Shown here: positions 1 through 41,368 of the stretch, piece by piece | How the letters are laid out: every line of letters starts with the position of its first letter | Position numbering within the stretch: the first letter of the stretch is position 1 | IMG/VR virus record: IMGVR_UViG_2671180984_000033 | Source of the DNA: a virus | Lineage: Duplodnaviria; Heunggongvirae; Uroviricota; Caudoviricetes | Direction: 5' to 3' (one strand) | DNA: 41,368 bases | Translations under genes and position numbers: made by a program | Notes under the pieces: model-generated | The model's database searches: none | The model's input: the letters and a program-made list of their open reading frames with translations, nothing else | Told to the model about the DNA's origin: nothing

Positions 1-270
<270 letters not shown>

Positions 271-475
271 TTACCGTTAAATCATTTTAAAATCAGTAAG
301 TTGTATCGAGTTTGTATGCTTTACTGTCATTAACTTACTGTATGTTGATCCAGTGTATTTAACCTTGATAAACTCAGTCCAGCAACACAAAACCGCAACA
401 CATTGCATTTTGTCCCGTAGAAAAGACTTGTATGTGTGAGCTTGTTTTCTGCGCCTACGCAGATAAGGATTGAGA

Positions 476-1873
476 ATGCCGCGCACTGTAACACATAATC
501 CGGATAGCCCCAATAATGACGATGTTTTAGCCGCATCTGAAAAATGGGACGCCTGTAAACCCCCCTATACCAGCGCACACATGAAAATCTGTGTTGCTGC
601 CGCCAAAATCATCCTCGCTGCTTCCGGCGTGGCTCGCCGTTCCAAATACGAAAAAGAGAACTATCTCCGTATCGATTTCAGCAAAGCCGGTAAGGTTACA
701 TTTTACGCCGAGTTTCCAAAAAAGATGGGCCTCAAGGGTAAAAAGCTCGGCGAGTGGCCGGAGCTCGCTATCCAGCTGGCGCGCGAAAAAGCACTAGGTA
801 TGGCTGACGGTGGACTGCGGGCAGAGTCCGTACATGCAGCGCTGGAAATGTACCGGGATGACCTCAAAGCCAAAGTAGCCCGTCAGAAGCTGAGCCCGGA
901 CAGTTTCACAACCTACGGGGTGCGTATCGACCGGATTAAATCAACGTTCGGCGAGCGCGAGGTGTTCAGCGACGTAACATACAGTCGGCTGGTGGAAGTG
1001 CTGGACGAGTGGATCGCCACTCGCTCGAACAATAACGCCCTGGAGTTGTTTGCCGAGCTCCGTCGGTTCTGGAAGTTCTGCGCACCTACTCTTTGCAACG
1101 GCCGCAATGTTGCCGCCAGTCTGCCAGATGATTATGTTTCCTCCCGCGTACAGAAACCTACCCCCACACGGCTTTTTACCGATATTGAATCAATCGCCCG
1201 ACTCTGGCTCAATGTTGCTGCCTGCACCTCTGTACACCAGAAGAATGCTGTTCGCTTCATGATCATCACTGGTGTTCGTCCGATTAATGTCCATAACCTG
1301 CGCTGGGACTACGTTCACGAGGAGGCTGGTGAAATTGTTTATCCGGAAGGGGTTATCGGCATGCGAGGGGCTATGAAAACACAAAAGGCTTTCCGCCTGC
1401 CGATAACGCCTGAGATCCGGCGGATTATCGACGAGCAGAAAGCCTGGCGTGATTCAGTTCCTGAGTGCAACAGGGATTATGTATTTTTGCAGCCACGTGA
1501 TCCAATGCAGCCATTTTCAAAACGATCACTGGATAAGCTGGTGAAAACATACAGCCCGGACGGGGCTGTAAAAGGAATAAAACATGATGGGACTGTTAAA
1601 GGGAAAGACGGTGCATTTAATACGATGTGCCGTAAATTCCTTAAGAGCAATGTTATTGCCTTGATGAAGGAAAGAGGCTATTCCCGCTCAGACCGAAGGG
1701 AAATCAGCCTCCTTTGCCTTCACCACTCCAGCAAGTCAGATGACCCGATGGCAGAACATTACGACTTTTCTGATGAGATTTTACAGGAAGAGATTGCGTT
1801 GAAGCGCGAAGCTTTCGAGGCTCACGAGCGGAGCATACTTGCGCAGGTGGCATTGCTACGGCGGCGAGGTTAA
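476..1873 (+). CDS. Tyrosine-type phage integrase
   Basis: ORF track 470..1873 begins at TTG; the ATG at 476 has an AAGGA Shine-Dalgarno about 6 nt upstream. C-terminal HH...Y region and its position at the prophage end fit an integrase. Confidence 0.8.
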   Translation: MPRTVTHNPDSPNNDDVLAASEKWDACKPPYTSAHMKICVAAAKIILAASGVARRSKYEKENYLRIDFSKAGKVTFYAEFPKKMGLKGKKLGEWPELAIQLAREKALGMADGGLRAESVHAALEMYRDDLKAKVARQKLSPDSFTTYGVRIDRIKSTFGEREVFSDVTYSRLVEVLDEWIATRSNNNALELFAELRRFWKFCAPTLCNGRNVAASLPDDYVSSRVQKPTPTRLFTDIESIARLWLNVAACTSVHQKNAVRFMIITGVRPINVHNLRWDYVHEEAGEIVYPEGVIGMRGAMKTQKAFRLPITPEIRRIIDEQKAWRDSVPECNRDYVFLQPRDPMQPFSKRSLDKLVKTYSPDGAVKGIKHDGTVKGKDGAFNTMCRKFLKSNVIALMKERGYSRSDRREISLLCLHHSSKSDDPMAEHYDFSDEILQEEIALKREAFEAHERSILAQVALLRRRG

Positions 1874-2070
1874 TACTGGCTGCGACATTTTTGAATAAAA
1901 GCGTCGACATTTCGGCGCTCATAACGAACTACTTTTGCACTGAAACGAATTGGTGCCAGGATAGCCCGATGACGATGCTTAATATTCCACTCACATAGCG
2001 TTTTCTGTGTAATACCTAACTTTTGGCATACTTCATCCGGGGTGAGTAAATCGTCGGGTTTCTCGCTCAT
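1870..2070 (-). CDS. AlpA-like helix-turn-helix protein (putative excisionase or regulator)
   Basis: 66-aa ORF, LTPDEVCQKLGITQKTLCEW resembles AlpA/Xis-type HTH; last gene of the leftward operon, next to int. Confidence 0.6.
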   Translation of the reverse strand: MSEKPDDLLTPDEVCQKLGITQKTLCEWNIKHRHRAILAPIRFSAKVVRYERRNVDAFIQKCRSQY

Positions 2071-3458
2071 GCTATACCTCTCTTTTTCATGGCATCGAGC
2101 AGGATGTCCTGCACTGTTCGTTTTGAGTTGCGCCGCTCCATCACCATTTCGTCCATAGTGTCGGCAGCAATAATGTGGTGAATAAATACCGGACGATTGT
2201 GTCCGGCCTGTATCTGTCTGGTTGGGCCGATACGTTCAATAATTTGCTGATATTGCTCCAGGTCCCACCAGTGTGAGAAAAATACCAGTATATTTCCGCC
2301 GTCCTGCATGTTCAGACCGTGGCCCGCGCTGGCTGGGTGTGCAAAGAGAACAGGAATCTTTCCGGAATTCCAGTCACGTAGTGTCTGTGGATCCTGGTCG
2401 AGGTGACGACCGCGAGGAAATGCTTTAAGCAAGCGTTCAAGATCGTGTTTCCAGTGATAAGCAACCAGCACAGGTGCGCCAGCTGCTTCGGTCAGTATGC
2501 TGTCCAGCGCCTGTAGTTTGGTGTCATGCAGTTCTGACCAACTTCCGGTGTCATCTGTGTATACTGCGCCGCTGGCGATTTGCAGACACTTCAGTGTCTT
2601 TGCCGCGGCGTTCGGTGCTTCGATGCCTTCGCCATTCAGCTCGAGGTACATTTCCTTTTCCATTTCACGATACTGCTGACGGGCCTTCGGCGGCATATCC
2701 ACGCGGATTACGTTATGGATGGGGTCTTTGATATCGAACCAGTCGGCCGCATCCAGCGAGAGGGTCACATCGGCTAACGCTCGCTGTATTTCACCCTGTG
2801 AGTGAGCAAAAGGCTCCAGTTTGGTCCAGCTCTGCCCCGGAAACTGTATCGATTTGAACCAGCGTGAGGTAAACGCGCCGTAAGTGCGCCCGAGACGTTG
2901 CCCCTGGTCCACAAACCACGATTGTCCCCACAAATCTACCAGGCCGTTCGGTGCTGGCGTACCGGTGAGATTTATCCAGCGCCGGACATACTTGTGCGCC
3001 ACTTTGCCCAGCGCCGCCGCGCGCTTACCACCACCTCGCAGCCGGAAGGATTTTAGCCGGGTGCTTTCATCTGGAATGACAGTACCGAACGGCCATCGTT
3101 CTCCCAATTCTTCAACCAGCCAGACAAGGTTATCGTAGTTGATTGTGAACACGCTCGCGTTGCTGTTCGCCAGCGCTGTAGAGCGCGCTTTGGCGTTACC
3201 GATGATCGGCTGTACCTCAATATTACGCAGATGCCCCCATTTAACAGCTTCATCAGGCCAAGTGCTTGCTGCAACGCGTAGCGGCGCGAGGACCAGCGCG
3301 GGGCGTGTTTCTGCTCCAGCCATGAAAAGATCTTCCAGCGTGGTGAGTGTCGCTACGGTTTTACCCATCCCCATCCCTGCCCAGATGTTGCCGCGCAGGG
3401 GCTCGATTTGATGATTGATGATGAGATCTTGGTAGGGACGTGGTTTAAAAGTTATCAT
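2067..3458 (-). CDS. SNF2/DEAD-like ATP-dependent helicase
   Basis: N-terminal PRPYQ motif and Walker A GMGMGKT; 463 aa. Confidence 0.7.
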   Translation of the reverse strand: MITFKPRPYQDLIINHQIEPLRGNIWAGMGMGKTVATLTTLEDLFMAGAETRPALVLAPLRVAASTWPDEAVKWGHLRNIEVQPIIGNAKARSTALANSNASVFTINYDNLVWLVEELGERWPFGTVIPDESTRLKSFRLRGGGKRAAALGKVAHKYVRRWINLTGTPAPNGLVDLWGQSWFVDQGQRLGRTYGAFTSRWFKSIQFPGQSWTKLEPFAHSQGEIQRALADVTLSLDAADWFDIKDPIHNVIRVDMPPKARQQYREMEKEMYLELNGEGIEAPNAAAKTLKCLQIASGAVYTDDTGSWSELHDTKLQALDSILTEAAGAPVLVAYHWKHDLERLLKAFPRGRHLDQDPQTLRDWNSGKIPVLFAHPASAGHGLNMQDGGNILVFFSHWWDLEQYQQIIERIGPTRQIQAGHNRPVFIHHIIAADTMDEMVMERRNSKRTVQDILLDAMKKRGIA

Positions 3459-3481
3459 GAAGAAAATCCCTGATTAGAAAG

Positions 3482-4084
3482 GTGCTCTTGAACATCATGA
3501 ATGTAAAAGATTTATCAATTACAACGGTTCTCTTGGCCGCCCTTTATTTTATGGCTTTTTCTTTTTACAAAGGGTACAGCTCATTTTATGGATTCCCTGT
3601 AAGTTTTATTTCTATTGGGATTGAGGAAATAGTTAAATTTTCTGTTATTGCATTAGGACTTTTGTGCACCTTAGTCGCTTTGCTGCATATTGATACTGAA
3701 GAGAAGAATATTCCATGGTGGGTGTATTTATTTTTCTTCATTTTGGCCTCTTTGCTTTCATACTGGACAATGTATTTATATGGCGGTAGCTCATACCTTT
3801 ATGAAAAATCCATAAGGGATGTGGCTACCCAAGCAATACTGTTGGGATTTATTAGCCCTATCAGTGTCAGGGCAGTATCTGTTTTTATTAGGAATGAATT
3901 TAGAATAAAAAACAAAACTCATGGGGTTATGCTTTTTATATCTATAGCAATGCTTCCTTCAGTCCTTGGGTGGGCATGGGCATACTTATCAGATGAGCCT
4001 CTTTTTTATTCTAAAAAATATGATGCTTATATTATCGAAAGCTATAACGGAAAATTTGTCTTGGGGAACTGTAAAAAAAAATAG
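3482..4084 (+). CDS. Multi-pass membrane protein of unknown function (accessory gene)
   Basis: About 200 aa with several hydrophobic segments; visibly AT-rich island on the opposite strand to its neighbours. The likely ATG start is at 3497 (track start 3482 is GTG). Confidence 0.5.
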   Translation: MLLNIMNVKDLSITTVLLAALYFMAFSFYKGYSSFYGFPVSFISIGIEEIVKFSVIALGLLCTLVALLHIDTEEKNIPWWVYLFFFILASLLSYWTMYLYGGSSYLYEKSIRDVATQAILLGFISPISVRAVSVFIRNEFRIKNKTHGVMLFISIAMLPSVLGWAWAYLSDEPLFYSKKYDAYIIESYNGKFVLGNCKKK

Positions 4085-4213
4085 CTCTGAATTTATGAGT
4101 GTCGAAGGAATTGAGGGGAAATTAATTCCTGTAAGCATAAAAGAAACACAACAACTAAAAGTATGTTTTTTAAAAGCTTCTAAGCTCAAGAAAAATCGCT
4201 CAGAATGATTGTC

Positions 4214-4510
4214 TCACAATATCCCCTCTAAATTTTTGCTATCCAGTACTACCACGGTAAAGCCTAGCTTTCGCAGACGTTCATGCTCGCGCAACTGGTC
4301 AGGCCGTGGTGGCTTGCCGGGAGATTTACATTCAACGAAAACGAGACGGCCGCCGGGTAGCAGAACAATGCGATCTGGTACCGAGCGGCGACCAGGTGAT
4401 ATGAACTTAAAGGCGACCCCACCAGCCTTTTTCACTTCGGCGACGAGATGCTTCTCGATTAGGTTTTCACGTTCATAGGACATCTGAATCCCACTCTTCA
4501 AAAAGCACAT
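4214..4510 (-). CDS. VRR-NUC domain nuclease
   Basis: 98-aa ORF with the D...E.K-type core (VVLDSKN, FVECKSPGK) typical of phage VRR-NUC proteins. Confidence 0.65.
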   Translation of the reverse strand: MCFLKSGIQMSYERENLIEKHLVAEVKKAGGVAFKFISPGRRSVPDRIVLLPGGRLVFVECKSPGKPPRPDQLREHERLRKLGFTVVVLDSKNLEGIL

Positions 4511-4772
4511 TCAATTCCAGTTTCTCTGCCAACGCGTTTTCTGCACGTGCGCCGGCAGAGTACTCCCACTCTTTGAGCATATAAATCGTATCGGCACAGC
4601 GAAGCATTGCGAGGCAGATGTCCATGTACTGAGCCTGTGTCAAACTATTGGGTAAAGTTGCGGGGTTAAGCACAACATATCCCTTGTCCGTTAGCCTCTT
4701 TGCTGCGGAATGAAAGGCCGGGCGGTTAAATTGCTCGTAACCGCTCATTGGCCCGGCAACGTAAACGATCAT
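4473..4772 (-). CDS. DUF4406 / nucleoside 2-deoxyribosyltransferase-like protein
   Basis: 99 aa, N-terminal MIVYVAGPMSG motif as recalled for this family; overlaps neighbours in an operon. Confidence 0.45.
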   Translation of the reverse strand: MIVYVAGPMSGYEQFNRPAFHSAAKRLTDKGYVVLNPATLPNSLTQAQYMDICLAMLRCADTIYMLKEWEYSAGARAENALAEKLELNVLFEEWDSDVL

Positions 4773-4984
4773 TCTTCGACCGCCTTACGCTTTTCACGCA
4801 TATTCTGCATCAGGCAAAAATCAGATCTGCGTTCACTCCATTCCTGATTCAGTTCGTGATGTGATTCGCGGTTGGCTTTTGCCCAGACCTCCGCTGCCCG
4901 GTCATATTCGCCGGATTGTTCAAGTCGCAAAGCTTCCCTTGCAGCCCTGTAATAAAGTGGATTGTCCCGGTATTTAAATGACAT
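4769..4984 (-). CDS. Hypothetical small phage protein
   Basis: 71-aa ORF tightly packed between the polymerase and DUF4406-like genes. Confidence 0.4.
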   Translation of the reverse strand: MSFKYRDNPLYYRAAREALRLEQSGEYDRAAEVWAKANRESHHELNQEWSERRSDFCLMQNMREKRKAVEE

Positions 4985-4989
4985 AGGAG

Positions 4990-7053
4990 TTAATCCTTAC
5001 GGTAGTGGTACGCCTCAAAACCGCCAGCGTTCAGTGGGATATCGGGCGCCCATTCGGGGTTAGTGGAGAGAAGTGCGGAAAGCGCTTTATCGTTGAAATC
5101 TTCTGTGTCAGGTGCTTCGGTGATCACCTCGTCGTGTACCGTCAGCACAATGCTGTAACCGGCATCTTCGATAAGCGGCATGTTTCCGGCCAGAATGTCG
5201 CGGGCGGCCGCCTGGGTGATGTTCTCCACCAGCTTTCCGCCGTAGGTTTTGAGTCGTTGCCATTTACGCGAATAAGAGTTAACCCCCATGTAGGTGATAT
5301 TCCCTTTTTCGATAACCGGAGACGGGTAGCATACAGCGCGTCCGGATGGTAGCTGTATGCGCAGCCACGCGCCATCGCGGCGGATTTTAAGATAACCGCA
5401 ATACAATGTTTTTTGCGGTGTGGCGATTGCAGTGCGGACGGTGCGCTCCAGTTCGTACCAGAAATCACAGGTCGCGGGATGCGCCCGGCGCCAGAGACGT
5501 TTAAGTGAGTCGCAGGCGATAAATACCCGTTCAGAAAGCCCGTAGGTTGACTTGCGTTTAACCGATTCGTCGTACCAGCTTTTCGCCTCGCGGATAACAT
5601 CGCGGGGAATGTTTGGTAGTGCGGCGTTCGCCAGCTCGTCGAGATCGAGACCGTAAACCAGTGCAAAAGTGATGAAGGCCGACACACCACCACCATAACC
5701 CAGACCGAGTTCCATGACTTTACCGATCTGACGCATGTGTTTATCAACATCATCTGGTGCAATATCGAAAGCTTTTGCATACGCCAGTTTATATAAGTCC
5801 GGACCCGTTCCGGCGTCGTACTCTCTGAATGCATTCAGTTTCCATTCTTCTCCTGCCAGCCATGCCAGCATACGGCCTTCAATGTTCGACAAGTCACTTA
5901 CCACCAGTTTTTTGCCTGTTGGCGCGATAATGCAGCCACGTAACGCTGAACTGGTTAGTTCCATGATATTGTCAAACAGCAGGTCTGCACATCCGGCTTT
6001 CAGTGCTTCGATGCCTTCGTCTATTTGTTCCTGTTTTAGTGAAGGGCGGGGAAGATTCTGGGGCTGGAATAGCCGTCCGGCCCAACGACCGGTACGTGAC
6101 GCCCCGCAGAACTGTAGCGTACCGCGTAAGCGCCCGTCGTGGCTTACGCCTTTCATCAGTGCCTTGTATTTACTGGTGCTGGTAGTACTGGCCTGCAGTC
6201 GGATAGCCAGCAGTTCTTTCACGGCAGATGGTAAATCGGGGTCGGCAATACGACGTTCCAGAGTACTGCGTTGCATGTCTGGTAGCTCCACACCGTAGGA
6301 TTCAACAATGTGCTTAATCAACGCGTCTCGTTGTGTGGCTGCCTGCACTTCGCCATCAGTCATTTCCTGTGTACGCTTTGCCAGGCGCTTTTGCTCCTGG
6401 TCTACCGCTTCGATCGCAGCGCGCGCGAGTTGCATGTCCATGCAGACGCCCCGGTCGTTGATCTGCTGATCACGATGCCAGAGCGCCAGCTCTGTCCCCT
6501 GATAATTCCACTTCGGCAGACGTTTATAGACTTCGCGCATTGCCTCGATATCCAGTCCGGCGTAAGCAACAAAGCGCCGCCATTCTTCCGGGTGGGTTTT
6601 GCTGGTGGCACGGCGCAGTTTGCTGTTTTTCGGGCGGGGCTTACAGAACAGCTGGATCAGCGCTTTACCTTCTTTGTCCTTCGCTTTGTCTTGCGGGACG
6701 CCGAGTATTTCGCAGAGTTCCCCCAGAGACCCCGGGAGACCGTGCGCCAGCGCCTGCACCATTGTGTCGCGCCAACGTTCGACTGGCGGTGCCAGGCGCG
6801 GCATTGCATAACGCAGGACGGTGCGGTCGAAGTGAGAGTTATGAAAATAAAGCAGGGTTTCAGGGTCTGCGATTGCTTCGTATAAGCCGTGTGGAATACC
6901 ACCACCGGCAGTGATATCCCACACGTTTACTGGCCCGTCGTTGATAGCCCATGCGAAAAGCATCACTTCAACGCCTTCGGCATACGCATGGGTACCGTTC
7001 GTAATAGGGATTTCGCAATAGGTTTCCAGGTCGCCCCATAGTATATTGGACAT
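4990..7053 (-). CDS. Family A DNA polymerase (phage polA-like)
   Basis: 687 aa; contains LTVHDEV (motif C-like) and an N-terminal exonuclease-like region. Confidence 0.8.
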
Positions 7054-7114
7054 AAAATATCCTCATATGGTATATGGTTAAATGCTAGATATCATGAATT
7101 AAAGGAGACAACTA

Positions 7115-7804
7115 ATGACTGTGGGTAATAAGAGACAGCCTAATGGATTACCTGAATATTATTGTCACCGTGGTAACGACATAAAAGATGCGATAGTTCG
7201 GGATTTTATTATTCAGCCTGTTGCACACCTGAAACTTATTACTGGACAAACTAAAACCAGTTATTCCGGTTATCCGTTAACCGATCAGTACTATTGTTTT
7301 TCATTTAAAAAACGCTCTGATGAAAATTGTACAGGGGCTTTTTTCTGTGGTAGAGATGTTGCAAAGGATTTCATTCGGCGTATCGGTTGTACAGAGCTGC
7401 CGTTATTTAATCCTATGAAATCGGATACCAGTGCAGCAATAGAACGTTCCGGTTCTGGCTCAGGTAGTTCTGGTATTACTGTCAAGCCAAATGCTGACAA
7501 AAAGCTATTTATAGACGCAGCTCGTCTGTTAATGACGCTGTGGGATTCAACAAGTAAGGGACAAACCCCACTGGCGTCGGTTCTTAATGAAGCAATTTCT
7601 GGTGGTATAGATAAACCTCCAGAAATTAGACATGTAGTGGCGGTTAATACAATGTTGGGTAACACAAAAAATACTTTAACTGGTTTGCTGGATAAAGCAA
7701 GAGCGAAGTATCCTGATGTGTTATTCAGAGATTTTGATTTCACGCCTCTTAACGAGATTGTAAAACGTTCAAAATCATATAATAAGCATCCCCCTTGTTA
7801 TTGA
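7115..7804 (+). CDS. Two-domain Cys-rich protein of unknown function (accessory gene)
   Basis: 229 aa; AAGGAG Shine-Dalgarno 8 nt before the ATG; N-terminal domain with CH...C...C...C, a SGSGSGSSG linker, then a C-terminal domain; opposite strand to the replication operon. Confidence 0.5.
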   Translation: MTVGNKRQPNGLPEYYCHRGNDIKDAIVRDFIIQPVAHLKLITGQTKTSYSGYPLTDQYYCFSFKKRSDENCTGAFFCGRDVAKDFIRRIGCTELPLFNPMKSDTSAAIERSGSGSGSSGITVKPNADKKLFIDAARLLMTLWDSTSKGQTPLASVLNEAISGGIDKPPEIRHVVAVNTMLGNTKNTLTGLLDKARAKYPDVLFRDFDFTPLNEIVKRSKSYNKHPPCY

Positions 7805-8469
7805 GTATCAGACACTGTATTGGTAGGAAGGCCTATCATTTCATTTAATGTCTCTCGATGTACTGCTGGTGCTAAAGGGACTGGCGGTGCGTCTGTTGGA
7901 AGCAGTTCTTTAGCTTCGGGCCATACATCCAGTAATTGTTTTACTGTCCGAACTTTATTTAGAGCCGCGCTGACGTTCTGTATGATTTCGGTTTCATCAC
8001 TTTTAATTTGTGTGTAGAGAGCATCAAAGCTATAAAACTCCGTTACCAGAGGATCTTCGCCAAGTAGAGTAAATTCTGCAGGTGTTATTTTATTAATATG
8101 CTCGGGGGCTCCTGATTCATAACCTCTGTAGTTGCCATTGAAATAAATGTTTGCTCTGGCTCCAGCCAGATTGAGATATATGCAGCAATCTTTTCGAATT
8201 AAAGAACTATTGTTTTTTAATGCTTCGGGGACTTTTGATACCAGTGTTTCTATTTTTTTTATATTTTTTAATATTTCAGCTTCTTTCTCTACGCCCCCGA
8301 TAGCTGCAAGCCGAACACGTTCGGCCCATTCAACACGAGCAGCTCGTAGTGCTGATTTACGTTTGGGGATACCCGCTTTCTCAAGTGCGTTATTGATGAT
8401 TTGAGTTTTAAGGTGATTAGTTAATACGGGCTGTGACATTATTCTTTCCCTCATGAGATACCCCAGCAC
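7798..8469 (-). CDS. Hypothetical phage protein
   Basis: ORF in the leftward operon; track start is GTG, and an internal ATG (MSQPV..., near 8439) has a better AGGGAAAG Shine-Dalgarno. Confidence 0.5.
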   Translation of the reverse strand: MLGYLMRERIMSQPVLTNHLKTQIINNALEKAGIPKRKSALRAARVEWAERVRLAAIGGVEKEAEILKNIKKIETLVSKVPEALKNNSSLIRKDCCIYLNLAGARANIYFNGNYRGYESGAPEHINKITPAEFTLLGEDPLVTEFYSFDALYTQIKSDETEIIQNVSAALNKVRTVKQLLDVWPEAKELLPTDAPPVPLAPAVHRETLNEMIGLPTNTVSDTQ

Positions 8470-8490
8470 GTAGCTGGGGGATGAATATTT

Positions 8491-9039
8491 TTAAATCAGT
8501 GCTTCAGCATCAGCACCTTCGCTGATATCGTCGAAATCGTCAGCGCTTGCCACTCCGCCGCCAGCGAATGCATCGCCGTCTCGCAGGAACTGGACTCCGC
8601 CGAGTGAGGCATTAATGCGTTTACCGAAATTATTGTCCTGTGCCCAGATATCGATAACGGCGTTTACATAGCACCCTGCATAGGGACGTCCATCAGCCTG
8701 AATTAGTGGCGAACGATCGCGATCAAGAACAGCTGGGCGCGCTTTGTTAGCAGCGTTCAGGAAGAAATTGCCGGGAAAGCCTTCATACTCTGCTTTTTCA
8801 TCACCATCATGCAGGCACAGATTGAGTTTTTTCTCCAGCTGGTTATAAATGGACTCCCACTTCTCCCCCCATTTTTCCTTCGCTACCTGCTTCATAGCTT
8901 TACGGATTTCTTCCAGTTGTGGGTGTTTGGGAGACATTAAAAATACTGCGGAGAAACGCGGATCGCCTTCGCCGTTTACAGTTTTAGCTTCAAACAGAGA
9001 CGGGAAGGCCAGACGAACATTGTTCAGCTTCAGTTTCAT
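8491..9039 (-). CDS. DUF2815-like phage single-strand DNA-binding protein
   Basis: 182 aa with an acidic C-terminal tail (DDFDDISEGADAEALI); sits beside a DUF2800-like gene as in known phage replication modules. Confidence 0.55.
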   Translation of the reverse strand: MKLKLNNVRLAFPSLFEAKTVNGEGDPRFSAVFLMSPKHPQLEEIRKAMKQVAKEKWGEKWESIYNQLEKKLNLCLHDGDEKAEYEGFPGNFFLNAANKARPAVLDRDRSPLIQADGRPYAGCYVNAVIDIWAQDNNFGKRINASLGGVQFLRDGDAFAGGGVASADDFDDISEGADAEALI

Positions 9040-9054
9040 GGGGATTTCCTTAAA

Positions 9055-10356
9055 TCAGATGAGGTCTGCGGTTAGCGTATCGTCGGATACGTCGTCGAAA
9101 TCATTTACAGGGTTGATATTGAGTGCGGGGCGTGGGTCTGACTCGGGAACGACGGTGGGTTTACCATCAGCTCGTGTTATCAGTGCCTCGACTTTTGACC
9201 AACGGCGCGGACTGGCCTTTTTGATAAGTTTTTCGGCTTTTGTGGGACTAATAAGTTTAAAGTCGAATACTTCTTCAGTTTTGTACCTGAACTGGTCCTT
9301 CAGAAGGGCGCGAGCTGCCTCTTCGTCACTCCAGGCCCGGTTACCTTGTTTTTCTGTTACCAGTTTAAACCCCGGTACCGGATGTCCGGCATTGAGTTCA
9401 TTGTGAACCCGGTCCCGTACTGCCTTTAGCCAGGATTCAATAAAGTCGGCCTGGCTATAGATCTCTGCAAGCTGCTCAATGGTTAACAGAGGTACACGTG
9501 CGCTGGCATTGGTGATTATTTCGCTGACAGGCTTTGTCAGATCTTCAAAATCGCTGGCCGCTGTTTGTAAATGCTGCATTTTCTGGGCAGTGCAAATAGC
9601 TTTTGCTTTACAGAAGCGGCACTGTTTTTCTCCAGGTATGAAGTTTTCCAGAGGTAGTGTCTCAATGACTTCGCATTCAGCAATATTGAGAACAAGGATC
9701 GCACTGGTTGCGGCCTTCTGTGCCCGTTCACCGAAAGACTGAAGTTCCTGTACGGTTAACGACCATTCTGAAACGTGGTTGAGCCTTGGCTGGTGAATAA
9801 ATAATCTTACAGTCTCAAAGTCATACAGCATGCTGAATTGTTCGAGCGCACCCAGAGCATACAGTTGTAGTTGCTCATTTTGTTCTGCATCAATGCGGAC
9901 ACCTTTGCCATATTTCAGGTCGTGGATTTGTAATTCGCTACCAGCAATGATTATTCCGTCGGCAGTTCCGAAAGATTCTTCCACACCCGTTATATGTGAG
10001 AAATCAACACGTTGTTCAACCAATAGTTCATTATTCTGTGCAAGAGTCCAGACCGTATCAACATACCGGCCAACGGCTTCGACCATTTCATCATCCACCT
10101 GTGGGCCAGATGTATCATCAGGATTTTCGCGAAGGGGGTATGAGCCGAGAAACATAGAAACATTGCATCCGGCGTAGTGTTCCGGGTGGCTTTGCCTGTT
10201 TCGTAGAACTTTTTCAGCAAGCGCGTGCGCTGCAGTGCCCTCGATTGCAAAAGTTGTTTCTTTATCCGGTTGTGTGGCCTCCAGCGCCAGACTTCCTGGG
10301 CAGCGCATCCATCGATGCGCTGATGATGGAGAAAGTTGTGCATGAACGTCTGGCAT
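9055..10356 (-). CDS. DUF2800-like PD-(D/E)XK nuclease (Cas4-like fold)
   Basis: 433 aa; N-terminal [15 protein letters not shown] signature; cysteine cluster near the C-terminus. Confidence 0.6.
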
Positions 10357-10358
10357 GA

Positions 10359-11261
10359 TTAACCCTCCAGTGCTTTTTCAGCCAGGGTGATTACTTCAGC
10401 GAGATTTTCATCCGTTACTTCACCAAGTTTCCTGGCTCCCTGTTTTTCCAGAATTGCAATAGCTTCTGCCCGGTAACCCCCTTTTGCTAACTGGAGGATC
10501 AACCCTTCAGCTTGTTTGCGTAGTGCCGCGAAATCAATTGTATGGTCATCTTTGGCGTCATTATTCTGGCTGGAATTTGCTGCGTCTCTGCGTGCAAATT
10601 CTTCCTGCAGCTGAAGGTACTCAACACGGTTGATCTCGATATGGCCTTTTTTCAGCATCTCGTTCAACTTGCGTAAGGTGTGGAGTTCACTGGCTGCTGT
10701 GCCGGATACATTTTTGACGTAAAACGGCCCCGTGCGTTCTCCATCCTTGTTACTGGCCTTTTTCGGCTTAACTTCATCACGCCCATCCGCAGGTGCATCA
10801 AGTAGCTGCTCGGCAAAAGCACGTCGCTCGCCGATGGTTGGCAGGTCGTCCCAGAACTTAAGGATGTTACGGGACAGGTCCAGGAGAGCAGGTTTAAGCA
10901 GCGCCCTGGCTCGTTTGACGCCCTGCAATGCGCTGTCGAGAGCATCAATCTGAACAACTCGTTTATCGCCTTCAGCATCACGGTAGGCAACAGCACGTTG
11001 CAGCATGTCTTCTGTGATAGGGGTGGCTACCGGGTAGAAACCAGCCAGTGCGATAACGTCGCTGAACTCCAGATCATCCAGTGTCATTGCCGCTGACATA
11101 TTTTCAGTTTCAGTTGCTGTATCCCGACATTCCTGCACTCGTGAAATCGTGTCAGGATGCATAACAATGCCTGATGCCATTGTGCGGATAAGACGTTCAA
11201 GCAGCGCATTATGTTGTGCCAGAAGTTGATTATTAAGTTCTAGACTGGTTTCTAAACTCAT
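10359..11261 (-). CDS. Hypothetical phage early protein
   Basis: 300-aa ORF in the leftward operon, acidic and helix-rich. Confidence 0.45.
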
Positions 11262-11440
11262 ACTGTGGTCCTCGCTACAAGGAGAATGAAAGTGATGATC
11301 AGACCGAGCGCAGTGGCAACGGCCAGACCGGTCATCAAATCGAAGTTTTTACGGCGATAACGGAGAACATCGCGCCCCGTCAGTCGATGGATGTGTTCAG
11401 GTTTCATCGGTTGTATTCCTTTTTTCATATCGGGGAGCAC
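11258..11440 (-). CDS. Small membrane protein (first gene of the leftward early operon)
   Basis: 60 aa, Arg-rich N-terminal half and one C-terminal hydrophobic helix (LAVATALGLIITFILLV); 4-nt overlap with the next gene. Confidence 0.4.
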   Translation of the reverse strand: MLPDMKKGIQPMKPEHIHRLTGRDVLRYRRKNFDLMTGLAVATALGLIITFILLVARTTV

Positions 11441-11465
11441 GCTGTTGCGAGTGCGCTTTCAGACA

Positions 11466-11492
11466 TAAAAAAGCCCGTCACGTGAGGCGGGC
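11466..11492 (-). terminator. Intrinsic terminator-like hairpin on the minus strand, upstream of the leftward operon
   Basis: Minus-strand GCCCGCC-TCACGTGA-CGGGC followed by TTTTTT. Confidence 0.45.
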
Positions 11493-11631
11493 AAAGACTA
11501 CACACAGCAATTACATGGATATCATCGAGTGCCTGCTTTTAACCACATCAGGCGAGGTGGTTCTCCTTGTACCCCTACAGTGAGAAATCGTCTAATATCT
11601 CTTCACCCCTACAGTTTGAGAGAGATTAGAT

Positions 11632-12201
11632 ATGTCTGAAGAAAAAGGAATTCTTTCCCGGATAACTGAATCGTTATCCGGCGTGGGAGGAGCAATTAAA
11701 AGCGCGGTTGGAGCAGCAAGAGAGATTCAGAATCTGACTGTCGACTATGCAGTTAAAGAGAAGACGCACATCTTACTCGATAAGCTAATGGATGTTCAGA
11801 TGCAGCAAATGTCGCTTCAGGAGCTGCTGATTGCGGCTAAGGAGAAAATTGTTGAACTGGAAAATGAGAAAGTAAAGCAAGAGAACTGGGCCGCTGAAGC
11901 GGCGAGCTATGAACTTTACCAGCCTATGCGGGGTACTCTGGTCTATCGCAGCAAGCTTTCTGCAGATGCTGACCAATCTCCGGTTTATATTTGTCCCAAT
12001 TGCTACGAGCAAAAGAGAAAATCTATATTGCAAGCGGAAGGTCTGGTTACTAAGCCAGGCCTTGGGCGAGCCGTTAATATGGTTTGTTCGTACTGTAGGG
12101 CTTCCTATCTGTTCAACCGAAATGCTTTAGAAGCCCGACTGCCTTCTGAAGATGAAAATCCGGGGAAGGCAATCACGGATTACGATCCTTACAACCAGTA
12201 A
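11632..12201 (+). CDS. Coiled-coil / zinc-ribbon protein of unknown function (accessory gene)
   Basis: 189 aa; ICPNCY...VCSYCRAS pair of CxxC motifs; convergent with the repressor. Confidence 0.5.
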   Translation: MSEEKGILSRITESLSGVGGAIKSAVGAAREIQNLTVDYAVKEKTHILLDKLMDVQMQQMSLQELLIAAKEKIVELENEKVKQENWAAEAASYELYQPMRGTLVYRSKLSADADQSPVYICPNCYEQKRKSILQAEGLVTKPGLGRAVNMVCSYCRASYLFNRNALEARLPSEDENPGKAITDYDPYNQ

Positions 12202-12251
12202 TTTCTTTAAGCATGGGTACCCTTCCGGCCACCCAGAGTTAAAGGAACTAA

Positions 12252-12278
12252 GCGCCCCATCGTCGGGGCGTTTCAACT
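12252..12278 (+). terminator. Putative intrinsic terminator after the zinc-ribbon gene
   Basis: CGCCCC-ATCGTC-GGGGCG hairpin followed by TTTCAACTT. Confidence 0.45.
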
Positions 12279-12520
12279 TGCGTGACTTATCAGTTCGTCG
12301 CGGTGTTGTCCTCTACGCTTACCGTACGCATACGGACTCGGCGCTTACCTCGATCCCATCGGGTGCCATTTCATTTTGCCAGGAGTACTGCGGCTTACCT
12401 GTCACGCGGTTCAGTTTGTTAAAGAGCTGGTATTAAAAAACGCATTAATTATGCGATATCGTATTTATATGCATTATGGGATTTTGTGTCAATACGAAAA
12501 TGAATTATTTTGCAAATAAG

Positions 12521-12547
12521 AAAACCGCCCTTGTGGAGAGCGGTTTG
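12521..12547 (-). terminator. Intrinsic terminator downstream of the repressor gene
   Basis: Minus strand AAACCGC-TCTCCACAAGG-GCGGTTT followed by TCTTATTT. Confidence 0.55.
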
Positions 12548-12576
12548 ATCAGAAGTAAGTTATCAGACTGTAAAGG

Positions 12577-13251
12577 TTAGTACATGCGTAGCGCGGATTT
12601 GGCGATCCCCGCCACGTAATGGATTTTTTCAATGTTTTCGCGTGGTACTCTGACTGGTGGATGATCTTCATTTACAGACATTAGATGGAACAGGCCATCG
12701 CGTTCGAACAAGAAGGTTTTAACCATGACCTCACCGTCCCGGGTAACCACAAGTACTTCATCACCAGGAGTGTAGTCGTGGTTGGGTTCGACGATTACGA
12801 ACTCACCCTCTTTGATTCTAGGCATCATTGAATCACCAACACATTTCAGGGCGTATGCATCTTCATCCTTTGTCGGCCAGTATATGAAACCATCACTGCT
12901 ACCTACTGAATATTGGGTGTCGCTCCAAAGTCCTCCAACGCCTAGCTGAGTGTTTCCCAAAACAGGTACTTTATTAAACCTAAGAGAAATATACGTTTTT
13001 ATACCTGTCGCGTCCTCTTTCTCCATTTCTTGAAGGCTCCTTTCTGCCAGGTCTATTGGTGACACGTGGAAGTAGTCGGCGATCTGCTTTAACGTTGCGT
13101 ATTTCGGATCTTTCACCTCTCCTGATACCAGCCTGTGTAGCGTTGGTTGGTTCAGTTGTAACCGACGTGCCAGCTCAGTTATCGAGCTTATCTTGGCTTT
13201 GTCCATCAGGTACTTGATGTTTTGAGAAAGGATATCGGTAGTATCAATCAT
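12577..13251 (-). CDS. cI-type repressor (HTH plus S24 LexA-like peptidase domain)
   Basis: N-terminal HTH (ITELARRLQLNQPTLHRLVSG) and C-terminal GDSM serine-protease motif; divergent from a cro-like gene. Confidence 0.85.
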   Translation of the reverse strand: MIDTTDILSQNIKYLMDKAKISSITELARRLQLNQPTLHRLVSGEVKDPKYATLKQIADYFHVSPIDLAERSLQEMEKEDATGIKTYISLRFNKVPVLGNTQLGVGGLWSDTQYSVGSSDGFIYWPTKDEDAYALKCVGDSMMPRIKEGEFVIVEPNHDYTPGDEVLVVTRDGEVMVKTFLFERDGLFHLMSVNEDHPPVRVPRENIEKIHYVAGIAKSALRMY

Positions 13252-13392
13252 TTGGATTCATCCATGTTGTATACAGGGACGGTGATTATGCGTTATCGGA
13301 TATTTTAATCCAGGATGATATAGAATTGCCGTATTGCTGAATAATCCGTTTTCGTATAAATTTGCGCTATAGACGAAAGTGGAGACTTAAAT
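13252..13392. promoter_or_regulatory. Divergent immunity promoter/operator region between the repressor and cro-like genes
   Basis: 141-bp AT-rich intergenic region with GGAT/ATCC half-site repeats, TTGCTG and TATAAA hexamers, and a GGAG Shine-Dalgarno before cro. Confidence 0.55.
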
Positions 13393-13593
13393 ATGTCCGG
13401 ACTAACACCACAAGAGATGGTCAAAAGCTTGATTGATTCAGGGTATACCCAAAACCAAATTGCCGAAATTGCAGGCGTGAAGCAGTCTTCTATTAGTCGG
13501 CTTCTCACCGGGGTTCATTCTGACCCTCGCTTTTCTACAGTACGTGCGATAGAAAAGCTTTTTCAGGAAGTGACAGCTAGACAAAAGGCGTAA
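13393..13593 (+). CDS. Cro-like HTH regulator
   Basis: 66 aa with HTH (QNQIAEIAGVKQSSISRL); divergent from the repressor. Confidence 0.7.
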   Translation: MSGLTPQEMVKSLIDSGYTQNQIAEIAGVKQSSISRLLTGVHSDPRFSTVRAIEKLFQEVTARQKA

Positions 13594-13596
13594 CCC

Positions 13597-15858
13597 ATGT
13601 CTGATAACAAACCATGGGGAGCTACGCCCGATGAGTGGTTCCACTTCGATCTGGTGTTGGGGATGACAGACAGGCTTTTACCTGTGGTGTCCAATCCCTG
13701 TGCAGAACTGTCGCCTAATAGCAAGCTGTCTCATAATTTCGGCAAAACCCCCAGTCGCTACAATGGCCAACGTAAGGTTGTTGGTATCCCCGACTGGGCT
13801 AACTATGTTGTTACGGAAAACGATTTTGCCCGGTGGTCGAACGAACCCGATTACGGTATTTGCGTTCGTACTGGCGACGGGGTGGTGGCTCTGGACTGCG
13901 ATATCAATGACGCCGGGATGCAGGAGATCGTACGCAATATTATCCTGTCATGCCTGGGGGAACTTCCGCCACGTCGCTGGCGGGCTGACAGTCATAAATG
14001 CCTGTACCTGATTGCTGTTGATGGCGACTACCGTAAACGTGGTCACCGCCTGGAAGGCGAAAACAAACAAATAGAGCTGCTCGCTAAGGGCCAGCAGTTT
14101 GTGGCTTGTGGTACCCATCCGGCAGGCGAACGTATTCAGTGGGACTGCGGTCTGCCCGGCGAACCTCTGAAAATTACATCTGAACAGCTCGAAAGCCTGT
14201 GGCAGCGTCTGGCGGATAACTTACCCGTGAAAGACAGCTATACCGCAGGTGCAGGACGTCAGCGTGATCTTTCCTGTGTTGATCCTTCCGCGACAGATGA
14301 TGTCGCCGACTGGCTTGACGCGAACGGGTGGACTCTGTCAGTCAGCTCTGATGGTTCCCGCAATCTGAAACCGTTTCGGGATGAGTCAGAATACAGCAAC
14401 GGTTGCAGCGAAACATCCATTAAGTATTTCCCAAAAGGGACGGGGGGATTTGAACAGGGACATTTTAAAAGCATGCACAACACCGATGCGGGGCTTACTG
14501 ATGCCGACTGGCTGGAAGGCTACGGCTATACGCAATCCCTGTTCGAAGATCTCACGGTGGTTGAAGATGGCGATAAGCCTGAATTTACCGATATTAATAC
14601 AGATATGACAGCTCATTTTCTGGAACGCTTTATCTACGTCATCGAGGGTGACCAGGTATGTGATCTTAGCCGACCGCCATATCAGTGCATGATGGATATG
14701 AAGTCGTTCAAAAACCTGATGGCGCCTTACCAGTTCCCGCCAGAAGGGAAAGGGCAACCAACTCCCGCAACCAAACGGTGGATAGAGCATCGGCATAAGA
14801 AGATTGCTGAGACGACAGGCTATAAGCCCGGTGCGGGACGTATTATCGAGCGTTTCGACGGGCGGTTTGAGATAAACGAATTTTATATGCCTGAGCATCC
14901 ACGTACAGCGGATACAAGTAAGGTGTCCACGTTCCTTAATCATATGGCGTATCTGGTACCTGATGCCTGGCAGCGCGAGTTTTTCATCGCCCGTCTGGGG
15001 TGGATGGTTCAGCGTCCGGAGCGTCGATGCCCGATTTCTATTCTGCATGTGGCTACCGCACATGGTACGGGCAGAGGATGGGTCAGCCAGTTAATGGAGC
15101 GCGTGCTTGGTCCGTGGAACTGTGCTCGTACTCGCATGAAGATCCTGTGCGATAACCAGTTCCATGACTATCTGTACAATACGCTTCTATGCACCATTGA
15201 CGAGGTGCGCGAAAATGATAAGCGGTATGAGGTGAACGATAAGATCCGTGACGTGCTGACAGAACCACGGTTTGAAGTGAACCGCAAATATGGCAGCAAA
15301 AAAACGATGGATATATACACCGGCTTTCTGTTCTACACCAACCACTTTGATGCGCTGGCGCTGCCAGAGGAAGACCGACGTATCGCTGTGCTGGGGGGCC
15401 CTGACTTCGCCGCAACTGAAGAGCATTACGCCAGCCTGTACGGTGCGCTAAGCGACAGCGACTTTATCGCCCAGGTGTACTGGTATCTGATGGGCGTTGA
15501 CCTGTCTCGCTTTAACTGGCAGCGCGCCCCCGAGACGAAAGAACGCCTTCTGATGATTGAAAGCAATAAGAGCGATGTGGAGGCTGCTCTTATTGAAATC
15601 CTGGATAATCCGCCTGTGCCAGCAATGACTTATCAACAAATTGTTAACGCAATACTGGCAGAAGCAGGAATGGATGTAGAAATTAACCAGAAGCATATTA
15701 CTCGCATTTTGAAAGAAAGAACAAAGCGGGAACCCGTACGCGTAAAAATTGACGGGTTTGTATATAGGATTTGGATTCTTGTAAAAAATAACGATTTCAG
15801 CAACGAAGAATTGCGCGAAATATATAAATCTTGCGAAATTTTGCAATCTGGATTGTAA
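13597..15858 (+). CDS. Putative replication primase (primase-polymerase-like N-terminal domain)
   Basis: 753 aa; VVALDCDIND (DxD) and ACGTHPAG resemble archaeo-eukaryotic primase motifs; immediately followed by the inverted-repeat array. No canonical Walker A seen. Confidence 0.55.
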   Translation: MSDNKPWGATPDEWFHFDLVLGMTDRLLPVVSNPCAELSPNSKLSHNFGKTPSRYNGQRKVVGIPDWANYVVTENDFARWSNEPDYGICVRTGDGVVALDCDINDAGMQEIVRNIILSCLGELPPRRWRADSHKCLYLIAVDGDYRKRGHRLEGENKQIELLAKGQQFVACGTHPAGERIQWDCGLPGEPLKITSEQLESLWQRLADNLPVKDSYTAGAGRQRDLSCVDPSATDDVADWLDANGWTLSVSSDGSRNLKPFRDESEYSNGCSETSIKYFPKGTGGFEQGHFKSMHNTDAGLTDADWLEGYGYTQSLFEDLTVVEDGDKPEFTDINTDMTAHFLERFIYVIEGDQVCDLSRPPYQCMMDMKSFKNLMAPYQFPPEGKGQPTPATKRWIEHRHKKIAETTGYKPGAGRIIERFDGRFEINEFYMPEHPRTADTSKVSTFLNHMAYLVPDAWQREFFIARLGWMVQRPERRCPISILHVATAHGTGRGWVSQLMERVLGPWNCARTRMKILCDNQFHDYLYNTLLCTIDEVRENDKRYEVNDKIRDVLTEPRFEVNRKYGSKKTMDIYTGFLFYTNHFDALALPEEDRRIAVLGGPDFAATEEHYASLYGALSDSDFIAQVYWYLMGVDLSRFNWQRAPETKERLLMIESNKSDVEAALIEILDNPPVPAMTYQQIVNAILAEAGMDVEINQKHITRILKERTKREPVRVKIDGFVYRIWILVKNNDFSNEELREIYKSCEILQSGL

Positions 15859-15860
15859 AA

Positions 15861-16128
15861 AGGTGACGGCTAGGTGACGGCAAAACGCTTAAGCGTCACC
15901 TTAAAAAGTATATATAAAACAATGGGAAATGTGCTAAAGGTGACAGGTGACGGCAGAATTTAAAACTATATACGCGAGAGTGTGTATTTTAGGTATTATA
16001 CGATCGCTTATATATAGAGAACTAAAATCAACCGTCACCTGTCACCTAAAACATCTTCAGGCCTTATATGGCGCGCTTTGCAGCAGGTGACGGATATGTA
16101 ATTACGCGTCACCTAGCCGTCACCCGGA
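15861..16128. repeat. Nested inverted-repeat array of GGTGAC(G/A)G boxes around an AT-rich core (putative origin of replication)
   Basis: Eleven GGTGAC copies: forward-oriented at about 15862, 15873, 15939 and 15946, reverse-oriented at about 16032, 16039, 16107 and 16118, plus singles near 15893 and 16086, flanking an AT-rich centre (about 15960-16025). Confidence 0.6.
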
Positions 16129-16173
16129 AATTAACTTGAAAAAATTAGCAAATAACTAAATGAGGATACGACG

Positions 16174-16464
16174 ATGTCAAAGATATTCCGCCAATGTATG
16201 CCTTACGGTATCCGCAAAACAGCTGAGGGGGCTTGGGAAGCATTCAACAGAGACTACCAGCCCTTAGGGGAGGCTTTTTTCTTCAAAAGAGCACTAACGC
16301 AGGCCACTCGAGATGTGTTGGCGCCACCGCCGGTAACTCAGCGCGACGACTGTGTATGGCTGTATAGCGATATCGAGCACCCGATGCACTCTGAGGCTTA
16401 CTGGAAAGCGTATTGCCAGCGGCTTAAACATCTTTCTAACCTCAAAATGAAAGATGAACGGTAA
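16174..16464 (+). CDS. Hypothetical phage protein
   Basis: 96-aa ORF with GAGGA Shine-Dalgarno, between the origin-like region and Q. Confidence 0.45.
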   Translation: MSKIFRQCMPYGIRKTAEGAWEAFNRDYQPLGEAFFFKRALTQATRDVLAPPPVTQRDDCVWLYSDIEHPMHSEAYWKAYCQRLKHLSNLKMKDER

Positions 16465-16489
16465 GTAGCAAAACGTAGAGGTCAGAGCT

Positions 16490-16912
16490 ATGCGTGATAT
16501 TCGACTGGTTTTAGAGCGATGGGGGGGCTGGGCTGCGAGCGAAGGTTGCAGTGTCTACTATCCACCTGTTTCCGCTGGATTTAAGAATCTGCTACCTGCA
16601 ACGCAAGCCGGGCGGCTGAAGTGCAGTGACAATGACGGTCTGATCATCAGCTCTGCTATGAACTGCCTGAAGAAAAAAGATCCGTACCTGTGTACGCTCC
16701 TTGAGTGGCATTACATCCAGGCGATGCCTGTGAGGGCTATGGGTGTGAAGCTCGGCGTATCACACACTCAAGTTCTGAAGAGGCTCCAGGCTGCAGAGGG
16801 ATTTATCGACGGCTGCCTGGCTATGCTGGACGTGGTTCTGGAAATGGATCAAGCAGTTCAGTCAAAGCCTAAGGCTATCAGGACTTTGCGAAGGAGCTGC
16901 CCGGCGGCATAA
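16490..16912 (+). CDS. Late-gene antitermination protein Q-like
   Basis: N-terminal MRDIRLVLERWGGWAA resembles lambdoid Q-family proteins as I recall them; sits just upstream of the lysis cassette. Confidence 0.65.
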   Translation: MRDIRLVLERWGGWAASEGCSVYYPPVSAGFKNLLPATQAGRLKCSDNDGLIISSAMNCLKKKDPYLCTLLEWHYIQAMPVRAMGVKLGVSHTQVLKRLQAAEGFIDGCLAMLDVVLEMDQAVQSKPKAIRTLRRSCPAA

Positions 16913-17066
16913 TATCCAGTAATCAATCACGTAAGGGAATCAGATGGTATTCAGGATTGCCGTAAACACCTGACGGCTTCAGGTATCAAGGTAAGATAAA
17001 AAATAGTTGTGGAATTCCAAAAAGCCGATTAGCCTGATATCTGTTGAAAACAGTTCATCACGAAGA

Positions 17067-17090
17067 GGCTCCCGCAAGGGGGCCTTTTTT
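17067..17090 (+). terminator. Intrinsic terminator in the late leader (tR'-like)
   Basis: GGCTCCC-GCAA-GGGGGCC hairpin with GNRA-type loop followed by TTTTTT. Confidence 0.6.
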
Positions 17091-17320
17091 AATGCTCTAT
17101 TCTCAGTAAAAGTTAATAAAACAGGGTTTTCGTCGCGAAAAAACGCTATGCAGTTTTTGCCCTTTTTTATGCACCTTTTATTCACTCGAATTTCGTCATT
17201 TTGAACCACTTAAGTTGATTAAATAGGCCTTTCATCGCAAATCTATTGCGAGCGGGGATCGTGTGGTTCCTATAACGTACATTATGTTAAATAACTTCCT
17301 TTTTTAACAAATTTAACAAG

Positions 17321-17343
17321 GTTCGCTATGGCGAACTTTTTTT
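17321..17343 (+). terminator. Second intrinsic terminator upstream of the holin gene
   Basis: GTTCGC-TATG-GCGAAC hairpin followed by TTTTTTT. Confidence 0.55.
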
Positions 17344-17444
17344 GTATTCAGGGCCCACCGAAGGACGGCTCATAACCCAATCCTACGGGCGTATACGCAG
17401 GGCCCGCCTTTCAACAACACCCCGTAATGGCGGAGGTGGGAAGT

Positions 17445-17786
17445 ATGAAAATGCACAATGCTCCTCATTCCTGGCCTGACTTACTGGAACTCTTACAAAG
17501 TTGGTGGCGTGGAGATACGCCGTTGGGCGCAGTGGTTATGTCAATTGTTATGGCTGGTTTGCGCATTGCCTATTTTGGCGGTGGCGGCGGCTGGAAACGA
17601 AAAACGCTTGAGATTTTGCTCTGTGGTGCTCTGACGCTGACCTTTGCATCCGCTCTTGAGTATGTTGGATGGCCTAAATCGCTTTCTGTTGCCATTGGTG
17701 GTGGTGTTGGGCTGATCGGTGTCGATGCTATTCGTGGGGCTGCAATGCGAGTAATCGGTAACAAGTTTGGTGGCTCTAAGGAGTAA
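17445..17786 (+). CDS. Holin with dual-start motif
   Basis: Hydrophobic helices; ORF opens at 17427, but the GGAGGTGGGAAGT upstream of ATG-AAA-ATG (17445, 17451) looks like the real ribosome-binding site, giving an M-K-M dual start. Confidence 0.7.
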   Translation: MKMHNAPHSWPDLLELLQSWWRGDTPLGAVVMSIVMAGLRIAYFGGGGGWKRKTLEILLCGALTLTFASALEYVGWPKSLSVAIGGGVGLIGVDAIRGAAMRVIGNKFGGSKE

Positions 17787-17789
17787 TTC

Positions 17790-18266
17790 ATGCAGACACT
17801 AAATTCCCAACGTAAAGCTTTCCTGGATATGGTGGCATGGTCAGAAGGAACGGATAACGGGCGACAACCGACACGTAATCACGGTTATGACGTTATCGTC
17901 GGAGGTGAGTTGTTCACTGATTACTCCGATCACCCTCGCAAACTTGTCACGCTCAACCCGAAGCTTAAATCAACAGCTGCAGGCCGGTATCAGCTTCTTT
18001 CACGCTGGTGGGATGCCTACCGCAAGCAGCTTGGCCTGAAAGATTTTTCGCCAGAAAGTCAGGATGCTGTGGCGCTGCAGCAGATTAAAGAGCGTGGCGC
18101 TTTACCGATGATTGACCGTGGAGATATTCGTCAGGCAATCGACCGTTGCAGCAATATCTGGGCGTCGTTACCTGGTGCAGGTTACGGTCAGTATGAACAT
18201 AAAATCGGTGACCTGATTTCCAGGTTTAAAGATGCTGGTGGGGTGGTAAATGAAGCTGACTTATAA
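17790..18266 (+). CDS. R: Endolysin, lambda R-type lytic transglycosylase
   Basis: 158 aa nearly identical over most of its length to lambda R as I recall it (QRKAFLDM.AWSEGTDNGRQ.TRNHGYDVIVGGELFTDYSDHPRKLVTLNPKLKST). Confidence 0.9.
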   Translation: MQTLNSQRKAFLDMVAWSEGTDNGRQPTRNHGYDVIVGGELFTDYSDHPRKLVTLNPKLKSTAAGRYQLLSRWWDAYRKQLGLKDFSPESQDAVALQQIKERGALPMIDRGDIRQAIDRCSNIWASLPGAGYGQYEHKIGDLISRFKDAGGVVNEADL

Positions 18267-18774
18267 GATTGTCATCGCGGCATTTTTCTTCTCTGTCTTT
18301 GGGGCGCTCGTCTGGTCTGCAAACCATTACCACAGCAAGTATCAGGCAGAAAAGTTGCGGGCTGATAAAGCGGAAGGTGAAGCTGAATATCAAGGGAAAG
18401 TGATAGCTAATCAGGCATTAAACTTCAATCGTTTTAACCAGATAGCAGAAAACGCAAGCCGATTAAATTCTCTGGTCGACATCGATCACGAGAAGACAGT
18501 CATCAAATACCGTGAGGTTCTGCTCCGTGAAAAGAACTGTGATTTCCCTGTTCCTGTTGATATTGCTGTCGGGTTGCTCAACTACGCGAACCGTTTACGC
18601 GCCAGCGCATTGCACGCCGATTCCGGGGACATTGACTCAGCCGGTGATCGTGCCACTACCACCAGAACGTTGACATATTGCCAGGCTGTTCTGTGGATTA
18701 ACCCATTGTTGGCAGCCATCGAGAAGGCGAATAACCAGTTGGCTGGTGTCCGACAAATAGAACAGTCCCGGTAA
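18250..18774 (+). CDS. Rz: Rz-like inner-membrane spanin
   Basis: N-terminal transmembrane helix then coiled-coil region; SANHYH motif similar to lambda Rz; overlaps the end of R. Confidence 0.7.
   Translation: MKLTYKIVIAAFFFSVFGALVWSANHYHSKYQAEKLRADKAEGEAEYQGKVIANQALNFNRFNQIAENASRLNSLVDIDHEKTVIKYREVLLREKNCDFPVPVDIAVGLLNYANRLRASALHADSGDIDSAGDRATTTRTLTYCQAVLWINPLLAAIEKANNQLAGVRQIEQSR
18527..18673 (+). CDS. Rz1-like outer-membrane lipoprotein spanin, embedded in the +1 frame of Rz
   Basis: My translation from a GTG start gives VKRTVISLFLLILLSGC (signal peptide with lipobox) then a Pro-rich segment ending PLPPER; not in the ORF track because it is under 60 aa. Confidence 0.5.
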   Translation: MKRTVISLFLLILLSGCSTTRTVYAPAHCTPIPGTLTQPVIVPLPPER

Positions 18775-18835
18775 TAGCATTACAGAAGCTCTTCCTGGAG
18801 GGGCTTCGATAATGACCTGATAACTGGAAAATAAA

Positions 18836-19408
18836 ATGACTAAGAAGCTGAAAGCAAAACACGAGGTGTTTTGTCGCGAGTTTCTTGTCGATCTGAATGC
18901 TACACAAGCAGCTATTCGCGCAGGCTACGCCTCCAGGCGAGCACATGTTACGGGGGCTGAACTATACGGTAAACCTGAGATACGCGCCCGTATTAACGAG
19001 CTAAAGCAGGAGCGTATTGATCAACTGGGCATTGATGCGAATTATGTGCTGATGCGACTGGTTGAGATCGACAGGCTCGATGTGGCTGACATCCTGGAGG
19101 ACGATTTAAGTATTAAGCCTCTGTCTGCGTGGCCGGAATCGTGGCGTCGGTACCTGAGTGGATTTAACCTCGCTGAAATGTTTGAGGGGCGAGGAGATGA
19201 CAGAGAAATGGTCGGGATCCTTAAAAAGATTAAGTGGCCTGATAAGGTTAAAAACCTTGAGTTGCTTGGGCGTCATGTTTCTGTTCAGGCGTTTAAAGAC
19301 AATGTCAAAAATGAAGTGACTGGCGCTGATGGAGGACCAGTCAGAACAGAAATTACCAACTTAACGCCGGAGCAGGCTGCAGAGGCGTATAGAAAAATGA
19401 TGGGCTAA
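18836..19408 (+). CDS. Terminase small subunit
   Basis: N-terminal [24 protein letters not shown] matches the usual terminase small-subunit signature; directly upstream of the large subunit. Confidence 0.8.
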
Positions 19409-19410
19409 GT

Positions 19411-21033
19411 ATGCCGTTACCATTCCCCTTCGATTTTAAACATCCTGATTACCAGATGGTTTTTGAATGGCGGATGGAACGCTTACAGCGCATTCGCCAG
19501 AACCCTGAAATATTGCCAGCACTAAAACAGTTTTACCGAACCAACCCGGCTCAGTTCATCATCGACTGGGGCATGACAACGGACCCGCGTAATATTGATT
19601 ATGGCCTGCCGGTGACCATTCCGTTTTTACTCTTCCCTAAGCAGGAGGAGTGGATCCACTGGATTATGGAACGCTGGGGCAATCGGGAGAATGGTATTAC
19701 CGAAAAATCCCGTGAAATGGGGCTCAGTTGGACCGCGATCGGACTGGCCTGCTCGCTTTGTCTCTTCAACAAAGAAATGGTTATCGGTTTCGGCTCCCGT
19801 AAAGAGGAATACGTCGACAGCACCGGTGACCCGAAAGCATTGTTCTGGAAGGCGCGCAAGTTCGTGGAAACACTGCCTGTAGAGTTTCGCGGTTCGTGGA
19901 GCGAGAAGAAGCACGCGCCATATATGCGTGTTGAGTTTCCTGAAACTGGTGCCGTTATCAAAGGCGAGGCTGGCGATAATATTGGTCGTGGTGACCGTAC
20001 CACGCTTTATCTGGTTGATGAGGCTGCATTCCTTCAGCGTCCTCTGCTGATTGATGCGGCGTTGTCACAAACGACGCGTTGCCGTATCGACCTGAGTTCA
20101 GTTAACGGCATGGCTAACCCGTTCGCTCAGAAGCGTCATGGCGGGAAGATACCGGTATTCACATTCCACTGGCGGGATGATCCTCGCAAGGATGAAGAGT
20201 GGTATCGCAGGGAATGCGAGAAAATCGATAATCCGGTGGTGGTGGCACAGGAACTTGATCTGAACTACAGCGCATCAGCGGAAGGCGTCCTGATTCCATC
20301 CGAATGGGTACAGGCTGCCGTTGATGCGCATATCAAACTGGGTATCCAGCCAACAGGCAAACGACTTGGCGCGATGGATGTCGCCGACGAAGGCAGGGAC
20401 AAAAATGCCTTTTCCACCCGTCATGGCTTCCTCCTGGAAAATGTGCGGGAATGGTCCGGTGTGGGCAGCGACATTTATCAGTCCGTCGAGAAGGTTTTCG
20501 GCTTTTGCGAACAGGACAACCTCGAAGAGTTTCGCTTTGACGAGGACGGGCTGGGCGCTGGCGTTCGCGGCGATGCACGCGCTATCAACGAACTGCGTAA
20601 CGCTGCGCGTCGACCGTCAATACTTGCCACACCGTTTCGAGGTAGTGGCGCGGTATTTGATCCGGATGATGAAGCTGTTCGCGGGGACAACGGGCAAGCC
20701 GCACGTCTGAACAAGGACTTCTTCGCTAACGCCAAAGCCCAGAGCTGGTGGCGGTTACGTAAACTTTTTCAGAATACCTGGCGCGCCGTGGTTGAAGGTA
20801 TGGCTTACAACCCGGACGAAATCATCTCAATCAGCAGTAGCATGGCACTCAAAGATAAACTCATCATCGAGCTTTCGCAGCCGACCTATTCCATTAATGG
20901 TGTGGGGAAAATAGTTATTGATAAACAGCCTGATGGAACCCGATCGCCAAACCTTGCCGACTCGGTGATGATCAACTATGCCCCAATGAATTCAGCCCTG
21001 AACATCTGGGAGCTGCTAGGGAGACAGGCCTGA
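19411..21033 (+). CDS. Terminase large subunit
   Basis: 540 aa with ATPase and nuclease-like regions (LYLVDEAAF); position between small terminase and portal. Confidence 0.8.
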
Positions 21034-22499
21034 TGGCACGAAACAAACAAGCCCTGCGGCGAACTGCGCAGGCCACAGCTGATGGTTATGAGAATTTTAT
21101 TGCCCGCGTAGGGATGCAGACACCTAACCAGCACTCAGCATCCACCTACCGGGCTAATTTCACCAGTCGTAACCGCATGCTGGTGGAATGGTCCTATCGT
21201 TCGTCCTGGATCATCGGCGAAGCGGTCGATGCTATCCCGGATGATATGACCCGCAAAGGCATTCGCATCACTTCGGAAATTGATGCAAAAGATCGCGGCA
21301 TTCTCGAATCACAACTGGATGAGTTGCAAATCTGGGATGCGCTGAATGACGTGCTGAAATGGTCGCGCCTCTACGGCGGCGCGGTGGGTTTCATCATGAT
21401 TGAGGGGCAGGCACCAATGACCCCGCTGCGACCCGAAACCATCGGTAAGGGCAAGTTTAAGGGGATTCTCCCGCTCGACCGCTGGATGATTGACCCGGTA
21501 CTGACCCGCCGCATTAAAGATATGGGGCCGGACCTGGGTAAACCTGAGTTTTACGATGTGGTGACCACAGCAACGGGAATTCCTGCCTGGCGCATTCATC
21601 ACAGTCGACTGATTCGCTTTGATGGCGTCACGCTGCCATTTCAGCAGAAGATGACCGAGAACGAATGGGGAATGTCGGTTGTAGAGCGTATCTGGGATCG
21701 TCTTACCGCGTTCGACAGCGCTACTGTCGGCGCGGCGCAGCTGGTCTACAAGGCGCATCTGCGTACCTACAGCGTGGAGAAGCTACGTGAGCTTATCGCA
21801 CTTGGTGGTCCTGCGTATGAAGCGTTGCTGAAGAATATCGACCTGATTCGACAGTTCCAGAGTAATGAAGGCATGACGCTCATGGACTCGCGGGATAAGT
21901 TTGAAACCCATCAGTACAGCTTCAGTGGTCTGGATGACATCCTTTCGCAGTTTGCAGAACAGATTAGTGGCGCTGTTGGTATCCCACTGGTGAGGTTGTT
22001 CGGACAGTCCCCGAAAGGATTTTCTACCGGTGATGCAGACCTTGCCAACTATTACGACCGGGTAAGCTCGTTACAGGAGAGGCGTTTACGTCTTCCGGTG
22101 CGGCGGATACTGGACATCATGCATCGTTCGGAGCTTGGCAAGCCGCTGCCGGACGATTTCACGTTTGAGTTTAACCCGCTCTGGCAAATGTCTGATGTCG
22201 ATCGCTCAACGGTGGCGTTAAACACTACCAACGCAATCAGTACGGCGCTGGGTGATGGTCTGATGACACTGAAAGCCGCTATGACTGATTTGCGCGAAAA
22301 TTCTGACGTAACCGGCATCGGGGCATCCATTACCGACGAGGACATCGAGAATGCCGAAGATGAAGCGCCGCCCGGCATCGGCGAACCTGATGACGAACCG
22401 CAGGAACCGTCAGGCGGAAATCCGCTATCGAACCAGCCTACGCAGGATAGCGCGGGCGGTCGGAGACATCGTAAATGGTCGCTACGATGGTTCAAATGA
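21033..22499 (+). CDS. Portal protein
   Basis: 488 aa immediately after the terminase with 1-nt overlap; acidic C-terminal tail. Confidence 0.65.
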   Translation: MARNKQALRRTAQATADGYENFIARVGMQTPNQHSASTYRANFTSRNRMLVEWSYRSSWIIGEAVDAIPDDMTRKGIRITSEIDAKDRGILESQLDELQIWDALNDVLKWSRLYGGAVGFIMIEGQAPMTPLRPETIGKGKFKGILPLDRWMIDPVLTRRIKDMGPDLGKPEFYDVVTTATGIPAWRIHHSRLIRFDGVTLPFQQKMTENEWGMSVVERIWDRLTAFDSATVGAAQLVYKAHLRTYSVEKLRELIALGGPAYEALLKNIDLIRQFQSNEGMTLMDSRDKFETHQYSFSGLDDILSQFAEQISGAVGIPLVRLFGQSPKGFSTGDADLANYYDRVSSLQERRLRLPVRRILDIMHRSELGKPLPDDFTFEFNPLWQMSDVDRSTVALNTTNAISTALGDGLMTLKAAMTDLRENSDVTGIGASITDEDIENAEDEAPPGIGEPDDEPQEPSGGNPLSNQPTQDSAGGRRHRKWSLRWFK

Positions 22500-23124
22500 C
22501 AGTATCACGGAAATTATTGAGGCGCTGGAACGCTACAGTGAAATCATCACCCCCTGGGCGACAAAGGTCGCGGAAAACTTTACTGCGGACCTAACCCGGC
22601 AGAACGAGAAAGTTTGGCGGCAACACAGCAAGAACATCAGTCGCGAGCTCCGCAATCTTGTGGAAAGCGCTCCTGTGGGCCAGGTGATGCAATCCATCAT
22701 CGCCGAACAGGTCAAGTACATCAAATCGCTCCCCCTCGAGGCGGCTGACAGGGTGTACGACATCCAGAATCGGGCGATAGAAGCTGTTGTGACCGGTGGG
22801 AGAGCAGAACATTTTGCTAAAGAAATAGCCGCATCGGGTGATATAGCAAAGTCCAGAGCTGACCTGATTGCCCGTACTGAACTTGGACGTGCAACCGGCG
22901 CGCTGGATCAGGCGCGTGCGCTGTCAATTGGTTCGAATGGTTATATCTGGCGTACAGCCGAAGATGGTGACGTCAGGCATTCTCATCGGGAAATGGAAGG
23001 TAAATTTGTCGAATGGGGCAAACCTCCAACGCTTGACGGCATGACCGGTCACGCTGGCGAGCTCCCGAATTGTCGCTGTTATAAAGAAATCGTTTTTCCC
23101 ACCTCCCAATCTTATCCCGCCTGA
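22351..23124 (+). CDS. Head morphogenesis protein (Mu F / SPP1 gp7-like)
   Basis: C-terminal WRT.EDG.VR.SH....G...E motif typical of this family; no in-frame start exists downstream of the portal stop, so the ORF overlaps the portal 3' end. Confidence 0.65.
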   Translation: MPKMKRRPASANLMTNRRNRQAEIRYRTSLRRIARAVGDIVNGRYDGSNDSITEIIEALERYSEIITPWATKVAENFTADLTRQNEKVWRQHSKNISRELRNLVESAPVGQVMQSIIAEQVKYIKSLPLEAADRVYDIQNRAIEAVVTGGRAEHFAKEIAASGDIAKSRADLIARTELGRATGALDQARALSIGSNGYIWRTAEDGDVRHSHREMEGKFVEWGKPPTLDGMTGHAGELPNCRCYKEIVFPTSQSYPA

Positions 23125-23138
23125 ATCGCAGGTAACAC

Positions 23139-24359
23139 ATGAAATATTTTTTCAATACCCGGCTGGGGGAAACCCGCTATCAGCTGGCTGACGGCTCGTT
23201 GCTGTGCAGAGACGTGCCGATAGGACGAACAGGTAAGCAGCTCTATGGTGCTGATGACTTGCCAAAACTGAAACCCGATAAGTTCGGTGAAATAGTCGTC
23301 ACGCGTTCTCCTGAGCAGGTATTCCATCCGGCCACGCTTGCCTCATTCGAAGGGATGAGCATCACGATTCTGCATCCTGAAGATGAAAACGGGAATGTGC
23401 GGCTGGTAAATCCCGAGAACTGGAAAGAGCTTGCTGTCGGGCACCTCCAGAATGTCCGGCGCGGGACGGGTGAGCAGTCTGATTTGATGCTGGCTGACCT
23501 TATCGTCAAAGACGAAAACGCCATTCAGCTTATCGAAGATGGCCTGCGCGAAGTGTCGTGCGGCTATGACGCGGAGTACGAGCAGACCGAGCCAGGTAAA
23601 GCTGAGCAGGTCGATATTACCGGAAACCATGTGGCTCTTGTCCCTAAAGGCAGAGCCGGAAATCGTTGTGCAATTGGAGACAGAGACACAATGGCAAATC
23701 AAAAGAAAAACTGGTGGAACCGCATGCGTGCGGCCATCAAGACAGGAGATGCCGACACCATGAACGAACTGGTGGAGTCGGCTCCCGCATCGGTTACAGG
23801 AGATGAGGGGGATTTGCCGCAGGGCGTTAATCTCAATATCAACCTGTCCCCGCAGCAACCACTACCGGACAAAGCACCAGAGATGGATGGAGGTCCAACC
23901 GGCGACAGTGATGATGACCTCAAAACATTACTGAAAGCCCTGCTGGCTAAGCTGGAAGGAAATGCCACGGGCGATAACGATAATAAGCCTGACGATAATC
24001 CGACCGGTGACGGCGAGGACGATGAAGAGGAAACCACGATTACTGGTGACTCAGCCTGGCGTGCCGAAGTTATCGTTCCGGGTATCGATCTGAGCCGTAA
24101 GATGAAACCGACCGAGTTCAAACGCGAGGTTCTGGCTTCCGCAGATAAAAAGCTGGTTCGCCAGATCGTCGGTGATGCGGATATCCGCAAATTGCCGAAA
24201 CAATCGGTCGACATGGCGTTTAATGCCGTGTCTGAGATTGCCAAAGGGCGAAACACCCGCGCCACCACCGGCGATGCACAGCGCCCAAACATGGGCATGA
24301 CCAGTATCGCTTCCCTGAACAAACAAAACGCTGAATTCTGGGCAAACCGTAAAGGGTAA
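23139..24359 (+). CDS. Putative head scaffold/protease-like protein (DUF2213-like)
   Basis: 406 aa with a long acidic Gly/Asp/Glu-rich middle; lies between the morphogenesis and capsid genes. Confidence 0.45.
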   Translation: MKYFFNTRLGETRYQLADGSLLCRDVPIGRTGKQLYGADDLPKLKPDKFGEIVVTRSPEQVFHPATLASFEGMSITILHPEDENGNVRLVNPENWKELAVGHLQNVRRGTGEQSDLMLADLIVKDENAIQLIEDGLREVSCGYDAEYEQTEPGKAEQVDITGNHVALVPKGRAGNRCAIGDRDTMANQKKNWWNRMRAAIKTGDADTMNELVESAPASVTGDEGDLPQGVNLNINLSPQQPLPDKAPEMDGGPTGDSDDDLKTLLKALLAKLEGNATGDNDNKPDDNPTGDGEDDEEETTITGDSAWRAEVIVPGIDLSRKMKPTEFKREVLASADKKLVRQIVGDADIRKLPKQSVDMAFNAVSEIAKGRNTRATTGDAQRPNMGMTSIASLNKQNAEFWANRKG

Positions 24360-24362
24360 AAA

Positions 24363-24869
24363 ATGAAAAATGTATTTCTGTACCGGATGCCTGTTGGCAT
24401 TGCCGGGGCTGTCTCTCGCCCGCAGGACTTAACCGTCGAACCGGTGGTCCTTAAATCCGATGACGCCTTCGCTGCCTATGGGCTGGCTGGTAAATACGAT
24501 GATGACGGTTTTTTCGTGCCGCTGGCAGATGGTGATACCGCAGACAAGGTGAAGGGGATCTACGTGCGCCCTTATCCGACCACGTCGCAGCCGGACATGG
24601 TTCGCCAGGTGGGAACAGGCAAGAACTTCCCTGGCGACGCCATGAAGCGTGGCTACGTGACTGTTAATCTCGGTTCTGATTTTGATGCCAGCACCATCAA
24701 AAAAGGCGACCCGGTATACGTTGTCGTCTCCACTGATGAATCCATCAAAGTGCCGCTGGGTGGATTCATGTCCACGTCAGTCAGTGGCAAAAATGTGATG
24801 CTGACCAACGCTGAATTCACAGGTGCCGGTGATGCTGACGGCAATGCAGAAATTTCCTGGAAGATTTAA
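24363..24869 (+). CDS. Head structural protein (possible decoration protein)
   Basis: 168-aa ORF immediately upstream of the major capsid gene. Confidence 0.4.
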   Translation: MKNVFLYRMPVGIAGAVSRPQDLTVEPVVLKSDDAFAAYGLAGKYDDDGFFVPLADGDTADKVKGIYVRPYPTTSQPDMVRQVGTGKNFPGDAMKRGYVTVNLGSDFDASTIKKGDPVYVVVSTDESIKVPLGGFMSTSVSGKNVMLTNAEFTGAGDADGNAEISWKI

Positions 24870-24880
24870 GGAACAGACGA

Positions 24881-25822
24881 ATGATTACTTTTGATCAGGC
24901 AACCGTTGACAGCTCTGGTGCCTTTCTCATCGGGGAGCTGGAGCGACTCGACCAGACGCTGAACCTGCCACTGGTGGGGTACACCTGGACCCGCGATATT
25001 CAGTTGCGTGAAGATGTCTCTATCGCAGATGACATTTCCAGCTGGACGAATACCAGCTTCGCCGCTGCGGGTACTGGTGCAAATCCGAATGGCAAAAACT
25101 GGGTAGGCAAAGACTCAACCGCTATTGCTGGCGTGAACGTGGATATCGGCAAATCCGGTAACCCGCTGAACCTGTGGGGGATGGAACTTGGCTGGACGGT
25201 CATAGAATTGCAGGCTGCTCAGCAGGTCGGACGCCCGATCGATACGCAGAAGTATGACGGGATGCAACTGAAATGGCAGATGGATAACGATGAACAGGTG
25301 TATGTTGGCGATTCCGCATTAAACCTGAAAGGTCTTGTTACCCTGGACGGTGTGCCTGTCAACAACGCTGCCAAAACGTGGGCAACCTCAACACCGGACG
25401 AAATCCGCGCAAGCATTAACCAGGTGCTGTCTGATGCGTGGGCCGCTTCCGGTTACTCTGTGGTTCCGCGTGATTTGCTGATCCCGCCTGAGCAGTTTGC
25501 TCTGTTGTCCAGCATCATCGTTTCATCTGCGGGTAACCAGTCCCTGTTGACGTATCTTCAGACCAACACCATCAGCTATCACCAGAACGGTGTTCCGCTG
25601 AATATCCGCGCGGTTAAATGGCTGAAAGGCCGTGGTGTGGGGAAAAAGGATCGCATGGTTGCGTACACCAACGATAAAAAATACGTCCGCTACCCGCTGG
25701 TTCCGCTTCAGAGCGTGCCGGTGCAGTATCGCGGTCTGTATCAGATCGTCACTTACTACGGCAAGCTGGGTGCGGTTGAGCCAGTGTACAAAGAAACCAT
25801 TTCGTACGTTGATGGCATTTAA
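24881..25822 (+). CDS. Major capsid protein
   Basis: 313-aa ORF in the capsid position of the head module. Confidence 0.6.
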   Translation: MITFDQATVDSSGAFLIGELERLDQTLNLPLVGYTWTRDIQLREDVSIADDISSWTNTSFAAAGTGANPNGKNWVGKDSTAIAGVNVDIGKSGNPLNLWGMELGWTVIELQAAQQVGRPIDTQKYDGMQLKWQMDNDEQVYVGDSALNLKGLVTLDGVPVNNAAKTWATSTPDEIRASINQVLSDAWAASGYSVVPRDLLIPPEQFALLSSIIVSSAGNQSLLTYLQTNTISYHQNGVPLNIRAVKWLKGRGVGKKDRMVAYTNDKKYVRYPLVPLQSVPVQYRGLYQIVTYYGKLGAVEPVYKETISYVDGI

Positions 25823-25864
25823 CAGCCACATGGCCCCCTGGCGGGGGCCATTAAGGATGACCCG

Positions 25865-26086
25865 ATGGCAAAAAATAATGCAGTAATACACGTACATACC
25901 CCGTTTGTGCTCACGCTTCCCGACGGTTCACGGCGCGAGTTTGTTAAAGGCAGTCATGCTGTGGAGGAAGACGTTGCCACGCACTGGTTCACTCGTGCGC
26001 ACGCAGAAGTATCCGTTGGCAAAGCCACAGATGCACGTAACGAGGTAAAAAATGCCAAAGAATCAAAGTCTGCCAGCGGTAAGTGA
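25865..26086 (+). CDS. Hypothetical small head-module protein
   Basis: 73-aa ORF after the capsid gene. Confidence 0.35.
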
Positions 26087-26459
26087 TTTTCGCCGCGACT
26101 TCCCGCAGTTTGCTGACCCTGCCAAATATCCCGAAGCGCAAATCCAGTTTCGTCTGAATCTGGCCGATGAACTGCTGAGTGAAAACGTCACCGGCAAAAA
26201 GTTGTTTCCGTACTTTGCCGGATTGTTCGTTGCGCACTACATGACGCTCTGGGCGGCAGACAGCCGGGCGATGCTGGCTGGTGGTCCGGGCGGTTCAACC
26301 AATGGTGTTCAGTCCTCAAAGTCCGTTGACAAGGTAAGCGTCAGCTATGACACCAGCGCGACGCTGAATCCTGATGCAGGTTTCTGGAATAACACCCGAT
26401 ATGGCGCTGAATTTTATCAGTTGATCACGATGTTCGGTGCAGGCGGTCGCCAGCTATGA
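26052..26459 (+). CDS. Head-tail connector/adaptor protein
   Basis: 135-aa ORF in the neck-gene position. Confidence 0.45.
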
Positions 26460-27010
26460 GTTTCAAAAGCGGTGTAACAACGAGGGTGGATAACGCTAAG
26501 GCCATTCTGGATGCGCTCAGGTCGTTAACCAAAAAAGATGTGCTGGTCGGCATCCCTTCGGAAGACAGCGAGCGGGATGATGTTCCGTTTGGTAATGCGG
26601 GCATCGGTTACCTCAACGAATACGGCTCACCAGAGCAGAACATCCCGCCACGACCTCACCTGGTCCCCGGCGTTAAATCGGCAGAAGAGCAGACGGTGCC
26701 GCAGCTCAAAGCCGCGGCGCAGGCTGCTCTTGATGGTAATGCTGCGGGAGCAGAACGCGCACTCAACCGTGCCGGAACGCTGGCCGTTAATGGCGTCAGG
26801 CGTTACATGACCATTACCGGCTTTACGCCGCTTGCTGACAGTACTGTTGAAGCCCGGGCTCGTCGGGGGCGCAAGGGGGCAACACTGGAACTTGCCCGGC
26901 GTGCTGCTGGCGAATCTCCGGGAACCGAACTGGCGAAACCATTAATTGATACCGGGCAATATCGCAGAGCTATTACCCATGTTGTGAGGGATAAAAATGC
27001 CGACTCTTGA
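26456..27010 (+). CDS. Head completion / neck protein
   Basis: 184-aa ORF, overlapping starts in the neck block. Confidence 0.4.
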
Positions 27011-27386
27011 TGTAACAGATGTGCTTTTTGACCCCGATTTTTGCGACTTCAATTTGTGGGTAACACGCCGTGTGCAAACGGTGGATGAGGACGGGATCGG
27101 CAGAGACAGCGAAGTTAAAAAGCAGTTTGCCGGAGTCGTAACTGTTGATCGCTCTCTGGAAAACCGTCGTATGCAGGCCGGGCAGGTAATCAGCGGTGCA
27201 ATTCTGATTGTGACGACTGAGCGACTGACGCAGGGACAGACTGGCCGTGATGCCGATATCGTGACGTATCAGGGCCGTGATTATCGTGTGACCTTCGTCG
27301 ACCCGTATACAGCTTATGGGGCCGGATTCGTTCAGGCGCATTGTGAGTTGATGCCGTTTGATGGGGGAACTCCGGTTGAGCAATAA
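26997..27386 (+). CDS. Neck / tail completion protein
   Basis: 129-aa ORF in the neck block. Confidence 0.4.
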   Translation: MPTLDVTDVLFDPDFCDFNLWVTRRVQTVDEDGIGRDSEVKKQFAGVVTVDRSLENRRMQAGQVISGAILIVTTERLTQGQTGRDADIVTYQGRDYRVTFVDPYTAYGAGFVQAHCELMPFDGGTPVEQ

Positions 27387-27924
27387 CACCAGTACAGAGC
27401 GCGGATGGTTAATACCAACCAGTGGCGATCCGGATTATGACGAAGCGCTCGACAGGCTGTTAAGCCAGTGGATGCGTAACGTTTCCGGTCTGTCTGCCGG
27501 GATGGTTCGCCCGCGCTGGCAGAAAGAGCAGCCGCCACTGCTACCGGCTGAAACGAACTGGTGTGCGTTTGGGGTTATCGGATGGTCAGGTGATGACAGT
27601 CCGGCATTCACCAGACAGACCGATGATGGCTCTCAGCTCTGGCGGCATGAAACGATTGAGTGTATGGCTTCGTTTTATGGTCCGGCGGGGATGGTGTATG
27701 CGTCCCGGTTTCGTGACGGTATATCTGTACCGCAGAACAATGCAGCACTGAATGCGCTGGGGCTGTCTCTTGGCGATTACACAGGTCTGACTCCCTTCCC
27801 TGAACTTATTAATCAGCAATGGGTCCGCCGCTACGATATGACGGTGCGTCTGCGCCGGAAGGTTGTGCGCGAGTACGGTATTAAATCGCTGGTGGAAGCA
27901 CCAGTCATCTTTTTCGGAGATTAA
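27358..27924 (+). CDS. Tail completion / sheath terminator-like protein
   Basis: 188-aa ORF immediately before the sheath gene. Confidence 0.4.
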   Translation: MMGELRLSNNTSTERGWLIPTSGDPDYDEALDRLLSQWMRNVSGLSAGMVRPRWQKEQPPLLPAETNWCAFGVIGWSGDDSPAFTRQTDDGSQLWRHETIECMASFYGPAGMVYASRFRDGISVPQNNAALNALGLSLGDYTGLTPFPELINQQWVRRYDMTVRLRRKVVREYGIKSLVEAPVIFFGD

Positions 27925-27927
27925 GCT

Positions 27928-29073
27928 ATGGCACAGGGCTTGCCTGTATCAAACGTTGTTAATGTTGATGTGATCATGTCGCCGCGTGCAGCATCAGGGC
28001 GAAATTTTGGTGCATTACTCATTCTCGGCCCGTCCACAATCATTCCGGTAAGTGAGCGCATTCGCCGTTATTCTGCCGCGGAAGATATTGGAAAAGATTT
28101 TGGCGTGGAATCACCAGAATATAAGGCTGCGCAGGTGTTTTTCTCACAATCACCGAAACCTCAGGAGGTTTTTGTTGGTCGTTGGGTGAAAACGAAGGGA
28201 GACAGCGAACAGGCCACGCCTGAGACGCTGGAGCAGGCTGTGAATGCCATGCTCGATTATACTTCATGGTATGGGCTGGGGATTGCAGACGATGCAGATA
28301 TTCCGGATGCAGACTGGCTGAAAGTGGCTGCGGCGATCGAATCCTCTTCTGTAAGCCGTATTCTGGCGATTACGACAAGCGATGAGAAATGCCTGCAGAC
28401 TGCATCCAGAGATGATTTGGCATCAAAACTGAAAACCGCCGGATATTCACGCAGTTTTATTCAATATTCATCGGGTAATAAATACGCTGCGTTATCTGCA
28501 TTTGGCCGGGCATTCACGGTTAATTTCAATGGCAGTAATACCGCGATTACGCTCAAGTTTAAGCAGGAGCCGGGTGTCGGGTATGAAACACTGACAGTCA
28601 GCCAGGCATCGGCACTTGATGCAAAAAACTGCAATGTATTTGTGTACTACCAGAATGATACGGCTATCCTCCAGCAGGGAGTGATGGCTAACGGCGATTT
28701 CTTTGATGAACGTCACGGCCTGGACTGGTTACAGAATTATGTGCAGACCAACCTCTATAACCTGCTTTATACCAGCACCACGAAAGTTCCCCAGACTGAA
28801 GCCGGTATTACCCGACTGTTATCAAATGTTGAAAAATCACTGGATCAGGCCGTTCAGAATGGACTGATTGCTCCGGGCGTATGGAACGGGGGCGACCTTG
28901 GTCAGCTGTCATCAGGTGACACACTGCCCAAAGGTTATTACGTATACGCCCAGCCGCTGGATGAACAGGCACAATCAGAACGTGAAGCCCGTAAGGCTCC
29001 GGTGATTCAGGCTGCAATAAAACTTGCAGGCGCGGTTCATTACGCTGACGTACAGATTAACGTTGTTCGCTAA
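27928..29073 (+). CDS. Tail sheath protein (DUF3383-like)
   Basis: 381 aa, followed by a tube-like gene and a chaperone-tape measure pair. Confidence 0.55.
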
Positions 29074-29083
29074 GGGGAAGTGA

Positions 29084-29524
29084 ATGTCTACCTATTCTTT
29101 TATGGATGTCACTGCGACGCTGACCGGGCCGACCGGTTCGATTGACCTCGGGTACAGTTCTGCAAGTTCTGAAGAGGGGATTGTGGTTGCGATGGGCGGT
29201 CCTAAAAACACCATGACCATCGGTGCTGATGGCGAAGTGATGCACAGTCTCCATGCAGATAAAAGCGGGACGATTACCGTTAACCTTCTGAAGACATCAC
29301 CGACAAATAAAAAATTGTCGCTGGCGTATAACGCACAGAGCCAGTCTTCTGCCACATGGGGGAATAACGTTATCGTGATCCGCAACAAGGTCAGCGGCGA
29401 CATCATCACGGCACGCAGTGTTGCGTTCCAGAAACAACCGGATAACGCCAACGCTAAAACCGGTAATACGATGCCGTGGGTGTTTGACTGCGGCAAGATT
29501 GACCAGGTTCTCGGGGAGTTTTAA
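29084..29524 (+). CDS. Tail tube protein (DUF3277-like)
   Basis: 146-aa ORF between sheath and chaperone. Confidence 0.55.
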   Translation: MSTYSFMDVTATLTGPTGSIDLGYSSASSEEGIVVAMGGPKNTMTIGADGEVMHSLHADKSGTITVNLLKTSPTNKKLSLAYNAQSQSSATWGNNVIVIRNKVSGDIITARSVAFQKQPDNANAKTGNTMPWVFDCGKIDQVLGEF

Positions 29525-29527
29525 TAC

Positions 29528-29980
29528 ATGGAATTCGAAATCAAAGGCGTGAAATATCGCGCGGCAAAACTCAACGTTTTTGACCAGCTGAAAGTGACCC
29601 GCAAACTTCTGCCGGTACTGGCGGGAATGATGTCAGATTTCGGGAGCATTCGCTCCCGTTTGCCTGCTGATGGCAAAATTGACACCGTGAAATTCGAACA
29701 GTTAAAACCGGTGTTTGAAACCATGCTCCCGCGTATCGCTGAGGAACTGTCTTCCCTGACCGAAGATGACACCGATGCGATTATTCATCCCTGTCTTGCG
29801 GTGGTATCGCGGCGTCATATGGACGGATGGGTGCCGGTATTTACCCAGGGCGAACTGATGTTTGATGATATTGACTTGCTGGTCATGCTGCAGCTGGTGG
29901 CGCGGGTGGTCGCCGATTCGCTGGGAAATTTTTTGCCTACACCCCTTACCAGCACGACGCAGAGCCTGCAACAGGGCTGA
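29528..29980 (+). CDS. Tail assembly chaperone
   Basis: 150-aa ORF directly upstream of the tape measure gene, with a slippery run near its 3' end. Confidence 0.6.
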   Translation: MEFEIKGVKYRAAKLNVFDQLKVTRKLLPVLAGMMSDFGSIRSRLPADGKIDTVKFEQLKPVFETMLPRIAEELSSLTEDDTDAIIHPCLAVVSRRHMDGWVPVFTQGELMFDDIDLLVMLQLVARVVADSLGNFLPTPLTSTTQSLQQG

Positions 29981-30177
29981 TGTTTAACAGCCTGCCGGAC
30001 GGGCTGTCCTACCTTCTCAATCCGGTTGACGCCGGGTTAATTCCTTATACATCACTTAAAGATGGCTCTGTCGATTTGTACGACATTGCTCTCTTGAATG
30101 ACCATCTGGCGGTAAAAGCGGATAACCAGCGGCGCATTGAGAAATGGAGAGAGGATAATGAACGCCGAGACTATTAA
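29528..30177 (+). CDS. Predicted -1 frameshift extension product of the tail assembly chaperone
   Basis: CTGGGAAATTTTTTGCC at about 29921-29937; the -1 frame stays open from there through ORF 29980..30177. Confidence 0.4.
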
Positions 30178-32164
30178 AGATTTCCTCGTCTCGCTTGGCT
30201 TCAGTGTGGATGATGCAGGAGCGAAAAAGTTCGGTTCTGTCCTCGCCGGTACAACTGCAAATGTCATCAAAATGGGGCTGGCCGTCGAAGGAGCTGCGCT
30301 GTCCGTGGTGGCTTTCACGGCTAAGATCGCCTCTGGTCTGGATAATCTTTACTGGGCGTCACAGCGCACCGGCGCGACAGTCCAGGGAATTCAGTCTATT
30401 GGCTATGCGGTTTCGCAGGTTGGCGGCAGCGTGGACGCTGCGCGATCTTCTCTGGAAAACCTCTCCCGGTTTATTCGTAACAATCCCGGAGCAGAAGGCT
30501 TTCTGAATCGCCTGGGCGTACAGACCCGTGATGCCAGCGGTAACATGCGTGACATGGCCGCTATCTTTACGGGCGTTGGACAGAAACTCAGCAGCATGCC
30601 GTATTACCGGGCTAACCAGTATGCGCAGATGCTGGGCATTGACGAAAATACCCTGATGGCTATGCGTCGCGGAGTGGGGCAGTTCAGCGCTCAGTATTCA
30701 GAAATGGTGAAAGCGATCGGATTTAATGCCGATCAGGCTGCCTTATCGTCAAACCGGTTTATGACCTCGCTGAAATCGCTCGGTGAAATGGCCGGGATGG
30801 CGCGGGACAAAATCGGATCGAATCTTGCGGACGGACTGGCGGGGCAGATTGATAACCTGCGCAAAAAGATAATTGAAAATTTTCCCAAAATTGAAGTCAC
30901 CATCACAAAGGTCATAAAGGGGATCCTCTGGCTGGGTGAGATAGTCGGGCGGGTTGCATTTCGGATAGTCGATGGTGTCGGAGATATCATCGAGTGGTGG
31001 GGGAAACTGGATGCCGAAACGAAAAACCTGATAGAGGTTATCGGCGGTCTGGTTGTCGCCATGCGGATACTTAACTCTACTTTCTGGATGTCACCTATAG
31101 GGCTGATTACCGGTCTGATCGTGGCTCTCGGTCTCTTGTGGGAAGACTACAAAACATGGAAAGAAGGCGGTAACAGTCTTATCGACTGGGAAAAATGGCA
31201 ACCGGCAATAGATAAAGCGAAGGATGCGATCACCTGGCTTCGTGATCACTTTCTGGAACTAAAAGATGGTGTTGGCGGCTGGCAAAATGCACTGGAAATC
31301 ATCGGTACATTCATCGCGGGTGTCTGGGTATCCAAGGTTCTGGGGGCTTTCGGAAAAATATCAGGTTTACCGGTCCCACCCTGGCTTAAATTGTGGGCGC
31401 TTTACGCGGGCTATATTGTTAGTGACAGAGAAAATATTGCTGATAGCGCAAAATCTTCACTGAGGTATACGAAGCGAATTATCGGCGACACGCTGGCTGC
31501 TATTGGTATAAAAACAGATATCGGACGCAGGGATGTCAGTGAGGTCCGTGAATGGCCTGCGTGGATGGACTGGTTGCACGGGGGACCCGGTAAAGTTATC
31601 CGGCAGGGACAGAGTAACGGTGTAGTGCATGGCTCCAATGTCCAGCCCGACATCCCCGGCGGCGGCACTCTTGCTGATCGCAACAATAACCCCGGGAACA
31701 TTCGCCCGGTGAGCGGTAAAGGGTTCCGTTTTTTCGAATCAGCGCTTGAGGGCTGGGAGGCGATGAAAAACCAGCTCATGCGTTACTTTACCGGGAAAAC
31801 AACCGGACGGGCATTACAGACTATTCAGGATATTGTCAGTACCTGGGCCCCGGCAGGTGATAACAACGATCCGAAAAAGTATGCACAGGATGTTGCGAAA
31901 TGGATGGGAGTATCACCGAATGCAATATTGAATCTTACAGATCCCCGGACTATGGGAGCATTGATGCAGTCGATGGCGCGCAAAGAAGGTTATTCAAACT
32001 GGAACAGCCCGCTGGCGTATAAGGTCGCCGCTGGCAGCCTTAACCAGCAGACTGTTATAAATGTTCATGGAGTTAACAACCCTCAGGAGGCGGCTAATCT
32101 GATCGCTGACAAGCAGGGGGCTGTAAATGCCAGGGCGGTACAGCAATTGAAAGGACCTGCGTAA
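30158..32164 (+). CDS. Tail tape measure protein
   Basis: Long helix-rich protein with hydrophobic central segments; track start 30137 is TTG, while ATG 30158 has a GAGAGGA Shine-Dalgarno. Confidence 0.75.
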   Translation: MNAETIKDFLVSLGFSVDDAGAKKFGSVLAGTTANVIKMGLAVEGAALSVVAFTAKIASGLDNLYWASQRTGATVQGIQSIGYAVSQVGGSVDAARSSLENLSRFIRNNPGAEGFLNRLGVQTRDASGNMRDMAAIFTGVGQKLSSMPYYRANQYAQMLGIDENTLMAMRRGVGQFSAQYSEMVKAIGFNADQAALSSNRFMTSLKSLGEMAGMARDKIGSNLADGLAGQIDNLRKKIIENFPKIEVTITKVIKGILWLGEIVGRVAFRIVDGVGDIIEWWGKLDAETKNLIEVIGGLVVAMRILNSTFWMSPIGLITGLIVALGLLWEDYKTWKEGGNSLIDWEKWQPAIDKAKDAITWLRDHFLELKDGVGGWQNALEIIGTFIAGVWVSKVLGAFGKISGLPVPPWLKLWALYAGYIVSDRENIADSAKSSLRYTKRIIGDTLAAIGIKTDIGRRDVSEVREWPAWMDWLHGGPGKVIRQGQSNGVVHGSNVQPDIPGGGTLADRNNNPGNIRPVSGKGFRFFESALEGWEAMKNQLMRYFTGKTTGRALQTIQDIVSTWAPAGDNNDPKKYAQDVAKWMGVSPNAILNLTDPRTMGALMQSMARKEGYSNWNSPLAYKVAAGSLNQQTVINVHGVNNPQEAANLIADKQGAVNARAVQQLKGPA

Positions 32165-32814
32165 TGGACTTTTTATCTGTTTTACTGCAGCAGCGAACCC
32201 GCTCAATAGGAATCATTATTCCTGATGTGGTTATTACCGAAAAGCACACTGACGCCCTGGAAATTACGGAACATCCTGTTGAACAGCCCACGAATGCTGG
32301 TGCCAGTGGTGAGGGCGCTGGTTATATATCAGAACACGCATTCAGGCGCCCTTCTGAGGTTGTGATGGAAACCGGTTTTTCCGGAGGCGGATCGCTGCTT
32401 GATTTTGCCAGTAACCTGACGGCTACCAGTTTACTGGGGCTGAGCCCGAAAGAACTGTATCAGGAACTGCTTAACCTGCAGCGGAATCGTATTCCTTTCG
32501 ATGTGACAACCGGCAAGCGTATTTACAACAATATGTTGATAAAAACGCTGGAGGTCACGACCGATAAGAGTAGTGAAAATGTGCTTCTGGCGACGCTTAC
32601 CCTCAGGGAAGTAATTATTACCTCCACGCAGTCAGTCAGGGTTGCCCCGAAAAACAATATGACCGAGGGAGTCGGAACGTCTGCTGTGCAGAATACAGGC
32701 ACCAAAACAACCGTGTCACCGAATAATTCCATTCTGAAATCGCTGCCACAGATGGCGCAAGAAGGTATCTCCACTGTTGATGGGTATTTGAGCAATTTAT
32801 TTCTGGGAAGATGA
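32164..32814 (+). CDS. Tail/baseplate protein
   Basis: 216-aa ORF immediately after the tape measure gene. Confidence 0.45.
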   Translation: MDFLSVLLQQRTRSIGIIIPDVVITEKHTDALEITEHPVEQPTNAGASGEGAGYISEHAFRRPSEVVMETGFSGGGSLLDFASNLTATSLLGLSPKELYQELLNLQRNRIPFDVTTGKRIYNNMLIKTLEVTTDKSSENVLLATLTLREVIITSTQSVRVAPKNNMTEGVGTSAVQNTGTKTTVSPNNSILKSLPQMAQEGISTVDGYLSNLFLGR

Positions 32815-32817
32815 TTC

Positions 32818-33120
32818 ATGAAAGCCGTAGAAATCCCACTGGTTGCTGACAATCAGACTTTTGCCACCACAATTAACGGTTCGGTTTATCACCTGTCTGT
32901 CATCTGGCGAGGAGAGTACTGGGTTCTGGATCTTGCTGACAGCAATGGTTCCGCCATTATATCAGGTATACCGATGATTACGGGGGCTGACCTGCTGGCA
33001 CAGTATCGATATATGGATCTGGGTTTTTCTCTGGTGGTGCTTTGCGACGTGGCAGGGCAGGAGAGTCCGACGCAATTCGGTCTTGGAACGCTCTCACACC
33101 TCTATGTTTTCACGGAGTAA
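32818..33120 (+). CDS. Small tail/baseplate protein
   Basis: 100-aa ORF in the baseplate block. Confidence 0.45.
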   Translation: MKAVEIPLVADNQTFATTINGSVYHLSVIWRGEYWVLDLADSNGSAIISGIPMITGADLLAQYRYMDLGFSLVVLCDVAGQESPTQFGLGTLSHLYVFTE

Positions 33121-33122
33121 CA

Positions 33123-34154
33123 ATGTCGAAAAACTGGATGCGTCACTTTGAATTATTGCTTGTTGATGATAAGGGCGACGGGATAAAAATTTCTGAGCTT
33201 AAAGTCACTTTCAATATTCAGAAAATGCCTGCGACCATATTTAATGGATTCGTTGGGAATTTTAAGGTTTATAACCTGTCCCCTACCACTCAGAACCGGA
33301 TTATGCAGAAGGAGTTTTCGCGTATACAGGTTATTGCCGGATACAAGGGGCAACCGGATGCAGCAGGTAATTATCCTGATGAAAACGTTGGCATGATATT
33401 CAATGGAGATATCCGTTTTACTGTCACTGGTAAAGATAATGCCACAGACAGTTGGATCATATTGCAGTGTATTGACAGTTGGGAAGGCCACCTGAACGCA
33501 AGTGTGAAAACCACAGTGGCAGCTGGCTGGAAGTACAGCGATCTTTTCAGTCTGGGTATGAAATCATTCGAACCATATGGCATCGAATCCGGCGCAGTTC
33601 CTGACATGCCTGAAACGGTATTTCCCCGAGGCCGCGTTGTTTATCAAAACACATCAAGGTTGATGAATCATATCGCAGGGCAGTGTAAAGCTAACTGGTG
33701 GTATGAAAATAATCTGGTAAATATTGTTCCTGAAGATAAATATATTGGTGTTGCTACGGTGTTGAATGCTAACACCGGGCTTATCGGTATGCCACAGCAG
33801 ACGATGGGAGCTGGCGTAAATGTCAGATGTCTGATTAATCCAAATATTAAGCTGGGTGGACTTATTCGTCTGGATCAGGCATCCGTATACCGTGCCTCTT
33901 TGAGTAATGACCAGGTAGCGAAATCGCCAGCACGACTGGATGAGTCTGAAAGCGACGGTAATCTCTACGTTAACGGTCTGCCAGGCATGTCACAGCCTGC
34001 CAGTATTAATACTGACGGTGATTACATTGTGGGCAGCATTGATTATACTGGCGACACCCGAGGGCAGGCGTGGTATATGGACCTGCTTTGCCTGGCTAAA
34101 GGTGGCAAAGAATTGCTTAACTCGAAAGGGATTGATGCGGCGAAATACACATGA
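33123..34154 (+). CDS. Baseplate hub-like protein
   Basis: ATG at 33123 directly after the previous stop (track start 33042 overlaps the upstream gene). Confidence 0.45.
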   Translation: MSKNWMRHFELLLVDDKGDGIKISELKVTFNIQKMPATIFNGFVGNFKVYNLSPTTQNRIMQKEFSRIQVIAGYKGQPDAAGNYPDENVGMIFNGDIRFTVTGKDNATDSWIILQCIDSWEGHLNASVKTTVAAGWKYSDLFSLGMKSFEPYGIESGAVPDMPETVFPRGRVVYQNTSRLMNHIAGQCKANWWYENNLVNIVPEDKYIGVATVLNANTGLIGMPQQTMGAGVNVRCLINPNIKLGGLIRLDQASVYRASLSNDQVAKSPARLDESESDGNLYVNGLPGMSQPASINTDGDYIVGSIDYTGDTRGQAWYMDLLCLAKGGKELLNSKGIDAAKYT

Positions 34155-34486
34155 AAAGACCATTGTTGACAGTTTTACTTGTCTGTATCTCCTTCATTTC
34201 CTTTGCTGATACCGGTTGCGGACCATTTACGATCAACTGGAAAGCGCAAGACGGACTTGCAAGGATTAATGGACAGAAACCGGAGACACAGAAAATCATC
34301 TTTCTCAAACAGGAAGGTGATTATGACAATGTGAACATCCAATGGATGATTCCGGGTAATGGGCGTTGGTTAGGGATGGATTTTGTGGCCAGAAATGGCA
34401 AGCCGATCCTCAACGTTGAAGTTATCCGCAAAAATATGGACGACCCTCGGGAGTTCTGGACGTATGATTGCCGGAAGGTGAAGTGA
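34151..34486 (+). CDS. Small secreted protein (accessory gene)
   Basis: 111 aa; N-terminal signal peptide (MKRPLLTVLLVCISFISFA); start overlaps the upstream stop (ATGA); lower GC than the tail genes. Confidence 0.5.
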   Translation: MKRPLLTVLLVCISFISFADTGCGPFTINWKAQDGLARINGQKPETQKIIFLKQEGDYDNVNIQWMIPGNGRWLGMDFVARNGKPILNVEVIRKNMDDPREFWTYDCRKVK

Positions 34487-34575
34487 GTTTGACGTTGTTT
34501 AGACAACCAGACAATTGGTGTTAAACTGCGTAGGTATTACCATTTCCAGACCAAAGATGAAAGCTAGCGTCGAAC

Positions 34576-35376
34576 ATGCAACCAAAAACACAAAAATCCA
34601 GGGATATTAAAACAGTTAATCGGGTTGTTATGACCCTGCGACCTTACTTGTGTTTTGAGCAGGATATTACCGTTTTTGTTAAAGAACGAACTGCTAAGCA
34701 GATCGAAGAGATTCAGGACCCGGGGCTAAAATGCTCTGCATTATCCTTTTTCTACTTCACCCTAGGAGATATCGAGCGCGGTAAATATTATGCGGAAGAA
34801 ATGTTGAGATATCTACCTACAGATACTGTCGCATGGAGGAACTATAATCTGGGTTTGTTCTGGTGCAGTGGAGCAGTCGAGGCTTTAAATGTGGCTAAGC
34901 GTGGATTCGATGCTACCAGTAGCCCAATTTTGGCTTGTGACGCATATTACTATTCATCTTCAGTTGCGGATTTTTCATGCTTTCTGGAAATGCGCGAGTT
35001 CCTTTTGCGTACAGAAATGTATGAGAAATTCATAGAGCAAGACCGGGAGTCAGATATGTTGCGGAGTCTGGAGTATGCAAATATAGCCAGTCGGTACAAC
35101 AAAGAGGATGTGATTAAAAATATCTCAGCTTTGATGTATGAAAAACTGGATTTGGTGCAAAAACTGAACTCTGCAGTCCGTCTGCTTGATGTTACTGAGG
35201 ACGGTGAAGATCCAGAGCTTATTTTTGAAATGTATGTAAACAATGCTGATGCAGCAACATGCGCAGCCATGAATGTTGAGCTTATTTCAGCTCGCGTGCG
35301 TTCTGGATTAACTGACTGGAGTGTAGGAGGCGTTTATGTCGCTCATAATAAAGAGGACATGTTGCAATGCCAGTAA
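34576..35376 (+). CDS. Hypothetical protein, first gene of an overlapping pair (accessory cassette)
   Basis: 266 aa, helical, with no tail-protein character; preceded by an 89-bp gap; low GC. Confidence 0.5.
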   Translation: MQPKTQKSRDIKTVNRVVMTLRPYLCFEQDITVFVKERTAKQIEEIQDPGLKCSALSFFYFTLGDIERGKYYAEEMLRYLPTDTVAWRNYNLGLFWCSGAVEALNVAKRGFDATSSPILACDAYYYSSSVADFSCFLEMREFLLRTEMYEKFIEQDRESDMLRSLEYANIASRYNKEDVIKNISALMYEKLDLVQKLNSAVRLLDVTEDGEDPELIFEMYVNNADAATCAAMNVELISARVRSGLTDWSVGGVYVAHNKEDMLQCQ

Positions 35377-35747
35377 CACCAAGGGATTTTCTTGCCATGG
35401 CTTCTGATGCACCTGTTTCTGATGAAATGCTTAATCGAAATGCTGTTAGCAGGGCGTATTATTCCAGCTATTTACATGTTAATGAAAAAGTGACTGCTTT
35501 GAATTTGCCGCTTCCCAAAGTAAATGGCGGTGTACACGCCCGTTTGATCAGTGGTCTGAATAATGGGGCGTACAGTGACTTAAATAACGGAATAAGTCAT
35601 GATGCGCAGCTTGAAATTGCAGGGTTACTTAGTTTGTCAAAGCAGCTCAGAACAAAGGCTGATTATAAGTTACACATGACTATCAATAACACGGATAAAG
35701 CCACAGCGATAGCGAATGCTAAAGCGGTCTTTGAATTGCTTCCATAG
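35367..35747 (+). CDS. Hypothetical protein, second gene of the overlapping pair
   Basis: 126 aa; 10-nt overlap with the upstream ORF; followed by a strong terminator. Confidence 0.5.
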   Translation: MPVTPRDFLAMASDAPVSDEMLNRNAVSRAYYSSYLHVNEKVTALNLPLPKVNGGVHARLISGLNNGAYSDLNNGISHDAQLEIAGLLSLSKQLRTKADYKLHMTINNTDKATAIANAKAVFELLP

Positions 35748-35773
35748 CCATGGAAAGAACATTAGCCACATTA

Positions 35774-35803
35774 AACCCGCCTTCGAGCGGGTTTTTTGCT
35801 TTT
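35774..35803 (+). terminator. Intrinsic terminator closing the accessory cassette
   Basis: AACCCGC-CTTCGA-GCGGGTT hairpin followed by TTTTTTGCTTTTT. Confidence 0.6.
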
Positions 35804-35816
35804 TGGAGACATATGA

Positions 35817-36569
35817 ATGCCCGTTTCTTTAAGCGCTCAACTTGGTAGCAAAGAACAGGCCGATGTAAGACTTGCTGGTTCTGTCATGTCGACGCTGCGC
35901 GTTTCTATGCCTGGCATCGTCCAGTCATTTGATCCGGACACGGTAACGGTAGTTGTTCAACCAGCGATTAAAGGCTATGAGCCGGACTCAAATGGAATCA
36001 ACCAGTCGACGATATTACCCTTGCTGGTGGATGTGCCAGTGGTATTCCCGCGCGGCGGAGGATGCACGCTAACGTTCCCAGTTAAAGCCGGTGATGAATG
36101 TTTGGTGATTTTTGCCGATCGTTGTATTGATTTCTGGTGGCAGAGTGGCGGGATACAGGAGTCGGTCGATGATCGAATGCATGATTTATCGGATGCGTTT
36201 TGTATTGTCGGTCCCCAGTCGCAGGCAAGGAAGATTAGCGGTATTAATACCAGTGCCACACAGTTGCGTAGTGACGACGGCAGCACCTATTTTGAGCTTA
36301 ATCCTGATACCCGGAAAATTAAAATTGTCGCTCCGGGGGGGCTTGATGTGGTTGCCCCCCTGGCTGATTTTTCTGAGAAAGTAACCATTCATGGCCTGTT
36401 AACCTGGATGGGGGGCATGGTGGGGTCTGTTGTTTCTGGTGTGGCTTCAAAAATCACTGGTGCTGTTGAGTTTTTGGGTAGCGTGAAGGCTAACGGCAAG
36501 CCAATCGATGATACGCACACTCATGGTGGTGTTCAGCGCGGTGGAAGCAATACCGACGGAGTAAACTGA
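35817..36569 (+). CDS. Baseplate spike protein (gpV / Mu gp45-like)
   Basis: 250 aa; C-terminal THTHGG HxH motif typical of spike apex metal sites. Confidence 0.6.
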   Translation: MPVSLSAQLGSKEQADVRLAGSVMSTLRVSMPGIVQSFDPDTVTVVVQPAIKGYEPDSNGINQSTILPLLVDVPVVFPRGGGCTLTFPVKAGDECLVIFADRCIDFWWQSGGIQESVDDRMHDLSDAFCIVGPQSQARKISGINTSATQLRSDDGSTYFELNPDTRKIKIVAPGGLDVVAPLADFSEKVTIHGLLTWMGGMVGSVVSGVASKITGAVEFLGSVKANGKPIDDTHTHGGVQRGGSNTDGVN

Positions 36570-36922
36570 TGCGATACAGACGTGAAGACGCCGATGGCGA
36601 TTACACCTTTGGCAGCGGTGATGACACCTGGCTGATTAACTCACCGGAGGCCGTGGCGCAGGCGGTAAAAACGCGATTTGAATTGTGGTATGGGCAATGG
36701 TTTCTCGACACCACCGAAGGGACCCCGTGGATCCAGTCTGTGCTCGGTAAGCAGAAGCCGGAAACCTACAACCTGGCGATCCGTAAGCGCATCCTCGAAA
36801 CGCGGGGCGTTAAATCAATCCTCTCTTTCAATACGACGGTGGATACCACGACCCGACGTGTCATGTTTTCCGCTGAAATCGACACTCTCTATGGAATAAC
36901 GACTGTTAAATCGGAGGCGTAA
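36569..36922 (+). CDS. Baseplate protein (gpW / gp25-like)
   Basis: 117-aa ORF in the conserved position after the spike. Confidence 0.55.
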   Translation: MRYRREDADGDYTFGSGDDTWLINSPEAVAQAVKTRFELWYGQWFLDTTEGTPWIQSVLGKQKPETYNLAIRKRILETRGVKSILSFNTTVDTTTRRVMFSAEIDTLYGITTVKSEA

Positions 36923-38121
36923 TGGCTCTGAACCTTGATTCTCTCGGTTTATCTGCAAAGGTAACCGCGGAGGGGATCAGTGCGCCTGATTATCAGACGA
37001 TACTCAGCACCCTGATTAGCTATTTTCAGCAGATTTATGGCAGTGATGCCTACCTCGAACCGGATAGTAAAGACGGCCAGATGGTGGCTCTGATGGCGCT
37101 GGCGATTCATGATGCCAATAATACTGCGATAACTGTCTACAACTGTTTTTCACCGGCAACCGGCTATGGGGCCGCACTGACCAGTAACGTGAAAATAAAT
37201 GGTATTTCACGTAAAGGCGCGACGAATTCTACGGTTGATTTGCTTCTTACAGGAACTGCCGGAACAACCATCATTAATGGCAGCGTGAAAGACAGTAATA
37301 GTGTGATATGGCGTTTGCCTGCTTCAGTGGTGGTCGGCGTGGATGGTACAGTGATGGCGACCGCAACATGTTCCGTCAGTGGTGCAGTGGCGGCGCTGGC
37401 TGGAACTATCACTGAAATTAATACGCCAACCCGTGGCTGGGTTTCGGTAACTAATCCTGCTGCGGCTACTGTTGGCTCTCCGGCAGAAACTGATGCGGAG
37501 TTACGTATCCGCCAGTCGCAAAGTGTTGCGTTGCCATCAATAACCCCATTTGAAGCACTGGATGGTGCTGTTTCTAATGTTACCGGTGTAACCCGCCACA
37601 AACTCTATGAAAACGATACTGGTTCGGAGGACGGTAACGGGTTACCGCCACACTCTGTTGCTGTAGTTGTGGATGGCGGTGATGTGATGGATATTGCTCA
37701 GGCTATCAGAGGGAATAAAGGCCAGGGGACAGCCACTCACGGTACAACATCCGTTACGGTTCCGGATAAATACGGCAATCCCCATGTAATCAAATTCTCG
37801 CGTTCCAGTGATGTGCCTGTTTATGCCCGGATTAAATTAAAAGTTTTTACGGGTTATACCTCACAGATAGGGCAGCAGATCCAGCAGGCTATTTCCGACT
37901 ATATCAATAGTCTGATGATTGGTGATTCGGTCCTTTTAAGTCGCATTTACTCACCGGCGAATCTTGGCGTGGTGAGTGGCGGGAATGCACGCTATTACGA
38001 TATTCAGGAACTGACGATTGGGAAATCTCCGGGGGCTTTGTCGTCATCAAACATTGATATCAGATACAACGAATCTGCGTCCTGTACCCCGGAAAATATC
38101 GTTATAACGGTGGAGTCATGA
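36922..38121 (+). CDS. Baseplate J-like protein
   Basis: 399-aa ORF following the gpW-like gene. Confidence 0.6.
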   Translation: MALNLDSLGLSAKVTAEGISAPDYQTILSTLISYFQQIYGSDAYLEPDSKDGQMVALMALAIHDANNTAITVYNCFSPATGYGAALTSNVKINGISRKGATNSTVDLLLTGTAGTTIINGSVKDSNSVIWRLPASVVVGVDGTVMATATCSVSGAVAALAGTITEINTPTRGWVSVTNPAAATVGSPAETDAELRIRQSQSVALPSITPFEALDGAVSNVTGVTRHKLYENDTGSEDGNGLPPHSVAVVVDGGDVMDIAQAIRGNKGQGTATHGTTSVTVPDKYGNPHVIKFSRSSDVPVYARIKLKVFTGYTSQIGQQIQQAISDYINSLMIGDSVLLSRIYSPANLGVVSGGNARYYDIQELTIGKSPGALSSSNIDIRYNESASCTPENIVITVES

Positions 38122-38798
38122 GCAAATACACCGAACTAATCACGAACTACCACGCCACCAAACCTAAATTTCTTGCACATGTTGATCTGATGACCCGGCC
38201 GCTTATTGATGTTGCGGCGGCCACCAGAGGGCTGATTACTGCATTTGATATTGACTCTGCGGTTGGTGTGCAACTTGACATTCTGGGATTGTGGATCGGA
38301 CGTAGCCGTGTTGTCAGCCAGCCTATCTCAGGTGTTTATTTCAGCTGGGATACCGACGGGCTTGGATATGATCAGGGTGTATGGCAGGGACCATACGATC
38401 CTGATTCCGGATACATGTACCTCAGCGATGAAACTTATCGTGTCATCCTTAAAGCGAAGATTGCGATTAATAACTGGGACGGACGGAATGATTCGCTTCC
38501 GGCAATTCTTGACGCGGCAACAGCAGGATCCGGGCTGCGAATGCAGATAGTCGATAACCAGGACATGACGATATCGGTCTGGGTCTTTCCTGATACTGAT
38601 ATTTCAGATGTATCGCGTGAGTTAATTGCTGCAATTAAACAGGGATATCTCACAGTAAAAGCCGCTGGGGTGTGGGCGGGTGGCATTGAAACGCCTTCGG
38701 TGGAAACCCCATCGGAAGGTTCAAAATTTTTTGGTTTTGATATGGATAACGAATTTATCAGTGGTTTTGATGTAGGGGCATGGGGAGTATTACTCTGA
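38118..38798 (+). CDS. Tail protein (gpI-like)
   Basis: 226-aa ORF between the J-like gene and the tail fibre. Confidence 0.5.
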
Positions 38799-39646
38799 TG
38801 GCAAAAAATGACTTTAAAGCATTCGCAACGGGTAAAAATGCCAATGTTATGTCGCAGGAGGAATGGGAAGCGTTGCCTGCGCTTTTATCCGGATTTACAG
38901 CAGGGAAAGCCTCCAGTGCGCAAGTCAATAAGGTTATTCGGCAGGCCAGCTTTATTGCTGCAGCTCTGGCCCAGTTTGTAAGTGATAAAACGCAACGGGA
39001 TGTGCTTGATAATGGTGATCTGCCCGGTTTTGTTGAATTGCTGGGATCGGGGTTTGCTGTTGAATACCTGAGCCGCAAGAATCCGTTTGGCGATATCAAA
39101 TCGGATGGCACGGTGAAAATGGCTCTCGAAAACCTTGGTTTAGGAGAAGGCTCAGCATTGCCTGTTGGCGTACCTGTTCCGTGGCCCTCAGCCACTCCGC
39201 CAACAGGCTGGCTAAAATGCAACGGAGCAGCTTTTTCTGCTGAAGAATACCCGGAACTGGCAAAGGCTTACCCGACAAATAAATTGCCTGATTTACGTGG
39301 TGAGTTTATTCGTGGCTGGGATGACGGACGTGGTATGGATACGGGGAGGGCAATATTATCAGCTCAGGGCGATGCCATACGTAATATCTATGGTGAGTTC
39401 AGAACTGTAAACACTGAAAATTATTCAATATGGGAAACAGTAGGCTCGTTTAAGGGGGCCATAGTGCCATTGAGTCCCTCTACAAACAATAGTTATTTCT
39501 CCTTAACCAGAAGTATGGTGACAGAAAGAGCAGACGGCGCTGTTTACCCAAAAGTGATTGGCCTTGATGCTTCAAGAATTGTTCCAACTGCAAACGAAAA
39601 CCGTCCTCGTAACATTGCCTTTAATTATATCGTGAGGGCTGCCTGA
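38780..39646 (+). CDS. Tail fibre protein (constant N-terminal part plus currently expressed variable C-terminus)
   Basis: C-terminal [17 protein letters not shown] motif characteristic of Mu/P1/e14-type fibre tips; contains a crossover-site-like sequence at its LGLGE codons. Confidence 0.75.
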
Positions 39647-40251
39647 TGAATAAAGCGGTATTAAATAACGAACTCATTGCTATAAAAGCGGGAGACATTA
39701 CCATTTATAATTATGATGGTGAAACGCGGGAATATATTTCCACATCAACTGAATATCTTGCTGTGGGTGTCGGTATCCCGGCATGTTCCTGTTTAGATGC
39801 TCCTGGCTCATATAAAGCTGGTTATGCAATCTGCCGTTCTGCAGATTTTAACTCATGGGAATATGTGCCAGACCATCGCGGTGAAGTTGTCTATAACACC
39901 GAAACGGGAGAATCAAAAGAAATCACAGCTCCGGGTGATTACCCTGAAAATACAACCACTATCGTCCCGTTAACGCCATACGATAAATGGGATGGTGAGA
40001 AATGGGTGACAGATACTGAGGCACAGCATAATGCCGCAGTAGACGCGGCAGAAGCACAGCGCCAGTCACTGATTGATGCAGCAATGGCTTCCATCAGTCT
40101 GATTCAGCTGAAATTACAGGCCAGACGTAAACTGACGCAGGCAGAAACAACCCGACTAAACGCTGTGCTGGATTACATTGACGCGGTGATGGCAACGGAT
40201 ACCAGCACCGCGCCGGTGGTTATCTGGCCAGTTCCTCCTGAGACGGTTTAA
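39646..40251 (+). CDS. Tail fibre assembly protein
   Basis: 201-aa ORF immediately after the fibre gene. Confidence 0.7.
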   Translation: MNKAVLNNELIAIKAGDITIYNYDGETREYISTSTEYLAVGVGIPACSCLDAPGSYKAGYAICRSADFNSWEYVPDHRGEVVYNTETGESKEITAPGDYPENTTTIVPLTPYDKWDGEKWVTDTEAQHNAAVDAAEAQRQSLIDAAMASISLIQLKLQARRKLTQAETTRLNAVLDYIDAVMATDTSTAPVVIWPVPPETV

Positions 40252-40441
40252 TCTCAATCAGAATGGGTTCGCCCTTCTCGTTAACAGATATTTCCATTCC
40301 TTCAGGGATTTCAGATGCAGTAAAAAACCAGTTATCTTCTGGTAATTCAACAGCCCCGGTCACGTCATGAAGACCGGGGATTACTTCAGTCAAAGTAACA
40401 GGATTAAACAGGCGCACAATAAACCCTCCAGGAAAAAGCAT
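40220..40441 (-). CDS. Alternative tail fibre assembly protein in inverted orientation (short)
   Basis: 73-aa minus-strand ORF downstream of the alternative fibre C-terminus, inside the invertible segment. Confidence 0.45.
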   Translation of the reverse strand: MLFPGGFIVRLFNPVTLTEVIPGLHDVTGAVELPEDNWFFTASEIPEGMEISVNEKGEPILIEIKPSQEELAR

Positions 40442-40787
40442 TTATTGATGGTGTTCCGTCGTACATCTGGCAGCGGACATAAAAACCGGTATTAGTGACC
40501 TGGTCATCCACGATCATTGAAACGTGAACGTTATTAGATGTGCCCCCATAATCCGTTCCTATTCTTTCCGCTATGCTGATAAAACGTGAAAGCTTAGGTA
40601 GCGCAATAGGATAAACGACTTTAGCCAGTCCATTATTATTAGAACCACCCGTCCCAAAGACTTCTATTGCACCATCTGACCAGCGTATCCATGCACCATT
40701 GGCATTAGCTCCTCGCTGAATGACATATCTGGCTTCTCCCAAACCAACGTTTATGAAAATGCAGAAATAACGAGCAAATGGCATCAT
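40404..40787 (-). CDS. Alternative tail fibre C-terminal variable segment (inverted, currently not fused)
   Basis: Minus-strand ORF carrying GLGE at the crossover-like site, matching ENLGLGE in the plus-strand fibre; residues upstream of the site are probably not a real N-terminus. Confidence 0.55.
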   Translation of the reverse strand: MMPFARYFCIFINVGLGEARYVIQRGANANGAWIRWSDGAIEVFGTGGSNNNGLAKVVYPIALPKLSRFISIAERIGTDYGGTSNNVHVSMIVDDQVTNTGFYVRCQMYDGTPSINAFSWRVYCAPV

Positions 40788-40813
40788 TCCTGCTTTTGTC
40801 AGGGAGATCTACC

Positions 40814-41368
40814 ATGCTTATTGGCTATGTACGTGTGTCAACAAATGACCAGAACACAGATCTACAACGTAATGCGCTGAACTGTGCAGGATGCGAGCTG
40901 ATTTTTGAAGACAAGATAAGCGGTACAAAGTCCGAAAGGCCGGGGCTGAAAAAACTGCTCAGGACATTATCGGCAGGTGACACTCTGGTTGTCTGGAAGC
41001 TGGATCGGCTGGGGCGTAGTATGCGGCATCTGGTCATTCTGGTTGAGGAGTTGCGCGAACGTGGCGTTAATTTTCGCAGCCTGACGGATGCTATTGATAC
41101 CAGCACACCGATGGGGCGTTTTTTCTTTCATGTGATGGGGGCCCTGGCTGAAATGGAACGAGAACTGATTGTTGAACGAACAAAAGCTGGACTGGAGGCT
41201 GCTCGCGCACAGGGACGAATTGGTGGACGTCGTCCCAAACTTACACCAGAACAATGGGCGCAGGCCGGGCGATTAATTGCATCAGGAGTTCCTCGCCTGA
41301 AGGTAGCGATCATCTATGATGTTGGCATATCGACTTTGTATAAGAGGTTTCCGGTGGGAGATAAATGA
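40814..41368 (+). CDS. Serine DNA invertase, Gin/Pin/Hin family
   Basis: MLIGYVRVSTNDQNTDLQRNAL...LVVWKLDRLGRSM...FRSLTD closely matches Gin/Pin as I recall them; ATG 40814 has an AGGGAG Shine-Dalgarno (track start 40778 is upstream in frame). Confidence 0.9.
   Translation: MLIGYVRVSTNDQNTDLQRNALNCAGCELIFEDKISGTKSERPGLKKLLRTLSAGDTLVVWKLDRLGRSMRHLVILVEELRERGVNFRSLTDAIDTSTPMGRFFFHVMGALAEMERELIVERTKAGLEAARAQGRIGGRRPKLTPEQWAQAGRLIASGVPRLKVAIIYDVGISTLYKRFPVGDK

Follow-up and report, generated by a model that had tools for sequence, protein, structure and literature searches.

The leftward and rightward genes flanking the immunity region of this phage appear, judging from gene content and order, to be two halves of one phage replication-recombination module rather than two replication systems. 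The module looks to be of the known Enc34/Chi-like type with a Leu762 PolA, in which a left block is paired with a rightward AEP-primase/SF3-helicase. In the window (the whole 41,368-nucleotide stretch of IMG/VR record IMGVR_UViG_2671180984_000033 analyzed here), we consider it likely that this single module of known type is laid out as two early units that diverge from the CI/Cro switch of a temperate myovirus of E. coli. Such modules are widespread and previously described: that of Enc34 comprises a primase, a polymerase, a VRR-NUC nuclease, a helicase and an SSB (PMC5686142), a duf2800-gp2.5-polA module has been named (PMC8093625), and RecB-like and SNF2-like genes neighbor the Leu762 group I PolA genes (PMC6302109). 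As the module is normally read outward from a central control region, the gene arrangement in the window is ordinary.

The leftward block

The predicted core genes of the leftward operon, listed from its upstream end, are as follows; those that the preliminary description had named on either side of the immunity region all lie where it put them, apparently intact and backed by profile searches, and its domain assignments and its view of the region as a mosaic were right.

11258–11440, minus strand: small ORF, first gene of the leftward operon (49 aa in the PGAP version; phrog_11981, 3e-36)
10359–11261, minus strand: 300-aa protein, second gene of the operon (phrog_6784, 1.5e-179)
9055–10356, minus strand: DUF2800 PD-(D/E)XK (Cas4/RecB-like) exonuclease (PF10926, 2.7e-109; PF12705, 5.3e-10; phrog_69)
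8491–9039, minus strand: gp2.5/Enc34-type ssDNA-binding (annealing) protein, DUF2815 (PF10991, 2.4e-44; phrog_112)
4990–7053, minus strand: family-A DNA polymerase with 3'-5' exonuclease, Leu762 type, 687 aa (PF00476, 2.7e-14; phrog_17, 1.3e-126)
4214–4510, minus strand: VRR-NUC nuclease (PGAP start 4483; phrog_93, 1.4e-31)
2067–3458, minus strand: SNF2-family (SF2) helicase (PF00176, 1.4e-11; phrog_62, 1.1e-156)
1870–2070, minus strand: small HTH_17 protein (Xis/AlpA-like), last gene of the operon (PF12728, E = 1.3e-5)

The block thus runs from the DUF2800 nuclease through the SSB, the polymerase and the VRR-NUC nuclease to the SNF2 helicase. The DUF2800 gene lies directly upstream of the SSB gene on the same strand, with 15 nt between them, and the SSB matches the Enc34 SSB structure (PDB 5odj, 4.6e-16). 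The polymerase, checked for truncation, is full length; when it is aligned to four remote relatives, its Exo I (D8, E10) and Exo III (Y164, D168) residues prove invariant, as do those of motifs A (D387), B (R441, K445, Y453) and C (H640-D641-E642), and L449 occupies the position of Klenow F762. Relatives of this enzyme are found in 1731 phage records. The SNF2 helicase has a Walker A GMGKT and a DEST box, and in the VRR-NUC protein the D..ExK motif is visible (D46 ... E59-x-K61), its score with the Pfam model PF08774 being 20.7 bits, slightly below the 23.8 cut-off.

Around this core, the small ORF at the head of the operon is annotated in relatives, and the 300-aa protein, for which a PDB sequence search gave no match, is present in 17 of the 80 related loci surveyed below, all of them close relatives, and holds its place as second gene in the enterobacterial temperate group. 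At the other end, the HTH_17 gene, labeled a helix-turn-helix regulator by PGAP, adjoins the integrase gene (470–1873, plus strand).

The immunity switch, the primase-helicase and the probable origin

The features between the leftward operon and the end of the iteron array are the following:

12577–13251, minus strand: CI-type repressor, HTH plus S24 peptidase (PF00717, 2.6e-18; PF13443, 3.7e-12)
13393–13593, plus strand: Cro-type HTH regulator, first gene of the rightward operon (PF01381, 1.2e-9; phrog_6831)
13597–15858, plus strand: Prim-Pol + DUF5906 protein of 753 aa, divergent from the DUF2800 gene and 3.2 kb away from it
13597–14582, plus strand: N-terminal AEP (Prim-Pol) part of this protein, up to a natural recombination joint (PF09250, 3.1e-7)
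14583–15858, plus strand: D5/NrS-1-type SF3 helicase and C-terminal domain, the probable origin binder (P-loop HGTGRGW, R493)
15861–16124, no strand: probable replication origin of 10 GGTGAC(R)G iterons with dyad symmetry

CI may control both units; the operator-like match shared between the two sides was no better than expected by chance.

That the 753-aa protein is primase-like, as had been proposed, is borne out by its AEP part, which scores 31.4 bits with PF09250, over the cut-off of 22.8, and whose D100-x-D102, E160 and H174 are shared by 26 of the 27 homologues aligned; Chi-like SAP012 has them too, and P0056 is the one exception. The canonical motif-II His is not conserved, and a conserved Lys (K134) stands at that place. 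Nucleotide homology with two VapE-type relatives (L005 and L006) stops at 14582. Beyond this joint, the predicted structure of the C-terminal half is that of an NrS-1/PriRep5/D5-like helicase, with an SF3 ATPase fold and a D5N-like collar, and its alignment with PriRep5 extends over 354 residues. The Walker B (CTIDEV) and DRR motifs are retained. The P-loop, T-A-H-G-T-G-R493-G, departs from the canonical Walker A GxxxxGK[ST] in having Arg for Lys, Gly for Ser/Thr (as in NrS-1) and no first Gly. The Arg is conserved across a large clade: all 55 of 55 close homologues have a P-loop of this form, and among 147 cluster representatives at 27–80% identity, at least 125 retain the Arg. A change of Lys to Arg in the P-loop cripples hydrolysis in most P-loop NTPases, and because R493 replaces the catalytic Lys, the primase-helicase may not be a conventional motor.

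Directly 3' of the primase-helicase gene, and intergenic, lie the iterons: within 315 nt there are five forward and five reverse copies of GGTGAC, which form 8–9-mers in three dyad-related groups, with a central stretch of 78 nt (15954–16031) of only 28% GC. The origin-like repeats that the preliminary description pointed out are real: about 2 GGTGACRG matches are expected in the whole window against 11 observed, a number reached in 0 of 100 shuffles, and 8 of the 11 sit in 15862–16124. Six related loci (L005, L007, L010, L032, L034 and L044) have the same layout in the corresponding position but use different iteron words, and L089 has it with the same word. More broadly, the 400 nt 3' of the primase-helicase gene are the most repeat-rich 400-nt window of the locus in 21 of 46 loci.

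Natural chimeras connect the iteron word to one part of the protein. In L089, the N-terminal half is 61% and the C-terminal half 98% identical to that of the window, and the iteron is the same; in L005 and L015, a 97–100% identical N-terminal half is joined to an unrelated VapE C-terminal half, and the iteron is GTTGAGTA instead. The iteron word thus tracks the C-terminal half of the primase-helicase and not the primase half. These domain swaps, together with the alignment of the model to PriRep5, form a correlative basis on which the C-terminal domain probably binds the iterons.

Conservation of the divergent arrangement

In a survey of 80 IMG/VR viral loci with PolA relatives at 41–99% identity, the order DUF2800, SSB, PolA, VRR-NUC, SNF2 is collinear without exception, SNF2 being collinear with PolA in 71 of the 80 and VRR-NUC present in 68. 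The primase-helicase lies beside the block in 50 loci: divergent and upstream in 38, co-oriented and upstream in 11, and downstream in one. The divergent split is hence the commonest layout among related loci in which a primase-helicase was detected (38/50), and a CI-like gene stands between the halves in 22 of these 38. The 30 loci with no detected primase-helicase include 24 that have less than 4 kb of upstream DNA or in which DUF2800 went undetected; of the 56 loci with sufficient flanking DNA, 50 retain the adjacency.

Named phages show the same pairing in several forms. The virulent Chi-like SAP012 transcribes its primase divergently and has no immunity region, and Dhillonvirus Gluttony has the same divergent arrangement, likewise with no immunity region. 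The module genes of Streptococcus phage Javan392 form one collinear operon, while those of Staphylococcus phiSa2wa share a single strand, PolA being separated from a VirE-type primase-helicase by a block of small genes. Both blocks occur in one 42.7-kb genome in the induced virions vB_EcoM-611R5 and relatives.

The right-hand cassette (immunity, helicase half and origin) is swapped as a unit among relatives, and the blocks reassort between near-identical prophages. E. coli 97-3250 is 100% identical to the window in both accessory islets of the left arm (3453–4234 and 7081–7824) and has its left genes in the same order, but its repressor is a different one and its primase-helicase is of VapE type; because of such reassortment, tight co-adaptation of the two blocks is not evident.

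The cassette exchange, and the placement of the genes on opposite strands and opposite sides of the immunity region, would fit the view of two separate sets taken in the preliminary description, if these are read as potentially redundant systems joined by mosaic recombination, one of them a foreign addition to the lambdoid backbone. We regard this as highly improbable. The two sides are complementary and duplicate no function, the right one supplying initiator, primase and helicase and the left one the polymerase, SSB, nucleases and SNF2; profile and iteron searches recovered a single polymerase gene, a single primase, a single SSB and a single origin. Profile searches between cro and Q found no family of O-type initiators or P-type DnaB loaders. 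The same pairing and orientation recur in the virulent Chi-like and Dhillonvirus phages, which lack an immunity region, and in those 38 loci, and the parts form one operon in Gram-positive phages.

Accessory genes in the leftward operon

The leftward operon also holds further genes:

7798–8439, minus strand: Nmad5-family protein, accessory
7115–7804, plus strand: counter-oriented accessory ORF, 229 aa, 39% GC (precomputed PF27729)
4769–4984, minus strand: ANR-family small regulator with weak PerC similarity (NF033650, 1e-19, 70 bits against a cut-off of 32; PF06069, 4.6e-4)
4473–4772, minus strand: DUF4406 (nucleoside 2-deoxyribosyltransferase-like) protein, accessory (PF14359, 3.1e-33; phrog_355)
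3497–4084, plus strand: counter-oriented accessory ORF, 34% GC, in a variable slot

All but DUF4406 had been overlooked in the preliminary description. These genes are exchangeable cargo in fixed slots and not part of the core. The two counter-oriented ORFs, both of low GC, break up the left operon. That at 3497–4084 had no match in Pfam, PHROGs, PADLOC or NCBIfam; a counterpart of 3453–4234 is absent in the close relatives compared, and in E. coli EPSSH018 a BstA C-terminal-domain protein occupies the slot. The ORF at 7115–7804 encodes a genuine conserved protein, with homologues 57–73% identical in Dickeya, Enterobacter, Morganella and Providencia, and its slot is again variable among relatives. 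In L005 the DUF4406 slot contains DUF7446, and in phage 611R5 a CAP12/Pycsar-type TIR protein.

The DUF4406 gene had earlier been taken as a hint of DNA modification. In its full form, the idea would be that the module replicates chemically modified DNA, with DUF4406 and Nmad5 making or handling a non-canonical nucleotide that a dedicated polymerase incorporates. DUF4406 does belong to a nucleoside deoxyribosyltransferase-like family and keeps the Glu of its S-x-G-x-x-x-E segment, and Nmad5 owes its name to the nucleotide modification genes with which it is associated. Dhillonviruses can escape the Tmn defense through a point mutation in nmad5, which would speak for the idea, but deletion of nmad5 left the phenotype unchanged and the same paper gives no measured modification (PMC11846954). 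The sporadic presence of the two genes (DUF4406 in only 5 and Nmad5 in 2 of the 80 loci) argues against it: DUF4406 is absent in most relatives with 96–99% identical polymerases, and such prophages lack DUF4406, Nmad5 or both and have the same slots filled by unrelated AntA, Bro-N, DUF7446 and TIR genes. Profile searches over 1870–15858 gave no match to any base-modifying or non-canonical-nucleotide-synthesizing family (of the 5-hmdU-derived, 7-deazaguanine and aminoadenine systems), the DpoZ model scored 18.3 bits against a cut-off of 500, and the predicted structure of Nmad5 had no enzyme-like match. A role in replicating modified DNA thus has very little probability.

Proposed division of labor

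With the two units read as halves of one module, derepression would lead the rightward unit to make Cro and the fused AEP-primase/SF3-helicase, the C-terminal part of which would recognize the iterons directly 3' of its own gene. Two helicase rings would probably load flanking the AT-rich center, open it and lay primers, the mode of loading being that of a self-loading initiator-helicase, as described for the SaPI Rep/PriRep proteins. From the leftward unit, the proofreading family-A polymerase would extend these primers, and the gp2.5-type SSB would coat, and could anneal, the single strands. The DUF2800 exonuclease and the SSB may together provide a recombination function like that of lambda Exo/Bet, which could sustain recombination-dependent replication and the formation of concatemers, while the VRR-NUC nuclease and the SNF2 helicase would process branched intermediates ahead of packaging.

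The labor might also be divided by stage, with the rightward primase-helicase and origin recruiting the host replisome (Pol III) for origin-dependent replication and the leftward block serving mainly recombination, repair or late, recombination-dependent replication, the two being semi-independent. The free reassortment of blocks between near-identical prophages is compatible with this, as is the position of DUF2800 and the SSB, which stand where lambda has exo and bet, gp2.5 having been classed as a family of single-strand annealing proteins (PMC8093625). In addition, profile searches identified no processivity factor, and in one otherwise similar prophage, the polymerase is frameshifted; this single case, however, may be mere decay. 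We think such a division by stage unlikely, though worth some weight, as the examined regions of the virulent Chi-like and Dhillonvirus phages annotate only one polymerase, which sits in the primase-helicase module, and the adjacency of the blocks is preserved as noted above.

Comparison with known systems

The closest parallel to the single split module is with the Enc34/Chi-like phages (Casjensviridae) and Dhillonvirus, which have DUF2800, the DUF2815 SSB, PolA, VRR-NUC and SNF2 in identical order, an AEP/SF3 primase-helicase read divergently from the block's upstream end, and a polymerase 30–43% identical to that of the window with Leu at the 762 position. Unlike the Enc34/Chi-like phages, the window has a CI/Cro switch at the point of divergence, a left operon broken by extra cargo slots and a helicase P-loop with Arg where SAP012 has Lys (GSGKT), and its module resides in a temperate myovirus whose Q and holin are lambda-like.

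In the deep-sea vent phage NrS-1, the AEP domain itself is the replicative polymerase, whereas the window encodes a separate family-A polymerase. The comparison with the NrS-1 primase-polymerase (PDB 6k9c) covers the C-terminal helicase region, where the P-loop has Lys in NrS-1 and Arg in the window.

A further parallel is with the self-loading SaPI Rep/PriRep5 initiator-helicases (PDB 7ola, 7pds), whose iterons lie directly 3' of rep, flank an AT-rich center in opposite orientations on each side and are recognized by a C-terminal winged helix (PMC9371898). The window shares the position of the origin, the flanking arrangement and, on correlative grounds, specificity in the C-terminal part, but the sequence identity is only 12%, its iterons are short words in dyad-related groups, its P-loop has Arg, and it is a phage, not a satellite, with a partner polymerase of its own.

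The early region of lambda likewise has divergent operons around cI/cro (PL with exo-bet-gam, PR with O-P and ori), the leftward one carrying a nuclease and an annealing protein and the rightward one an initiator and an iteron origin, followed by Q and the lysis genes. The exchange of initiator-origin cassettes occurs among lambdoid phages, and it is paralleled among the relatives of the window. The origin of lambda lies inside the initiator gene, whereas that of the window lies 3' of it; and where lambda borrows DnaB, DnaG and Pol III, the window phage would bring its own polymerase, primase and helicase.

The divergent replication module

The genes at 1870–15858 had been read, from sequence alone, as two separate sets of replication functions on either side of the immunity region. 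The gene calls of this preliminary description were all confirmed by the inventory, which adds an Nmad5 gene, an ANR-family regulator and two counter-oriented ORFs that had been overlooked.

Genes of the replication and immunity region (window positions)
1870–2070, minus: Xis-like HTH protein, at the integrase-side end of the left operon
2067–3458, minus: SNF2 helicase
3497–4084, plus: counter-oriented ORF breaking the left operon
4214–4510, minus: VRR-NUC
4473–4772, minus: DUF4406
4769–4984, minus: ANR-family regulator (NF033650, 70 bits; weak PerC similarity), between polymerase and DUF4406
4990–7053, minus: family-A polymerase
7115–7804, plus: second counter-oriented ORF breaking the left operon
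7798–8439, minus: Nmad5
8491–9039, minus: DUF2815/gp2.5-type SSB
9055–10356, minus: DUF2800 PD-(D/E)XK nuclease
10359–11261, minus: 300-aa protein, function unknown
11258–11440, minus: small ORF, first left-operon gene from the immunity side
12577–13251: CI
13393–13593: Cro
13597–15858, plus: 753-aa protein with a Prim-Pol (AEP) domain and a DUF5906 (D5-type SF3 helicase) domain

Between the 753-aa gene and the Q antiterminator gene on its 3' side lie 315 nt of intergenic DNA and then a 96-aa ORF. Rather than two sets, these genes constitute a single module of a known type, arranged divergently as is usual for it. No function is encoded twice, the initiator, primase and helicase coming from the right side and the polymerase, SSB, both nucleases and SF2 remodeller from the left, and the same families are found together elsewhere. 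For example, the virulent Chi-like phage SAP012, which has no immunity region, carries exonuclease, SSB, polymerase, VRR-NUC and helicase genes in this order on the same strand and a primase gene that diverges from their upstream end, and the Dhillonvirus Gluttony shows the same layout. The module families form a single collinear operon in Streptococcus phage Javan392, and in Staphylococcus phiSa2wa they share a single strand, PolA being separated from a VirE-type primase-helicase by a block of small genes.

This picture was extended by a survey of 80 IMG/VR loci with polymerases 41–99% identical, the ORFs of which were searched using the module proteins of five phages. DUF2800, SSB, PolA, VRR-NUC and SNF2 were collinear in that order wherever detected (65, 69, 80, 68 and 71 loci, respectively), and a primase-helicase was detected in 50 loci, lying upstream and divergent in 38, upstream and co-oriented in 11 and downstream in one. 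Of the 30 remaining loci, 24 either lack a detected DUF2800 or extend less than 4 kb upstream. The split layout is the commonest one among the related loci surveyed, and a CI-like repressor gene lies between the two units in 22 of the 38 divergent loci: in temperate members the divergence point simply houses the immunity switch. The Enc34 module has already been described in these terms (PMC5686142), the duf2800-gp2.5-polA module has been named (PMC8093625), and a related polymerase is present in 1731 phage records.

The prophage family, too, has already been sequenced, both as induced virions and within complete E. coli genomes. The window, an E. coli prophage, shares ~98% DNA identity with the induced phages vB_EcoM-689R2, vB_EcoM-611R5 and vB_EcoM-606R2, and has matches in 178 of 5426 complete E. 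coli genomes (about 3%), at least 80% of the region being covered in 30 of them. Since nt 1–261 are host DNA, namely yfhL, and the integrase gene comes next, the left attachment site falls somewhere from 262 up to 470, where the integrase gene starts, in the yfhL–shoB neighbourhood. The notion of the left block as a separate integrated element was dropped, the packaged genomes of the induced phages containing both blocks. At the other end, a Hin/Pin-type serine invertase gene (40778–41368; PF00239, 1e-51) adjoins an oppositely oriented tail-fibre C-terminal ORF (40404–40787), which by analogy with Mu Gin or e14 Pin suggests an invertible host-range switch. With the module widespread and in the literature, and the prophage family already sequenced, the finding as originally stated yields little.

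Integrity of the replication proteins

The polymerase retains its exonuclease residues (D8, E10, Y164, D168) along with motif A (D387), motif B (R441/K445/Y453) and motif C (H640-D641-E642), all of them unchanged when aligned with Xenorhabdus, Chi-like phage, Dhillonvirus and Streptococcus phage relatives; it is not a truncated remnant. Leu449 occupies the position of Klenow F762, placing the enzyme in the Leu762 class, genes for which were found beside RecB-like and SNF2-like genes by Nasko et al. (PMC6302109). The 753-aa protein is primase-like, as first described, its AEP domain having D100-x-D102, E160 and H174 conserved in 26 of 27 aligned homologues. A D..ExK motif is visible in VRR-NUC, and Walker A and DExx boxes in SNF2. 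In an otherwise 98% identical prophage of E. coli EPSSH018 (L001, 6399–8463), the polymerase gene is annotated as a frameshifted pseudogene.

Candidate signals for leftward transcription

A promoter-like TTGACA-17-TATAAA on the minus strand (12484–12456), facing left just beyond the cI terminator, is tentatively assigned as PL. A 15-nt perfect palindrome, CGCATTAATTATGCG, lies beside this candidate (window 12437–12520). A terminator-like hairpin (11494–11468) is found ~1 kb downstream of it, ahead of the first left-operon gene, and a plus-strand 189-aa gene (phrog_1244) between the two would be antisense to that transcript. CI operators shared by both sides were also considered, a 14-mer with one mismatch being common to 13285 and 12448; these were rejected, as 40 random control segments gave 0–7 such 12-mer matches, making the similarity no better than chance.

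Cargo slots in the replication operon

The replication operon contains three fixed cargo slots (3453–4234, 4484–4870 and 7081–8490), the contents of which vary among near-identical prophages, and a map of these slots is one of the additions made here. In the window they hold DUF4406, Nmad5 and the two counter-oriented ORFs, whose islets have 34% and 39% GC as against 48–54% in the core genes. In prophages with 96–99% identical polymerases the Nmad5 slot may instead carry AntA or Bro-N proteins, or simply lack Nmad5, and the DUF4406 slot a DUF7446 or a CAP12/Pycsar-type TIR protein; the TIR protein that occupies this slot in 611R5 has no sequence similarity to DUF4406. In the EPSSH018 relative, a BstA-domain protein unrelated to the 195-aa ORF takes that ORF's place. 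These slots look like defence or counter-defence islets, and their exchangeable cargo is probably conflict-related.

The two counter-oriented ORFs, the 300-aa protein and the ORFs of 189 and 94 aa were searched against PADLOC, Pfam, PHROGs and NCBIfam, where the only matches were to PHROG families without a known function, and a PDB sequence search with DUF4406, DUF2800 and the 300-aa protein gave no matches. The 229-aa ORF at 7115–7804 (plus strand), which has a precomputed PF27729 label and no match in local Pfam, PHROGs, PADLOC or NCBIfam, is a real conserved protein, with homologues 57–73% identical in Dickeya, Enterobacter, Morganella and Providencia. ANR proteins antagonise AraC-type virulence regulators, and the one at 4769–4984 could be a host-regulating moron. 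In two related prophages an HNH/NUMOD4 homing endonuclease gene (6309–6827 in both L005 and L006) separates DUF2800 from the 300-aa gene, and an HNH gene directly precedes the polymerase gene in Javan392.

DUF4406 had been taken as a speculative hint of DNA modification, an idea that finds no support here. The cargo is variable, 5 of the 80 surveyed loci having DUF4406 and 2 having Nmad5; profile searches across 1870–15858 gave no match to base-modifying families, a DpoZ model scoring far under threshold; and no enzyme-like structural match was found for the confident Nmad5 model, which consists of long helical hairpins and a small three-stranded sheet. The most conserved part of Nmad5 is C-terminal (W-P-E-A-K-E-L-L-P ... 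N-x-x-I-G-L-P), the latter part lying in a low-confidence tail of the model, and this points to a peptide that binds protein and not to a catalytic site. According to the sole functional study of Nmad5, which measured no modification, Tmn defence is evaded by a point mutant and not by a deletion mutant (PMC11846954).

The predicted origin and its proposed recognition

Directly 3' of the primase-helicase gene, 15861–16124 contains ten copies of GGTGAC(R)G, five per orientation, in the order F F R ... F F, centre, R R ... F R R (F and R being the two orientations), around a 78-nt centre of 28% GC. Eight of the 11 matches to GGTGACRG in the window fall inside this predicted origin, with about two expected across the whole window. 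In relatives the same architecture recurs in the corresponding position, built from different words: TACTCAACC in L005, AGGTTGCAG in a Xenorhabdus locus (L007), and CAACTCC, ACGAGCA, GTGGTAAC and GGAACCAC in viral contigs. In 21 of 46 loci, no other 400-nt window of the locus repeats one 8-mer as often as the 400 nt 3' of the primase-helicase gene, where chance would give about one such locus; these 21 are all of the divergent type. The phage group thus gains a precise, well-supported origin prediction.

A recombination joint lies within the gene at about codon 329, where the AEP part gives way to the helicase part: nucleotide homology between the window and the L005 and L006 prophages ends there, at 14582. 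In L005 and L015, another related locus, the N-terminal part is 97–100% identical to that of the window, the C-terminal part is of an unrelated VapE type and the iteron is different. Conversely, L089 is only 61% identical in the N-terminal part and 98% in the C-terminal part, and its iteron, AGGTGACG, agrees with that of the window in both word and layout; seven more loci, with >93% N-terminal identity to L089, have unrelated C-termini and different iterons. These natural chimeras are comparative evidence placing origin specificity in the C-terminal half, and the iterons travel as one cassette with the helicase half and the small ORF that follows. In E. coli 97-3250 both left-arm accessory islets are 100% identical and the left gene order is the same, with a different repressor and a VapE-type primase-helicase; hence the immunity genes, helicase half and origin swap as a cassette independently of the polymerase operon. 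This exchange is consistent with lambdoid-style mosaicism, and it leaves room for a polymerase block serving mainly recombination-dependent or late replication.

Comparison with known initiators

The C-terminal half was modelled by AlphaFold at pLDDT 88, with structural matches to NrS-1/PriRep5/D5-like helicases. Its P-loop, HGTGRGW, with GTGRGW placed at aa 490–496 (15064–15084), has Arg at the expected Walker A Lys, whereas NrS-1, SAP012 and Javan392 have Lys. The HMMER alignment pairs the loop with GTGKG of NrS-1, and R493 (codon at 15073–15075) is modelled in the first turn of the helix following strand 1, the expected place of that Lys. The Arg is no lesion, being conserved in all 55 close homologues and, by motif scan, in at least 125 of 147 helicase cluster representatives at 27–80% identity (Lys in only six); Walker B and the DRR motif are kept. 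No specific literature was found on natural Arg-type Walker A helicases, DUF5906 or DUF4406. There is a slim chance that this substitution, strictly conserved across a large DUF5906 primase-helicase clade, marks a mechanistically distinct SF3 initiator. One possibility is that such a protein would bind nucleotide and melt the origin, hydrolysing NTP slowly or by different chemistry, with fork unwinding then passing to strand displacement by the family-A polymerase, assisted by the SNF2 helicase. The conserved Arg poses a cheap, testable biochemical question.

A parallel is found in the Rep proteins of SaPIs, self-loading helicases whose C-terminal winged helix recognises iterons directly 3' of rep, in opposite orientations flanking an AT-rich centre (PMC9371898). 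The window likewise has iterons directly 3' of the gene, in opposite orientations around an AT-rich centre, and since this origin anatomy is the same, SaPI Rep is the best mechanistic model for the 753-aa protein, the C-terminal half of which would, in the same manner, self-load and read the iterons beside its own gene.

Follow-up and report, generated by a model that had tools for sequence, protein, structure and literature searches.

A probable Rip1-family defence gene, carried as a cassette behind a putative sieB-type promoter and sas-like antisense region in a temperate Escherichia coli phage

Results

The window, i.e., the whole stretch of 41,368 nucleotides analysed here, contains repressor, cro-like, and terminase genes, and the annotation of related phages includes a Q antiterminator and lysis genes. 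The gene under study is a plus-strand ORF of the rip1 family that encodes 189 amino acids, and it is convergent with a CI-type repressor gene, as a preliminary description of this region had stated. Read along the minus strand, the order of the locus is PL/OL, boxA, rip1 read backwards, a sas-like region (11636-11529), an intrinsic terminator (11495-11466), and the replication genes. The coordinates are collected in Table 1.

Table 1. Features of the rip1 locus and their positions in the window.
Feature	Position	Strand	Remarks
Intrinsic terminator with RprA-like part	11463..11512	-	GCCCG...CGGGC, then UUUUUUAU
Exchangeable cassette	11520..12252		sas/promoter module, rip1, and about 50 nt of 3' sequence
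sas-like antisense RNA region	11529..11636	-	putative; 5' end at the start codon; P22/lambda homology
Stem A (3' helix)	GCCTG 11531-11535 / CAGGC 11549-11553	-	interleaved with stem B
Stem B (3' helix)	AACCAC 11541-11546 / GTGGTT 11557-11562	-	interleaved with stem A
Stem-loop II	GAGAA 11582-11586 / TTCTC 11561-11565	-	within the sas-like RNA
Stem-loop I	arms 11619-11630 / 11591-11602	-	within the sas-like RNA
sieB-type promoter	11567..11605	+	putative; homology only (alignment to P22)
Direct repeat ACCCCTACAGT, copy 1	11571..11581	+	overlaps the -35 region; minus-strand RNA reads CUGUAGGGGU in the loop of stem-loop II
Direct repeat ACCCCTACAGT, copy 2	11605..11615	+	first bases of the predicted mRNA; apex of stem-loop I on the minus-strand RNA
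rip1	11632..12201	+	189 aa
GC-rich hairpin 3' of the gene	12250..12275	+	fold; conserved backbone
PL transcript leader	12253..12427	-	starts with rrn-type boxA GCTCTTTAACAA, 12416-12427
OL/PL	12448..12508	-	putative; three operator-like sites overlapping the leftward promoter
CI-type repressor (HTH + Peptidase_S24)	12577..13251	-	terminator 12546-12522

The hexamers of PL were read directly as TTGACA (12494-12489) and TATAAA (12471-12466), separated by 17 nt, and the cores of the operator-like sites are ATGCGATATCGTAT at 12451-12464 and further sites at 12476-12489 and 12492-12505. Members of the same 17-mer family recur in OR, at 13285-13301 and 13341-13357, in the interval from the repressor to the cro-like gene. 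A consensus promoter scan listed neither PL nor the sieB-type promoter described below; PL was missed because the last base of its -10 hexamer is A. The boxA that opens the PL leader is the only exact match within the whole window, and immunity-specific sequence starts at 12428, adjoining it. The leader itself is 98% conserved, even beside a different repressor in the relative L007. Among the features of a lambdoid nutL, the exact boxA was present, no boxB hairpin was recognised, and no N gene was identified. A structured, put-like antitermination RNA in this leader was considered and dropped, as the fold of 12240-12470 was no more stable than those of shuffled sequences (z +0.68).

Terminator-like hairpins were found on both sides of the gene. 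The one 3' of rip1 has a predicted dG of -15.8 kcal/mol (z -2.58) and is followed by UUUCAACUU. It had been described as the gene's own terminator; the hairpin does exist, but it is kept in the relatives L006 and L007, both without rip1, and its T-tract is poor, so that ownership by the gene was not confirmed. The consensus terminator scan did not call it. This hairpin is part of the phage backbone and not of the gene cassette, and it may stop rip1 transcripts. On the minus strand, the intrinsic terminator (fold dG -9.8 kcal/mol) ends the antisense stretch, upstream of the first early-left gene (start ~11407). Ahead of it, 24 nt match the 3' part of the RprA sRNA consensus exactly, and in nearly all E. 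coli genomes the 3' end of the annotated rprA gene is 87% identical to 46 nt of the minus strand of the window (~11467-11512, terminator included). Membership of the RprA family (RF00034) was rejected at 49.8 bits, below the gathering score of 70, and only these 3' 46 nt were similar. The likeness to the E. coli sRNA is confined to its 3' third, and here the element lies in the phage backbone, outside the rip1 cassette; it is conserved in relatives with other cassettes.

By sequence comparison, the product of the ORF is a close relative of the prophage defence protein Rip1. A phmmer search against PDB 9oox_L, the Rip1 of phage HK446 (gp37), gave an E value of 3.5e-47 over residues 3-166, a profile built from 72 homologues matched Rip1 with an E value of 2e-47, and BLASTP showed 52% identity, the homology being full-length. 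The helical N-terminal half and the CPNC...CSYC pair noted in the preliminary description are present, and the cysteines (C121-P-N-C124 and C152-S-Y-C155, a CxxC...CxxC arrangement) are invariant across the 72 diverged homologues. W86, Y93, the YR motif Y105-R106, and a KSILQ motif are also conserved in the family. The structure prediction that had been proposed as a check, made with AF2, placed helices at residues 3-34 and 39-90 and a beta domain at 93-162. This fold agrees with the architecture of Rip1, i.e., an N-terminal amphipathic helix, a long coiled-coil helix, and a C-terminal beta/zinc-ribbon domain. A C-terminal tail of 25 residues (165-189), ending in DYDPYNQ, sets this allele apart from HK446 Rip1.

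Searches of curated collections with the 189-aa protein gave no match in Pfam and none to any PADLOC (2023) model, and the single PHROGs match was the unnamed family phrog_1244; the SieB family was absent from the Pfam and PHROG matches. An identity as a SieB membrane protein of the P22 or lambda type was rejected, as BLASTP, applied to the ORFs that follow the regulatory module, put Rip1-type and SieB-type proteins in separate classes. The YDPYN of the C-terminal tail also occurs in lambda-type SieB, and a recombination joint at this point was discarded, as there is no DNA similarity there. A word-indexed search retrieved 16 relatives only; the size of the family, 3406 representatives at 50% identity, was visible only by exhaustive profile search.

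The sequence upstream of rip1 is homologous to the element in front of sieB (P22, lambda) and of rip1/hkaP (HK446, HK620). Positions 11529-11634 are 81% identical to lambda, and a five-way alignment of the module had a mean column identity of 78%. The P22 counterpart of this element, when reverse-complemented, gives the sas RNA sequence obtained by RNA-seq (PMC13397905); the facts on sas used here were taken from later papers and from GenBank annotation. No Rfam family matched the sas-like element. The alignment to P22 puts the annotated sieB promoter (29690-29720) and the sieB RNA start (29727) on the putative promoter in Table 1, with a poor -35, TTGTAC (11567-11572), and a -10 of TAATAT (11593-11598); across variants, the -10 reads TAAACT, TAAAAT, TAATAT or TATAAT. 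Transcription of rip1 would accordingly begin at A11605 in this alignment, leaving a 5' UTR of 27 nt.

The two direct copies of ACCCCTACAGT reported earlier upstream of the gene are there exactly, with a spacing of 34 nt, and over 50 distinct phage variants preserve both copies at this spacing. The inverted repeat, TCTAATATCTCT (11591-11602) versus AGAGAGATTAGA (11619-11630), is likewise real and pairs at 11 of 12 positions. The preliminary description had read these repeats as a structured mRNA leader able to sequester the start region. A plus-strand hairpin is indeed predicted (dG -11.4 kcal/mol, z -2.55), and it covers the GAGAG Shine-Dalgarno-like bases right before the AUG. However, because the start expected from P22 sieB is A11605, the 5' arm of the repeat would lie upstream of the mRNA, over the -10 box. 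The register found in this phage, moreover, is paired in only 48% of cells across the family, and the adjoining conserved helices hold 10 G.U cells when read as minus strand and none when read as plus (26 related sequences). We consider it quite improbable, then, that the inverted repeat forms in the rip1 mRNA, hides the ribosome-binding region, and lets a leader hairpin gate translation. P22/lambda homology instead presents 11529-11636 as a sieB-type promoter and sas-like antisense region, to which the direct and inverted repeats probably belong, and the inverted-repeat hairpin fits stem-loop I of the antisense RNA. In the same 26 sequences, pairing is 96-99% in stem-loop II and in stems A and B, and the conserved helices show compensatory changes (UA-to-GC and CG-to-UA), which is supportive, not conclusive; for stem-loop I, each variant folds its own 5' stem-loop and the registers differ. 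The two ACCCCTACAG copies could also be DNA operators, one over the -35 and one at +1, for a protein that regulates the sieB-type promoter. They lie on either side of the -10 box with a constant 34-bp spacing, both hardly vary from one cargo type to the next, and a poor -35 is typical of regulated promoters. Yet the module has no candidate binding protein linked to it, the motif occurs in very different phage backgrounds, and both copies fall at or near loops of predicted or conserved antisense-RNA hairpins, and we regard operators in place of RNA elements as unlikely. A role of the repeats in RNA and a role in DNA are not mutually exclusive.

No promoter of its own was found for the sas-like RNA; it could come from such a promoter or from processing of the PL RNA, and in this phage it may extend to the terminator at 11466.

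At the cassette site, related E. coli prophages that matched only by their flanks carry other inserts. L006 and L007 have about 290-330 bp of different sequence, with small minus-strand ORFs read by eye, and L005 has a different rip1 allele of 174 aa. The locus was nearly intact in ~49 of 5426 complete E. coli genomes, and rip1 is a stand-alone, optional cassette gene in the prophages of this species. When the module was used for the scan, at least 120 contigs were retrieved, and the downstream ORF was a P22-type SieB in at least 60, a Rip1/HkaP protein in at least 26, and another product in at least 29. The cargos seen behind the module include at least three SieB types, two Rip1 clades, and an 80-aa protein. 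A search for enterobacterial Rip1 loci, with an alignment of 14 sequences as the query, gave 41 loci; both repeats lie upstream in 38 of them, and the ORFs on either side almost always run on the other strand. In HK620, HK446, and HK630, the gene is antisense between N and cIII, and gp30 of the Pseudomonas phage JBD30 is antisense between gp29, a small DNA-binding gene, and gp31, the large terminase.

Discussion

The primary description of Rip1 (ring interacting pore 1) is reportedly that of Patel et al. (Nature 2026, 651:1060). The gene studied here very probably acts in exclusion or abortive infection and is expressed by the prophage, since its product is a full-length homologue of this experimentally characterised protein; the earlier proposal of a lysogen-expressed exclusion gene thus gains from the homology. 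In a review summarising Patel et al., Rip1 is a prophage protein that, on meeting ring-shaped proteins of the invading phage, forms a membrane pore and kills the infected cell; members of the family bind small-terminase or portal rings and permeabilise membranes, and the mechanism is given there for HK446 and Pseudomonas Rip1 solely (PMC13434031). Rip1 has also been listed as a sensor of the small terminase subunit (PMC13601566). By analogy with these proteins, the Rip1 encoded here would sit harmless in the lysogen. After a superinfecting phage has produced a small-terminase or portal ring, the C-terminal half, with its coiled coil and zinc ribbon, would assemble around the ring, the N-terminal amphipathic helices would form a membrane pore, and the cell would die before the progeny of the superinfecting phage mature. 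The phage's own small terminase (Terminase_2) had no sequence match with any of the 9oox chains. Collectively, we consider it likely that the locus, in a temperate E. coli phage, encodes a cassette-borne, single-protein abortive-infection defence of the Rip1 family, controlled by a sieB-type promoter and a sas-like antisense RNA.

Other functions can be imagined for such a protein. The phage might have recruited a Rip1 homologue for purposes of its own, as a lysis-timing or holin-like protein or as a packaging factor that binds the phage's terminase or portal ring, and the binding of such rings and the permeabilisation of membranes by the family, the place of the gene among lysis and terminase genes in Pseudomonas phages, and the extra 25-residue tail of this allele would suit that role. 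We find it very improbable nonetheless: in nearly all loci the neighbouring lytic genes all run in the opposite direction, the cassette is optional and missing from otherwise intact close relatives, and the promoter module is shared with sieB, which lysogens express from their prophage. That the protein regulates the lysis-lysogeny switch by binding nucleic acid through its zinc ribbon is barely credible. Four cysteines in a zinc ribbon, a dimerising coiled coil, and an adjoining immunity region might suggest such a role, but the full-length homology to Rip1 is strong, no DNA-binding family gave a significant match, and the gene is dispensable in L006, a relative with the same repressor. A Rip1-family defence gene is the reading we retain.

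The closest known systems are HK446 Rip1 and the Rip1 of Pseudomonas Casadabanvirus (the JBD30 gp30/D3112 orf25 family), where the same single gene is carried by a prophage, antisense to lytic genes. HK446 also shares the upstream sas/promoter module with this phage. The backbone here is different, with an early-left operon of DUF2800, DUF2815, DNA polymerase A, and Nmad5 in a phage deposited as a myovirus, and rip1 lies directly between PL and the replication genes, without an adjacent N gene. The hkaP gene of HK620, annotated as a "putative superinfection exclusion protein", belongs to the same family (25-29% identity), has the same module, and is antisense in PL; it is, however, a far more distant allele, flanked by N/hkaQ and cIII in a PL operon of the classical lambdoid kind. 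With sieB of P22 and lambda, the homologous part is the promoter and antisense-RNA module, found at the same position and in the same orientation inside the PL operon. Both sieB and, presumably, rip1 are abortive-infection genes expressed from the prophage, but the cargos are unrelated, SieB being a membrane protein. The sieB/esc/sas system of P22 was reportedly described by Ranade and Poteete in 1993. Self-protection in P22 also uses Esc, an internal in-frame product of sieB, whereas no Esc-like internal start is evident in rip1; Met53, Met57, and Met60 are in frame, no Shine-Dalgarno-like sequence was seen upstream of them when the sequence was read by eye, and the internal Met residues are not conserved family-wide in the 72-homologue alignment. 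Lambda rexAB, which provides a lysogen-expressed abortive-infection function near the immunity region and acts on the membrane, had been suggested as the corresponding locus. This comparison must be replaced, as rexAB is a two-protein system transcribed together with cI, from the same strand, and is not homologous to the rip1 found here; the true positional counterpart in lambda is sieB, antisense in the PL operon.

The position of the gene also bears on its control. Because rip1 is antisense in the PL transcript, between OL/PL with boxA on one side and the minus-strand terminator on the other, the arrangement suggests that the prophage's own lytic transcription silences it. In the lysogen, CI would shut off PL, and rip1 would then be transcribed at a low level from its poor -35 sieB-type promoter, starting near A11605. 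When PL fires, either in this phage or in a homoimmune one, convergent transcription and, by the precedent of P22 sieB/sas, pairing of the sas-like RNA with the 27-nt 5' UTR and start codon would stop new synthesis of Rip1. Protein made before induction would not be removed by the antisense RNA.

More tentatively, and at somewhat less than an even chance in our estimate, the sieB locus may be a conserved "socket", in which one promoter/sas module placed backwards in PL drives interchangeable abortive-infection cargos, the antisense RNA together with convergent PL transcription serves as a general self-immunity switch, and, in this phage, the antisense transcript ends in the RprA-like 3' module, which possibly acts in trans via Hfq. 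The gene analysed here can now be named as a Rip1 defence gene, whereas the matching records with annotation that were examined all say "hypothetical protein". In lambda-like, P22-like, and unrelated backbones alike, the regulatory module seems to stay fixed while the abortive-infection genes behind it are exchanged as cassettes. A further question is how a prophage with a ring-triggered pore survives its own induction, and the answer we propose is the sieB/sas module and the position antisense to PL. If the socket reading is true, a prophage can carry a pore-forming suicide protein and yet complete its own lytic cycle.

Identification of the 189-aa protein as a Rip1 homologue

Pfam and PADLOC searches with the 189-aa protein found nothing, and the only PHROGs match was the unnamed family phrog_1244. 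By tblastn, relatives were seen in the vB_EcoM-606R2 group of E. coli phages (~97% identity), in HK446 and ev099 (52-53%), in Pseudomonas Mu-like phages, e.g., D3112 orf25, DMS3, and JBD30 (~30%), and in HK620 (hkaP), HK629, and HK630 (29%). An exhaustive profile search gathered 3406 representative clusters, nearly all of 150-175 aa, and a 72-member profile matched one solved structure, 9oox chain L (E 2e-47), which is the "ring interacting pore 1 (Rip1)" of phage HK446. The single window protein matched this chain with E 3.5e-47 and 52% identity. These comparisons identify the product as a Rip1 homologue and support the phage-exclusion role that the preliminary description had guessed. The four cysteines were invariant in every alignment, while W86, Y93, Y105-R106, and KSILQ were invariant in the closer relatives and mostly kept over the 72-member set. 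The highest helical hydrophobic moment lies in the N-terminal 36 residues, and HK446 Rip1 has a similar peak in its first 24 residues. As relayed in a review (PMC13434031) that sums up Patel et al. (Nature 651:1060, 2026), Rip1 is prophage-encoded and non-toxic by itself; escapers carry portal mutations in Pseudomonas phages and small-terminase mutations in E. coli phages; twelve Rip1 molecules enclose an 11-mer small-terminase ring; and a pore built by the N-terminal amphipathic helices leads to premature lysis of the cell. Since the family was published in 2026, the window Rip1 is a new member of limited novelty.

Residues 166-189 (12127-12198) form a C-terminal tail ending in ITDYDPYNQ, which HK446 Rip1 does not have; the motif DYDPY is common to the window protein and two 188-aa relatives (P0004 and P0011). 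Lambda-type SieB terminates in SYDPYN, and a DNA comparison of this end with the window tail found no similarity.

Features of the rip1 locus (positions in the window; paired cells refer to 26 aligned variants)
Feature	Position	Strand	Details
Rip1-family ORF, 189 aa	11632..12201	+	ORF reading
CI-type repressor, HTH + Peptidase_S24	12577..13251	-	convergent with rip1
Operon	from ~11407	-	49-aa protein, 300-aa protein, 433-aa gene (DUF2800 by relatives' annotation), DUF2815-type gene, Nmad5, DNA polymerase
Direct repeats ACCCCTACAGT	11571-11581; 11605-11615		
Predicted -10 box TAATAT	11593-11598	+	alignment to P22 annotated sieB promoter
Predicted RNA start, first base of second repeat	A11605	+	27-nt 5' UTR; alignment to P22 start site 29727
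Inverted repeat, window register	11591-11602 / 11619-11630		11/12 pairing; predicted dG -11.4 kcal/mol, z -2.55; 48% paired cells, register not conserved
Stem-loop II, UUCUCG / CGAGAA			96% paired cells; loop carries one CUGUAGGGGU
Stem B, CCAC / GUGG			97% paired cells; interleaved with stem A
Stem A, GCCU / AGGC			99% paired cells; UA-to-GC change in four sequences
Downstream GC-rich hairpin	12250-12275		dG -15.8 kcal/mol
rrn-type boxA GCTCTTTAACAA, exact	12416-12427	-	immediately downstream of leftward promoter
175-nt leader downstream of PL, boxA at start	12253-12427	-	conserved even beside different repressor
Intrinsic terminator	11495-11466	-	predicted fold

The upstream element is related to the sieB promoter and sas region

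Upstream of the gene, a stretch of 130 nt showed striking conservation among the window, HK446, HK620, and a prophage of E. coli O103 that carries another rip1 allele; in HK620 this is so despite a protein identity of only ~25% to the window. By blastn, 200 phage records matched the element, lambda and P22 among them, and in both of these it lies upstream of sieB; similarity between the window and lambda is confined to 11529-11634 (81%). Annotated within the P22 element are the sieB promoter (29690-29720) and, at 29727, the start of the sieB RNA. The P22 antisense RNA sas is its reverse complement, with the 5' end at the sieB start codon (sequence in PMC13397905), and is said to switch sieB translation between SieB and the inhibitor Esc (Ranade & Poteete 1993, as cited in later papers). 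An Rfam search returned no family covering this promoter/sas element.

We aligned the minus-strand RNA of 26 distinct variants and scored four helices by paired cells. In ten cells, the minus-strand reading gives G.U where the plus strand would have A.C, and the reverse case was never found. Despite the unconserved register, almost all variants form a 5' stem-loop of their own, in which the anti-start-codon or anti-Shine-Dalgarno region pairs with the anti -10 region and the apex carries the other CUGUAGGGGU. As judged from these alignments, the module is homologous to that of sieB and its structure is conserved. The direct repeats and inverted repeat first described here are real, conserved, and functional-looking, apparently as parts of the promoter and of an antisense RNA. 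Their reading as an mRNA leader hairpin did not hold, because the 5' arm would lie outside the mRNA if transcription starts at the homology-placed site.

The stretch 12093-12102, coding for the second CxxC, contains CTGTAGGGCT, complementary at 9/10 positions to ACCCCUACAG, the inferred start of the mRNA. This is probably chance, since ~1.6 one-mismatch matches are expected per window and HK446 has no such match.

rip1 as a cassette in a possible fixed socket

Among the matches listed, 120 viral contigs with the module were surveyed for the ORF downstream. This cargo was P22-type SieB in at least 60 of those listed, Rip1 or HkaP in at least 26, and another protein in at least 29 (lambda-type SieB, a third SieB-like membrane protein, or an 80-aa protein). 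Of 41 enterobacterial Rip1 loci, 38 had both repeats upstream, and the genes next to Rip1 nearly always lie on the other strand. In E. coli, 169 genomes have the flanks of this locus, but only 49 contain most of 11400-12600, which spans the gene; exchange points fall at 11519/11520 and 12252/12253. In two related E. coli prophage loci, other sequence of ~290-330 bp occupies the rip1 site (L006, 1620-1948; L007, 1621-1910), and a third, L005, has a 174-aa rip1 allele. The rip1 locus is a cassette. The GC-rich hairpin taken for the gene's own terminator is present, but it belongs to the phage backbone, because it is retained in relatives without rip1.

Read by eye, the L006 and L007 inserts each hold a small minus-strand (PL-direction) ORF, one of roughly 65 aa and the other a small protein with CxxC...CxxC motifs. 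Behind the same module, the 80-aa cargo (MSDIPTMTFPIGLTYP...) was seen in L013 and L022 (ORFs of 80-83 aa) and the third SieB-like protein (MPNWIEAVIAYLKQNTSLRF...) in L021, L038, L067, and L087 (177-184 aa); neither had a BLASTP match to P22 SieB or Rip1. In four variants (L020, L032, L084, and L113), the module ends just past the -10 box, with a CCCCCTTATTTTGTCAGGGGG hairpin in place of the second repeat and cargo; these look like emptied sockets.

The early-left transcript and the antisense placement of rip1

A 17-mer operator-like family, with the 14-bp near-palindrome ATGCGATATCGTAT as its core, has three copies at 12448-12508, left of the repressor gene, and two in the interval from the repressor to the cro-like gene (13285-13357), and the two sets are mutually inverted copies over 24 nt. 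The cro-like gene and a primase lie on the far side of the repressor, and the minus-strand operon on the opposite side of rip1. Direct reading found a leftward TTGACA, 17 nt, TATAAA inside the left operator set, not listed by the promoter scan because its last -10 base is A; the scan gave no further leftward promoter ahead of the replication genes. The boxA marks the exact switch from immunity-specific sequence to the leader. In this leader, which has three GGUAAGC copies, no boxB hairpin or N gene was recognised, and the fold was no better than that of shuffled sequences. From the putative leftward promoter, the adjoining boxA, and the lack of another leftward promoter in the scan, it follows that the early-left transcript most likely passes antisense through rip1 and the sas region to the intrinsic terminator, and then into the replication genes; this last step would require read-through or antitermination.

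The gene is antisense here and likewise in HK620, HK446, and HK630, where it lies between N and cIII; in JBD30 it is flanked by a small DNA-binding gene and the large-terminase gene. Viral contigs L139 and L140 encode Rip1 homologues of ~50% identity (3001-3567; P0011-type) with no sas repeats upstream. As these genes are still opposed to both neighbours, antisense placement may be more general than the sas module.

The minus-strand terminator ahead of the early-left genes (11463-11512) is similar to the 3' end of RprA, a host sRNA. Within it, 46 nt are 87% identical to rprA as annotated in almost every E. coli genome, and 24 nt match the RprA consensus exactly; the Rfam score, 49.8 bits, falls short of the threshold of 70. 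All related prophages conserve this element irrespective of the cassette they carry, and transcripts ending there, a long sas-like RNA included, would bear an RprA-like 3' module.

Between its DNA polymerase and Nmad5 genes, the early-left operon encloses a second opposite-strand ORF (7115-7804, plus strand, 229 aa); Pfam and PHROG searches gave no match. This may be another cargo site, since the stretch is ~700 nt longer than its counterpart in phage vB_EcoM-611R5.

Proposed working of the locus

In a lysogen, rip1 would be expressed at a low, constitutive level, and the rings of superinfecting phages would trigger Rip1 pore formation. When the resident phage enters the lytic cycle, rip1 would be silenced by PL transcription together with a putative sas-like RNA. 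Weak points of this proposal are that Rip1 protein already made would survive an antisense RNA, that no Esc-like product was evident in rip1, and that the phage's own small terminase (Terminase_2) gave no clue on self-triggering. Overall, the preliminary description was largely correct in what it observed, and its interpretation stood on exclusion while failing on the leader and terminator. What deserves experiment is the connection between Rip1 and the sieB/sas control module, with the self-immunity logic to which it would lead.

Follow-up and report, generated by a model that had tools for sequence, protein, structure and literature searches.

RprA is a host Hfq-dependent sRNA, and its network takes in the Rcs/Cpx envelope-stress output, the control of conjugation via RicI in Salmonella, and NarP. 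The put element of HK022 and the EAR element of Bacillus are cis-acting RNAs that make RNA polymerase resistant to terminators. RprA is cleaved by RNase E, with a shorter form coexisting with the full-length RNA, and this processed form, RprAproc, consists of the last 47 nt of RprA and still regulates narP (PMC9262595, PMC6202311). A phage counterpart of sorts is StxS, an Hfq-binding sRNA that derives from the PR'-tR' transcript of Stx phage, which is both terminated and antiterminated, and that is processed by RNase E (PMC7547250).

The window, by which we mean the whole 41,368-nucleotide stretch of Caudoviricetes DNA that was analyzed (IMG/VR record IMGVR_UViG_2671180984_000033), contains a short minus-strand module upstream of its early-left operon that shares features with these systems. 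We think it probable that this is one dual-purpose element, acting both as a terminator like tL1, which controls entry into the early-left operon, and as the source of a released sRNA that mimics RprAproc. The module reads 5'-AAUUGCUGUGUGUAGUCUUU-GCCCGCC-UCACGU-GACGGGC-UUUUUUAU-3' from 11512 to 11465, and is composed of a 20-nt single-stranded 'seed' (11493–11512), a stem-loop (11473–11492), and directly 3' of the stem-loop a U-tract with six U in a run (U6AU; 11465–11472), all on the minus strand. The initial annotation had reported a GC-rich minus-strand hairpin followed by six Ts, and both are confirmed here, at 11492–11473 and 11472–11465 respectively.

The hairpin stem has five G-C pairs, a C.A mismatch, and one further pair, closing a loop of 6 nt, and it aligns with the terminator hairpin of RprA. 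RNAfold gives it an energy of -8.6 kcal/mol, compared with -11.6 kcal/mol for the K-12 RprA hairpin and -13 to -14 kcal/mol for repaired variants. The C.A mismatch is kept in most E. coli copies of the hairpin, and together with a fold weaker than that of RprA or the repaired variants it suggests that the terminator in the window is leaky. A generic terminator scan lists five terminator-like sites in the region against 4.2 expected, which is no enrichment, and the hairpin is absent from its list because the scan tolerates no mismatch and accepts only loops of 3–8 nt. MFE folding of the 191-nt interval 11441–11631 gives z = -0.31 and -1.40 for the two strands, with no signal of global structure. 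Since the scan misses the site and the interval folds with z = -0.31, single-sequence statistics leave the hairpin unproven, and it is the comparison of relatives described below that confirms, from sequence, a hairpin of the terminator type. A GC-rich stem-loop, a U-tract immediately after it, and compensatory stem changes in the homologues are all present, and by these features the hairpin is a genuine Rho-independent terminator in its sequence, predicted to stop RNA polymerase. The 5'UTR of the 49-aa gene that follows has, just past the U-tract, a CUGAAAGCGCA motif (11452–11462, minus strand) that is kept even in diverged relatives and in some of the other contexts in which the module is found.

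The seed AAUUGCUGUGUGUAGUCUUU is identical to the 5' part of RprAproc and is unique in the window, where no occurrence is expected by chance. Alignment with K-12 rprA shows 24 of 24 consecutive nucleotides to be the same (AAUUGCUGUGUGUAGUCUUUGCCC), followed by a hairpin of equal size and then a U-tail. Counting 47 nt back from the 3' end of K-12 RprA leads to A-AUUGCUG, exactly where the phage identity begins, so that the counterpart of the phage element is RprAproc and not full-length RprA. Of what Hfq binding, RNase E processing and target regulation would require in the sequence, the module has the U-tail, a UCUUU ahead of the hairpin, and an AU-rich site at the boundary of RprAproc. When the whole window was compared with all 4227 Rfam families, RprA (RF00034) was the only one with E ≤ 0.05, matching at 11576–11463 (minus strand) with 49.8 bits and E = 1.3e-5; the match is found only in E-value mode, as the gathering threshold of RF00034 is 70 bits, and there is no match in the window at gathering thresholds. 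The alignment has high posterior probability in its 3' half only, with values of about 1 over the hairpin and U-tail. The RprA 5' stem-loop and central rpoS-pairing region are absent, the upstream part of the match being sas-like and of low posterior probability, and there is no promoter-like site upstream that would represent an own (RcsB-dependent) promoter; the module sits inside the pL unit. Scored separately against RF00034, none of 16 phage loci reaches 70 bits, and the best has 55.3 bits (L089). By the Rfam threshold the module is thus not a member of the RprA family, and its sequence is better described as the RprA 3' domain in the form of a mobile terminator/sRNA cassette. With 50–55 bits against the required 70, such copies are invisible in current genome annotation. 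Literature searches with the seed sequence, and for RprA-like sRNAs of phages and prophages, returned papers on host RprA only, and we found no published description of an RprA-like module in phages or plasmids in the literature searched.

Relatives of this region were retrieved via the neighboring 300-aa protein, and hence independently of the RNA, which yielded 54 viral loci; a scan of genome contigs with the same protein gave no relatives. The prophage of E. coli UPEC 26-1 is 99.6% identical across this region. The sequence UUGCUGUGUGUAGUCUUUGCCC, with no more than one mismatch, is present at the same place before the early operon in 49 of the 54, including loci in which the 300-aa protein is 63–77% identical and the upstream sequence cannot be aligned. 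Three of the five relatives without an intact module are truncated or rearranged, and the other two are L052 and L057, the latter having a different hairpin. At about 3780–3830 of L052, the junction of the sas cassette has deleted the seed and the 5' arm, leaving ...GACGGGCUUUUUU, so the early-left operon of L052 is without a terminator. As L052 and L057 naturally lack the module, it and any gate that it forms are dispensable.

Across all copies there are 16 distinct pairing stems with compensatory changes (stem pair 5 is G-C, C-G, A-U or U-A, and pair 6 is C-G, U-A, U-G or G-C), and every stem variant is followed by a run of 5–8 T. The seed is invariant across copies while the stem, the loop, and all flanks vary, and conservation between lineages begins sharply at the A before UUGCUG. 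In L004 and L005, which are E. coli prophages with another immunity, the module comes straight after the stop codon of a Zn-ribbon ORF of 64 aa, an ORF that 20 relatives have (L004 and 19 others) and the window lacks. We note that this ORF (…ECPACQ…HCPGCG…; L004 3148–3339, minus strand) is the first gene after pL, the position occupied by N in lambda.

The module is also found well beyond these relatives. Its exact 22-mer is present in more than 120 IMG/VR contigs, and the matches listed show at least six upstream contexts that are unrelated to one another and never that of host rprA. A second lineage of temperate phages, with 48 loci of which L063 is one, has the module flanked by the immunity region and the first early-left gene, and in Cronobacter phage phiES15 (L184 2501–2544) it is located directly upstream of kil/gam. 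The lytic N4-like Erwinia phage Ea9-2 has it after the thymidylate synthase stop codon (L185 1495–1547), and the seed is found as well in Erwinia jumbo phages and several Escherichia phages. With one mismatch, the module is present in about 800 PLSDB plasmids, which are large, mostly conjugative, and mostly from Klebsiella; in plasmid p98219-contig_3 (L006 3001–3054) it has the form UAGCUGUGUGUAGUCUUUGCCCGCC-GCU-GGCGGGC-U6 and follows a hypothetical gene of 86 aa. The neighbors of the 86-aa gene and module in the plasmids include umuDC, a RES-Xre toxin-antitoxin pair, and hok. Some copies (L068, L090, L115 and L142) are preceded by a tRNA T-arm-like sequence (GGTTCGATTCC...) or by a hairpin and then CACCACAA; tRNA genes were considered at these places, and ARAGORN finds none.

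This distribution bears on a simpler explanation, which we consider unlikely, in which the hairpin is an ordinary terminator of a short post-pL unit, in relatives the 64-aa Zn-ribbon gene, and stayed behind when the lambdoid cassette took the place of this gene, and the 22 nt are kept for a reason at the level of DNA or of termination (such as a recombination linker or an ancestral terminator cassette) with no sRNA involved. The position of the module behind the stop codons of small ORFs in L004 and L005, and likewise in plasmid L006 and Ea9-2, would fit with this, as would the mosaic junction right beside the module in the window, yet a terminator does not need the specific 20 nt upstream of it, and these are the invariant part. 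The seed is moreover the most conserved part of host RprA and begins at its processing site, an identity that an ordinary terminator leaves unexplained, and the module recurs in unrelated genome contexts that include those of lytic phages. The seed has no target within the phage, which is again in keeping with an ordinary terminator: in a search of the phage for complementary sites, 9-mers occur at the expected number and none is of 10 nt or longer.

Upstream of the module there is a junction spacer (11513–11528, minus strand) between an imported lambdoid cassette and the backbone module, and then a sas-like antisense element (11529–11631, minus strand) with two CUGUAGGGGU-loop hairpins and a pseudoknot-like 3' part. 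The plus strand of the element is the upstream and 5'UTR region of the gene in the sieB slot. The interval 11529–11634 shows about 81–83% identity to lambda 34395–34499, which immediately precedes sieB, and to the corresponding place in over 100 records of lambdoid phages, and the P22 sas antisense RNA, as sequenced (PMC13397905, table 2), aligns with 11529–11631 (minus strand). Lambda homology ends at 11529 and homology to the cassette-free relatives L004 and L005 begins at about 11521; a lambdoid cassette of sas and the 189-aa gene has replaced the Zn-ribbon ORF in the window, with the junction at about 11521–11529. The sas-like element is common to P22, lambda and HK446, and its hairpins are located at 11630–11591 and 11586–11561, each with a CUGUAGGGGU loop. 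They are followed by AACCACC..GCCUGA..GUGGUU-AAAAG-CAGGC (11562–11531), which could form an H-type pseudoknot. In lambda the element continues directly into orf28 and is not followed by a terminator.

The gene in the sieB slot (11632–12201, plus strand), which is read antisense by the pL transcript, codes for a 189-aa protein of PHROG 1244, like HK446 gp37 and HK620p16. The protein has CxxC...CxxC motifs, with no match to SieB and none in Pfam or PADLOC, and the gene, which is set in a non-lambdoid backbone, is a candidate for a prophage-expressed exclusion or defense gene that was imported with the sas-like element. The element is like sas in its homology and in lying opposite the 5' end of the sieB-slot gene as antisense; the target gene is not a sieB with an internal esc start.

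The adjacency of the two elements raises an alternative that we regard as improbable, namely that the hairpin ends a sas-like antisense RNA with its own promoter in or near the 189-aa gene, so that a sas-RprA chimera of about 170 nt would control the sieB-slot gene independently of pL. Such a chimera would have its parts in close order, with the sas-like element ending 36 nt before the hairpin and the full-length RprA model of Rfam spanning 11576–11463, but neither the scan nor inspection finds a minus-strand promoter-like site in 11493–11760. Lambda/P22 homology stops 3 nt into the ORF, and there is therefore no conserved sas promoter upstream of the element. The lack of a terminator in the lambda copy makes the arrangement in the window a new one, and the module, judging by its presence in relatives without sas, is older than the cassette that it adjoins.

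About 1 kb upstream of the hairpin, directly after the cI-like repressor gene and that gene's terminator, is a candidate pL, TTGACA-17 nt-TATAAA (12464–12492, minus strand), which is near-consensus and has a predicted start at about 12457. It is missed by the promoter scan solely because the scan demands T at position 6 of the -10 element. The repressor (12577–13251, minus strand) has HTH and Peptidase S24 domains, and its own terminator-like hairpin is at 12546–12522. Operator repeats of the ATTATGCGATATCGTAT type (12448–12515, with no strand assigned; family D1, inverted pair I1) provide three copies of a 17-bp repeat around pL, and the same repeat is found in the cI/cro intergenic region (13285–13357) around a matching rightward TTGCTG-17-TATAAA. 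By sequence and layout, the site at 12492–12464 is the pL equivalent, with its start position predicted. Directly after the predicted start and overlapping an operator repeat is CGCAU-AAUUA-AUGCG followed by UUUUUU (12441–12455, minus strand), which may cause pausing or termination very early in the transcript, or may be no more than the operator palindrome.

The unit measures about 990 nt from pL to the U-tract, and the ORF list contains no credible leftward ORF and no N-like gene between pL and the hairpin, in agreement with the initial annotation, which had seen no N-like gene. That annotation took 11500–11630 to be the only place for the leftward promoter and made the hairpin an attenuator directly downstream of it, which we find very improbable, for although the interval is intergenic between divergent genes, it is the conserved lambdoid sas/sieB-upstream element and has no sigma-70-like site on either strand in the promoter scan, the operators are elsewhere (12448–12515, where they flank pL at 12492–12464, and 13285–13357), and relatives keep the hairpin with unrelated sequence in the promoter interval. 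An attenuator with alternative pairing was considered and rejected: it is unlikely because relatives keep the hairpin behind completely different upstream sequence, and the fold is no better than that of shuffled sequences. A long-range pairing in the MFE structure of 11441–11631 was likewise set aside as an attenuator, being specific to this mosaic junction.

The first gene 3' of the terminator codes for a 49-aa protein of PHROG 11981 (11258–11407, minus strand). It most likely starts at ATG 11407 and not at GTG 11440, because an AAGGAA Shine-Dalgarno sequence precedes ATG 11407, the 98.7%-identical phage vB_EcoM-611R5 is annotated with a 49-aa product for this gene, and PHROG 11981 aligns to residues 12–60 of the longer ORF from GTG 11440. 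The hairpin does lie upstream of the first leftward gene, as initially described, with 58 nt between the U-tract and ATG 11407, and it is the start given there, 11440, that is better replaced. The promoter scan finds no promoter-like site in these 58 nt to separate the hairpin from the first gene, and read-through of the hairpin is therefore required. Thus, of the earlier suggestion that leftward early transcription would need either antitermination or attenuation, the need for read-through holds, and attenuation falls away with the unrelated upstream sequences of the relatives. The operon that lies behind the gate codes for the 49-aa protein, the 300-aa protein, a DUF2800/PD-(D/E)XK exonuclease, an Enc34-type SSB, and a DNA polymerase; no function is assigned to the 49-aa and 300-aa proteins by PADLOC or Pfam.

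At the other end of the unit there is a conserved pL leader of 177 nt (12252–12428, minus strand), made up of a boxA and the next 165 nt or so. The boxA, GCUCUUUAACAA / GCTCTTTAACAA (12427–12416, minus strand), is located about 30 nt after the predicted pL start, and its 12-mer is exactly the boxA of the K-12 rrnB leader and has no other exact copy in the window. Next comes a domain with three copies of GGUAAGC, which is closed by a GCGUGAC/GUCACGC pairing, and then a terminal hairpin, CGCCCC-GACGAU-GGGGCG, at 12270–12253. Of the 49 relatives, 26 have this leader before the module, where it stands behind at least five different types of promoter and operator and thus travels with the early unit and not with the immunity specificity; in the other half of the relatives (those of the L004 type) the terminator is kept, and the leader is a different one without boxA. 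Alifold supports the structure of the leader with two covarying pairs only, and its fold has z = 0.62, with no folding excess. No similarity of the leader to a known family was found with Rfam in E-value mode over the whole window. Deletions between the repeats are seen in L048, L161 and L143, and the central domain is swapped in L057 and L174. The initial annotation had proposed a search for boxA/boxB-like or put-like RNA elements, and we find a boxA of the exact rrn type with no boxB hairpin beside it, there being a GCCCC-N6-GGGGC hairpin about 145 nt downstream. A second boxA/nutR-like site was searched for downstream of cro, and none was found.

BoxA recruits NusB/NusE, and the chief effect of the resulting complexes is to keep Rho off untranslated RNA, rrn operons and CRISPR arrays being examples; those of the rrn type mainly counter Rho and not intrinsic terminators. 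An untranslated early RNA of about 990 nt is in need of just such protection from Rho, and at minimum the boxA and leader should provide it. Read-through of the hairpin is probably the joint result of a sub-optimal stem, with its conserved C.A mismatch, and a modification of RNA polymerase at the boxA and leader; the complex, or the additional RNA in the manner of put or EAR, may also suppress the intrinsic terminator. This phage family accordingly offers a problem of early antitermination without N, together with a clear candidate for the cis element.

In the preferred reading, that of a tL1-like gate which also yields an RprAproc mimic, the repressor-controlled pL would start a noncoding immediate-early unit of about 990 nt that reads in order through the boxA leader, the antisense of the 189-aa moron gene, and the sas-like element, and that is closed by the hairpin. 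The terminator would take the role of lambda tL1 and gate the early-left operon of replication and recombination genes. Transcripts stopped at the hairpin would be trimmed at the AU-rich GU/AAUU site, giving an RprAproc-like sRNA with the 3' seed of the host RNA, and we infer that such an RNA would bind Hfq and regulate targets. As pL is operator-controlled, no RNA would be expected in a quiet lysogen unless another promoter exists, unlike the situation with StxS.

A broader proposal is possible, and we put it forward only tentatively. In this, Enterobacterales phages, both temperate and lytic, and conjugative Klebsiella plasmids would share a mobile RprA 3'-domain cassette of seed and terminator, set at early or operon-end terminators, termination would free an RprA mimic that hijacks or competes with the host regulon (envelope stress, conjugation, NarP), and in the phage described here the cassette would be paired with the boxA-led 177-nt leader as a protein-independent processive antiterminator. 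Should the element be expressed as proposed, a mobile element would have copied the 3' domain of a core Hfq sRNA into its own termination checkpoint. This would link induction of the phage, or infection by it, to the host RprA network, and the idea raised by StxS, that phage operons under antitermination give rise to regulatory RNAs, would be extended from late to early operons. The module could also help to explain the role of the processed 47-nt form of RprA, because it is exactly that part which is kept in many unrelated genomes.

Of the systems compared, P22 sas/sieB-esc concerns the neighbor of the module and not the module itself. The interval 11529–11631 (minus strand) aligns with sas RNA and, like it, runs antisense to the 5' part of the sieB-slot gene; the gene in the window is of PHROG 1244 and is not sieB, and the sas-like element adjoins the hairpin without being part of it. 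HK022 put and Bacillus EAR are similar to the pL leader in that a conserved RNA lies directly 3' of an early promoter in a phage without an N-like gene. The leader in the window differs in having a boxA, in its length of about 177 nt, in showing no similarity to known families, and in a structure that lacks support from covariation. The layout of the lambda tL1/N/nutL region is reproduced in the same order, with a repressor-controlled pL, a boxA, an intrinsic terminator and a delayed-early left operon, and in lambda too the pL transcript crosses the sieB-slot gene in the antisense direction. In contrast to lambda, the window has no N gene and no boxB beside the boxA, which is of the rrn and not the lambda type, and it has a conserved RNA of 165 nt after the boxA and a terminator in the form of an sRNA-like module.

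The module itself is closest to RprAproc (RF00034), with which it shares AAUUGCUGUGUGUAGUCUUUGCCC followed by a GC-rich hairpin of seven positions, a 6-nt loop, and a U-tail, with the same predicted fold. It differs from RprA in being without the 5' stem-loop, the rpoS-pairing center, and an own promoter, and in being embedded in the pL unit; the interior of the phage stem is different and carries the C.A mismatch, and the score is below the family threshold. StxS differs in being transcribed from a constitutive late promoter and in pairing with rpoS, whereas the RNA proposed here would come from an early, operator-controlled promoter and would carry the seed of the RprA 3' domain. The two have in common a functional link to the RprA/DsrA/ArcZ network and, as far as can be inferred for the module described here, the same logic, in which a phage operon under antitermination has a terminator that also provides the 3' end of a regulatory sRNA released by RNase E.

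Follow-up and report, generated by a model that had tools for sequence, protein, structure and literature searches.

The intergenic segment at positions 15859-16126 of the 41,368-nt stretch of DNA analysed here as a whole (hereafter the window) can be read as a phage replication origin of the helicase-initiator (SaPI/PICI-like) type, a function deduced by comparison and to which we assign a probability of about 0.85. The segment holds an array of ten short boxes located immediately downstream of rep, the gene of a putative primase-helicase initiator. That the array is very probably an origin follows from related phages, in which the ten boxes vary jointly with a handful of residues in the DNA-binding tail of Rep. 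Since the design is already known from pathogenicity-island satellites, the array is a further, well-supported instance and not a novel type of element.

The window belongs to a temperate phage of E. coli. Using a 2.9-kb query running from rep to Q, it was found to be 99.9% identical to four complete Escherichia phages of 33-43 kb (vB_EcoM-606R2, -689R2, -611R5, and -683R1). The genes surrounding the array follow the order repressor, cro, Rep, array, and Q, with no homologue of O or P found between cro and Q in the window. The products of a leftward early operon include a DNA polymerase of family A, a single-strand binding protein of the Enc34 type, and a DUF2800/PD-(D/E)XK nuclease, together with a VRR-NUC nuclease and an SNF2-type helicase. 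The element differs from a phage satellite (PICI) in that the window encodes lysis proteins and the matching phage record has terminase, head, and tail genes: the phage has a PICI kind of origin, but is not a PICI kind of element. The neighbourhood of the array is composed of the following features:

12577-13251, minus strand: S24/HTH repressor
13393-13593, plus strand: cro-like HTH protein
[quoted passage not shown]
15859-16173, no strand: non-coding gap with the array
16174-16464, plus strand: 96-aa ORF of unknown function
16490-16912, plus strand: Q antiterminator
17427 onward, plus strand: lysis genes

Read directly from the sequence, the array comprises ten copies of GGTGAC at 15862-16124, five per strand, which start at 15862, 15873, 15939, 15946, and 16086 on the plus strand and at 15895, 16034, 16041, 16108, and 16119 on the minus strand. 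The first-pass annotation had placed the array correctly, but had counted eleven copies instead of ten. The strings that it quoted were also accurate, although some of their coordinates were off by one: AGGTGACGGCTAGGTGACGGC (15861-15881) and ACCGTCACCTGTCACCT (16031-16047) lie where they were reported, whereas GCGTCACCTAGCCGTCACCC occupies 16106-16125 rather than 16107-16126, and AGGTGACAGGTGACGGC occupies 15938-15954 rather than 15939-15955. Taken as 8-mers, the boxes read GGTGAC(G/A)(G/C) and are packed in 263 bp, the first one beginning 3 nt past the rep stop codon (15856-15858). Their start-to-start spacings (11, 20, 46, 7, 86, 7, 47, 20, and 11) mirror about position 15993 +/- 0.5, in agreement with the mirror symmetry described earlier, and the AT-rich core proposed between the two halves corresponds to a 78-bp centre at 15954-16031 with a GC content of 28%, versus 49% for the window. 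Five boxes are found on each side of this centre, and each five-box set ends in a tight tandem pair abutting it, the inner pairs being oriented >> and <<. The symmetry is nevertheless incomplete, the left inner spacer having a GC content of 22% and its right counterpart 49%. Within the centre, CTATATACGCGAGA at 15966-15979 pairs with 16009-16019 as an inner inverted repeat.

Over the whole 41-kb window, GGTGAC occurs 31 times, versus 17.0 +/- 3.9 in shuffled sequences. The 21 copies outside the array amount to ~0.13 per 263 bp, so that the clustering of ten copies has a Poisson P of ~4e-16. Neither the window nor the remainder of the 42.7-kb phage record was found to hold a second box cluster. 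The elements of the array are, from left to right:

15862-15869, plus strand: box 1, GGTGACGG
15873-15880, plus strand: box 2, GGTGACGG, 11 bp after box 1
15893-15900, minus strand: box 3, GGTGACGC, inverted
15902-15937, no strand: left inner spacer, 22% GC, A-rich, without complementarity to its right counterpart
15939-15946, plus strand: box 4, GGTGACAG
15946-15953, plus strand: box 5, GGTGACGG, at a 7-bp offset from box 4, one G being common to both
15954-16031, no strand: AT-rich centre, presumed unwinding region (from its GC content and the SaPI/PICI analogy; PMC9371898, PMC6092414)
15966-15979, plus strand: CTATATACGCGAGA, non-box motif kept across box classes and genera
16009-16019, plus strand: TATATATAGAG, conserved right partner of the inner inverted repeat, TA(C/T)GTATATAGA in relatives
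16032-16039, minus strand: box 6, GGTGACGG, inverted
16039-16046, minus strand: box 7, GGTGACAG, inverted, at a 7-bp offset
16048-16084, no strand: right inner spacer, 49% GC
16061-16072: small conserved hairpin-like element in the right inner spacer, GCC-TTATAT-GGC
16086-16093, plus strand: box 8, GGTGACGG
16106-16113, minus strand: box 9, GGTGACGC, inverted
16117-16124, minus strand: box 10, GGTGACGG, inverted

At the hairpin-like element of the right spacer, strain STEC435 exhibits a paired change, with CACC..GGTG replacing GCC..GGC.

Between 15800 and 16200, neither a DnaA box (TTATCCACA at up to one mismatch) nor an IHF site (WATCARNNNNTTR) was found, a difference from classical iteron plasmid origins of the RepA-type, which are DnaA-assisted. 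No promoter or terminator was identified by scanning the array, such sites being no more frequent than in shuffled sequences, and an Rfam search of the array returned only two chance microRNA matches far below threshold. The GC skew tracks the direction of transcription, with no independent origin signal. It had also been considered that the repeats might prove to be a coding, low-complexity region in related genomes. This possibility was rejected, as six RefSeq loci have no annotated gene at this place and relatives carry indels of 1 and 4 nt.

The 753-aa ORF upstream of the array, initially described as a primase-like gene, matches two Pfam families, Prim-Pol over aa 75-185 (E 3e-7) and DUF5906 over aa 488-595 (E 1e-13). 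It also matches PHROG 1156 'DNA primase' (E 9e-87), and the NrS-1 primase-helicase structure 6k9e aligns to aa 456-659. The P-loop of Rep is GTGRGW, with an Arg (residue 493) where NrS-1 has the canonical Lys (GTGKG), so that helicase/ATPase activity is not assured. In an AlphaFold2 model of aa 640-753 (mean pLDDT 82.8), the Rep tail opens with a helix, a strand, and two further helices, continues with two strands, and closes with a helix; it is predicted to be a winged helix, with a recognition helix at aa 698-709 and wing strands at aa 714-718 and 721-727. This location of the wing strands places the class-specific residues on the wing: box class is tracked by F721-V722-Y723 plus strand 2 (aa 711-718), and changes in the recognition helix do not follow it. 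Two coding regions are of importance here:

15538-15777, plus strand: predicted Rep winged-helix DNA-binding domain, aa about 648-727
15757-15765, plus strand: codons F721-V722-Y723, first residues of wing strand 3 (from protein alignments and box classes)

A single-sequence HMMER search with the C-terminal domain gave only 26 clusters at 50% identity, and the family thus looks narrow at that sensitivity. Homologues were taken from a search with full-length Rep, as the query with the C-terminal fragment gave mostly gene fragments.

The intergenic DNA of the array was detected in 45 of 5,426 complete E. coli genomes, with 15 of the matches being only 71-79% identical, and the prophage group that carries it in 46 of them. 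The occurrence of orphan arrays in E. coli was rejected, all of the matches (45/45) lying beside a DUF5906 or primase-helicase gene, one per genome. The prophage group is also found in Salmonella, Citrobacter, Klebsiella, Serratia, Xenorhabdus, and Arsenophonus. Comparisons included at least 30 related loci, taken from Escherichia, Serratia, and Izhakiella as well as from viral contigs of IMG/VR whose host is unstated, with Rep proteins 67-100% identical. They also included a wider sample drawn from GTDB genomes and IMG/VR contigs, plus contigs with genes for homologues at a greater distance, in which the synteny was always repressor, cro, rep, gap, and Q. In STEC435, stx2b is located just after Q.

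In full-length relatives, the boxes are found at constant offsets from the stop codon (4>, 15>, 36<, 81>, 88>, 175<, 182<, 228>, 249<, and 260<). While box positions are kept, all ten boxes change in concert, giving rise to at least eight versions of the array. The array of P0041 is truncated, and none was found directly downstream at the P0072 locus. In the alignment of six E. coli loci, the boxes read GGTGACGG in the window, GGTGGCAG in C11, STEC435, O121, and TB06051, and GGTAACAG in B771 and CUVET16. The versions identified and the corresponding wing residues of Rep are:

Box GGTGACGG: wing residues FVY; window and close relatives
Box GGTGGCAG: wing residues MTV, LTV, or DTL; C11, STEC435, L031, and L034
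Box GGTAACAG: wing residues MGY or IGY; E. coli and Serratia backbones only 68% identical
Box GGTGTCAG: wing residues CTN, FTN, or STQ; L027, L035, and L038
Box GGTGACAG: wing residues IAQ; Izhakiella
Box GGTTGCAG: wing residues KTE; Xenorhabdus
Box GGTAGCAG: wing residues VPQ; a metagenomic contig
Box (A/G)TGACACAG: wing residues VQV; Limnobaculum

Distant pairs belonging to the same class keep 76-78 of 78 box bases, with spacers that are only 56-58% identical. Between classes, divergence is confined to box positions 4, 5, and 7, which are 47% identical versus 96% for the other box positions.

This concerted change, and its co-variation with the Rep tail alone, can be followed directly in the aligned loci. 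In the six-strain comparison, 700 residues of Rep are 99-100% identical, and the differences between the proteins are restricted to aa 702-735. At the DNA level, identity to relatives is ~100% up to 15699 and then falls to 65-84% over 15700-16130, returning to 100% in the downstream ORF of C11. Between the window and E. coli C11, 110 differences were counted over 15400-16480, of which all but one (109) are located in 15726-16120, both flanks being identical, which defines the exchanged unit as Rep codons 711-753 plus the ten boxes:

15726-16120, plus strand: exchangeable specificity cassette, with Rep codons 711-753 (wing hairpin and C-terminal helix) and the ten boxes (from the C11 comparison and identity profiles)

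The repressor, cro, Q, and the 96-aa ORF were each considered as the source of the box-binding protein and rejected, since for every one of them there are natural recombinants in which it is retained and the boxes are altered. B771 has a repressor and a cro 100% identical to those of the window and different boxes; C11 has the 96-aa ORF in common with the window and different boxes; O121 and CUVET16 have the same repressor protein and different boxes; and Q genes differ among strains of one box class. For three proteins, the box class was predicted in advance from the hairpin sequence, the DNA being unseen, and all predictions (3/3) were correct: ten GGTGTCAG boxes occupy the canonical offsets in P0038 (NTQ), and the boxes read GGTGGCAG in P0039 (DTV) and GGTGACAG in P0041 (VAQ). 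P0042 (IAY), which had no firm prediction, has GGTAACAG boxes. From these comparisons, we infer that the boxes behave as cognate binding sites of the Rep C-terminal winged helix, whose wing hairpin would read box positions 4, 5, and 7.

The closest match to the array is found in SaPI/PICI origins, where 6-12 iterons lie directly 3' of rep, with halves opposed around an AT-rich centre that is the proposed melting site, two or more iterons per side being oppositely oriented (PMC9371898, PMC6092414). The iterons are read by the C-terminal winged helix of SaPI Rep, a self-loading helicase (PMC9371898). Pri-rep-ori segments drive plasmid replication, which is abolished by deletion of ori (PMC9371898, PMC6092414). 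The same organisation has been drawn for E. coli PICIs, and a rep-ori plasmid needed both parts to replicate. Replication genes of Gram-negative PICIs include DUF5906 proteins (PMC10111431). The array too lies directly 3' of rep, at the same offset in relatives, with ten boxes, five per side, in opposed orientation, and Rep displays a predicted C-terminal winged helix; a fusion of primase and helicase is also known in some members (SaPI5 PriRep5 and E. coli PICIs). In contrast, the carrier is here an entire temperate phage (~42 kb) that brings genes of its own for a polymerase, lysis, and virions, box length is 8 bp versus 5-6 with a number and spacing fixed across genera, and the primase domain is of the Prim-Pol type, the PICI Rep being compared by description rather than by sequence.

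A similar arrangement occurs in two small, non-mobilizable enterobacterial plasmids, pW47-1 (NZ_CP104987.1, 8,955 bp) and pRHB04-C06_4 (CP058022.1, 8,873 bp), which encode distant Rep homologues. These have a DUF5906 helicase, are 25-28% identical to the phage Rep over aa 341-753, and carry in their tails the same K-x-x-G-x-x-x-R-x-W wing motif (KVHGKAARCW and KLAGKAVRGW). Downstream of rep, boxes reading GGTTACAAC or GGTTACACA surround an AT-rich centre and occur in both orientations; a count gave 7-10 exact copies, with degenerate ones added by eye. Unlike the array of the phage, these arrays are preceded by a terminator, to which a small ORF is added in pW47-1, and their outer box sets are arranged in another way. 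The gene tables of the two plasmids (PLSDB) have no other replication-type gene, an absence that is suggestive only since these tables are incomplete. The plasmid arrays lend suggestive support to the origin reading, and, together with the co-variation of boxes and winged helix and the SaPI/PICI layout, they favour the iteron-type origin put forward by the first-pass annotation.

Several other explanations were weighed against a replication origin. It is unlikely that the array is a helper element comparable to the crr of phage P4, bound by Rep and needed in cis, with synthesis starting elsewhere. P4 alpha unites a primase, an SF3 helicase, and a C-terminal winged helix in one polypeptide (PMC2777425), and the P4 record places ten type-1 octamers (GGTGAACA, with a core similar to GGTGACGG), oriented both ways, immediately 3' of alpha, at 4291-4590. 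A separate ori holds six more octamers. Box number and gene-side position resemble those of the array, and since crr lies ~4.5 kb from ori, position alone is no proof of a start site. However, P4 needs two separate elements 4.5 kb apart, whereas the window and the remainder of the 42.7-kb phage record together have a single cluster. The P4 crr is a direct duplication made of two 120-bp repeats without an AT-rich dyad centre, whereas the array is a mirror pair about a 28%-GC centre, like the SaPI/PICI origins of proven function. In addition, the alpha primase is of the Toprim/DnaG type and that of Rep of the Prim-Pol type, and the two proteins have no detectable sequence similarity (BLASTP E 0.33; hhalign probability of 0.6% for the C-terminal profile against the alpha C-terminus). 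A role mainly as a Rep-dependent transcriptional device, blocking or timing read-through into the late-gene activator Q, is very unlikely. The array is always preceded by rep and followed, on the same strand, by the gene of the Q antiterminator, and the early transcript probably passes through it, as no intrinsic terminator is predicted there. Yet small plasmids with a homologous Rep keep a similar array without a Q gene, and the AT-rich centre and opposed iteron sets are origin features in tested systems; a transcriptional role could also coexist with origin function instead of replacing it.

There is equally little to recommend a large stem-loop or cruciform as the functional unit in place of the individual boxes, an explanation to which we give hardly any credence. 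Such a structure is required for replication in pRN1, where it lies 3' of orf904, and a similar one was noted for BIP-1; as a single strand, the array folds far better than shuffled sequences (-55.1 kcal/mol, z = -8.4). This pairing, however, comes from the inverted boxes alone. In 14 relatives, spacer complementarity was 0.58 vs 0.53, 0.44 vs 0.45, and 0.60 vs 0.56 in shuffled sequences, and the cruciform or regulatory palindrome suggested earlier is thus not supported, complementarity between the halves outside the boxes being at the level of shuffled sequences. Within a class the boxes do not vary, while the spacers drift apart freely and show no compensatory changes. pRN1 ORF904 and BIP-1/BPP-1 have in common with Rep the order Prim-Pol, SF3 helicase, and winged helix, with an essential or putative origin 3' of the gene (PMC4234260, PMC2777425), but their origins are described as a stem-loop without iterons, whereas here the boxes are conserved and not the stem. 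Bordetella phage BIP-1 has no box array, only a single inverted repeat of about 70 nt, and was rejected as an analogue.

In lambdoid phages (lambda, phi80, and P22), initiator specificity and iterons change together as one exchangeable module, and the O-ori complexes of Stx phages have reportedly been treated in one paper. The exchange of initiator and iterons as one module is common to lambda and to the phages described here. The lambda iterons, however, are part of the gene of O, whose N-terminal domain recognises them, whereas the boxes are intergenic, and O recruits host DnaB via P, whereas the window has no O or P genes.

If the array is a replication origin, Rep would be made from the rightward early transcript (cro, then rep) after infection or induction, and its C-terminal winged helix would bind the ten 8-bp boxes, using the wing hairpin (aa 711-723) to recognise positions 4, 5, and 7. 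Rep oligomers may then assemble on both mirror-image five-box halves and open the 78-bp, 28%-GC centre, and the Prim-Pol domain would prime on the opened strands. Extension would be bidirectional and performed by the phage family-A polymerase and single-strand binding protein, or by host enzymes. Melting, double-oligomer loading, priming, and bidirectionality are proposed by analogy with SaPI/PICI Rep.

The Stx-phage literature lists this replication module as 'Eru10'; between cI and stx, its description names only Q and a protein of PF09250, and it mentions no origin (PMC8951638). No origin was described for this prophage group in the literature searched, and no description of the array was found in PMC10111431 or, from titles and abstracts, by a full-text DUF5906 literature search. 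The present analysis would thus locate a previously undescribed origin for a prophage group that includes Stx2b-converting phages of the 'Eru10' layout (repressor, Prim-Pol protein, Q, and stx). For Stx phages in general, a link exists between the replication of the genome and the output of toxin.

As a tentative and rather speculative extension, the 395-bp cassette composed of the wing hairpin and the ten boxes may be a mobile specificity module whose diversity is maintained by selection and which would generate mutually orthogonal replication groups among phages that are otherwise almost identical, including Stx2-converting phages. The sharp swap boundaries, the existence of at least eight classes, and the occurrence of one class on Rep backbones only 68% identical are consistent with this possibility. 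If true, the code relating wing residues to box positions 4, 5, and 7 would be usable for orthogonal replicon design. More generally, the SaPI/PICI-type origin would also be used by complete temperate phages and small plasmids. The added value of this group is a clean natural series of matched initiator-origin cassettes, and such natural pairs, a few residues and three base positions apart, would make specificity-switch experiments and the design of orthogonal replicons straightforward.

Two motifs inside the AT-rich centre of the array, CTATATACGCGAGA and TA(C/T)GTATATAGA, which form an inverted pair, are nearly constant across box classes, and both were found again in Xenorhabdus, Arsenophonus and metagenomic relatives. 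The CTATATACGCGAGA motif may serve for melting or priming; alternatively, a conserved portion of Rep or a host factor may act there. These and the other elements in and beside the array are as follows.

15831-15846, left near-palindrome TTGCGAAATTTTGCAA, within the final rep codons
15966-15979, CTATATACGCGAGA, inside the AT-rich centre
16009-16019, TA(C/T)GTATATAGA, inverted partner of the preceding motif, inside the AT-rich centre
16061-16072, small hairpin-like element GCC-TTATAT-GGC, right inner spacer only
16136-16151, right near-palindrome TTGAAAAAATTAGCAA, beyond box 10

The array departs from mirror symmetry at the hairpin-like element. Its counterpart in E. coli STEC435 reads CACC..GGTG; both arms have changed there and the stem is preserved. 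The Serratia and Izhakiella relatives carry CCCTT..AAGGG at this place in the right spacer. The near-palindromes that flank the array are of the type TTGC-AAAT/ATTT-GCAA, and in the E. coli relatives TB06051 and O121 the right one is a perfect palindrome, TTGCAAATATTTGCAA. For the left one, the conserved C-terminal peptide of Rep may be explanation enough.

Arrays that depart from the canonical pattern occur among relatives. In the Arsenophonus contig that encodes the Rep relative P0042 (L105, 3541-3870), extra copies of GGTAACAG precede the canonical pattern on the rep side and belong to a unit of about 48 nt that has been duplicated, so the number of boxes is not strictly constant. In the contig that encodes P0041 (L104, 3496-3770), only the inner GGTGACAG pair and array remnants are present, and the Rep tail is longer by about 15 residues. 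The left outer boxes of this locus look to have been lost through deletion, and it is possibly a decaying prophage. A similar iteron array, together with a Rep distantly homologous to that of the window, is also carried by two small non-mobilizable plasmids, pW47-1 (L106, NZ_CP104987.1, 8,955 bp) and L107 (CP058022.1, 8,873 bp). By its annotation, one gene of pW47-1 encodes a phage tail tape measure protein, a hint that this plasmid is a phage-related or satellite-like element.

In STEC435 (L003, 4910-6145), which carries this rep-array module, stx2b directly follows Q, together with a tRNA-Arg gene, an arrangement that corresponds to the short layout known in Stx phages as 'Eru10' (PMC8951638). 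In O121 (L004, 4110-5138), the Q gene is shortened beside an IS1A insertion.

The helicase P-loop of Rep, HGTGRGW (aa 489-495, window 15061-15081), aligns with QGTGKG of the NrS-1 primase-helicase, and Rep therefore has Arg in place of the canonical Walker A Lys. Such a replacement usually impairs ATP hydrolysis. This Arg is nearly invariant among Rep relatives, down to 36% identity. The phage also encodes its own replication toolkit in a leftward operon, so a minimal rep-ori plasmid may need these proteins in trans.

4990-10356, minus strand, leftward operon: family-A polymerase, Enc34-type single-strand binding protein, DUF2800/PD-(D/E)XK nuclease, VRR-NUC and SNF2-type helicase

Rep domains also occur in other combinations. 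In five phage loci (L040, L043, L050, L069 and L012), the similarity to Rep is confined to the Prim-Pol N-terminus (60-97% identity over aa 1-330), which is joined to a VapE-type helicase whose tail differs. Directly 3' of the gene, these loci carry iteron sets around a ATATATATA centre, for example GGTTGAGTA in about ten copies in L040 and GGTGGTTCC or TGGAACC in L043. At loci L035 and L038 and in proteins P0046, P0056, P0057, P0067 and P0070, Prim-Pol is replaced by an unrelated N-terminal domain starting MEIRYS, while the helicase, the wing and the box array are the same; the primase module can thus be exchanged without the module for origin specificity.

Follow-up and report, generated by a model that had tools for sequence, protein, structure and literature searches.

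The 532-bp gap between the Q antiterminator gene and the holin gene of the window (the whole 41,368-nucleotide stretch of viral DNA analysed here) is not a plain spacer but a mosaic of five parts, namely a gene remnant, a first terminator (t1), an Xer recombination site, a second terminator (t2) together with a structured RNA, and a hairpin over the holin ribosome-binding site. Our main model, to which we assign a probability of about 0.55 as a whole, takes the gap as the mosaic late-operon leader of an SfV-like lambdoid prophage. In this model, transcription would most likely begin from a promoter that overlaps the Q gene end and would proceed across what remains of a deleted, Q-linked gene. 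In the absence of Q, it would terminate at t1 or, if t1 fails, at t2; RNA polymerase, once modified by the Q21-family protein, would read through both terminators. A psi-type XerC/XerD site with approximately 150 bp of accessory sequence on its XerC side would operate at the DNA level between the terminators, the read-through transcript would fold into a three-way-junction RNA directly past t2, and a further hairpin would cover the ribosome-binding site of the dual-start holin. Q-dependent late control is a textbook system whose leaders are usually seen as a promoter, a pause site, and a terminator only; here two further conserved elements are present, the Xer site and the three-way-junction RNA, neither of which was found described in the literature and databases searched.

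An earlier note on this DNA had read the region as a Q-type leader with two terminators that have to be read through. This reading is plausible and is supported by the comparison with relatives, but the leader turned out to be composite, with the Xer site and the RNA having been overlooked: the first ~90 nt of the supposed plain leader are a deleted gene of the phiTE_015 family, and the 230 bp between the terminators are not a spacer but a psi-type XerC/XerD site with its accessory sequences.

The window represents a lambdoid, SfV-like Escherichia coli prophage with 99% identity over the region to the induced phages vB_EcoM-606R2 and 611R5 and their relatives. The gene order is primase/helicase, a small ORF, Q (16490-16912), the 532-bp gap, holin (17445-17786), endolysin, Rz, TerS, and TerL. 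The entire 532-bp region was found at 95-99% identity in 138 of 5426 complete E. coli genomes, chromosomal in every case and always within an integrated prophage, as well as in four induced phages (vB_EcoM-606R2 and relatives). Its features are as follows.

16490..16912, + strand: Q antiterminator gene, 140 aa, Q21 family (Pfam PF06530, Phage_antitermQ, E=8e-41)
16886..16913, + strand: candidate late promoter, TTGCGA-16 nt-CATAAT, over the Q stop codon (9/12 sigma-70-like match)
16944..16999, + strand: remnant of a phiTE_015-family gene, whose intact form encodes 113 aa; a 286-bp internal deletion shifts the frame (alignment with L002 and L005)
17007..17033, + strand: relic similar to the last codons of another Q variant (C terminus …VEFQKAG*), read by eye against L159 and L160
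17062..17090, + strand: terminator t1, right end of an exchangeable Q module (folding; GCAA loop; mosaic breakpoint at 17079)
17118..17313, + strand: psi-type Xer site as a whole (core, accessory region, and right flank)
17118..17264, + strand: accessory region, with AAAACAGGGTTTTCG at -146, Block A, AAATAGGCCTTTCA at -44, and CGAGCG at -16
17265..17292, + strand: XerC/XerD core, GGTTCCTATAA CGTACA TTATGTTAAAT (match to the dif arms)
17293..17313, + strand: conserved right flank of the phage Xer sites (…TTTTTTAACAAATT…), from the family alignment
17318..17343, + strand: terminator t2, a unit with the RNA element after it (terminator scan and folding)
17351..17405, + strand: three-way-junction RNA (folding, compensatory changes, covariance model R1)
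17418..17438, + strand: predicted hairpin over the holin Shine-Dalgarno sequence (GGAGGUGGG, 17432-17440), from folding
17445..17786, + strand: lambda-family holin with the dual start MKM (ATG 17445, ATG 17451; PF05106, E=1e-27)

The Q module, its terminators, and the late promoter

The region had been described as lying between a Q-like gene and the lysis genes, and the Pfam match identified the upstream gene as a Q21-family antiterminator. This Q had no match in the PDB, while the sister Q encoded by the relative L003, which is 41% identical to it, weakly matched the 21Q structures 6JNX and 6P18; the window Q is a short, divergent branch of the Q21 family. The DNA-contact residues of 21Q were also tried as a guide to the Q-binding element, and the transfer failed on this missing PDB match.

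Both terminators proposed earlier, a strong one with a GNRA loop at about 17067-17090 and a second at about 17321-17343, are present, with slightly wider boundaries (17062-17090 and 17318-17343). The t1 hairpin (17062-17089) comprises 12 pairs closed by the GNRA loop GCAA and runs into a T run at 17085-17090; its folding energy was -19.9 kcal/mol (z=-3.9), and none of 200 shuffled sequences folded equally well. A simple terminator scan overlooked t1, which was recovered by folding. The t2 hairpin (17318-17339) is followed by TTTTTTT to 17343 and gave -10.4 kcal/mol (z=-4.1). In the relatives, a terminator is kept at both positions though the hairpin sequences themselves have been replaced: different hairpins with a U run occupy the t1 position in L003, L312, and L258, and other GC-rich hairpins with a U run the t2 position in L257, L312, L258, and L426.

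Comparison among E. coli genomes located a mosaic joint at 17079, within t1. In L003, a different hairpin begins 22 nt past the Q stop codon and is followed by the identical U run and downstream block, and L312 and L258 present two more combinations of Q and hairpin. Furthermore, in the relatives that lack the phiTE_015 gene, a terminator lies 10-70 nt after Q. The joint, the differing combinations, and these Q-adjacent terminators together led us to regard t1 as the conserved right end of an exchangeable Q module. The layout with two terminators is also recurrent, since L426 carries a recognisable, lambda-like PR' (lambda being used for comparison), two terminators in series, and then the same three-way-junction RNA. 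The order Q, t1, Xer site, t2, and RNA persists across diverged Q variants and different lysis cassettes. From this arrangement, we infer that t1 and t2 would be read through in a Q-dependent manner.

The segment between Q and t1 contains the remains of two coding sequences. In L002 and L005, an intact, annotated 113-aa gene of the phiTE_015 family starts 31 nt past Q and ends at the equivalent of position 16999; the window remnant retains its ribosome-binding site, its ATG (16944), and its last ~54 nt. The pair of Q and phiTE_015 genes recurs beside Q proteins down to ~66% identity, which indicates that the phiTE_015 gene is a regular partner of this Q branch. The second relic resembles the end of another Q gene, with GTGGAATTCCAAAAGGCTGGTTAA in L159 and L160 corresponding to GTGGAATTCCAAAAAGCCGATTAG in the window upon direct reading of the printed sequences.

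The earlier note had stated that the late promoter could not be placed with confidence, and our scans led to the same position. The best candidate overlaps the Q stop codon and is the sole sigma-70-like match on the + strand found by the scan between Q and the lysis genes; considering that three such sites were found against 4.3 expected from shuffled sequences, this 9/12 match is not above chance by itself. At the equivalent place, L003 has the -10-like hexamer TATGAG, preceded by a TG, and L258 has TATGGT; both carry other Q variants. No convincing -10-like (pause) hexamer was detected downstream of the candidate start, and no clear direct-repeat Q-binding element; the spacer of the candidate promoter displayed just a weak 8-bp periodicity of GCnGC.

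Each Q protein acts only on a binding element of its own, located between the -35 and -10 elements and, in phage 21, in the form of a direct repeat (PMC6606751; bioRxiv 10.1101/651190). The block downstream of 17079, which is 98.9% identical, is joined in L003 to a Q that is only 41% identical. Given the specificity of Q and a downstream block common to such different Qs, the late promoter is expected in the variable Q module; judged from these comparisons, it should travel with Q, upstream of 17079 and t1. A late promoter located instead downstream of t1, so that t1 would just end an early transcript carrying Q (and phiTE_015) and the late leader would hold t2 only or neither terminator, appears unlikely, though several observations speak for it. 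The terminator 10-70 nt after Q in the relatives, or a phiTE_015 gene beginning only 14-31 nt past the stop codon, leaves no room for a classical PR'; the hairpin of L003 begins 22 nt past Q, and the promoter at the Q stop codon is weak by consensus. In addition, transcription from the equivalent promoter of L003 would cover only ~45 nt up to t1, which counts against the main model. However, scanning of 17090-17444 gave no promoter match on the + strand, the sharing of the block past 17079 by 41%-identical Qs is hard to square with Q-specific sites within it, and the recognisable PR' of L426 lies upstream of both terminators. We thus retain the promoter at the end of Q as the probable one.

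A psi-type Xer site between the terminators

A BLAST search with 17136-17313 yielded distant matches in intergenic gaps in the late operons of Klebsiella and Yersinia phages, and a shared 14-mer, CCATTATGTTAAAT, led through a literature search to dif. The dif site of E. coli is GGTGCGCATAA-TGTATA-TTATGTTAAAT (PMC2731167); for further comparison, psi was read from the pSC101 sequence and cer from that of ColE1. The core in the window consists of an XerC arm (GGTTCCTATAA, 17265-17275), a central region (CGTACA, 17276-17281), and an XerD arm (TTATGTTAAAT, 17282-17292). It is the sole match to the dif arms in the window, with 3 mismatches over the 22 specified bases (19/22 matching) and 0.00 such matches expected by chance. 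The XerD arm is identical to that of dif at 11/11 positions and the XerC arm at 8/11. The relatives possess better XerC arms (GGTGCGGGTAA, GGTGCGCATAA) and psi-like central regions (nnnCCA); the XerC arm in the window, with two departures from GGTGCG, is the most degenerate of the family.

Before its identity was recognised, the core (then termed Block B) had been considered as a promoter, either for sigma-70, sigma-28, or sigma-32 or of the Q type including a pause element. These readings were abandoned because of the 11/11 match to the XerD arm of dif and the XerC arms found across the family.

The accessory region was compared with those of known Xer sites. Two of its landmarks lie at psi-like distances from the core, one at -146 (-144 in psi) and the other at -16 in both, and Block A (17137-17185), which consists of three TATGCA/TATTCA repeats spaced by 21 and 11 bp, occupies the place of the ArcA box of psi. 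When only the accessory sequences were aligned, the z score was 10.1 between the window and L018, 6.4 between L018 and psi, and 2.7 between the window and psi. The sites of type-2 (sister) phages likewise matched the psi accessory region with the core excluded (E=1.5e-7 and 4e-7). Judged by these alignments, the accessory region of the window is homologous to that of pSC101 psi by way of intermediate relatives. The accessory sequences of cer showed no homology to the window (z=0.4), and psi and cer likewise do not align with each other. A TGTTA-type (ArcA) repeat was absent from the window accessory region, and the type-2 phage sites do carry ArcA-like boxes. Block A was also read directly as an ARG box, in which the right half-site, ATTCA, would be perfect and the left half shifted by one base. 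With its degenerate XerC arm and with another block in place of an ArcA or ArgR box, the site is best regarded as having putative Xer activity and putative accessory factors.

As an unbiased test of the association, IMG/VR was searched with Block A only. An XerD arm was present downstream in 96 of 122 distinct instances, as compared with 1/122 for the upstream control, and the distance from Block A to the XerC arm was exactly 70 or 80 nt in 89 of those 96, the window falling in the 80-nt class. A small ORF in Block A (MQFLPFFMHLLFTRISSF) showing some third-position variation between relatives was set aside, since such strict phasing to the core fits a DNA site better than a small ORF. Among 133 distinct sites, the gene downstream was TerL in 34, the portal gene in 15, a lambda-type holin in 13, a scaffold/protease gene in 12, and a TerS-like gene in 8; a terminator accompanied 12 of the 13 holin-preceding sites. 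The window site is thus a member of a family of more than 130 sites that head phage late-gene modules. Klebsiella phage Mulock, GZ7, and a Wanchaivirus are among the named phages with the site, which is unannotated in all of them; indeed, no description of such plasmid-type sites in tailed phages was found in the literature searched, nor any annotation in the records examined. These observations place plasmid-type Xer sites within the late operons of temperate tailed phages from E. coli, Klebsiella, and Yersinia, and an active site would tie the maintenance or the mosaicism of the phage genome to the XerCD-PepA system of the host.

With respect to its function, the site most likely serves to resolve multimers of, or to recombine, the circular phage genome, and it would be a passenger in the leader. 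Dimer resolution is the default reading because most phage genomes carry one site; the E. coli genomes have it at one place each, and the window contains a single site, 17 kb from the left end of the window. The prophage is not inserted at dif. Two findings go against resolution: all E. coli copies reside in integrated prophages, in which resolving dimers would serve no evident purpose, and some phages have 2-3 directly repeated sites flanking essential genes, at odds with simple dimer resolution.

We therefore weighed a second reading, in which the site would serve as a junction for the exchange or insertion of phage modules, either through XerCD or through homologous recombination at the conserved 28 bp. 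The position of the family at the heads of modules, as counted above, agrees with this, as does the finding that near-identical Xer elements precede TerL in L299 and portal in L301 and L309. In several independent pairs (such as L119/L259) and one three-way comparison (L243/L273/L305), similarity breaks off no more than a few bases from the XerD arm's outer edge, and different small minus-strand genes are found between the XerD arm and TerL. Such abrupt joints and the genes inserted there suggest that the site may have a role in module exchange. The breakpoint test was, however, only partly informative, in that the criteria for selecting pairs confined the positions at which a breakpoint could be seen. 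Moreover, no second Xer site was detected on the other side of the inserted genes, the breakpoints around the site in the window lie at 17079 and at 17431 or further right and not at the core, and a similar small gene stands between TerS and TerL in L002 though no Xer site is present there. Exchange instead of resolution consequently strikes us as possible but rather doubtful, and resolution is kept as the working reading.

The three-way-junction RNA and the holin start

The earlier note had pointed out that CAGGGCCC occurs twice, about 50 bp apart, between the second terminator and the holin gene, and had supposed that the copies may form a structure affecting holin translation. The two copies were confirmed on the + strand at 17349-17356 and 17398-17405, 49 bp apart, and the motif is unremarkable by count alone (4 in the window against 1.4 expected, with 10 of 100 shuffles reaching 4). 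They do form a structure, and RNA folding, which had been suggested as a check, gave a three-way junction at 17351-17405 with a minimum free energy of -25 kcal/mol (z=-2.5). Instead of being repeats that act at the holin start, the GGGCCC copies constitute the two strands of the closing helix P1 (17351-17356 with 17400-17405) of an RNA ~9 nt past t2. Within P1, P2 spans 17358-17388 and ends in the apical GG-CUCAUAAC-CC, and P3 spans 17389-17398.

Covariation in the relatives supported this structure. The four close E. coli relatives aligned are invariant over 17344-17444 and are uninformative on structure by themselves, while L257 and L312 have diverged copies of t2 and the GGGCCC block, in which P1 and two inner helices are altered on both strands. 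The compensatory changes are GGGCCC/GGGCCC to GGGCUC/GAGCCC, CCG/CGG to CUG/CAG, and AGGA/UCCU to CGGA/UCCG. Searching for the invariant loop GGCTCATAACCCAAT brought to light a large family, which is present in SfV, SfII, mEp460, Stx2 phages, and ST64B, in the e14 prophage of E. coli K-12 beneath the ORF ymfH, and altogether in 2809 of 5426 (52%) complete E. coli genomes. The same three-way junction was predicted by individual folds for all members, including that in the window. Over 20 SfV-type sequences, 97.7% of the cells were paired and 8 pairs changed on both sides; none of 500 shuffles reached this, and slid controls gave ~45% paired cells. The pairs were counted by script on an ungapped alignment and on alignment A3, the MAFFT alignment of the P2 module being out of register.

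As an independent line of evidence, covariance model R1 was built from the 20 SfV-type (early-leader) copies only, with no late-type sequence. It comprises the closing helix P1, a P2 whose apical G-C pairs enclose the loop CUCAUAA(C), and a P3 that varies. R1 matched the window element with 31.8 bits (E=1.5e-6), four other late-leader copies (E ~5e-5 to 4e-4), L327 (E=1.8e-7), and the lambda-like late leader L385 (E=1e-9). On lambda itself, it produced a marginal match (E=0.027) directly after tR'. With HK022, no R1 match was obtained in 24500-30100 or in 30000-38000, the latter covering the Q-S region, and no motif match at up to 4 mismatches in 24500-30100.

The G-U pairs assign the RNA to the strand of the operon. 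The element is always oriented with its operon and is not followed by a terminator. Most copies (83 of 92 distinct instances) are preceded, at ~9 nt, by the end of a terminator-like hairpin and its U run, as the window copy is by t2, which ends at 17343; in SfV, where the element stands at the head of the early-left operon, the preceding hairpin carries GTACC operator-like half-sites. Since the element lies after the terminator, it cannot itself cause the read-through of t2. We propose that the three-way-junction RNA is a cis-acting part of antiterminated operon leaders.

When 16000-18500 was scanned against Rfam with relaxed thresholds, only sub-threshold matches due to the t1 hairpin appeared, and equivalent scans of relatives produced no match over the RNA element; Rfam contains no such family. 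Searching the literature for the literal sequence of the element likewise gave no match. The known prophage small RNAs co293 (of e14) and svsR were also considered, and neither appears to be the three-way-junction RNA. On the K-12 map, co293 is presumably several kb from ymfH. The svsR RNA was placed at the 3' end of cI in its paper.

In the main family, the apical CGGGCUCAUAACCC reproduces the anticodon stem-loop of E. coli initiator tRNA without a mismatch (14/14), including the three G-C pairs, and the copy in the window retains 12 of the 14 bases. The initiator tRNA sequence was verified at 100% against the annotated tRNA-Met genes, four per genome. The identity of the two arms suggests that phage operon leaders may be connected with the translation or tRNA machinery in a way not yet recognised. 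A more far-reaching joint reading can be put forward tentatively, at clearly less than even odds. According to it, 17351-17405 would belong to an undescribed class of lambdoid cis-acting leader RNA that stands ~9 nt past a terminator, heads early-left and late operons, and presents the initiator-tRNA anticodon arm to a host factor (the 30S P site with IF3, MetRS, RNase P, or similar) or else acts via RNA polymerase itself, thereby affecting the processivity, processing, or translation of the antiterminated transcript, and the Xer site would be a dedicated junction for late-module exchange. If this were true, the long-postulated linker between phage modules would have a physical counterpart in the Xer site. 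The occurrence of the RNA in 52% of complete E. coli genomes and in e14 of K-12 makes it directly testable in standard strains and with existing transcriptome data.

That the element might rather be a separate small RNA or tRNA-like gene, transcribed from its own promoter outside the late leader transcript, was prompted by the tRNA-like anticodon arm with its long closing helix and by the GCCA that follows the 3' side of P1 in some late-type copies (L257, L426). We consider this very unlikely, as ARAGORN detected no tRNA or tmRNA in the window, the ~9 nt after the preceding terminator leave no room for a promoter, and the element lacks a downstream terminator, keeps the orientation of the operon, and has its strand fixed by G-U pairs.

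The region could also be just a plain leader of two terminators and a chance repeat, its Xer-like and RNA-like features being decaying relics. The degeneracy of the window XerC arm, the most marked in the family, and the invariance of 17344-17444 among the close relatives are in keeping with such a view. It is nevertheless highly improbable in light of the 0.00 chance matches expected for the Xer core, the phasing of Block A and the core at 70 or 80 nt, the covariation and the independent R1 match of the RNA, and the order from Q to RNA retained across diverged Q variants and different lysis cassettes. The composite late leader thus stands as our preferred reading.

The holin gene, annotated as holin/antiholin in close relatives, is preceded by a structure of its own: its start is covered by the separate predicted hairpin at 17418-17438 and not by the GGGCCC repeats to which the earlier note had attributed a possible effect on translation. 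This hairpin was not significant against shuffles (z=-1.1), and its sequence is invariant in the relatives, so that no covariation signal is possible.

Comparison with known systems

In its overall plan, the leader resembles the lambda-type Q cassette (Q, PR', qut, tR', late genes) of the Q21 branch: a Q21-family gene lies directly upstream, intrinsic terminators stand between Q and the holin, endolysin, and terminase genes, and Q modules are swapped as units that end at the first terminator. It differs in having two terminators 250 bp apart and a probable promoter inside the coding end of Q, in lacking a recognisable pause element or a TGAGCA-type direct repeat, and in that its relatives carry the conserved partner gene phiTE_015 inside the leader. 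The Q protein itself, at 140 aa, is shorter than that of phage 21 (162 aa).

The Xer site shares with pSC101 psi (XerC/XerD, PepA, and ArcA), and more distantly with ColE1 cer, a 28-bp core composed of 11-bp arms and a 6-bp central region; as in psi, ~150-180 bp of accessory sequence lies on the XerC side. In contrast to these plasmid sites, it is located in a tailed, integrating prophage within an operon leader. Chromosomal dif is a bare 28-bp site at the replication terminus with the centre TGTATA, whereas the window site has the centre CGTACA, possesses accessory sequences, and is intraprophage. The attachment sites of IMEX (CTX phage and relatives) are boundary sites duplicated upon integration at dif, and the window site is not at a prophage boundary.

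The three-way-junction RNA is reminiscent of the put RNAs of HK022, which act in cis in antitermination at the starts of early operons. The SfV-type copies likewise head the early-left operon, in phages with no recognisable N, while the late-type copies reside in the late leader; all copies are, like the put RNAs, cis-encoded, structured, and ~60-110 nt in length. However, put consists of two stem-loops with no closing helix and precedes the terminators on which it acts, whereas the window RNA has the closing helix P1 and follows a terminator. Nor is the element a tRNA, as it has no D or T arm and was negative with ARAGORN; its apical copy of an anticodon arm is instead comparable to the tRNA mimics in mRNA leaders, such as the thrS operator, which mimics a tRNA anticodon arm. 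Finally, in lambda S, the sdi structure overlaps the ribosome-binding site of the dual-start holin, and in the window the hairpin predicted upstream of the Met-Lys-Met dual start, not significant against shuffles, would be its counterpart.

Q and the gene beside it

The Q gene of the Q21 branch and the adjoining phiTE_015-family gene form an adjacent pair that is kept across diverged phages, as seen when window 16913-16999 is set beside the comparison sequences L134-L158. An identical 286-bp deletion destroys the phiTE_015-family gene in the window and in about 94 E. coli genomes.

Xer sites and the approach to TerL

Yersinia phage YP3 (L011) carries three Xer sites as direct repeats with identical cores, and L100 carries two, likewise directly repeated, whose central regions differ. 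In both records the repeats flank TerL and portal. Direct repeats of this kind would, if active, cause the loss of essential genes; the YP3 record may also be misassembled. In L004 (2400-2500) and L146 the accessory region of the Xer site is interrupted by IS elements, IS1 at the equivalent of window 17202 and another IS after the equivalent of about window 17243.

In L243, L273, L296, L100, L119 and L259, the 300-400 bp that follow the XerD arm, ahead of the start of TerL, hold differing small opposite-strand genes, with a terminator of their own in each case; judged by eye, these look like genes for HEAT-repeat, YegP/DUF1508-like and YodC/DUF2158-like proteins. The close relative L002 has a small opposite-strand HEAT-repeat gene (4997-5203) between TerS and TerL, and in the window these two genes lie 2 bp apart (19408 and 19411).

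A dif-like site, exemplified by AGTGCGTATAA-CACCCA-TTATGTTAAAT, was also observed in high-GC phage contigs (L019, L046, L085, L093, L027/L052, L063 and L069), where it is positioned just upstream of the terminase large-subunit gene and is flanked by many TGTGGATAAC repeats similar to DnaA boxes.

Further copies of the three-way-junction RNA

The e14 prophage of E. coli K-12 MG1655 contains a copy of the three-way-junction RNA (L448 2199-2282), which lies under the ORF ymfH and is flanked by repressor-side genes (ymfK, ymfJ) and xisE-intE. This copy scored 68.9 bits (E=1e-19) with R1, the covariance model built only from 20 SfV-type (early-leader) copies, and the annotated ymfH may be spurious. 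In the SfV-type family, a conserved GGAGAAACUAAC stretch lies 3' of the early-leader RNA element and is followed by a short hairpin with a variable stem and a loop of UUGCA, GUGCA or UGGCA (L445 2583-2625 and equivalents); this could be an additional leader element.

A weak R1 match within the TerL gene of the window (20270-20329; 14 bits, E=0.46) is probably due to chance. Matches at the Rfam gathering level in related phage contigs, namely isrI in L257 (13836-13932) and C4 antisense RNA together with isrK in L403 (4210-4398), are without relation to the late-leader finding.

The IMG/VR contig L426 combines a lambda-like PR', two intrinsic terminators and a late-type RNA element, in that order, the promoter being placed as follows.

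L426, about 250 nt upstream of 12006: lambda-like PR', TATATTTGACATTAACGATGGG

The same contig also bears an SfV-type RNA copy (3319-3427) on the strand opposite to the late-type element. In phage lambda itself, R1 gave a marginal match (E=0.027) directly 3' of tR' (44790-44862; L447 991-1063), in which the closing-helix strands AACAGGUAAGAGCA…UGCUCUUUCCGUUG are similar to those of the three-way-junction RNA family, whereas the inner part is unlike it.

Follow-up and report, generated by a model that had tools for sequence, protein, structure and literature searches.

The tail module in the stretch of viral DNA analysed here (IMG/VR record IMGVR_UViG_2671180984_000033; 41,368 nt, hereafter the window) carries a short open reading frame between a chaperone gene and the tape measure gene, and raises the question of whether this reading frame is a gene of its own or the C-terminal part of a longer chaperone, reached by a programmed -1 frameshift as a preliminary description had proposed. 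The comparative sequence data presented below argue that the locus very probably produces a short and a long tail chaperone by means of a -1 ribosomal slip at GGGAAATTTTTTG.

Gene order and candidate slip site

Open reading frames, together with Pfam, PHROG and RefSeq assignments, identify an E. coli prophage with a contractile tail, in which the genes follow the order sheath, tube, tail assembly chaperone (TAC), DUF6889 and tape measure. The same order was found in every annotated relative. The tail is assigned as contractile because a sheath gene is present, and a relative, SEN34, has myovirus morphology by electron microscopy (PMC5261728). The genes flanking the site are as follows.

27928..29073, + strand: tail sheath gene (DUF3383 / E217_gp31-type; Pfam PF11863, E = 4e-101; phrog_205 tail sheath, E = 2e-135)
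29084..29524, + strand: tail tube gene (DUF3277 / KPP10_Orf10 / Phage_Tube_PhiTE; Pfam PF11681, E = 2e-59; DUF3277 family protein in RefSeq)
29528..29980, + strand: tail assembly chaperone, short form (TAC-N), in the zero frame, stop TGA 29978-29980
30158..32164, + strand: tape measure protein gene (phrog_2276 tail length tape measure protein, E = 5e-248; RefSeq start 30158)

The 29528-29980 ORF, which has the tube gene directly 5' of it and the tape measure gene beyond, encodes a protein of 150 aa (computed mass 16.8 kDa) that matches Pfam Phage_TAC_15 (PF21822; E = 2e-31, 109.5 bits with a cut-off of 22, model positions 1-122 of 127) and phrog_1688 'tail assembly chaperone' (E = 3e-65), and is named 'phage tail assembly chaperone' in RefSeq. 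Judged by these matches, the ORF is a tail assembly chaperone, as had been supposed. The tape measure protein (668 aa) carries a lytic transglycosylase-like region at its C-terminus, and its ATG at 30158 overlaps the end of the 65-codon ORF in question by 20 nt, in agreement with the overlap noted previously.

[quoted passage not shown] The zero-frame codons at the site are CTG GGA AAT TTT TTG (L132, G133, N134, F135 and L136 of the 150-aa ORF), and three overlapping heptamers, all of them in X_XXY_YYZ register, are contained within it.

29923..29929, + strand: heptamer 1, G_GGA_AAT (lambda-like X_XXA_AAN), in register, kept in 64 of 77 unique loci
29926..29932, + strand: heptamer 2, A_AAT_TTT (R_RR.U_UU.Y class), in register
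29929..29935, + strand: heptamer 3, T_TTT_TTG, in register, with T_TTT_TTN kept in 76 of 77 unique loci

Upstream of the site, the last stop in the -1 frame lies at 29872, and the frame then stays open between 29875 and the TAA at 30175-30177, spanning the 65-codon ATG ORF (29980-30177) through which it had been said to run. A shift at the site would hence append 80 codons to the first 136, for a predicted long form (TAC-NC) of 216 aa and 24.4 kDa, joined as ...ADSLGNF(L/F)-AYTPYQHD..., where a slip on heptamer 1 or 2 would place F and one on T_TTT_TTG would place L.

29935..30177, + strand: -1-frame extension after the shift (80 codons plus TAA), from frame and translation
29936..29977, + strand: dual-coding overlap, in which the 14-codon zero-frame tail of TAC-N lies over the linker of the long form
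29980..29982, + strand: ATG of the apparent separate 65-codon gene, in a TGATG overlap with the TAC-N stop
30043..30159, + strand: DUF6889 domain (PF21829), residues 22-60 of the 65-aa ORF

The motif by itself is statistically unremarkable in the window. TTTTTTG was observed 14 times with 11.6 occurrences expected, and the 13-mer with at most one mismatch was observed once with 0.13 expected, at least one match being found in 13 of 100 shuffles. This lack of rarity would suit a reading of the run and its open -1 frame as a functionless coincidence or relic, with an extension that goes unexpressed. Long ORFs contain an in-register heptamer roughly every 244 codons, and only five such heptamers in the window have a -1 frame extending at least 30 codons beyond the zero-frame stop. 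Three of these five belong to this site. The other two, both minus-strand (TTTAAAG around 38817 and AAAGGGA around 5306), fall in non-genic shadow ORFs and were discarded. What exceeds chance is the combination of a heptamer with a long open -1 frame, to which conservation across the family adds.

Conservation of the slip site and the -1 frame

The comparison comprised 77 distinct loci from many genera of Enterobacterales, with chaperone identities of 46-100% (78 loci for the frame relation); viral_contigs copies, which are only 93-99% identical, were left out of the comparative statistics. The extension ORF lies in the -1 frame relative to TAC in all 78 related loci. The full 13-mer GGGAAATTTTTTG is kept in 58 of the 77, and the run consists of six T in the window and in 69 loci and of seven in another seven. 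The alignment with related chaperone pairs that had been suggested as a check thus identifies T_TTT_TTN, and not the lambda-like G_GGA_AAN, as the slip core across the family on sequence conservation.

The positions of -1-frame stops narrow the site further. In four loci (L117, L146, L147 and L151) such a stop lies immediately 5' of the T-run, so that only T_TTT_TTN is usable there, and in three more (L006, L009 and L010) it lies 3 nt before GGGAAAT; the stops in these seven loci therefore pin the shift to the motif. In L111 the T-run has been lost (T ATT TTG), leaving G_GGA_AAT as the sole remaining heptamer, and the extension is intact. [quoted passage not shown]

Conservation of the reading frames was then compared directly. 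Over the first 12 codons past the site, the -1 frame gives a mean pairwise identity of 0.59, against 0.36 for the zero frame and 0.33 for the +1 frame. By this comparison, protein-level conservation of the -1 frame sets in at the slip site, well 5' of any usable start. The extension is 77 codons long in 56 of the 77 loci, and the zero-frame tail 14 codons long in 61. In a synonymous-codon scan limited to pairs below 70% identity (background 0.44), synonymous identity at the site reaches 0.71 for CTG, 0.81 for GGA, 1.00 for AAT, 1.00 for TTT and 0.97 for TTG. Within the overlap, most codons between 137 and 147 have values of 0.76-0.99, the pattern that two-frame coding would produce. The 35 nt 5' of the site, invariant among close relatives, had been considered as a possible RNA element and were rejected, since they are at background in the same scan of pairs below 70% identity; their invariance is attributed to amino-acid conservation and relatedness.

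Register, position, extension length, protein conservation and synonymous-site suppression are thus all kept in loci of down to 46% identity, and these comparative data effectively refute the coincidence or relic reading, which is hardly credible at all. The same comparison argues for a programmed -1 frameshift as originally proposed, given the invariant -1 relation, the in-register and synonymous conservation of the slip run and the protein-level conservation of the -1 frame.

An arrangement of two genes could account for the open frame with no need of a fusion, if the 65-codon DUF6889 ORF were translated from ATG 29980 by termination-reinitiation at TGATG. This ATG overlaps the TAC stop in the manner classic for coupled genes, the last 65 codons could be translated independently to some extent, and both RefSeq/PGAP and most GenBank records present a separate 'DUF6889 family protein'. 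However, an ATG at the position equivalent to 29980 exists in only 6 of the 77 loci, upstream of 29980 no convincing Shine-Dalgarno (SD) sequence was seen on inspection, and the 15 -1-frame codons 5' of it are conserved as protein, including an R at 99% and a P at 97%. There is no ATG, GTG or TTG before the conserved LPDG motif in 56 of the 77 loci, nor before the DUF6889 domain in 30, and L147 has none at all. The lengths that gene callers assign to the extension ORF scatter between 46 and 78 aa. A purely two-gene arrangement is hence very improbable, and ATG 29980 is possibly a clade-specific, minor independent start.

Natural in-frame fusions were also sought as 'Rosetta stone' evidence, and this line was set aside because it yielded a single case. 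Among the best 120 homologues listed, one single-ORF TAC-extension fusion was found (protein P0001, locus L160, from one SRA assembly); it arises from a 1-nt T insertion giving T7, and its junction, SLGNFFAYTP, is as predicted. A search with the extension only returned 23 short ORFs, with no TAC fusions among them.

Probable nature of the shift

The comparative basis for the fusion product leads to a mechanism in which most ribosomes would translate 29528-29980 to its stop and yield the 150-aa TAC-N, and a minority would slip back by one nucleotide while decoding GGA AAT TTT TTG. The likeliest slip point would be T_TTT_TTG, with tRNA-Phe in the P-site and tRNA-Leu in the A-site, and A_AAT_TTT and G_GGA_AAT would provide extra opportunities to slip. 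Slipped ribosomes would then read 80 more codons in the -1 frame, up to the TAA at 30175-30177, and release the 216-aa TAC-NC, with a predicted layout of chaperone domain, flexible linker and DUF6889 domain. We infer both the ribosomal nature of the shift and the heptamer that dominates it. In E. coli, ribosomes are prone to shift at UUN A-site codons and at R_RR.U_UU.Y motifs, the latter being named as a notable efficient exception by Sharma et al. 2014, whose genome screen left out the three heptamers found here (PMC4066793). In the same study U_UUU_UUG, with its heterogeneous A-site codon, ranked below U_UUU_UUY in E. coli, and the efficiency of the shift may therefore be low.

Stimulatory elements were sought on both sides of the site. 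Folding of 20 diverse loci gave mean minimum free energy z-scores of -0.03 downstream and +0.06 upstream, with no structure signal, and an RNAalifold consensus of 51 sequences reached only -0.17 kcal/mol, with two pairs and no covariation. Sites of the dnaX and IS3 type have a conserved hairpin or pseudoknot 5-8 nt past the heptamer; no such hairpin was seen here. Upstream, where these cassettes carry an internal SD-like sequence 6-17 nt before the motif, a single candidate was identified in the window.

29904..29910, + strand: SD-like GGGUGGU (anti-SD duplex -6.5 kcal/mol), 12 nt 5' of G_GGA_AAT and 18 nt 5' of T_TTT_TTG

Anti-SD energies of -6 or below occur at this offset in 57% of loci, the window included, versus 3.6% of background positions. 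Synonymous conservation of the SD-like codons is near background, save for GTG127 at 0.74, and the element is not family-wide. GGGUGGU is hence a putative element that may act as a weak SD-like stimulator. A stronger sequence, GGAGGA (-9.3 kcal/mol), lies 12 nt 5' of T_TTT_TTG in the Erwinia-type clade only, in which G_GGA_AAT and A_AAT_TTT have both been lost.

The same 216-aa fusion (...SLGNFF-AYTP...) could also result from transcriptional slippage, with RNA polymerase adding an extra U on the T6 run at 29929-29934. Of all features, the T-run alone is retained in 76 of the 77 loci, it is T7 in seven of them, and the T7 variant at the DNA level, L160, encodes exactly the fusion. The conserved T6 run shared across the family is also what slippage would need, and conservation alone has no power to separate the two mechanisms; in addition, the Adele paper cites Vladimirov et al. 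2022, on the T4 TAC, in this connection. Against this, T6 is short: documented bacterial slippage runs comprise about 9 A or T (PMC5009743), and the run falls below the length of some 8-9 or more taken as a criterion for slippage. The synonymous constraint moreover reaches 5' of the T-run, to GGA and CTG, and the GGGAAA kept in 64 of the 77 loci would be useless to the polymerase, whereas L111, devoid of a T-run, retains G_GGA_AAT and an intact extension. Transcriptional slippage as the source of the fusion is thus quite improbable, and a ribosomal -1 shift is the explanation retained here.

A broader proposal appears rather unlikely. It holds that the site acts as a tunable 'tandem' signal, to which all three heptamers contribute and in which the upstream SD-like element compensates for lost heptamers, or else that T6 operates partly through RNA polymerase slippage, and that, on both versions, contractile tails of the KPP10/E217/Pam3 type would have in DUF6889 their first defined tube-recruiting 'T-domain' family.

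Known frameshifted chaperones and the DUF6889 domain

The lambda G and GT tail assembly chaperones were reportedly described by Levin, Hendrix and Casjens in 1993 and by Xu, Hendrix and Duda in 2004, 2013 and 2014. As in lambda, two overlapping ORFs lie here between the major tail (tube) and tape measure genes, there is no strong RNA stimulator, the long form extends the short one by a small C-terminal domain, and G_GGA_AAT resembles lambda's G_GGA_AAG. The lambda mechanism is widely conserved according to a review (PMC5009743), and three properties used to recognize G/GT-type pairs (Xu, Hendrix & Duda 2004) were found at this locus, namely the location of the ORFs, a conserved slippery site and, the clade-specific ATG 29980 of the window aside, an extension reachable only by a change of frame. 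The type is further defined by a fusion protein made at a low fixed ratio, with both forms needed for tail assembly and absent from virions, of which the lone one-ORF fusion among the best 120 homologues listed is at most an indirect hint. The differences are nonetheless substantial. Phage_TAC_15 and DUF6889 have no detected sequence similarity to gpG or gpT, lambda is siphoviral whereas the tail here is contractile, and the core is T_TTT_TTN, within a tandem of three heptamers, and not X_XXA_AAG. The likeness to lambda G/GT drawn in the preliminary description therefore stands for the overlapping ORFs between tube and tape measure, and the closer analogue is P2 E/E+E' or the KPP10-type TAC-N/TAC-NC, because the chaperone belongs to a contractile-tail (myovirus) module.

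P2 is likewise a contractile-tailed, temperate enterobacterial phage with a -1 extension in a chaperone pair lying between tube and tape measure genes, and its frameshift has been reported to be 2- to 3-fold more efficient than that of lambda (PMC5009743). It differs in protein family and in tail lineage, being P2-type where the sheath, tube and baseplate genes here are of the KPP10/E217/Pam3 type. A conserved poly-T -1 frameshift with an invariant GTTTTT was proposed in 2025 for the TACs of Vandenendeviridae (Pakpunavirus, KPP10-type) and Andersonviridae (PMC12846349). The likeness to these systems is one of module and motif, and includes the type of tail module, the KPP10_Orf10-type tube, the DUF3383-type sheath, a poly-T at the 3' end of TAC-N, a -1 frame uninterrupted in all relatives, a downstream ORF routinely mis-annotated as a hypothetical gene, and evidence that is purely comparative. 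The KPP10-type phages, in contrast, are virulent, on Pseudomonas, Acinetobacter and Citrobacter, and the motif here is longer. With E. coli dnaX and the IS911/IS3-type cassettes the site shares the X_XXY_YYZ heptamer logic and may share a weak upstream SD-like element; it differs in that no conserved downstream hairpin was found and in that the SD-like element is weak and 18 nt from the core.

A true homologue was identified in Klebsiella phage Mulock (MN098327), with a TAC 60% identical, an extension 66% identical and the same slip sequence in the same register and position. Its joined CDS CPT_Mulock_015 is annotated as 'tape measure chaperone frameshift product' in GenBank, an annotation that constitutes a prediction only, and neither the Mulock genome announcement nor the SEN34 paper mentions a frameshift. 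The E. coli prophage copies, including a 100% match in EH2252, are by contrast annotated as two genes. A copy of 98% identity is present in ETEC H10407.

The C-terminal ORF matches DUF6889 with 74.9 bits (cut-off 23.9; model positions 2-40 of 40) and phrog_4364 with E = 8e-24, and no mention of DUF6889 was found in the literature. AlphaFold2 was run on P0001, the natural fusion, using an alignment of 43 sequences (mean pLDDT 60.9). In the resulting model the folded N-terminal domain reaches to about residue 133 and so stops right at the slip site; a low-confidence linker and a C-terminal domain modelled at low confidence follow. A Foldseek search of this model against the PDB gave a best E of 2.6 with no chaperone among the matches, phmmer against PDB sequences returned nothing relevant, and neither lambda gpT nor any solved chaperone was matched in structure or sequence. 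By analogy, DUF6889 is likely the counterpart of the lambda T domain. If so, TAC-N and TAC-NC would coat the tape measure protein through the short-form domain, and neither would be kept in the virion, as for lambda gpG/gpGT; the rare C-terminal extension would bind and recruit tube protein (PMC5009743), upon which first the tube and then the sheath would polymerise around the tape measure.

Of the 5,426 complete E. coli genomes searched, 338 carry this prophage tail module, which also occurs in many other Enterobacterales. RefSeq treats the extension as a separate 'DUF6889 family protein', which older records mislabel as 'NTP pyrophosphohydrolase'. With the homologous frameshift already annotated in Mulock, what is new here is the location of the slip core and the identification of DUF6889 as the probable frameshift extension of the chaperone. 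The value is mainly one of annotation: the locus would be an ordinary new example of the lambda G/GT type, and the understanding of frameshifting and of tail assembly is unchanged. Members of the family differ naturally at the slip site, with the triple heptamer, the T-run by itself or G_GGA_AAT by itself, and with or without an SD-like element, and provide a clean series for studying U-rich tandem heptamers in E. coli in settings free of RNA structure. Recognition of DUF6889 as the frameshift-encoded C-terminal domain of the Phage_TAC_15 chaperone would give this domain a role and lead to corrected gene models.

Tail module and slip run

The 150-codon ORF that the preliminary description had taken for a tail assembly chaperone (TAC) gene was identified as such by Pfam and PHROGs. 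Together with a 65-codon ORF encoding a DUF6889 domain, it would form a chaperone with a -1-frame extension between the tail tube and tape measure genes, in line with the likeness to the lambda G/GT arrangement that had been proposed.

Features of the tail module and slip run
27928-29073, + strand: tail sheath (DUF3383, E = 4e-101)
29084-29524, + strand: tail tube (KPP10_Orf10/DUF3277, E = 2e-59)
29528-29980, + strand: tail assembly chaperone (Phage_TAC_15, E = 2e-31; phrog_1688, E = 3e-65)
29923-29929, + strand: heptamer 1, G_GGA_AAT, in the X_XXY_YYZ register of the 150-codon ORF
29926-29932, + strand: heptamer 2, A_AAT_TTT, in the X_XXY_YYZ register, overlapping both neighbours
29929-29935, + strand: heptamer 3, T_TTT_TTG, in the X_XXY_YYZ register of the 150-codon ORF
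29980-30177, + strand: 65-codon ORF, DUF6889 (E = 4e-21)
30158-32164, + strand: tape measure protein (phrog_2276, E = 5e-248)

Dit-like, Pam3_gp18-like and baseplate-hub genes were identified 3' of the tape measure gene. By the Pfam/PHROGs identities of its genes, the tail is contractile and of the KPP10/E217/Pam3 module type; the related phage SEN34, with a TAC 74% identical to that of the window, has myovirus morphology by electron microscopy (PMC5261728). The segment 29084-30400 is a 100% match to the E. coli EH2252 chromosome, and 338 of the 5,426 complete E. coli genomes searched carry similar prophages. In RefSeq the chaperone and the ORF after it, a 'DUF6889 family protein', are separate genes. 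NCBI records often call the latter ORF 'NTP pyrophosphohydrolase' (e.g. the matched proteins P0122, P0124, P0125, P0127 and P0129), which looks like a propagated mis-annotation of the chaperone extension. In the tape measure protein, the C-terminal third (phrog_873 at residues 488-667) has matches to endolysin and transglycosylase PHROGs, and the RefSeq name for the full-length product is 'lytic transglycosylase catalytic'; the gene is predicted to encode a tape measure that carries its own peptidoglycan hydrolase domain.

[quoted passage not shown] The -1 frame, which had been said to be open through the 65-codon ORF and to overlap the tape measure start, has its last stop at 29872 and is then open up to the TAA at 30175-30177; it contains the 65-codon ATG ORF, whose last 20 nt overlap the start of the next gene (ATG at 30158). 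The motif is not improbable on its own. The window has 14 copies of TTTTTTG versus 11.6 expected, and one match to the 13-mer with at most one mismatch versus 0.13 expected. Of the heptamers that lie in register in the window's long ORFs, only five are followed by a -1 frame that stays open for 30 codons or more past the zero-frame stop, and three of these constitute the slip run. The other two, T_TTA_AAG (~38817) and A_AAG_GGA (~5306), both on the minus strand, in register and with a long -1 frame, lie in shadow ORFs, the former antisense to the tail-fibre genes 38118-39646 and the latter inside the 687-aa gene 4990-7053 in another frame; both were rejected as frameshift candidates.

Conservation of the motif and of the -1 frame

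The comparison included 78 loci (77 unique), 12 from annotated phage and E. coli records and 66 from one-genome-per-species contigs, with TACs 46-100% identical to that of the window, in Escherichia, Salmonella, Klebsiella, Citrobacter, Enterobacter, Pantoea, Erwinia, Photorhabdus, Serratia, Arsenophonus and other genera. [quoted passage not shown] Of the 77 unique loci, 58 have the identical 13-mer and 76 have T_TTT_TTN, the sole exception, L111, reading T ATT TTG with G_GGA_AAT kept. Coincidence, which carries next to no probability, is excluded by the comparative data. L117, L146, L147 and L151 have a stop (TAG, TAA or TGA) as the -1-frame codon directly 5' of the T-run, and a -1-frame stop lies 3 nt 5' of GGGAAAT in L006, L009 and L010. 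Given these stops, the frame change must happen on the motif; in the first four phages it is possible only on T_TTT_TTN. The extension 3' of the heptamer is 77 codons long in 56/77 loci and the zero-frame tail 14 codons in 61/77.

A stop inside the extension, the observation that would have counted against the proposed site, was found among the 77 unique loci only in L146, all other -1-frame stops lying 5' of the T-run. This locus (Arsenophonus sp. MAG DAYVGO010000050; …RRRDS*PP…), the only one breaking the pattern, probably represents an endosymbiont prophage in decay. In Izhakiella australiensis (NZ_MRUL01000024, L138) the extension stop is absent and the -1 frame after the slip site spans 256 codons versus ~77, running on into the tape-measure region. 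Two records assigned to Flavobacteriales hosts carry an enterobacterial-type tail module: OM284015 ('Elizabethkingia phage EKP1', L010; DNA ~70% and TAC 50% identical to the window's, slip motif identical) and CACSKA010000001 ('Chryseobacterium sp. 18061', L103; TAC 69% identical, slip motif with one change, CGGAAATTTTTTG). Their host assignment or assembly purity looks doubtful.

In the 12 codons 3' of the heptamer, the -1 frame has a mean pairwise amino acid identity of 0.59 and the consensus A-R-T-P-R-Q-R-D (R 99%, P 97%), against identities of 0.36 for the zero frame and 0.33 for the +1 frame, which is not translated. Independent initiation at 29980, possible in the window's clade only, is very improbable: that ATG is found in only 6/77 loci, and no ATG, GTG or TTG precedes the conserved LPDG motif in 56/77 or the DUF6889 domain in 30/77, one locus having none at all. 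Independent initiation cannot be the general route. Database gene calls for the ORF range from 46 to 78 aa.

Synonymous constraint was assessed on a codon alignment of 74 full-length chaperone genes, using only pairs below 70% protein identity. The probability of the same codon at identical residues averages 0.44 over codons 1-110 and is 0.71, 0.81, 1.00, 1.00 and 0.97 on CTG GGA AAT TTT TTG. It is still high at most of codons 137 to 147, as expected where two frames are read. The ~35 nt 5' of the site, which look invariant in close relatives, do not rise above background in this analysis. The same protein would result from transcriptional slippage on T6, which is compatible with the conservation of the T-run; slippage is nevertheless improbable, since T6 is short against documented sites of ~9, the constraint reaches GGA and CTG too, and L111 has the arrangement without the T-run. 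The best explanation, and a very probable one, is a programmed -1 ribosomal frameshift of the G/GT type, yielding a short form (TAC-N) and a long form with the extension (TAC-NC).

Predicted products and candidate stimulators

The short form has 150 aa (16.8 kDa) and the predicted long form 216 aa (24.4 kDa; residues 1-136 plus 80 -1-frame codons), with a junction predicted as ...SLGNFF-AYTP... for a shift on heptamer 1 or 2 and ...SLGNFL-AYTP... for one on T_TTT_TTG. As a query, the fusion matches almost only ~150-aa chaperones and, among the best 120 matches, a single two-domain protein, P0001, from a single SRA assembly (L160 1890-1910, Logan SRR23924998 contig). There T7 replaces T6, giving a single 213-aa ORF with the junction SLGNFFAYTP; T7 could be a real long-form-only mutation or a homopolymer sequencing error. 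In the AlphaFold2 model of P0001 (mean pLDDT 60.9), a moderately confident N-domain extends to about residue 133, the position of the slip site; residues 134-164 form a linker of low confidence, and the C-terminal part is helical and weakly predicted. No structural neighbours of this model and no sequence match in the PDB were found. Another protein, P0077 (212 aa), is a chimeric ORF with a DUF977 (PF06163) N-terminal part in place of chaperone residues 1 to ~28, likely from a rearranged or mis-assembled prophage.

Folding of 60 nt downstream and upstream of the site in 20 diverse loci gave mean z of -0.03 and +0.06, and RNAalifold on 51 sequences gave -0.17 kcal/mol with zero covarying pairs. 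A Shine-Dalgarno (SD)-like GGGUGGU (29904-29910; -6.5 kcal/mol versus anti-SD; 57% of loci) lies 12 nt 5' of G_GGA_AAT and 18 nt 5' of T_TTT_TTG. Six Erwinia/Kalamiella-type loci (L120, L133, L150-L152, L155) have lost heptamers 1 and 2 and carry GUGGAGGA, with a strong SD-like GGAGGA (-9.3 kcal/mol) 13-20 nt 5' of the T-run. This GGAGGA ends 12 nt 5' of T_TTT_TTG and arises where a codon for Ala has become one for Glu; in that single clade it may compensate as a stimulator. Like lambda G/GT, the site seems to depend chiefly on re-pairing of the tRNAs. In E. coli the most shift-prone A-site codons are UUN and AAN, and R_RR.U_UU.Y, the class of A_AAU_UUU, is notably efficient (Sharma et al. 2014, PMC4066793).

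Relation to known chaperone frameshifts

The site would work like lambda G/GT and P2 E/E+E'. Its closest likeness is to the poly-T TAC-N/TAC-NC frameshift of KPP10-type and Andersonviridae myoviruses, a recent proposal argued from comparative data (PMC12846349). Klebsiella phage Mulock (MN098327) is a true homologue whose GenBank record already shows the frameshift, in the form of a joined CDS at the corresponding position that is named 'tape measure chaperone frameshift product'; the announcement of that genome says nothing about the product. By analogy with lambda (PMC5009743), both chaperone forms would bind the tape measure protein and the rare DUF6889 domain would recruit the tube protein. 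To these systems the analysis adds the absence of a conserved RNA structure (20 diverse loci folded, 51 sequences in RNAalifold), the location of the family-wide slip core as T_TTT_TTN inside a triple tandem, and the assignment of DUF6889 as the putative frameshift extension of Phage_TAC_15 chaperones.

Follow-up and report, generated by a model that had tools for sequence, protein, structure and literature searches.

A predicted exported protein behind the baseplate hub gene as the first gene of a putative moron-type unit in temperate enterobacterial myophages

Exported accessory proteins of phages and the hub-adjacent slot

The morons of lambdoid phages (bor and lom of lambda, gp15 of HK97) are units of promoter, gene and terminator placed within the late operon; they are expressed from the prophage and encode envelope proteins. 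The definition of a moron is said to stem from Juhala and Hendrix in 2000. Spackle (gp61.3) of T4, described as a helical protein encoded by an early gene, is a superinfection-exclusion protein of the periplasm and an inhibitor of the tail lysozyme gp5, while Llp of T5 and Cor of phi80, N15 and T1 are small outer-membrane lipoproteins that are encoded near tail or receptor-binding genes and block FhuA. Periplasmic inhibitors of lysozymes and lytic transglycosylases (MliC/PliC, PliG, Ivy) and periplasmic T6SS immunity proteins were considered as further systems.

The stretch of DNA analysed here (41,368 nucleotides; IMG/VR record IMGVR_UViG_2671180984_000033), hereafter the window, carries a small gene directly behind the baseplate hub gene of a myophage tail operon. 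The genes concerned are the following:

16490..16912, + strand: Q-type antiterminator (Pfam Phage_antitermQ, 8e-41)
33123..34154, + strand: baseplate hub gene, 343 aa (Pfam E217_GP41; phrog_196, baseplate hub), with the RefSeq start at the conserved MSKNWMR
34151..34486, + strand: small gene, 111-aa precursor (family profile, homologues, alignment, AlphaFold2 model, signal heuristic)
34151..34207, + strand: predicted signal peptide of the small gene, codons 1-19
34208..34483, + strand: mature part of the small gene, 92 aa, with C23 at 34217-34219 and C107 at 34469-34471
34576..35747, + strand: swappable cargo, two overlapping genes of 266 aa (34576-35376) and 126 aa (HEPN-like, 35367-35747)
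35817..36569, + strand: baseplate spike gene, which flanks the accessory interval on the right (Pfam spike N-terminal domain, 1e-43; Apex motif)

As in the lambdoid morons, the window unit lies between genes that are adjacent in phage Pam3 (gp19 and gp20), has a promoter-like element upstream and a terminator downstream, encodes a predicted exported product and has a Q protein available. Unlike in those morons, the putative promoter is embedded in the coding sequence of the hub, the small gene shares an ATGA with the end of the hub gene and has the GC content of this neighbour, and its presence in the clade is near-universal rather than sporadic; Bor, Lom and gp15 have no sequence or fold similarity to the window protein. 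The likeness to Spackle lies in a small, predicted Sec-exported phage protein and in a tail that bears a peptidoglycan-hydrolase domain at the C-terminus of the tape measure, but the window protein is modelled as a beta-barrel, is encoded in the tail operon, showed no homology to Spackle and occurs in alleles that do not track the lysin domain. With Llp and Cor it shares small size, predicted export, a disulfide-type cysteine pair and a place among tail genes, and some members of its family are lipoprotein fusions; in contrast to Llp and Cor, it has no lipobox (LLVC) and showed no homology to them, and fibre genes differ among prophages with the same allele.

The small protein, its family and its position

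The preliminary description of this DNA had a 111-aa ORF beginning on the stop codon of the hub gene, which is indeed the case (ATGA overlap at 34151-34154). The ORF is far beyond chance, because it matches phrog_3443 over its full length (E 6.3e-42, residues 6-111 on profile positions 5-114 of 115), has 61 close homologues and shows a pairwise dN/dS of 0.05-0.14; it is a real gene under purifying selection. An HMM built on the family recovered the window protein at 2.4e-50. The RefSeq name of phrog_3443 is "STY1065/STY2022 family" phage-derived protein, a name borne by a sister allele at the same slot. The window protein shows no sequence difference from this family, for which no function, context or structure is described there. 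Searches of the Pfam, NCBIfam and PADLOC profiles with the small protein returned no match, the only PADLOC match nearby being that of the 126-aa cargo protein (HEPN_IX, 2e-6). No paper was found that names STY1065 or STY2022 in the sense of the phrog_3443 family, and the paper on phage MMNM held nothing bearing on it.

The N-terminus of the protein reads MKR, PLLTVLLVCISFISF and SFA/D (the slash marking the predicted cleavage site), with a positive n-region, a 15-residue h-region of mean Kyte-Doolittle value 2.68 and small residues at -3 and -1 of the site after A19. Under a strict heuristic (positive n-region; h-region of 9-18 residues, hydrophobic and free of charge; small residues at -3/-1), only two of the 50 window proteins passed, namely this one and the Rz-like spanin, as did 61 of 81 family members, most of the remainder having mis-called starts. 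In every relative the signal peptide is kept as a property while its sequence varies. The clear N-terminal signal peptide of the preliminary description is thus borne out as a predicted signal of the Sec/SPase I type. The three cysteines it listed are present (C12, C23 and C107), but C12 lies inside the signal peptide and is not conserved. C23, G24, F26, Y105 and C107 are invariant in 29 sequences and kept in remote representatives, and in the architecture common to the family a signal peptide is followed by xCGxF early in the mature protein and by YDC close to the C-terminus. No match to the lipobox [LVI][ASTVI][GAS]C was found, the sole candidate, L-L-V-C12, having V at -1 and the unconserved C12; true lipobox versions occur only in the fusions P0069 and P0081, both in the same slot. 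The small protein is predicted to be Sec-exported and not to be a lipoprotein. 'Lipoprotein' occurs as an automatic UniRef name.

Structure prediction and search, which the preliminary description had proposed, yielded a confident model but no informative structural relatives. AlphaFold2 folds the small protein as a small eight-stranded beta-barrel (mean pLDDT 87.5, above 89 over the mature domain). After cleavage between A19 and D20, this 92-residue barrel would reside in the periplasm, probably clamped by a C23-C107 disulfide. The barrel may be likened to a calycin, avidin or lipocalin-like fold.

In 70 of the 81 related loci, the gene next behind the hub gene is a family member, starting between 43 nt before and 28 nt after the hub stop. 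Cargo-free loci (L047, L092 and L094, for example) still carry it. The gene is therefore a conserved occupant of a fixed slot, with the GC content of the hub, and not an atypical insert. Complete loci without a family gene have an unrelated exported protein or lipoprotein in the slot instead, such non-homologous exported proteins replacing the family gene in nine loci. Neither these alternative slot proteins nor a 136-aa protein of L049 showed significant distant homology to the family, and none had a PHROG or Pfam function. The clade of temperate myophages concerned is present in Salmonella, Klebsiella, Pantoea and Erwinia as well as in E. coli, where ~6% of the complete genomes carry it and roughly 16 genomes have two prophages of this tail type; a scan of genome contigs gave six loci only. 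The family is almost wholly tied to this one tail lineage. Standalone chromosomal copies outside phages occur in the Erwiniaceae Mixta, Erwinia and Pantoea, the Mixta calida orphan standing in a core-genome neighbourhood (cls-yciY...tonB) on 166 contigs.

Flanking signals, alleles and cargo of the unit

The signals and segments that delimit the unit are listed below.

34021..34049, + strand: putative sigma-70-like promoter within the hub coding sequence, ATTACA (34021-34026), 17-nt spacer, TATACT (34044-34049), from a promoter scan
34116..34405, + strand: allelic variable segment, comprising the hub C-terminal tail and the 5' three-quarters of the small gene
34406..34486, + strand: nearly invariant 3'-terminal part of the small gene (ILNVEVIRKNMDxPRxFWTYDC), bordering the allele on its right and the cargo on its left
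34500..34527, + strand: second promoter-like site, before the cargo cassette, TAGACA, 16-nt spacer, TAAACT, with TG, from a promoter scan
35773..35804, + strand: intrinsic terminator, AAACCCGC, CTTCGA, GCGGGTTT and a T-run, 12 nt before the spike gene

Among 77 unique hubs, only three of 159 testable codons are synonymously invariant (D300 GAT, Y308 TAT and T309 ACT), and all three fall in the two hexamers of the hub-embedded promoter. A promoter-like site is found 100-199 nt before the hub stop in 57 of 72 hubs, compared to 15/72 for the last 100 nt and at most 8/72 for the other 100-nt bins. In L108, the family gene of which is not downstream of the hub, the -10 has decayed to TATTAC. The -35 is poor (4/6 matches). 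The promoter is proposed from sequence constraint only, and this constraint could serve another purpose; transcription would start near 34056. At the other end of the unit, the hairpin and T-run at 35773-35804 provide a terminator of its own, which is kept in 47 of 56 unique related loci, cargo-free ones included, with compensatory changes in five of seven stem pairs and an invariant T-run. Rfam returned sub-threshold matches only, all of them on this terminator. Q-dependent read-through of terminators is established in lambdoid phages, and on this basis late, Q-antiterminated transcription would pass the terminator at 35773. The putative embedded promoter and the conserved terminator, flanking signals that are newly described here and that bound a moron-type unit of slot gene and swappable cargo, fit expression from the prophage.

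Since no Shine-Dalgarno match lies 4-12 nt upstream of the ATG of the window allele, coupling of its translation to that of the hub is plausible. Forty of 49 unique hub/slot-gene junctions overlap or abut the hub stop, and 23 of the 49 have a Shine-Dalgarno match. The lower GC content claimed earlier for the small gene holds against the tape measure and spike genes (0.449 against 0.517 and 0.505) but not against the hub gene (0.450), and its GC3 exceeds that of the hub (0.527 against 0.448). The clearly AT-richer part is the downstream cassette (GC 0.42, GC3 0.37-0.40), which alone differs from its neighbours in base composition.

Nucleotide identity to L015 and L016 drops from 98-100% to 28-72% in the variable segment and returns to 97% after ~34423; the 3' end at 34406-34486 is 97% identical between different alleles, with a dS below that of the hub. 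At the protein level, the small proteins are 61-66% identical where hubs and spikes are 97-99% identical, and in the same genome pairs the dN of the small gene is 0.284 against 0.032 for the hub, and dS is mostly saturated. Of about 309 E. coli prophages of the same type, just 14 have the window allele at a cut-off of at least 95% identity. As judged from these comparisons, the slot gene is a set of old, divergent alleles that appear to be shuffled by recombination independently of the other tail genes. The last ~12 hub codons lie within the variable segment, and the C-terminal ~15 residues of the hub change with the allele. Recognition of the hub tail by the small protein was considered and set aside: the co-variation is real, but is explained by linkage because this stretch is the translation-initiation region of the slot gene and holds its ribosome-binding context.

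Homologous pairs of 266-aa and 126-aa genes, the pair in the window also having a phrog_5176 match, follow other slot proteins in L009, L087 and L101, and the same slot allele is found with DUF4282, Phd/Doc or TPR cargo; 28 cargo protein families occupy the interval across 80 loci. In L060 and L064, exchanged 3' ends of the small gene travel with the cargo, and 34406-34486 probably acts as a recombination anchor. The three-gene accessory island suggested earlier is therefore correct in that the genes share one promoter-terminator interval, but allele and cargo combinations vary and the three are not inherited as one. Rather, the small gene appears to be the constant opening gene of an accessory unit that runs from promoter to terminator in the tail operon of this temperate enterobacterial myophage clade.

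Candidate functions and significance

Strict synteny beside the hub over 28-100% identity, including a position between plug and hub in L108, the coupling to hub translation and the joint variation of the hub C-terminus with the allele could all be expected of a baseplate virion or assembly component that binds the hub and whose uncleaved, hydrophobic N-terminus inserts into the membrane or plugs the lumen. We nevertheless regard such a protein as highly improbable. Export is indicated by the conserved small residues at -3/-1, the lipobox versions and the invariant cysteines of disulfide type; unrelated exported proteins take the place of the small protein, chromosomal orphans exist without tail genes, and the hub-tail co-variation is accounted for by physical linkage, the Shine-Dalgarno matches of 23/49 junctions lying there. 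In Pam3, the homologous baseplate of which has been solved, gp17-gp24 are complete without a counterpart of the small protein, hub gp19 being followed by spike gp20; all of gp17-gp24 are matched by window genes other than the small gene, and hub and spike genes, adjacent in Pam3, stand 1.66 kb apart in the window. A role in the virion is thus unlikely, because the Pam3 baseplate does without such a protein. The preliminary description had seen conservation as a syntenic baseplate component as evidence against an accessory gene; synteny is conserved, but the gene does not qualify as a baseplate component. Its suggestion of an exported accessory rather than structural protein is the most likely one, given the retained signal, the unrelated exported substitutes, the chromosomal orphans, the lack of a Pam3 equivalent and the promoter and terminator. 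E217 gp42, which occupies an analogous position, was rejected as an analogue, having no signal peptide and appearing unrelated; the E217 virion paper does not mention gp42, and in the paper describing SEN34, a phage with a family member, terms for virion mass spectrometry or SDS-PAGE are absent.

Our leading reading, held tentatively and at somewhat less than even confidence, is that of an exported periplasmic, moron-type slot protein acting most likely in superinfection exclusion or immunity to tail puncture. Within the final 130 nt of the hub gene, a weak sigma-70 promoter would open the unit, followed by the slot gene, optional cargo (here the HEPN-like pair) and the terminator. During late growth, the small gene would be translated from the read-through transcript by coupling to the hub stop at the ATGA; in a lysogen, the internal promoter would yield a short transcript ending at the terminator. 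Since the window allele lacks its own Shine-Dalgarno sequence, a leader-coupling step would be needed to translate this short transcript: ribosomes could, speculatively, load at hub Met319 (34077) and pass to the small gene by coupling at the ATGA. The periplasmic protein would intercept an envelope step of infection by an incoming phage, its candidate targets being a periplasm-exposed tail component, such as the C-terminal lysin domain of a tape measure, or a host envelope factor needed by other phages; divergent alleles and unrelated exported slot proteins would confer different specificities. The tape measure C-terminus in the window, with its lysin domain at residues ~510-640, resembles an endolysin (7q47_A, E 2e-5), that is, a tail enzyme acting in the periplasm.

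More specific versions of this proposal fared less well. A Spackle-like cognate inhibitor of the phage's own tape measure lysin lacks support from co-variation: in prophages whose alleles share 61-66% identity, the lysin domain and 3' end of the tape measure gene, Dit, plug, hub body, sheath initiator and the stretch from spike to J stay 95-99% identical, so that a change of allele is not mirrored in the lysin, the hub body, the sheath initiator, the spike or J. A receptor mask tied to the tail fibre was likewise discarded, as the same allele occurs with different fibre genes (282 aa and 250 aa) and the fibre is Pin-invertible. No sequence or fold match of the small protein to lysin inhibitors of the MliC/PliC, Ivy or Spackle type was found.

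Two further roles for an exported protein compete with exclusion. A lysogenic-conversion factor promoting host fitness, the barrel of which would bind a small ligand or host envelope protein (in stress tolerance, serum resistance or nutrient capture, for example), appears rather unlikely to us. In its favour, ligand binders typically have this kind of fold, orphans have become fixed in core-genome surroundings (that of Mixta calida, for example), and the promoter-terminator unit suggests prophage expression. Against it, the searches matched the protein to no ligand-binding family, nearly all family members belong with a single tail lineage, and replacement by unrelated exported proteins, together with extreme allelic divergence inside tail modules that are otherwise near-identical, is what one would rather expect of conflict loci. 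Quite unlikely, in our estimate, is a protein made with the tail proteins only and acting late at the envelope of the producing cell, where it would block premature puncture or re-adsorption by early progeny or tune lysis and egress. Repressor immunity is absent in induced cells, and both the ATGA overlap without a Shine-Dalgarno match and the overlapping or abutting junctions (40/49) tie translation to the hub. A purely late gene, however, would need neither an embedded promoter nor a terminator before the spike, chromosomal orphans function without any tail operon, and the window already has a complete lysis cassette of holin, endolysin and Rz-like gene elsewhere.

An extension of the exclusion reading, which we consider improbable in its full form, would make the slot a dedicated tail-immunity locus, driven by the hub promoter and translated via a leader of the last 25 hub codons, the periplasmic product of which neutralises incoming contractile tails in analogy to T6SS effector-immunity pairs. 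Alleles and substitutes would then determine which tails are neutralised, and the Erwiniaceae orphans would be domesticated host defences.

Should the protein prove devoid of any phage-related phenotype, the finding would shrink to an ordinary conserved hypothetical exported protein. If the exclusion reading is true, one position in the tail operon of a widespread temperate myophage clade is consistently set aside for an exported, envelope-acting protein, and the slot gene would represent a candidate new family of periplasmic exclusion proteins. Driven by a promoter written in the synonymous sites of a structural gene, the slot would be a clear example of dual coding, and the interval behind it, where cargo for defence, toxin-antitoxin and antirepressor functions lands, would be a predictable hotspot for the mining of prophage-borne defence.

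A predicted exported protein encoded in the tail module

The window is an E. coli prophage in which a lambdoid late region, also encoding a holin, a GH24 endolysin and an Rz-like gene, is joined by a contractile tail whose genes correspond one-to-one with the minimal baseplate of cyanophage Pam3. The tail module is carried by about 309 of 5426 complete E. coli genomes.

Late-region and tail genes of the window
16490-16912, Q antiterminator of the late region
start 32164, tube initiator (Dit-like)
start 32818, plug
start 33123, hub
start 35817, spike
start 36569, sheath initiator
start 36922, J
start 38118, wedge (DUF2612)
start 38798, fibre
40404-40787, minus strand, inverted alternative fibre C-terminal fragment
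40778-41368, resolvase/invertase gene

The last two belong to a Pin-type invertible tail-fibre segment (39646-41368) that includes a tail-fibre assembly gene. The tape measure gene (30137-32164) encodes a peptidoglycan-hydrolase-like domain at its C-terminus (~31670-32040), with an RNNNPGNIR motif and resemblance to endolysin 7q47_A (2e-5) and to Gp29 of 9vvp (2e-6); the Pfam SLT model did not detect this domain in the window copy.

The small open reading frame at 34151-34486 was present as reported in the preliminary description, its ATG overlapping the hub stop codon as ATGA. Its product carries three cysteines (C12, C23 and C107) and a predicted N-terminal signal peptide consisting of MKR, 15 uncharged hydrophobic residues and SFA|D; a strict n/h/c-region rule was positive in only two of the 50 window proteins, this one and the Rz-like protein. 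Conservation extends to C23 and C107, both invariant, and not to C12, a signal-peptide residue. The lower GC content earlier ascribed to the gene held only in part: its value equals that of the hub (0.449 versus 0.450), and a clear drop was confined to the downstream cassette (0.42).

Along its whole length the small protein matched phrog_3443 (E 6e-42), a family of unknown function, and it had no match in Pfam, NCBIfam or PADLOC. A sister allele at the same position bears the RefSeq name 'STY1065/STY2022 family phage-derived protein'. A word-indexed search returned 61 homologues, in Enterobacterales, and the family is narrow: only 52 clusters emerged when 1.84 billion representatives were searched exhaustively with a profile. 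The full-length relatives inspected varied in their hydrophobic N-terminus and kept the small -3/-1 site and two cysteines, two of them being lipoprotein fusions with a genuine lipobox and the small-protein domain at the C-terminal end. A confident AlphaFold2 model (pLDDT 87.5) consisted of an up-and-down eight-stranded barrel. The gene is a real, conserved member of an uncharacterised family, already catalogued as hypothetical, and its predicted product is an exported, disulfide-type periplasmic barrel.

A slot after the hub and its alleles

In E. coli prophages with a hub and spike 97-99% identical, the 336-bp gene was constant at the hub stop and the content downstream varied (DUF4282, Phd/Doc, a TPR protein with a small partner, or Arc-Arc-antirepressor). 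Klebsiella phages ST405-OXA48phi1.2 and Mulock, Salmonella phage SEN34 and E. coli phage vB_EcoM-683R1 have homologues of 29-72% identity directly 3' of the hub. The 292-aa lipoprotein fusion also occupies this position. Scanning IMG/VR with a hub profile recovered 80 loci (hub identity 53-100%), to which the window was added as the 81st.

Occupants of the slot directly 3' of the hub gene
70 of 81 loci, family gene, its start between 43 nt before and 28 nt after the hub stop
7 of 81 loci, unrelated 80-84-aa Cys-rich exported protein (TTNTGTTYC repeats)
2 of 81 loci, ~235-aa lipoprotein
2 of 81 loci, contig ending short of the slot

The slot gene stood alone between hub and spike in L047, L092, L094 and L048. 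The downstream cassette (266-aa and 126-aa genes) followed other slot proteins in L009, L087 and L101, and the window allele of the slot gene was found with other cargo; the slot gene is therefore backbone and the cassette swappable cargo. The small gene is a fixed occupant of its slot, not an insert, and can be replaced there by unrelated exported proteins. The earlier suggestion that it may form one accessory island with the two cassette genes was not borne out, the cassette being exchanged independently.

The Cys-rich substitute (L039:8034-8276, L049:4545-4787 and L090:4743-4985) also overlapped the hub stop codon and had no Pfam or PHROG match. The ~235-aa lipoproteins (L087:8048-8749 and L101:8068-8796) belonged to no known family, and each preceded homologues of the window cassette. 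Another exported protein, of 227 aa, was encoded between plug and hub at L115:3231-3914. In the marine relative L108, the family gene (371-709) likewise lay between plug and hub, not after the hub.

Among E. coli prophages with plug and hub 95-100% identical at the nucleotide level, identity dropped to 28-72% between about 34116 and about 34405, a stretch covering the last ~12 hub codons and the 5' three-quarters of the small gene, then returned to 97% over the last ~60 nt of the gene and was lost again in the cargo. The small proteins were 61-66% identical, compared to 97-99% for hub and spike, and 95-99% identity was retained in the tape measure 3' end, Dit, spike, sheath initiator and J. 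Across 375 genome pairs, dN was 0.284 in the mature N-terminal part of the small protein and 0.032 in the hub; dS of the small gene was mostly saturated, and dN/dS was 0.05-0.14 where measurable. These values point to old alleles under purifying selection, moved between tail modules by recombination, rather than fast-evolving copies. The window allele (at least 95% identity) occurred in only 14 of the about 309 E. coli genomes with the module. The hub C-terminal tail co-varied with the allele, for which physical linkage suffices because this stretch is the translation-initiation region of the slot gene. A Shine-Dalgarno match was present there in 23 of 49 unique junctions, the window allele having none 4-12 nt upstream of its ATG.

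Flanking elements and the cargo interval

Elements around the small gene in the window
34021-34049, ATTACA-17-TATACT, about 100 nt before the small gene (consensus scan)
34487-35816, cargo hotspot between slot gene and spike gene (also in L027-L106)
34500-34527, promoter-like site of the cassette
34576-35747, two-gene cargo, 266 aa plus overlapping 126-aa HEPN-like (PADLOC HEPN_IX 2e-6, phrog_5176)
35773-35804, GC-rich hairpin and T-run (terminator), 12 nt before the spike gene

A promoter-like site was found 100-199 nt before the hub stop in 57 of 72 unique hubs, in the final 100 nt in 15, and in every other 100-nt bin in at most 8. When 77 unique hubs were codon-aligned, 159 columns combined a conserved amino acid with degenerate codons, and only three had zero synonymous variation, D300 (GAT), Y308 (TAT) and T309 (ACT), exactly the codons forming both hexamers. 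Nearby codons for the same residues varied, D298, D307 and D311 being split about evenly between GAT and GAC and T312 using all four. By our own calculation, the chance of all three invariant columns falling in the four eligible hexamer codons is about 6e-6. The motif was kept in five of six independent genome loci (L017-L021), the search pattern giving no match in L022. The -10 is TATTAC in L108, whose hub is not followed by the family gene, and the SEN34 lineage has a weaker element, with TTTATG or TTTATA set 17 nt from TATACT or TACACT.

The hairpin and T-run recurred in 47 of 56 unique loci, cargo-free ones included, and a 31-copy alignment revealed compensatory double changes in five of seven stem pairs and an invariant T-run. 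Constrained promoter-like and terminator elements bracket the small gene. Promoter, genes and terminator within a Q-antiterminated late operon constitute the classical moron design.

Hub Met319 is invariant, has a purine-rich stretch ahead of it and starts a run of 25 in-frame codons (34077-34154) that ends at the ATGA. Speculatively, this run could serve as a leader ORF coupling slot-gene translation on a transcript from the embedded promoter.

The interval between slot gene and spike held 28 cargo protein clusters (at least 100 aa) in the 80 loci, including Phd/Doc, DUF4282, Arc-Arc-antirepressor modules like P22 immI and many unknowns; PADLOC matched none of ten cargo representatives. Among the cargo of related loci, the family of the 126-aa protein was the most frequent (13 proteins in one cluster), its members being preceded by proteins of ~260-273 aa from at least three separate clusters. 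In the window, the cassette probably encodes a defence or toxin-antitoxin pair not yet characterised.

Possible role of the small protein

A structural or assembly role appears very unlikely. In E217, hub gp41 and spike gp43 are separated by gp42, which has no signal peptide and no mention in the E217 virion paper. The Pam3 baseplate is complete with gp17-gp24, spike gp20 directly following hub gp19 with nothing between. One subclade of the family occurs on bacterial chromosomes, its genes standing alone in surroundings that are not those of a phage (Mixta calida, Erwinia psidii, E. oleae, E. typographi and Pantoea vagans), so the protein is able to work without any tail. Standalone Erwiniaceae copies are at L111-L114; that of Mixta calida lies between cls-yciY and yciI-tonB, and that of Erwinia typographi 1.3 kb from an orphan Hcp gene.

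We infer instead that the small protein has its site of action in the cell envelope, either of the lysogen or of the producing cell, and that it would most plausibly interrupt infection by incoming phages at one of its steps, as an exclusion or immunity factor. The predicted embedded promoter would be active in lysogens; a purely late-phase envelope role seems improbable, and a host-fitness conversion factor only slightly less so. For exclusion, a Spackle-like mechanism is possible by analogy because the tail carries a periplasm-acting enzyme, the endolysin-like tape measure C-terminus. The alleles do not track that domain, and the protein may instead target a host envelope factor or other phages.

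In mode of working, the small gene may be likened to genes for moron-encoded envelope proteins (lambda bor and lom, HK97 gp15). Four traits set it apart from classical morons: a promoter-like element inside a structural gene, overlap with the stop codon of the hub, backbone-like composition and near-universal presence in its clade. By analogy, Spackle, Llp, Cor or a periplasmic immunity protein may be models for how the protein works; no sequence or fold test placed it in any of these families.

The initial observation is confirmed, and its interpretation partly supported. New here are a fixed exported-protein slot, a predicted dual-coding promoter, a conserved terminator, allele shuffling and chromosomal orphans. 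The slot-to-spike interval is a defined prophage cargo hotspot, and the slot gene offers a cheap, concrete experimental route into what may be a new family of periplasmic exclusion proteins.
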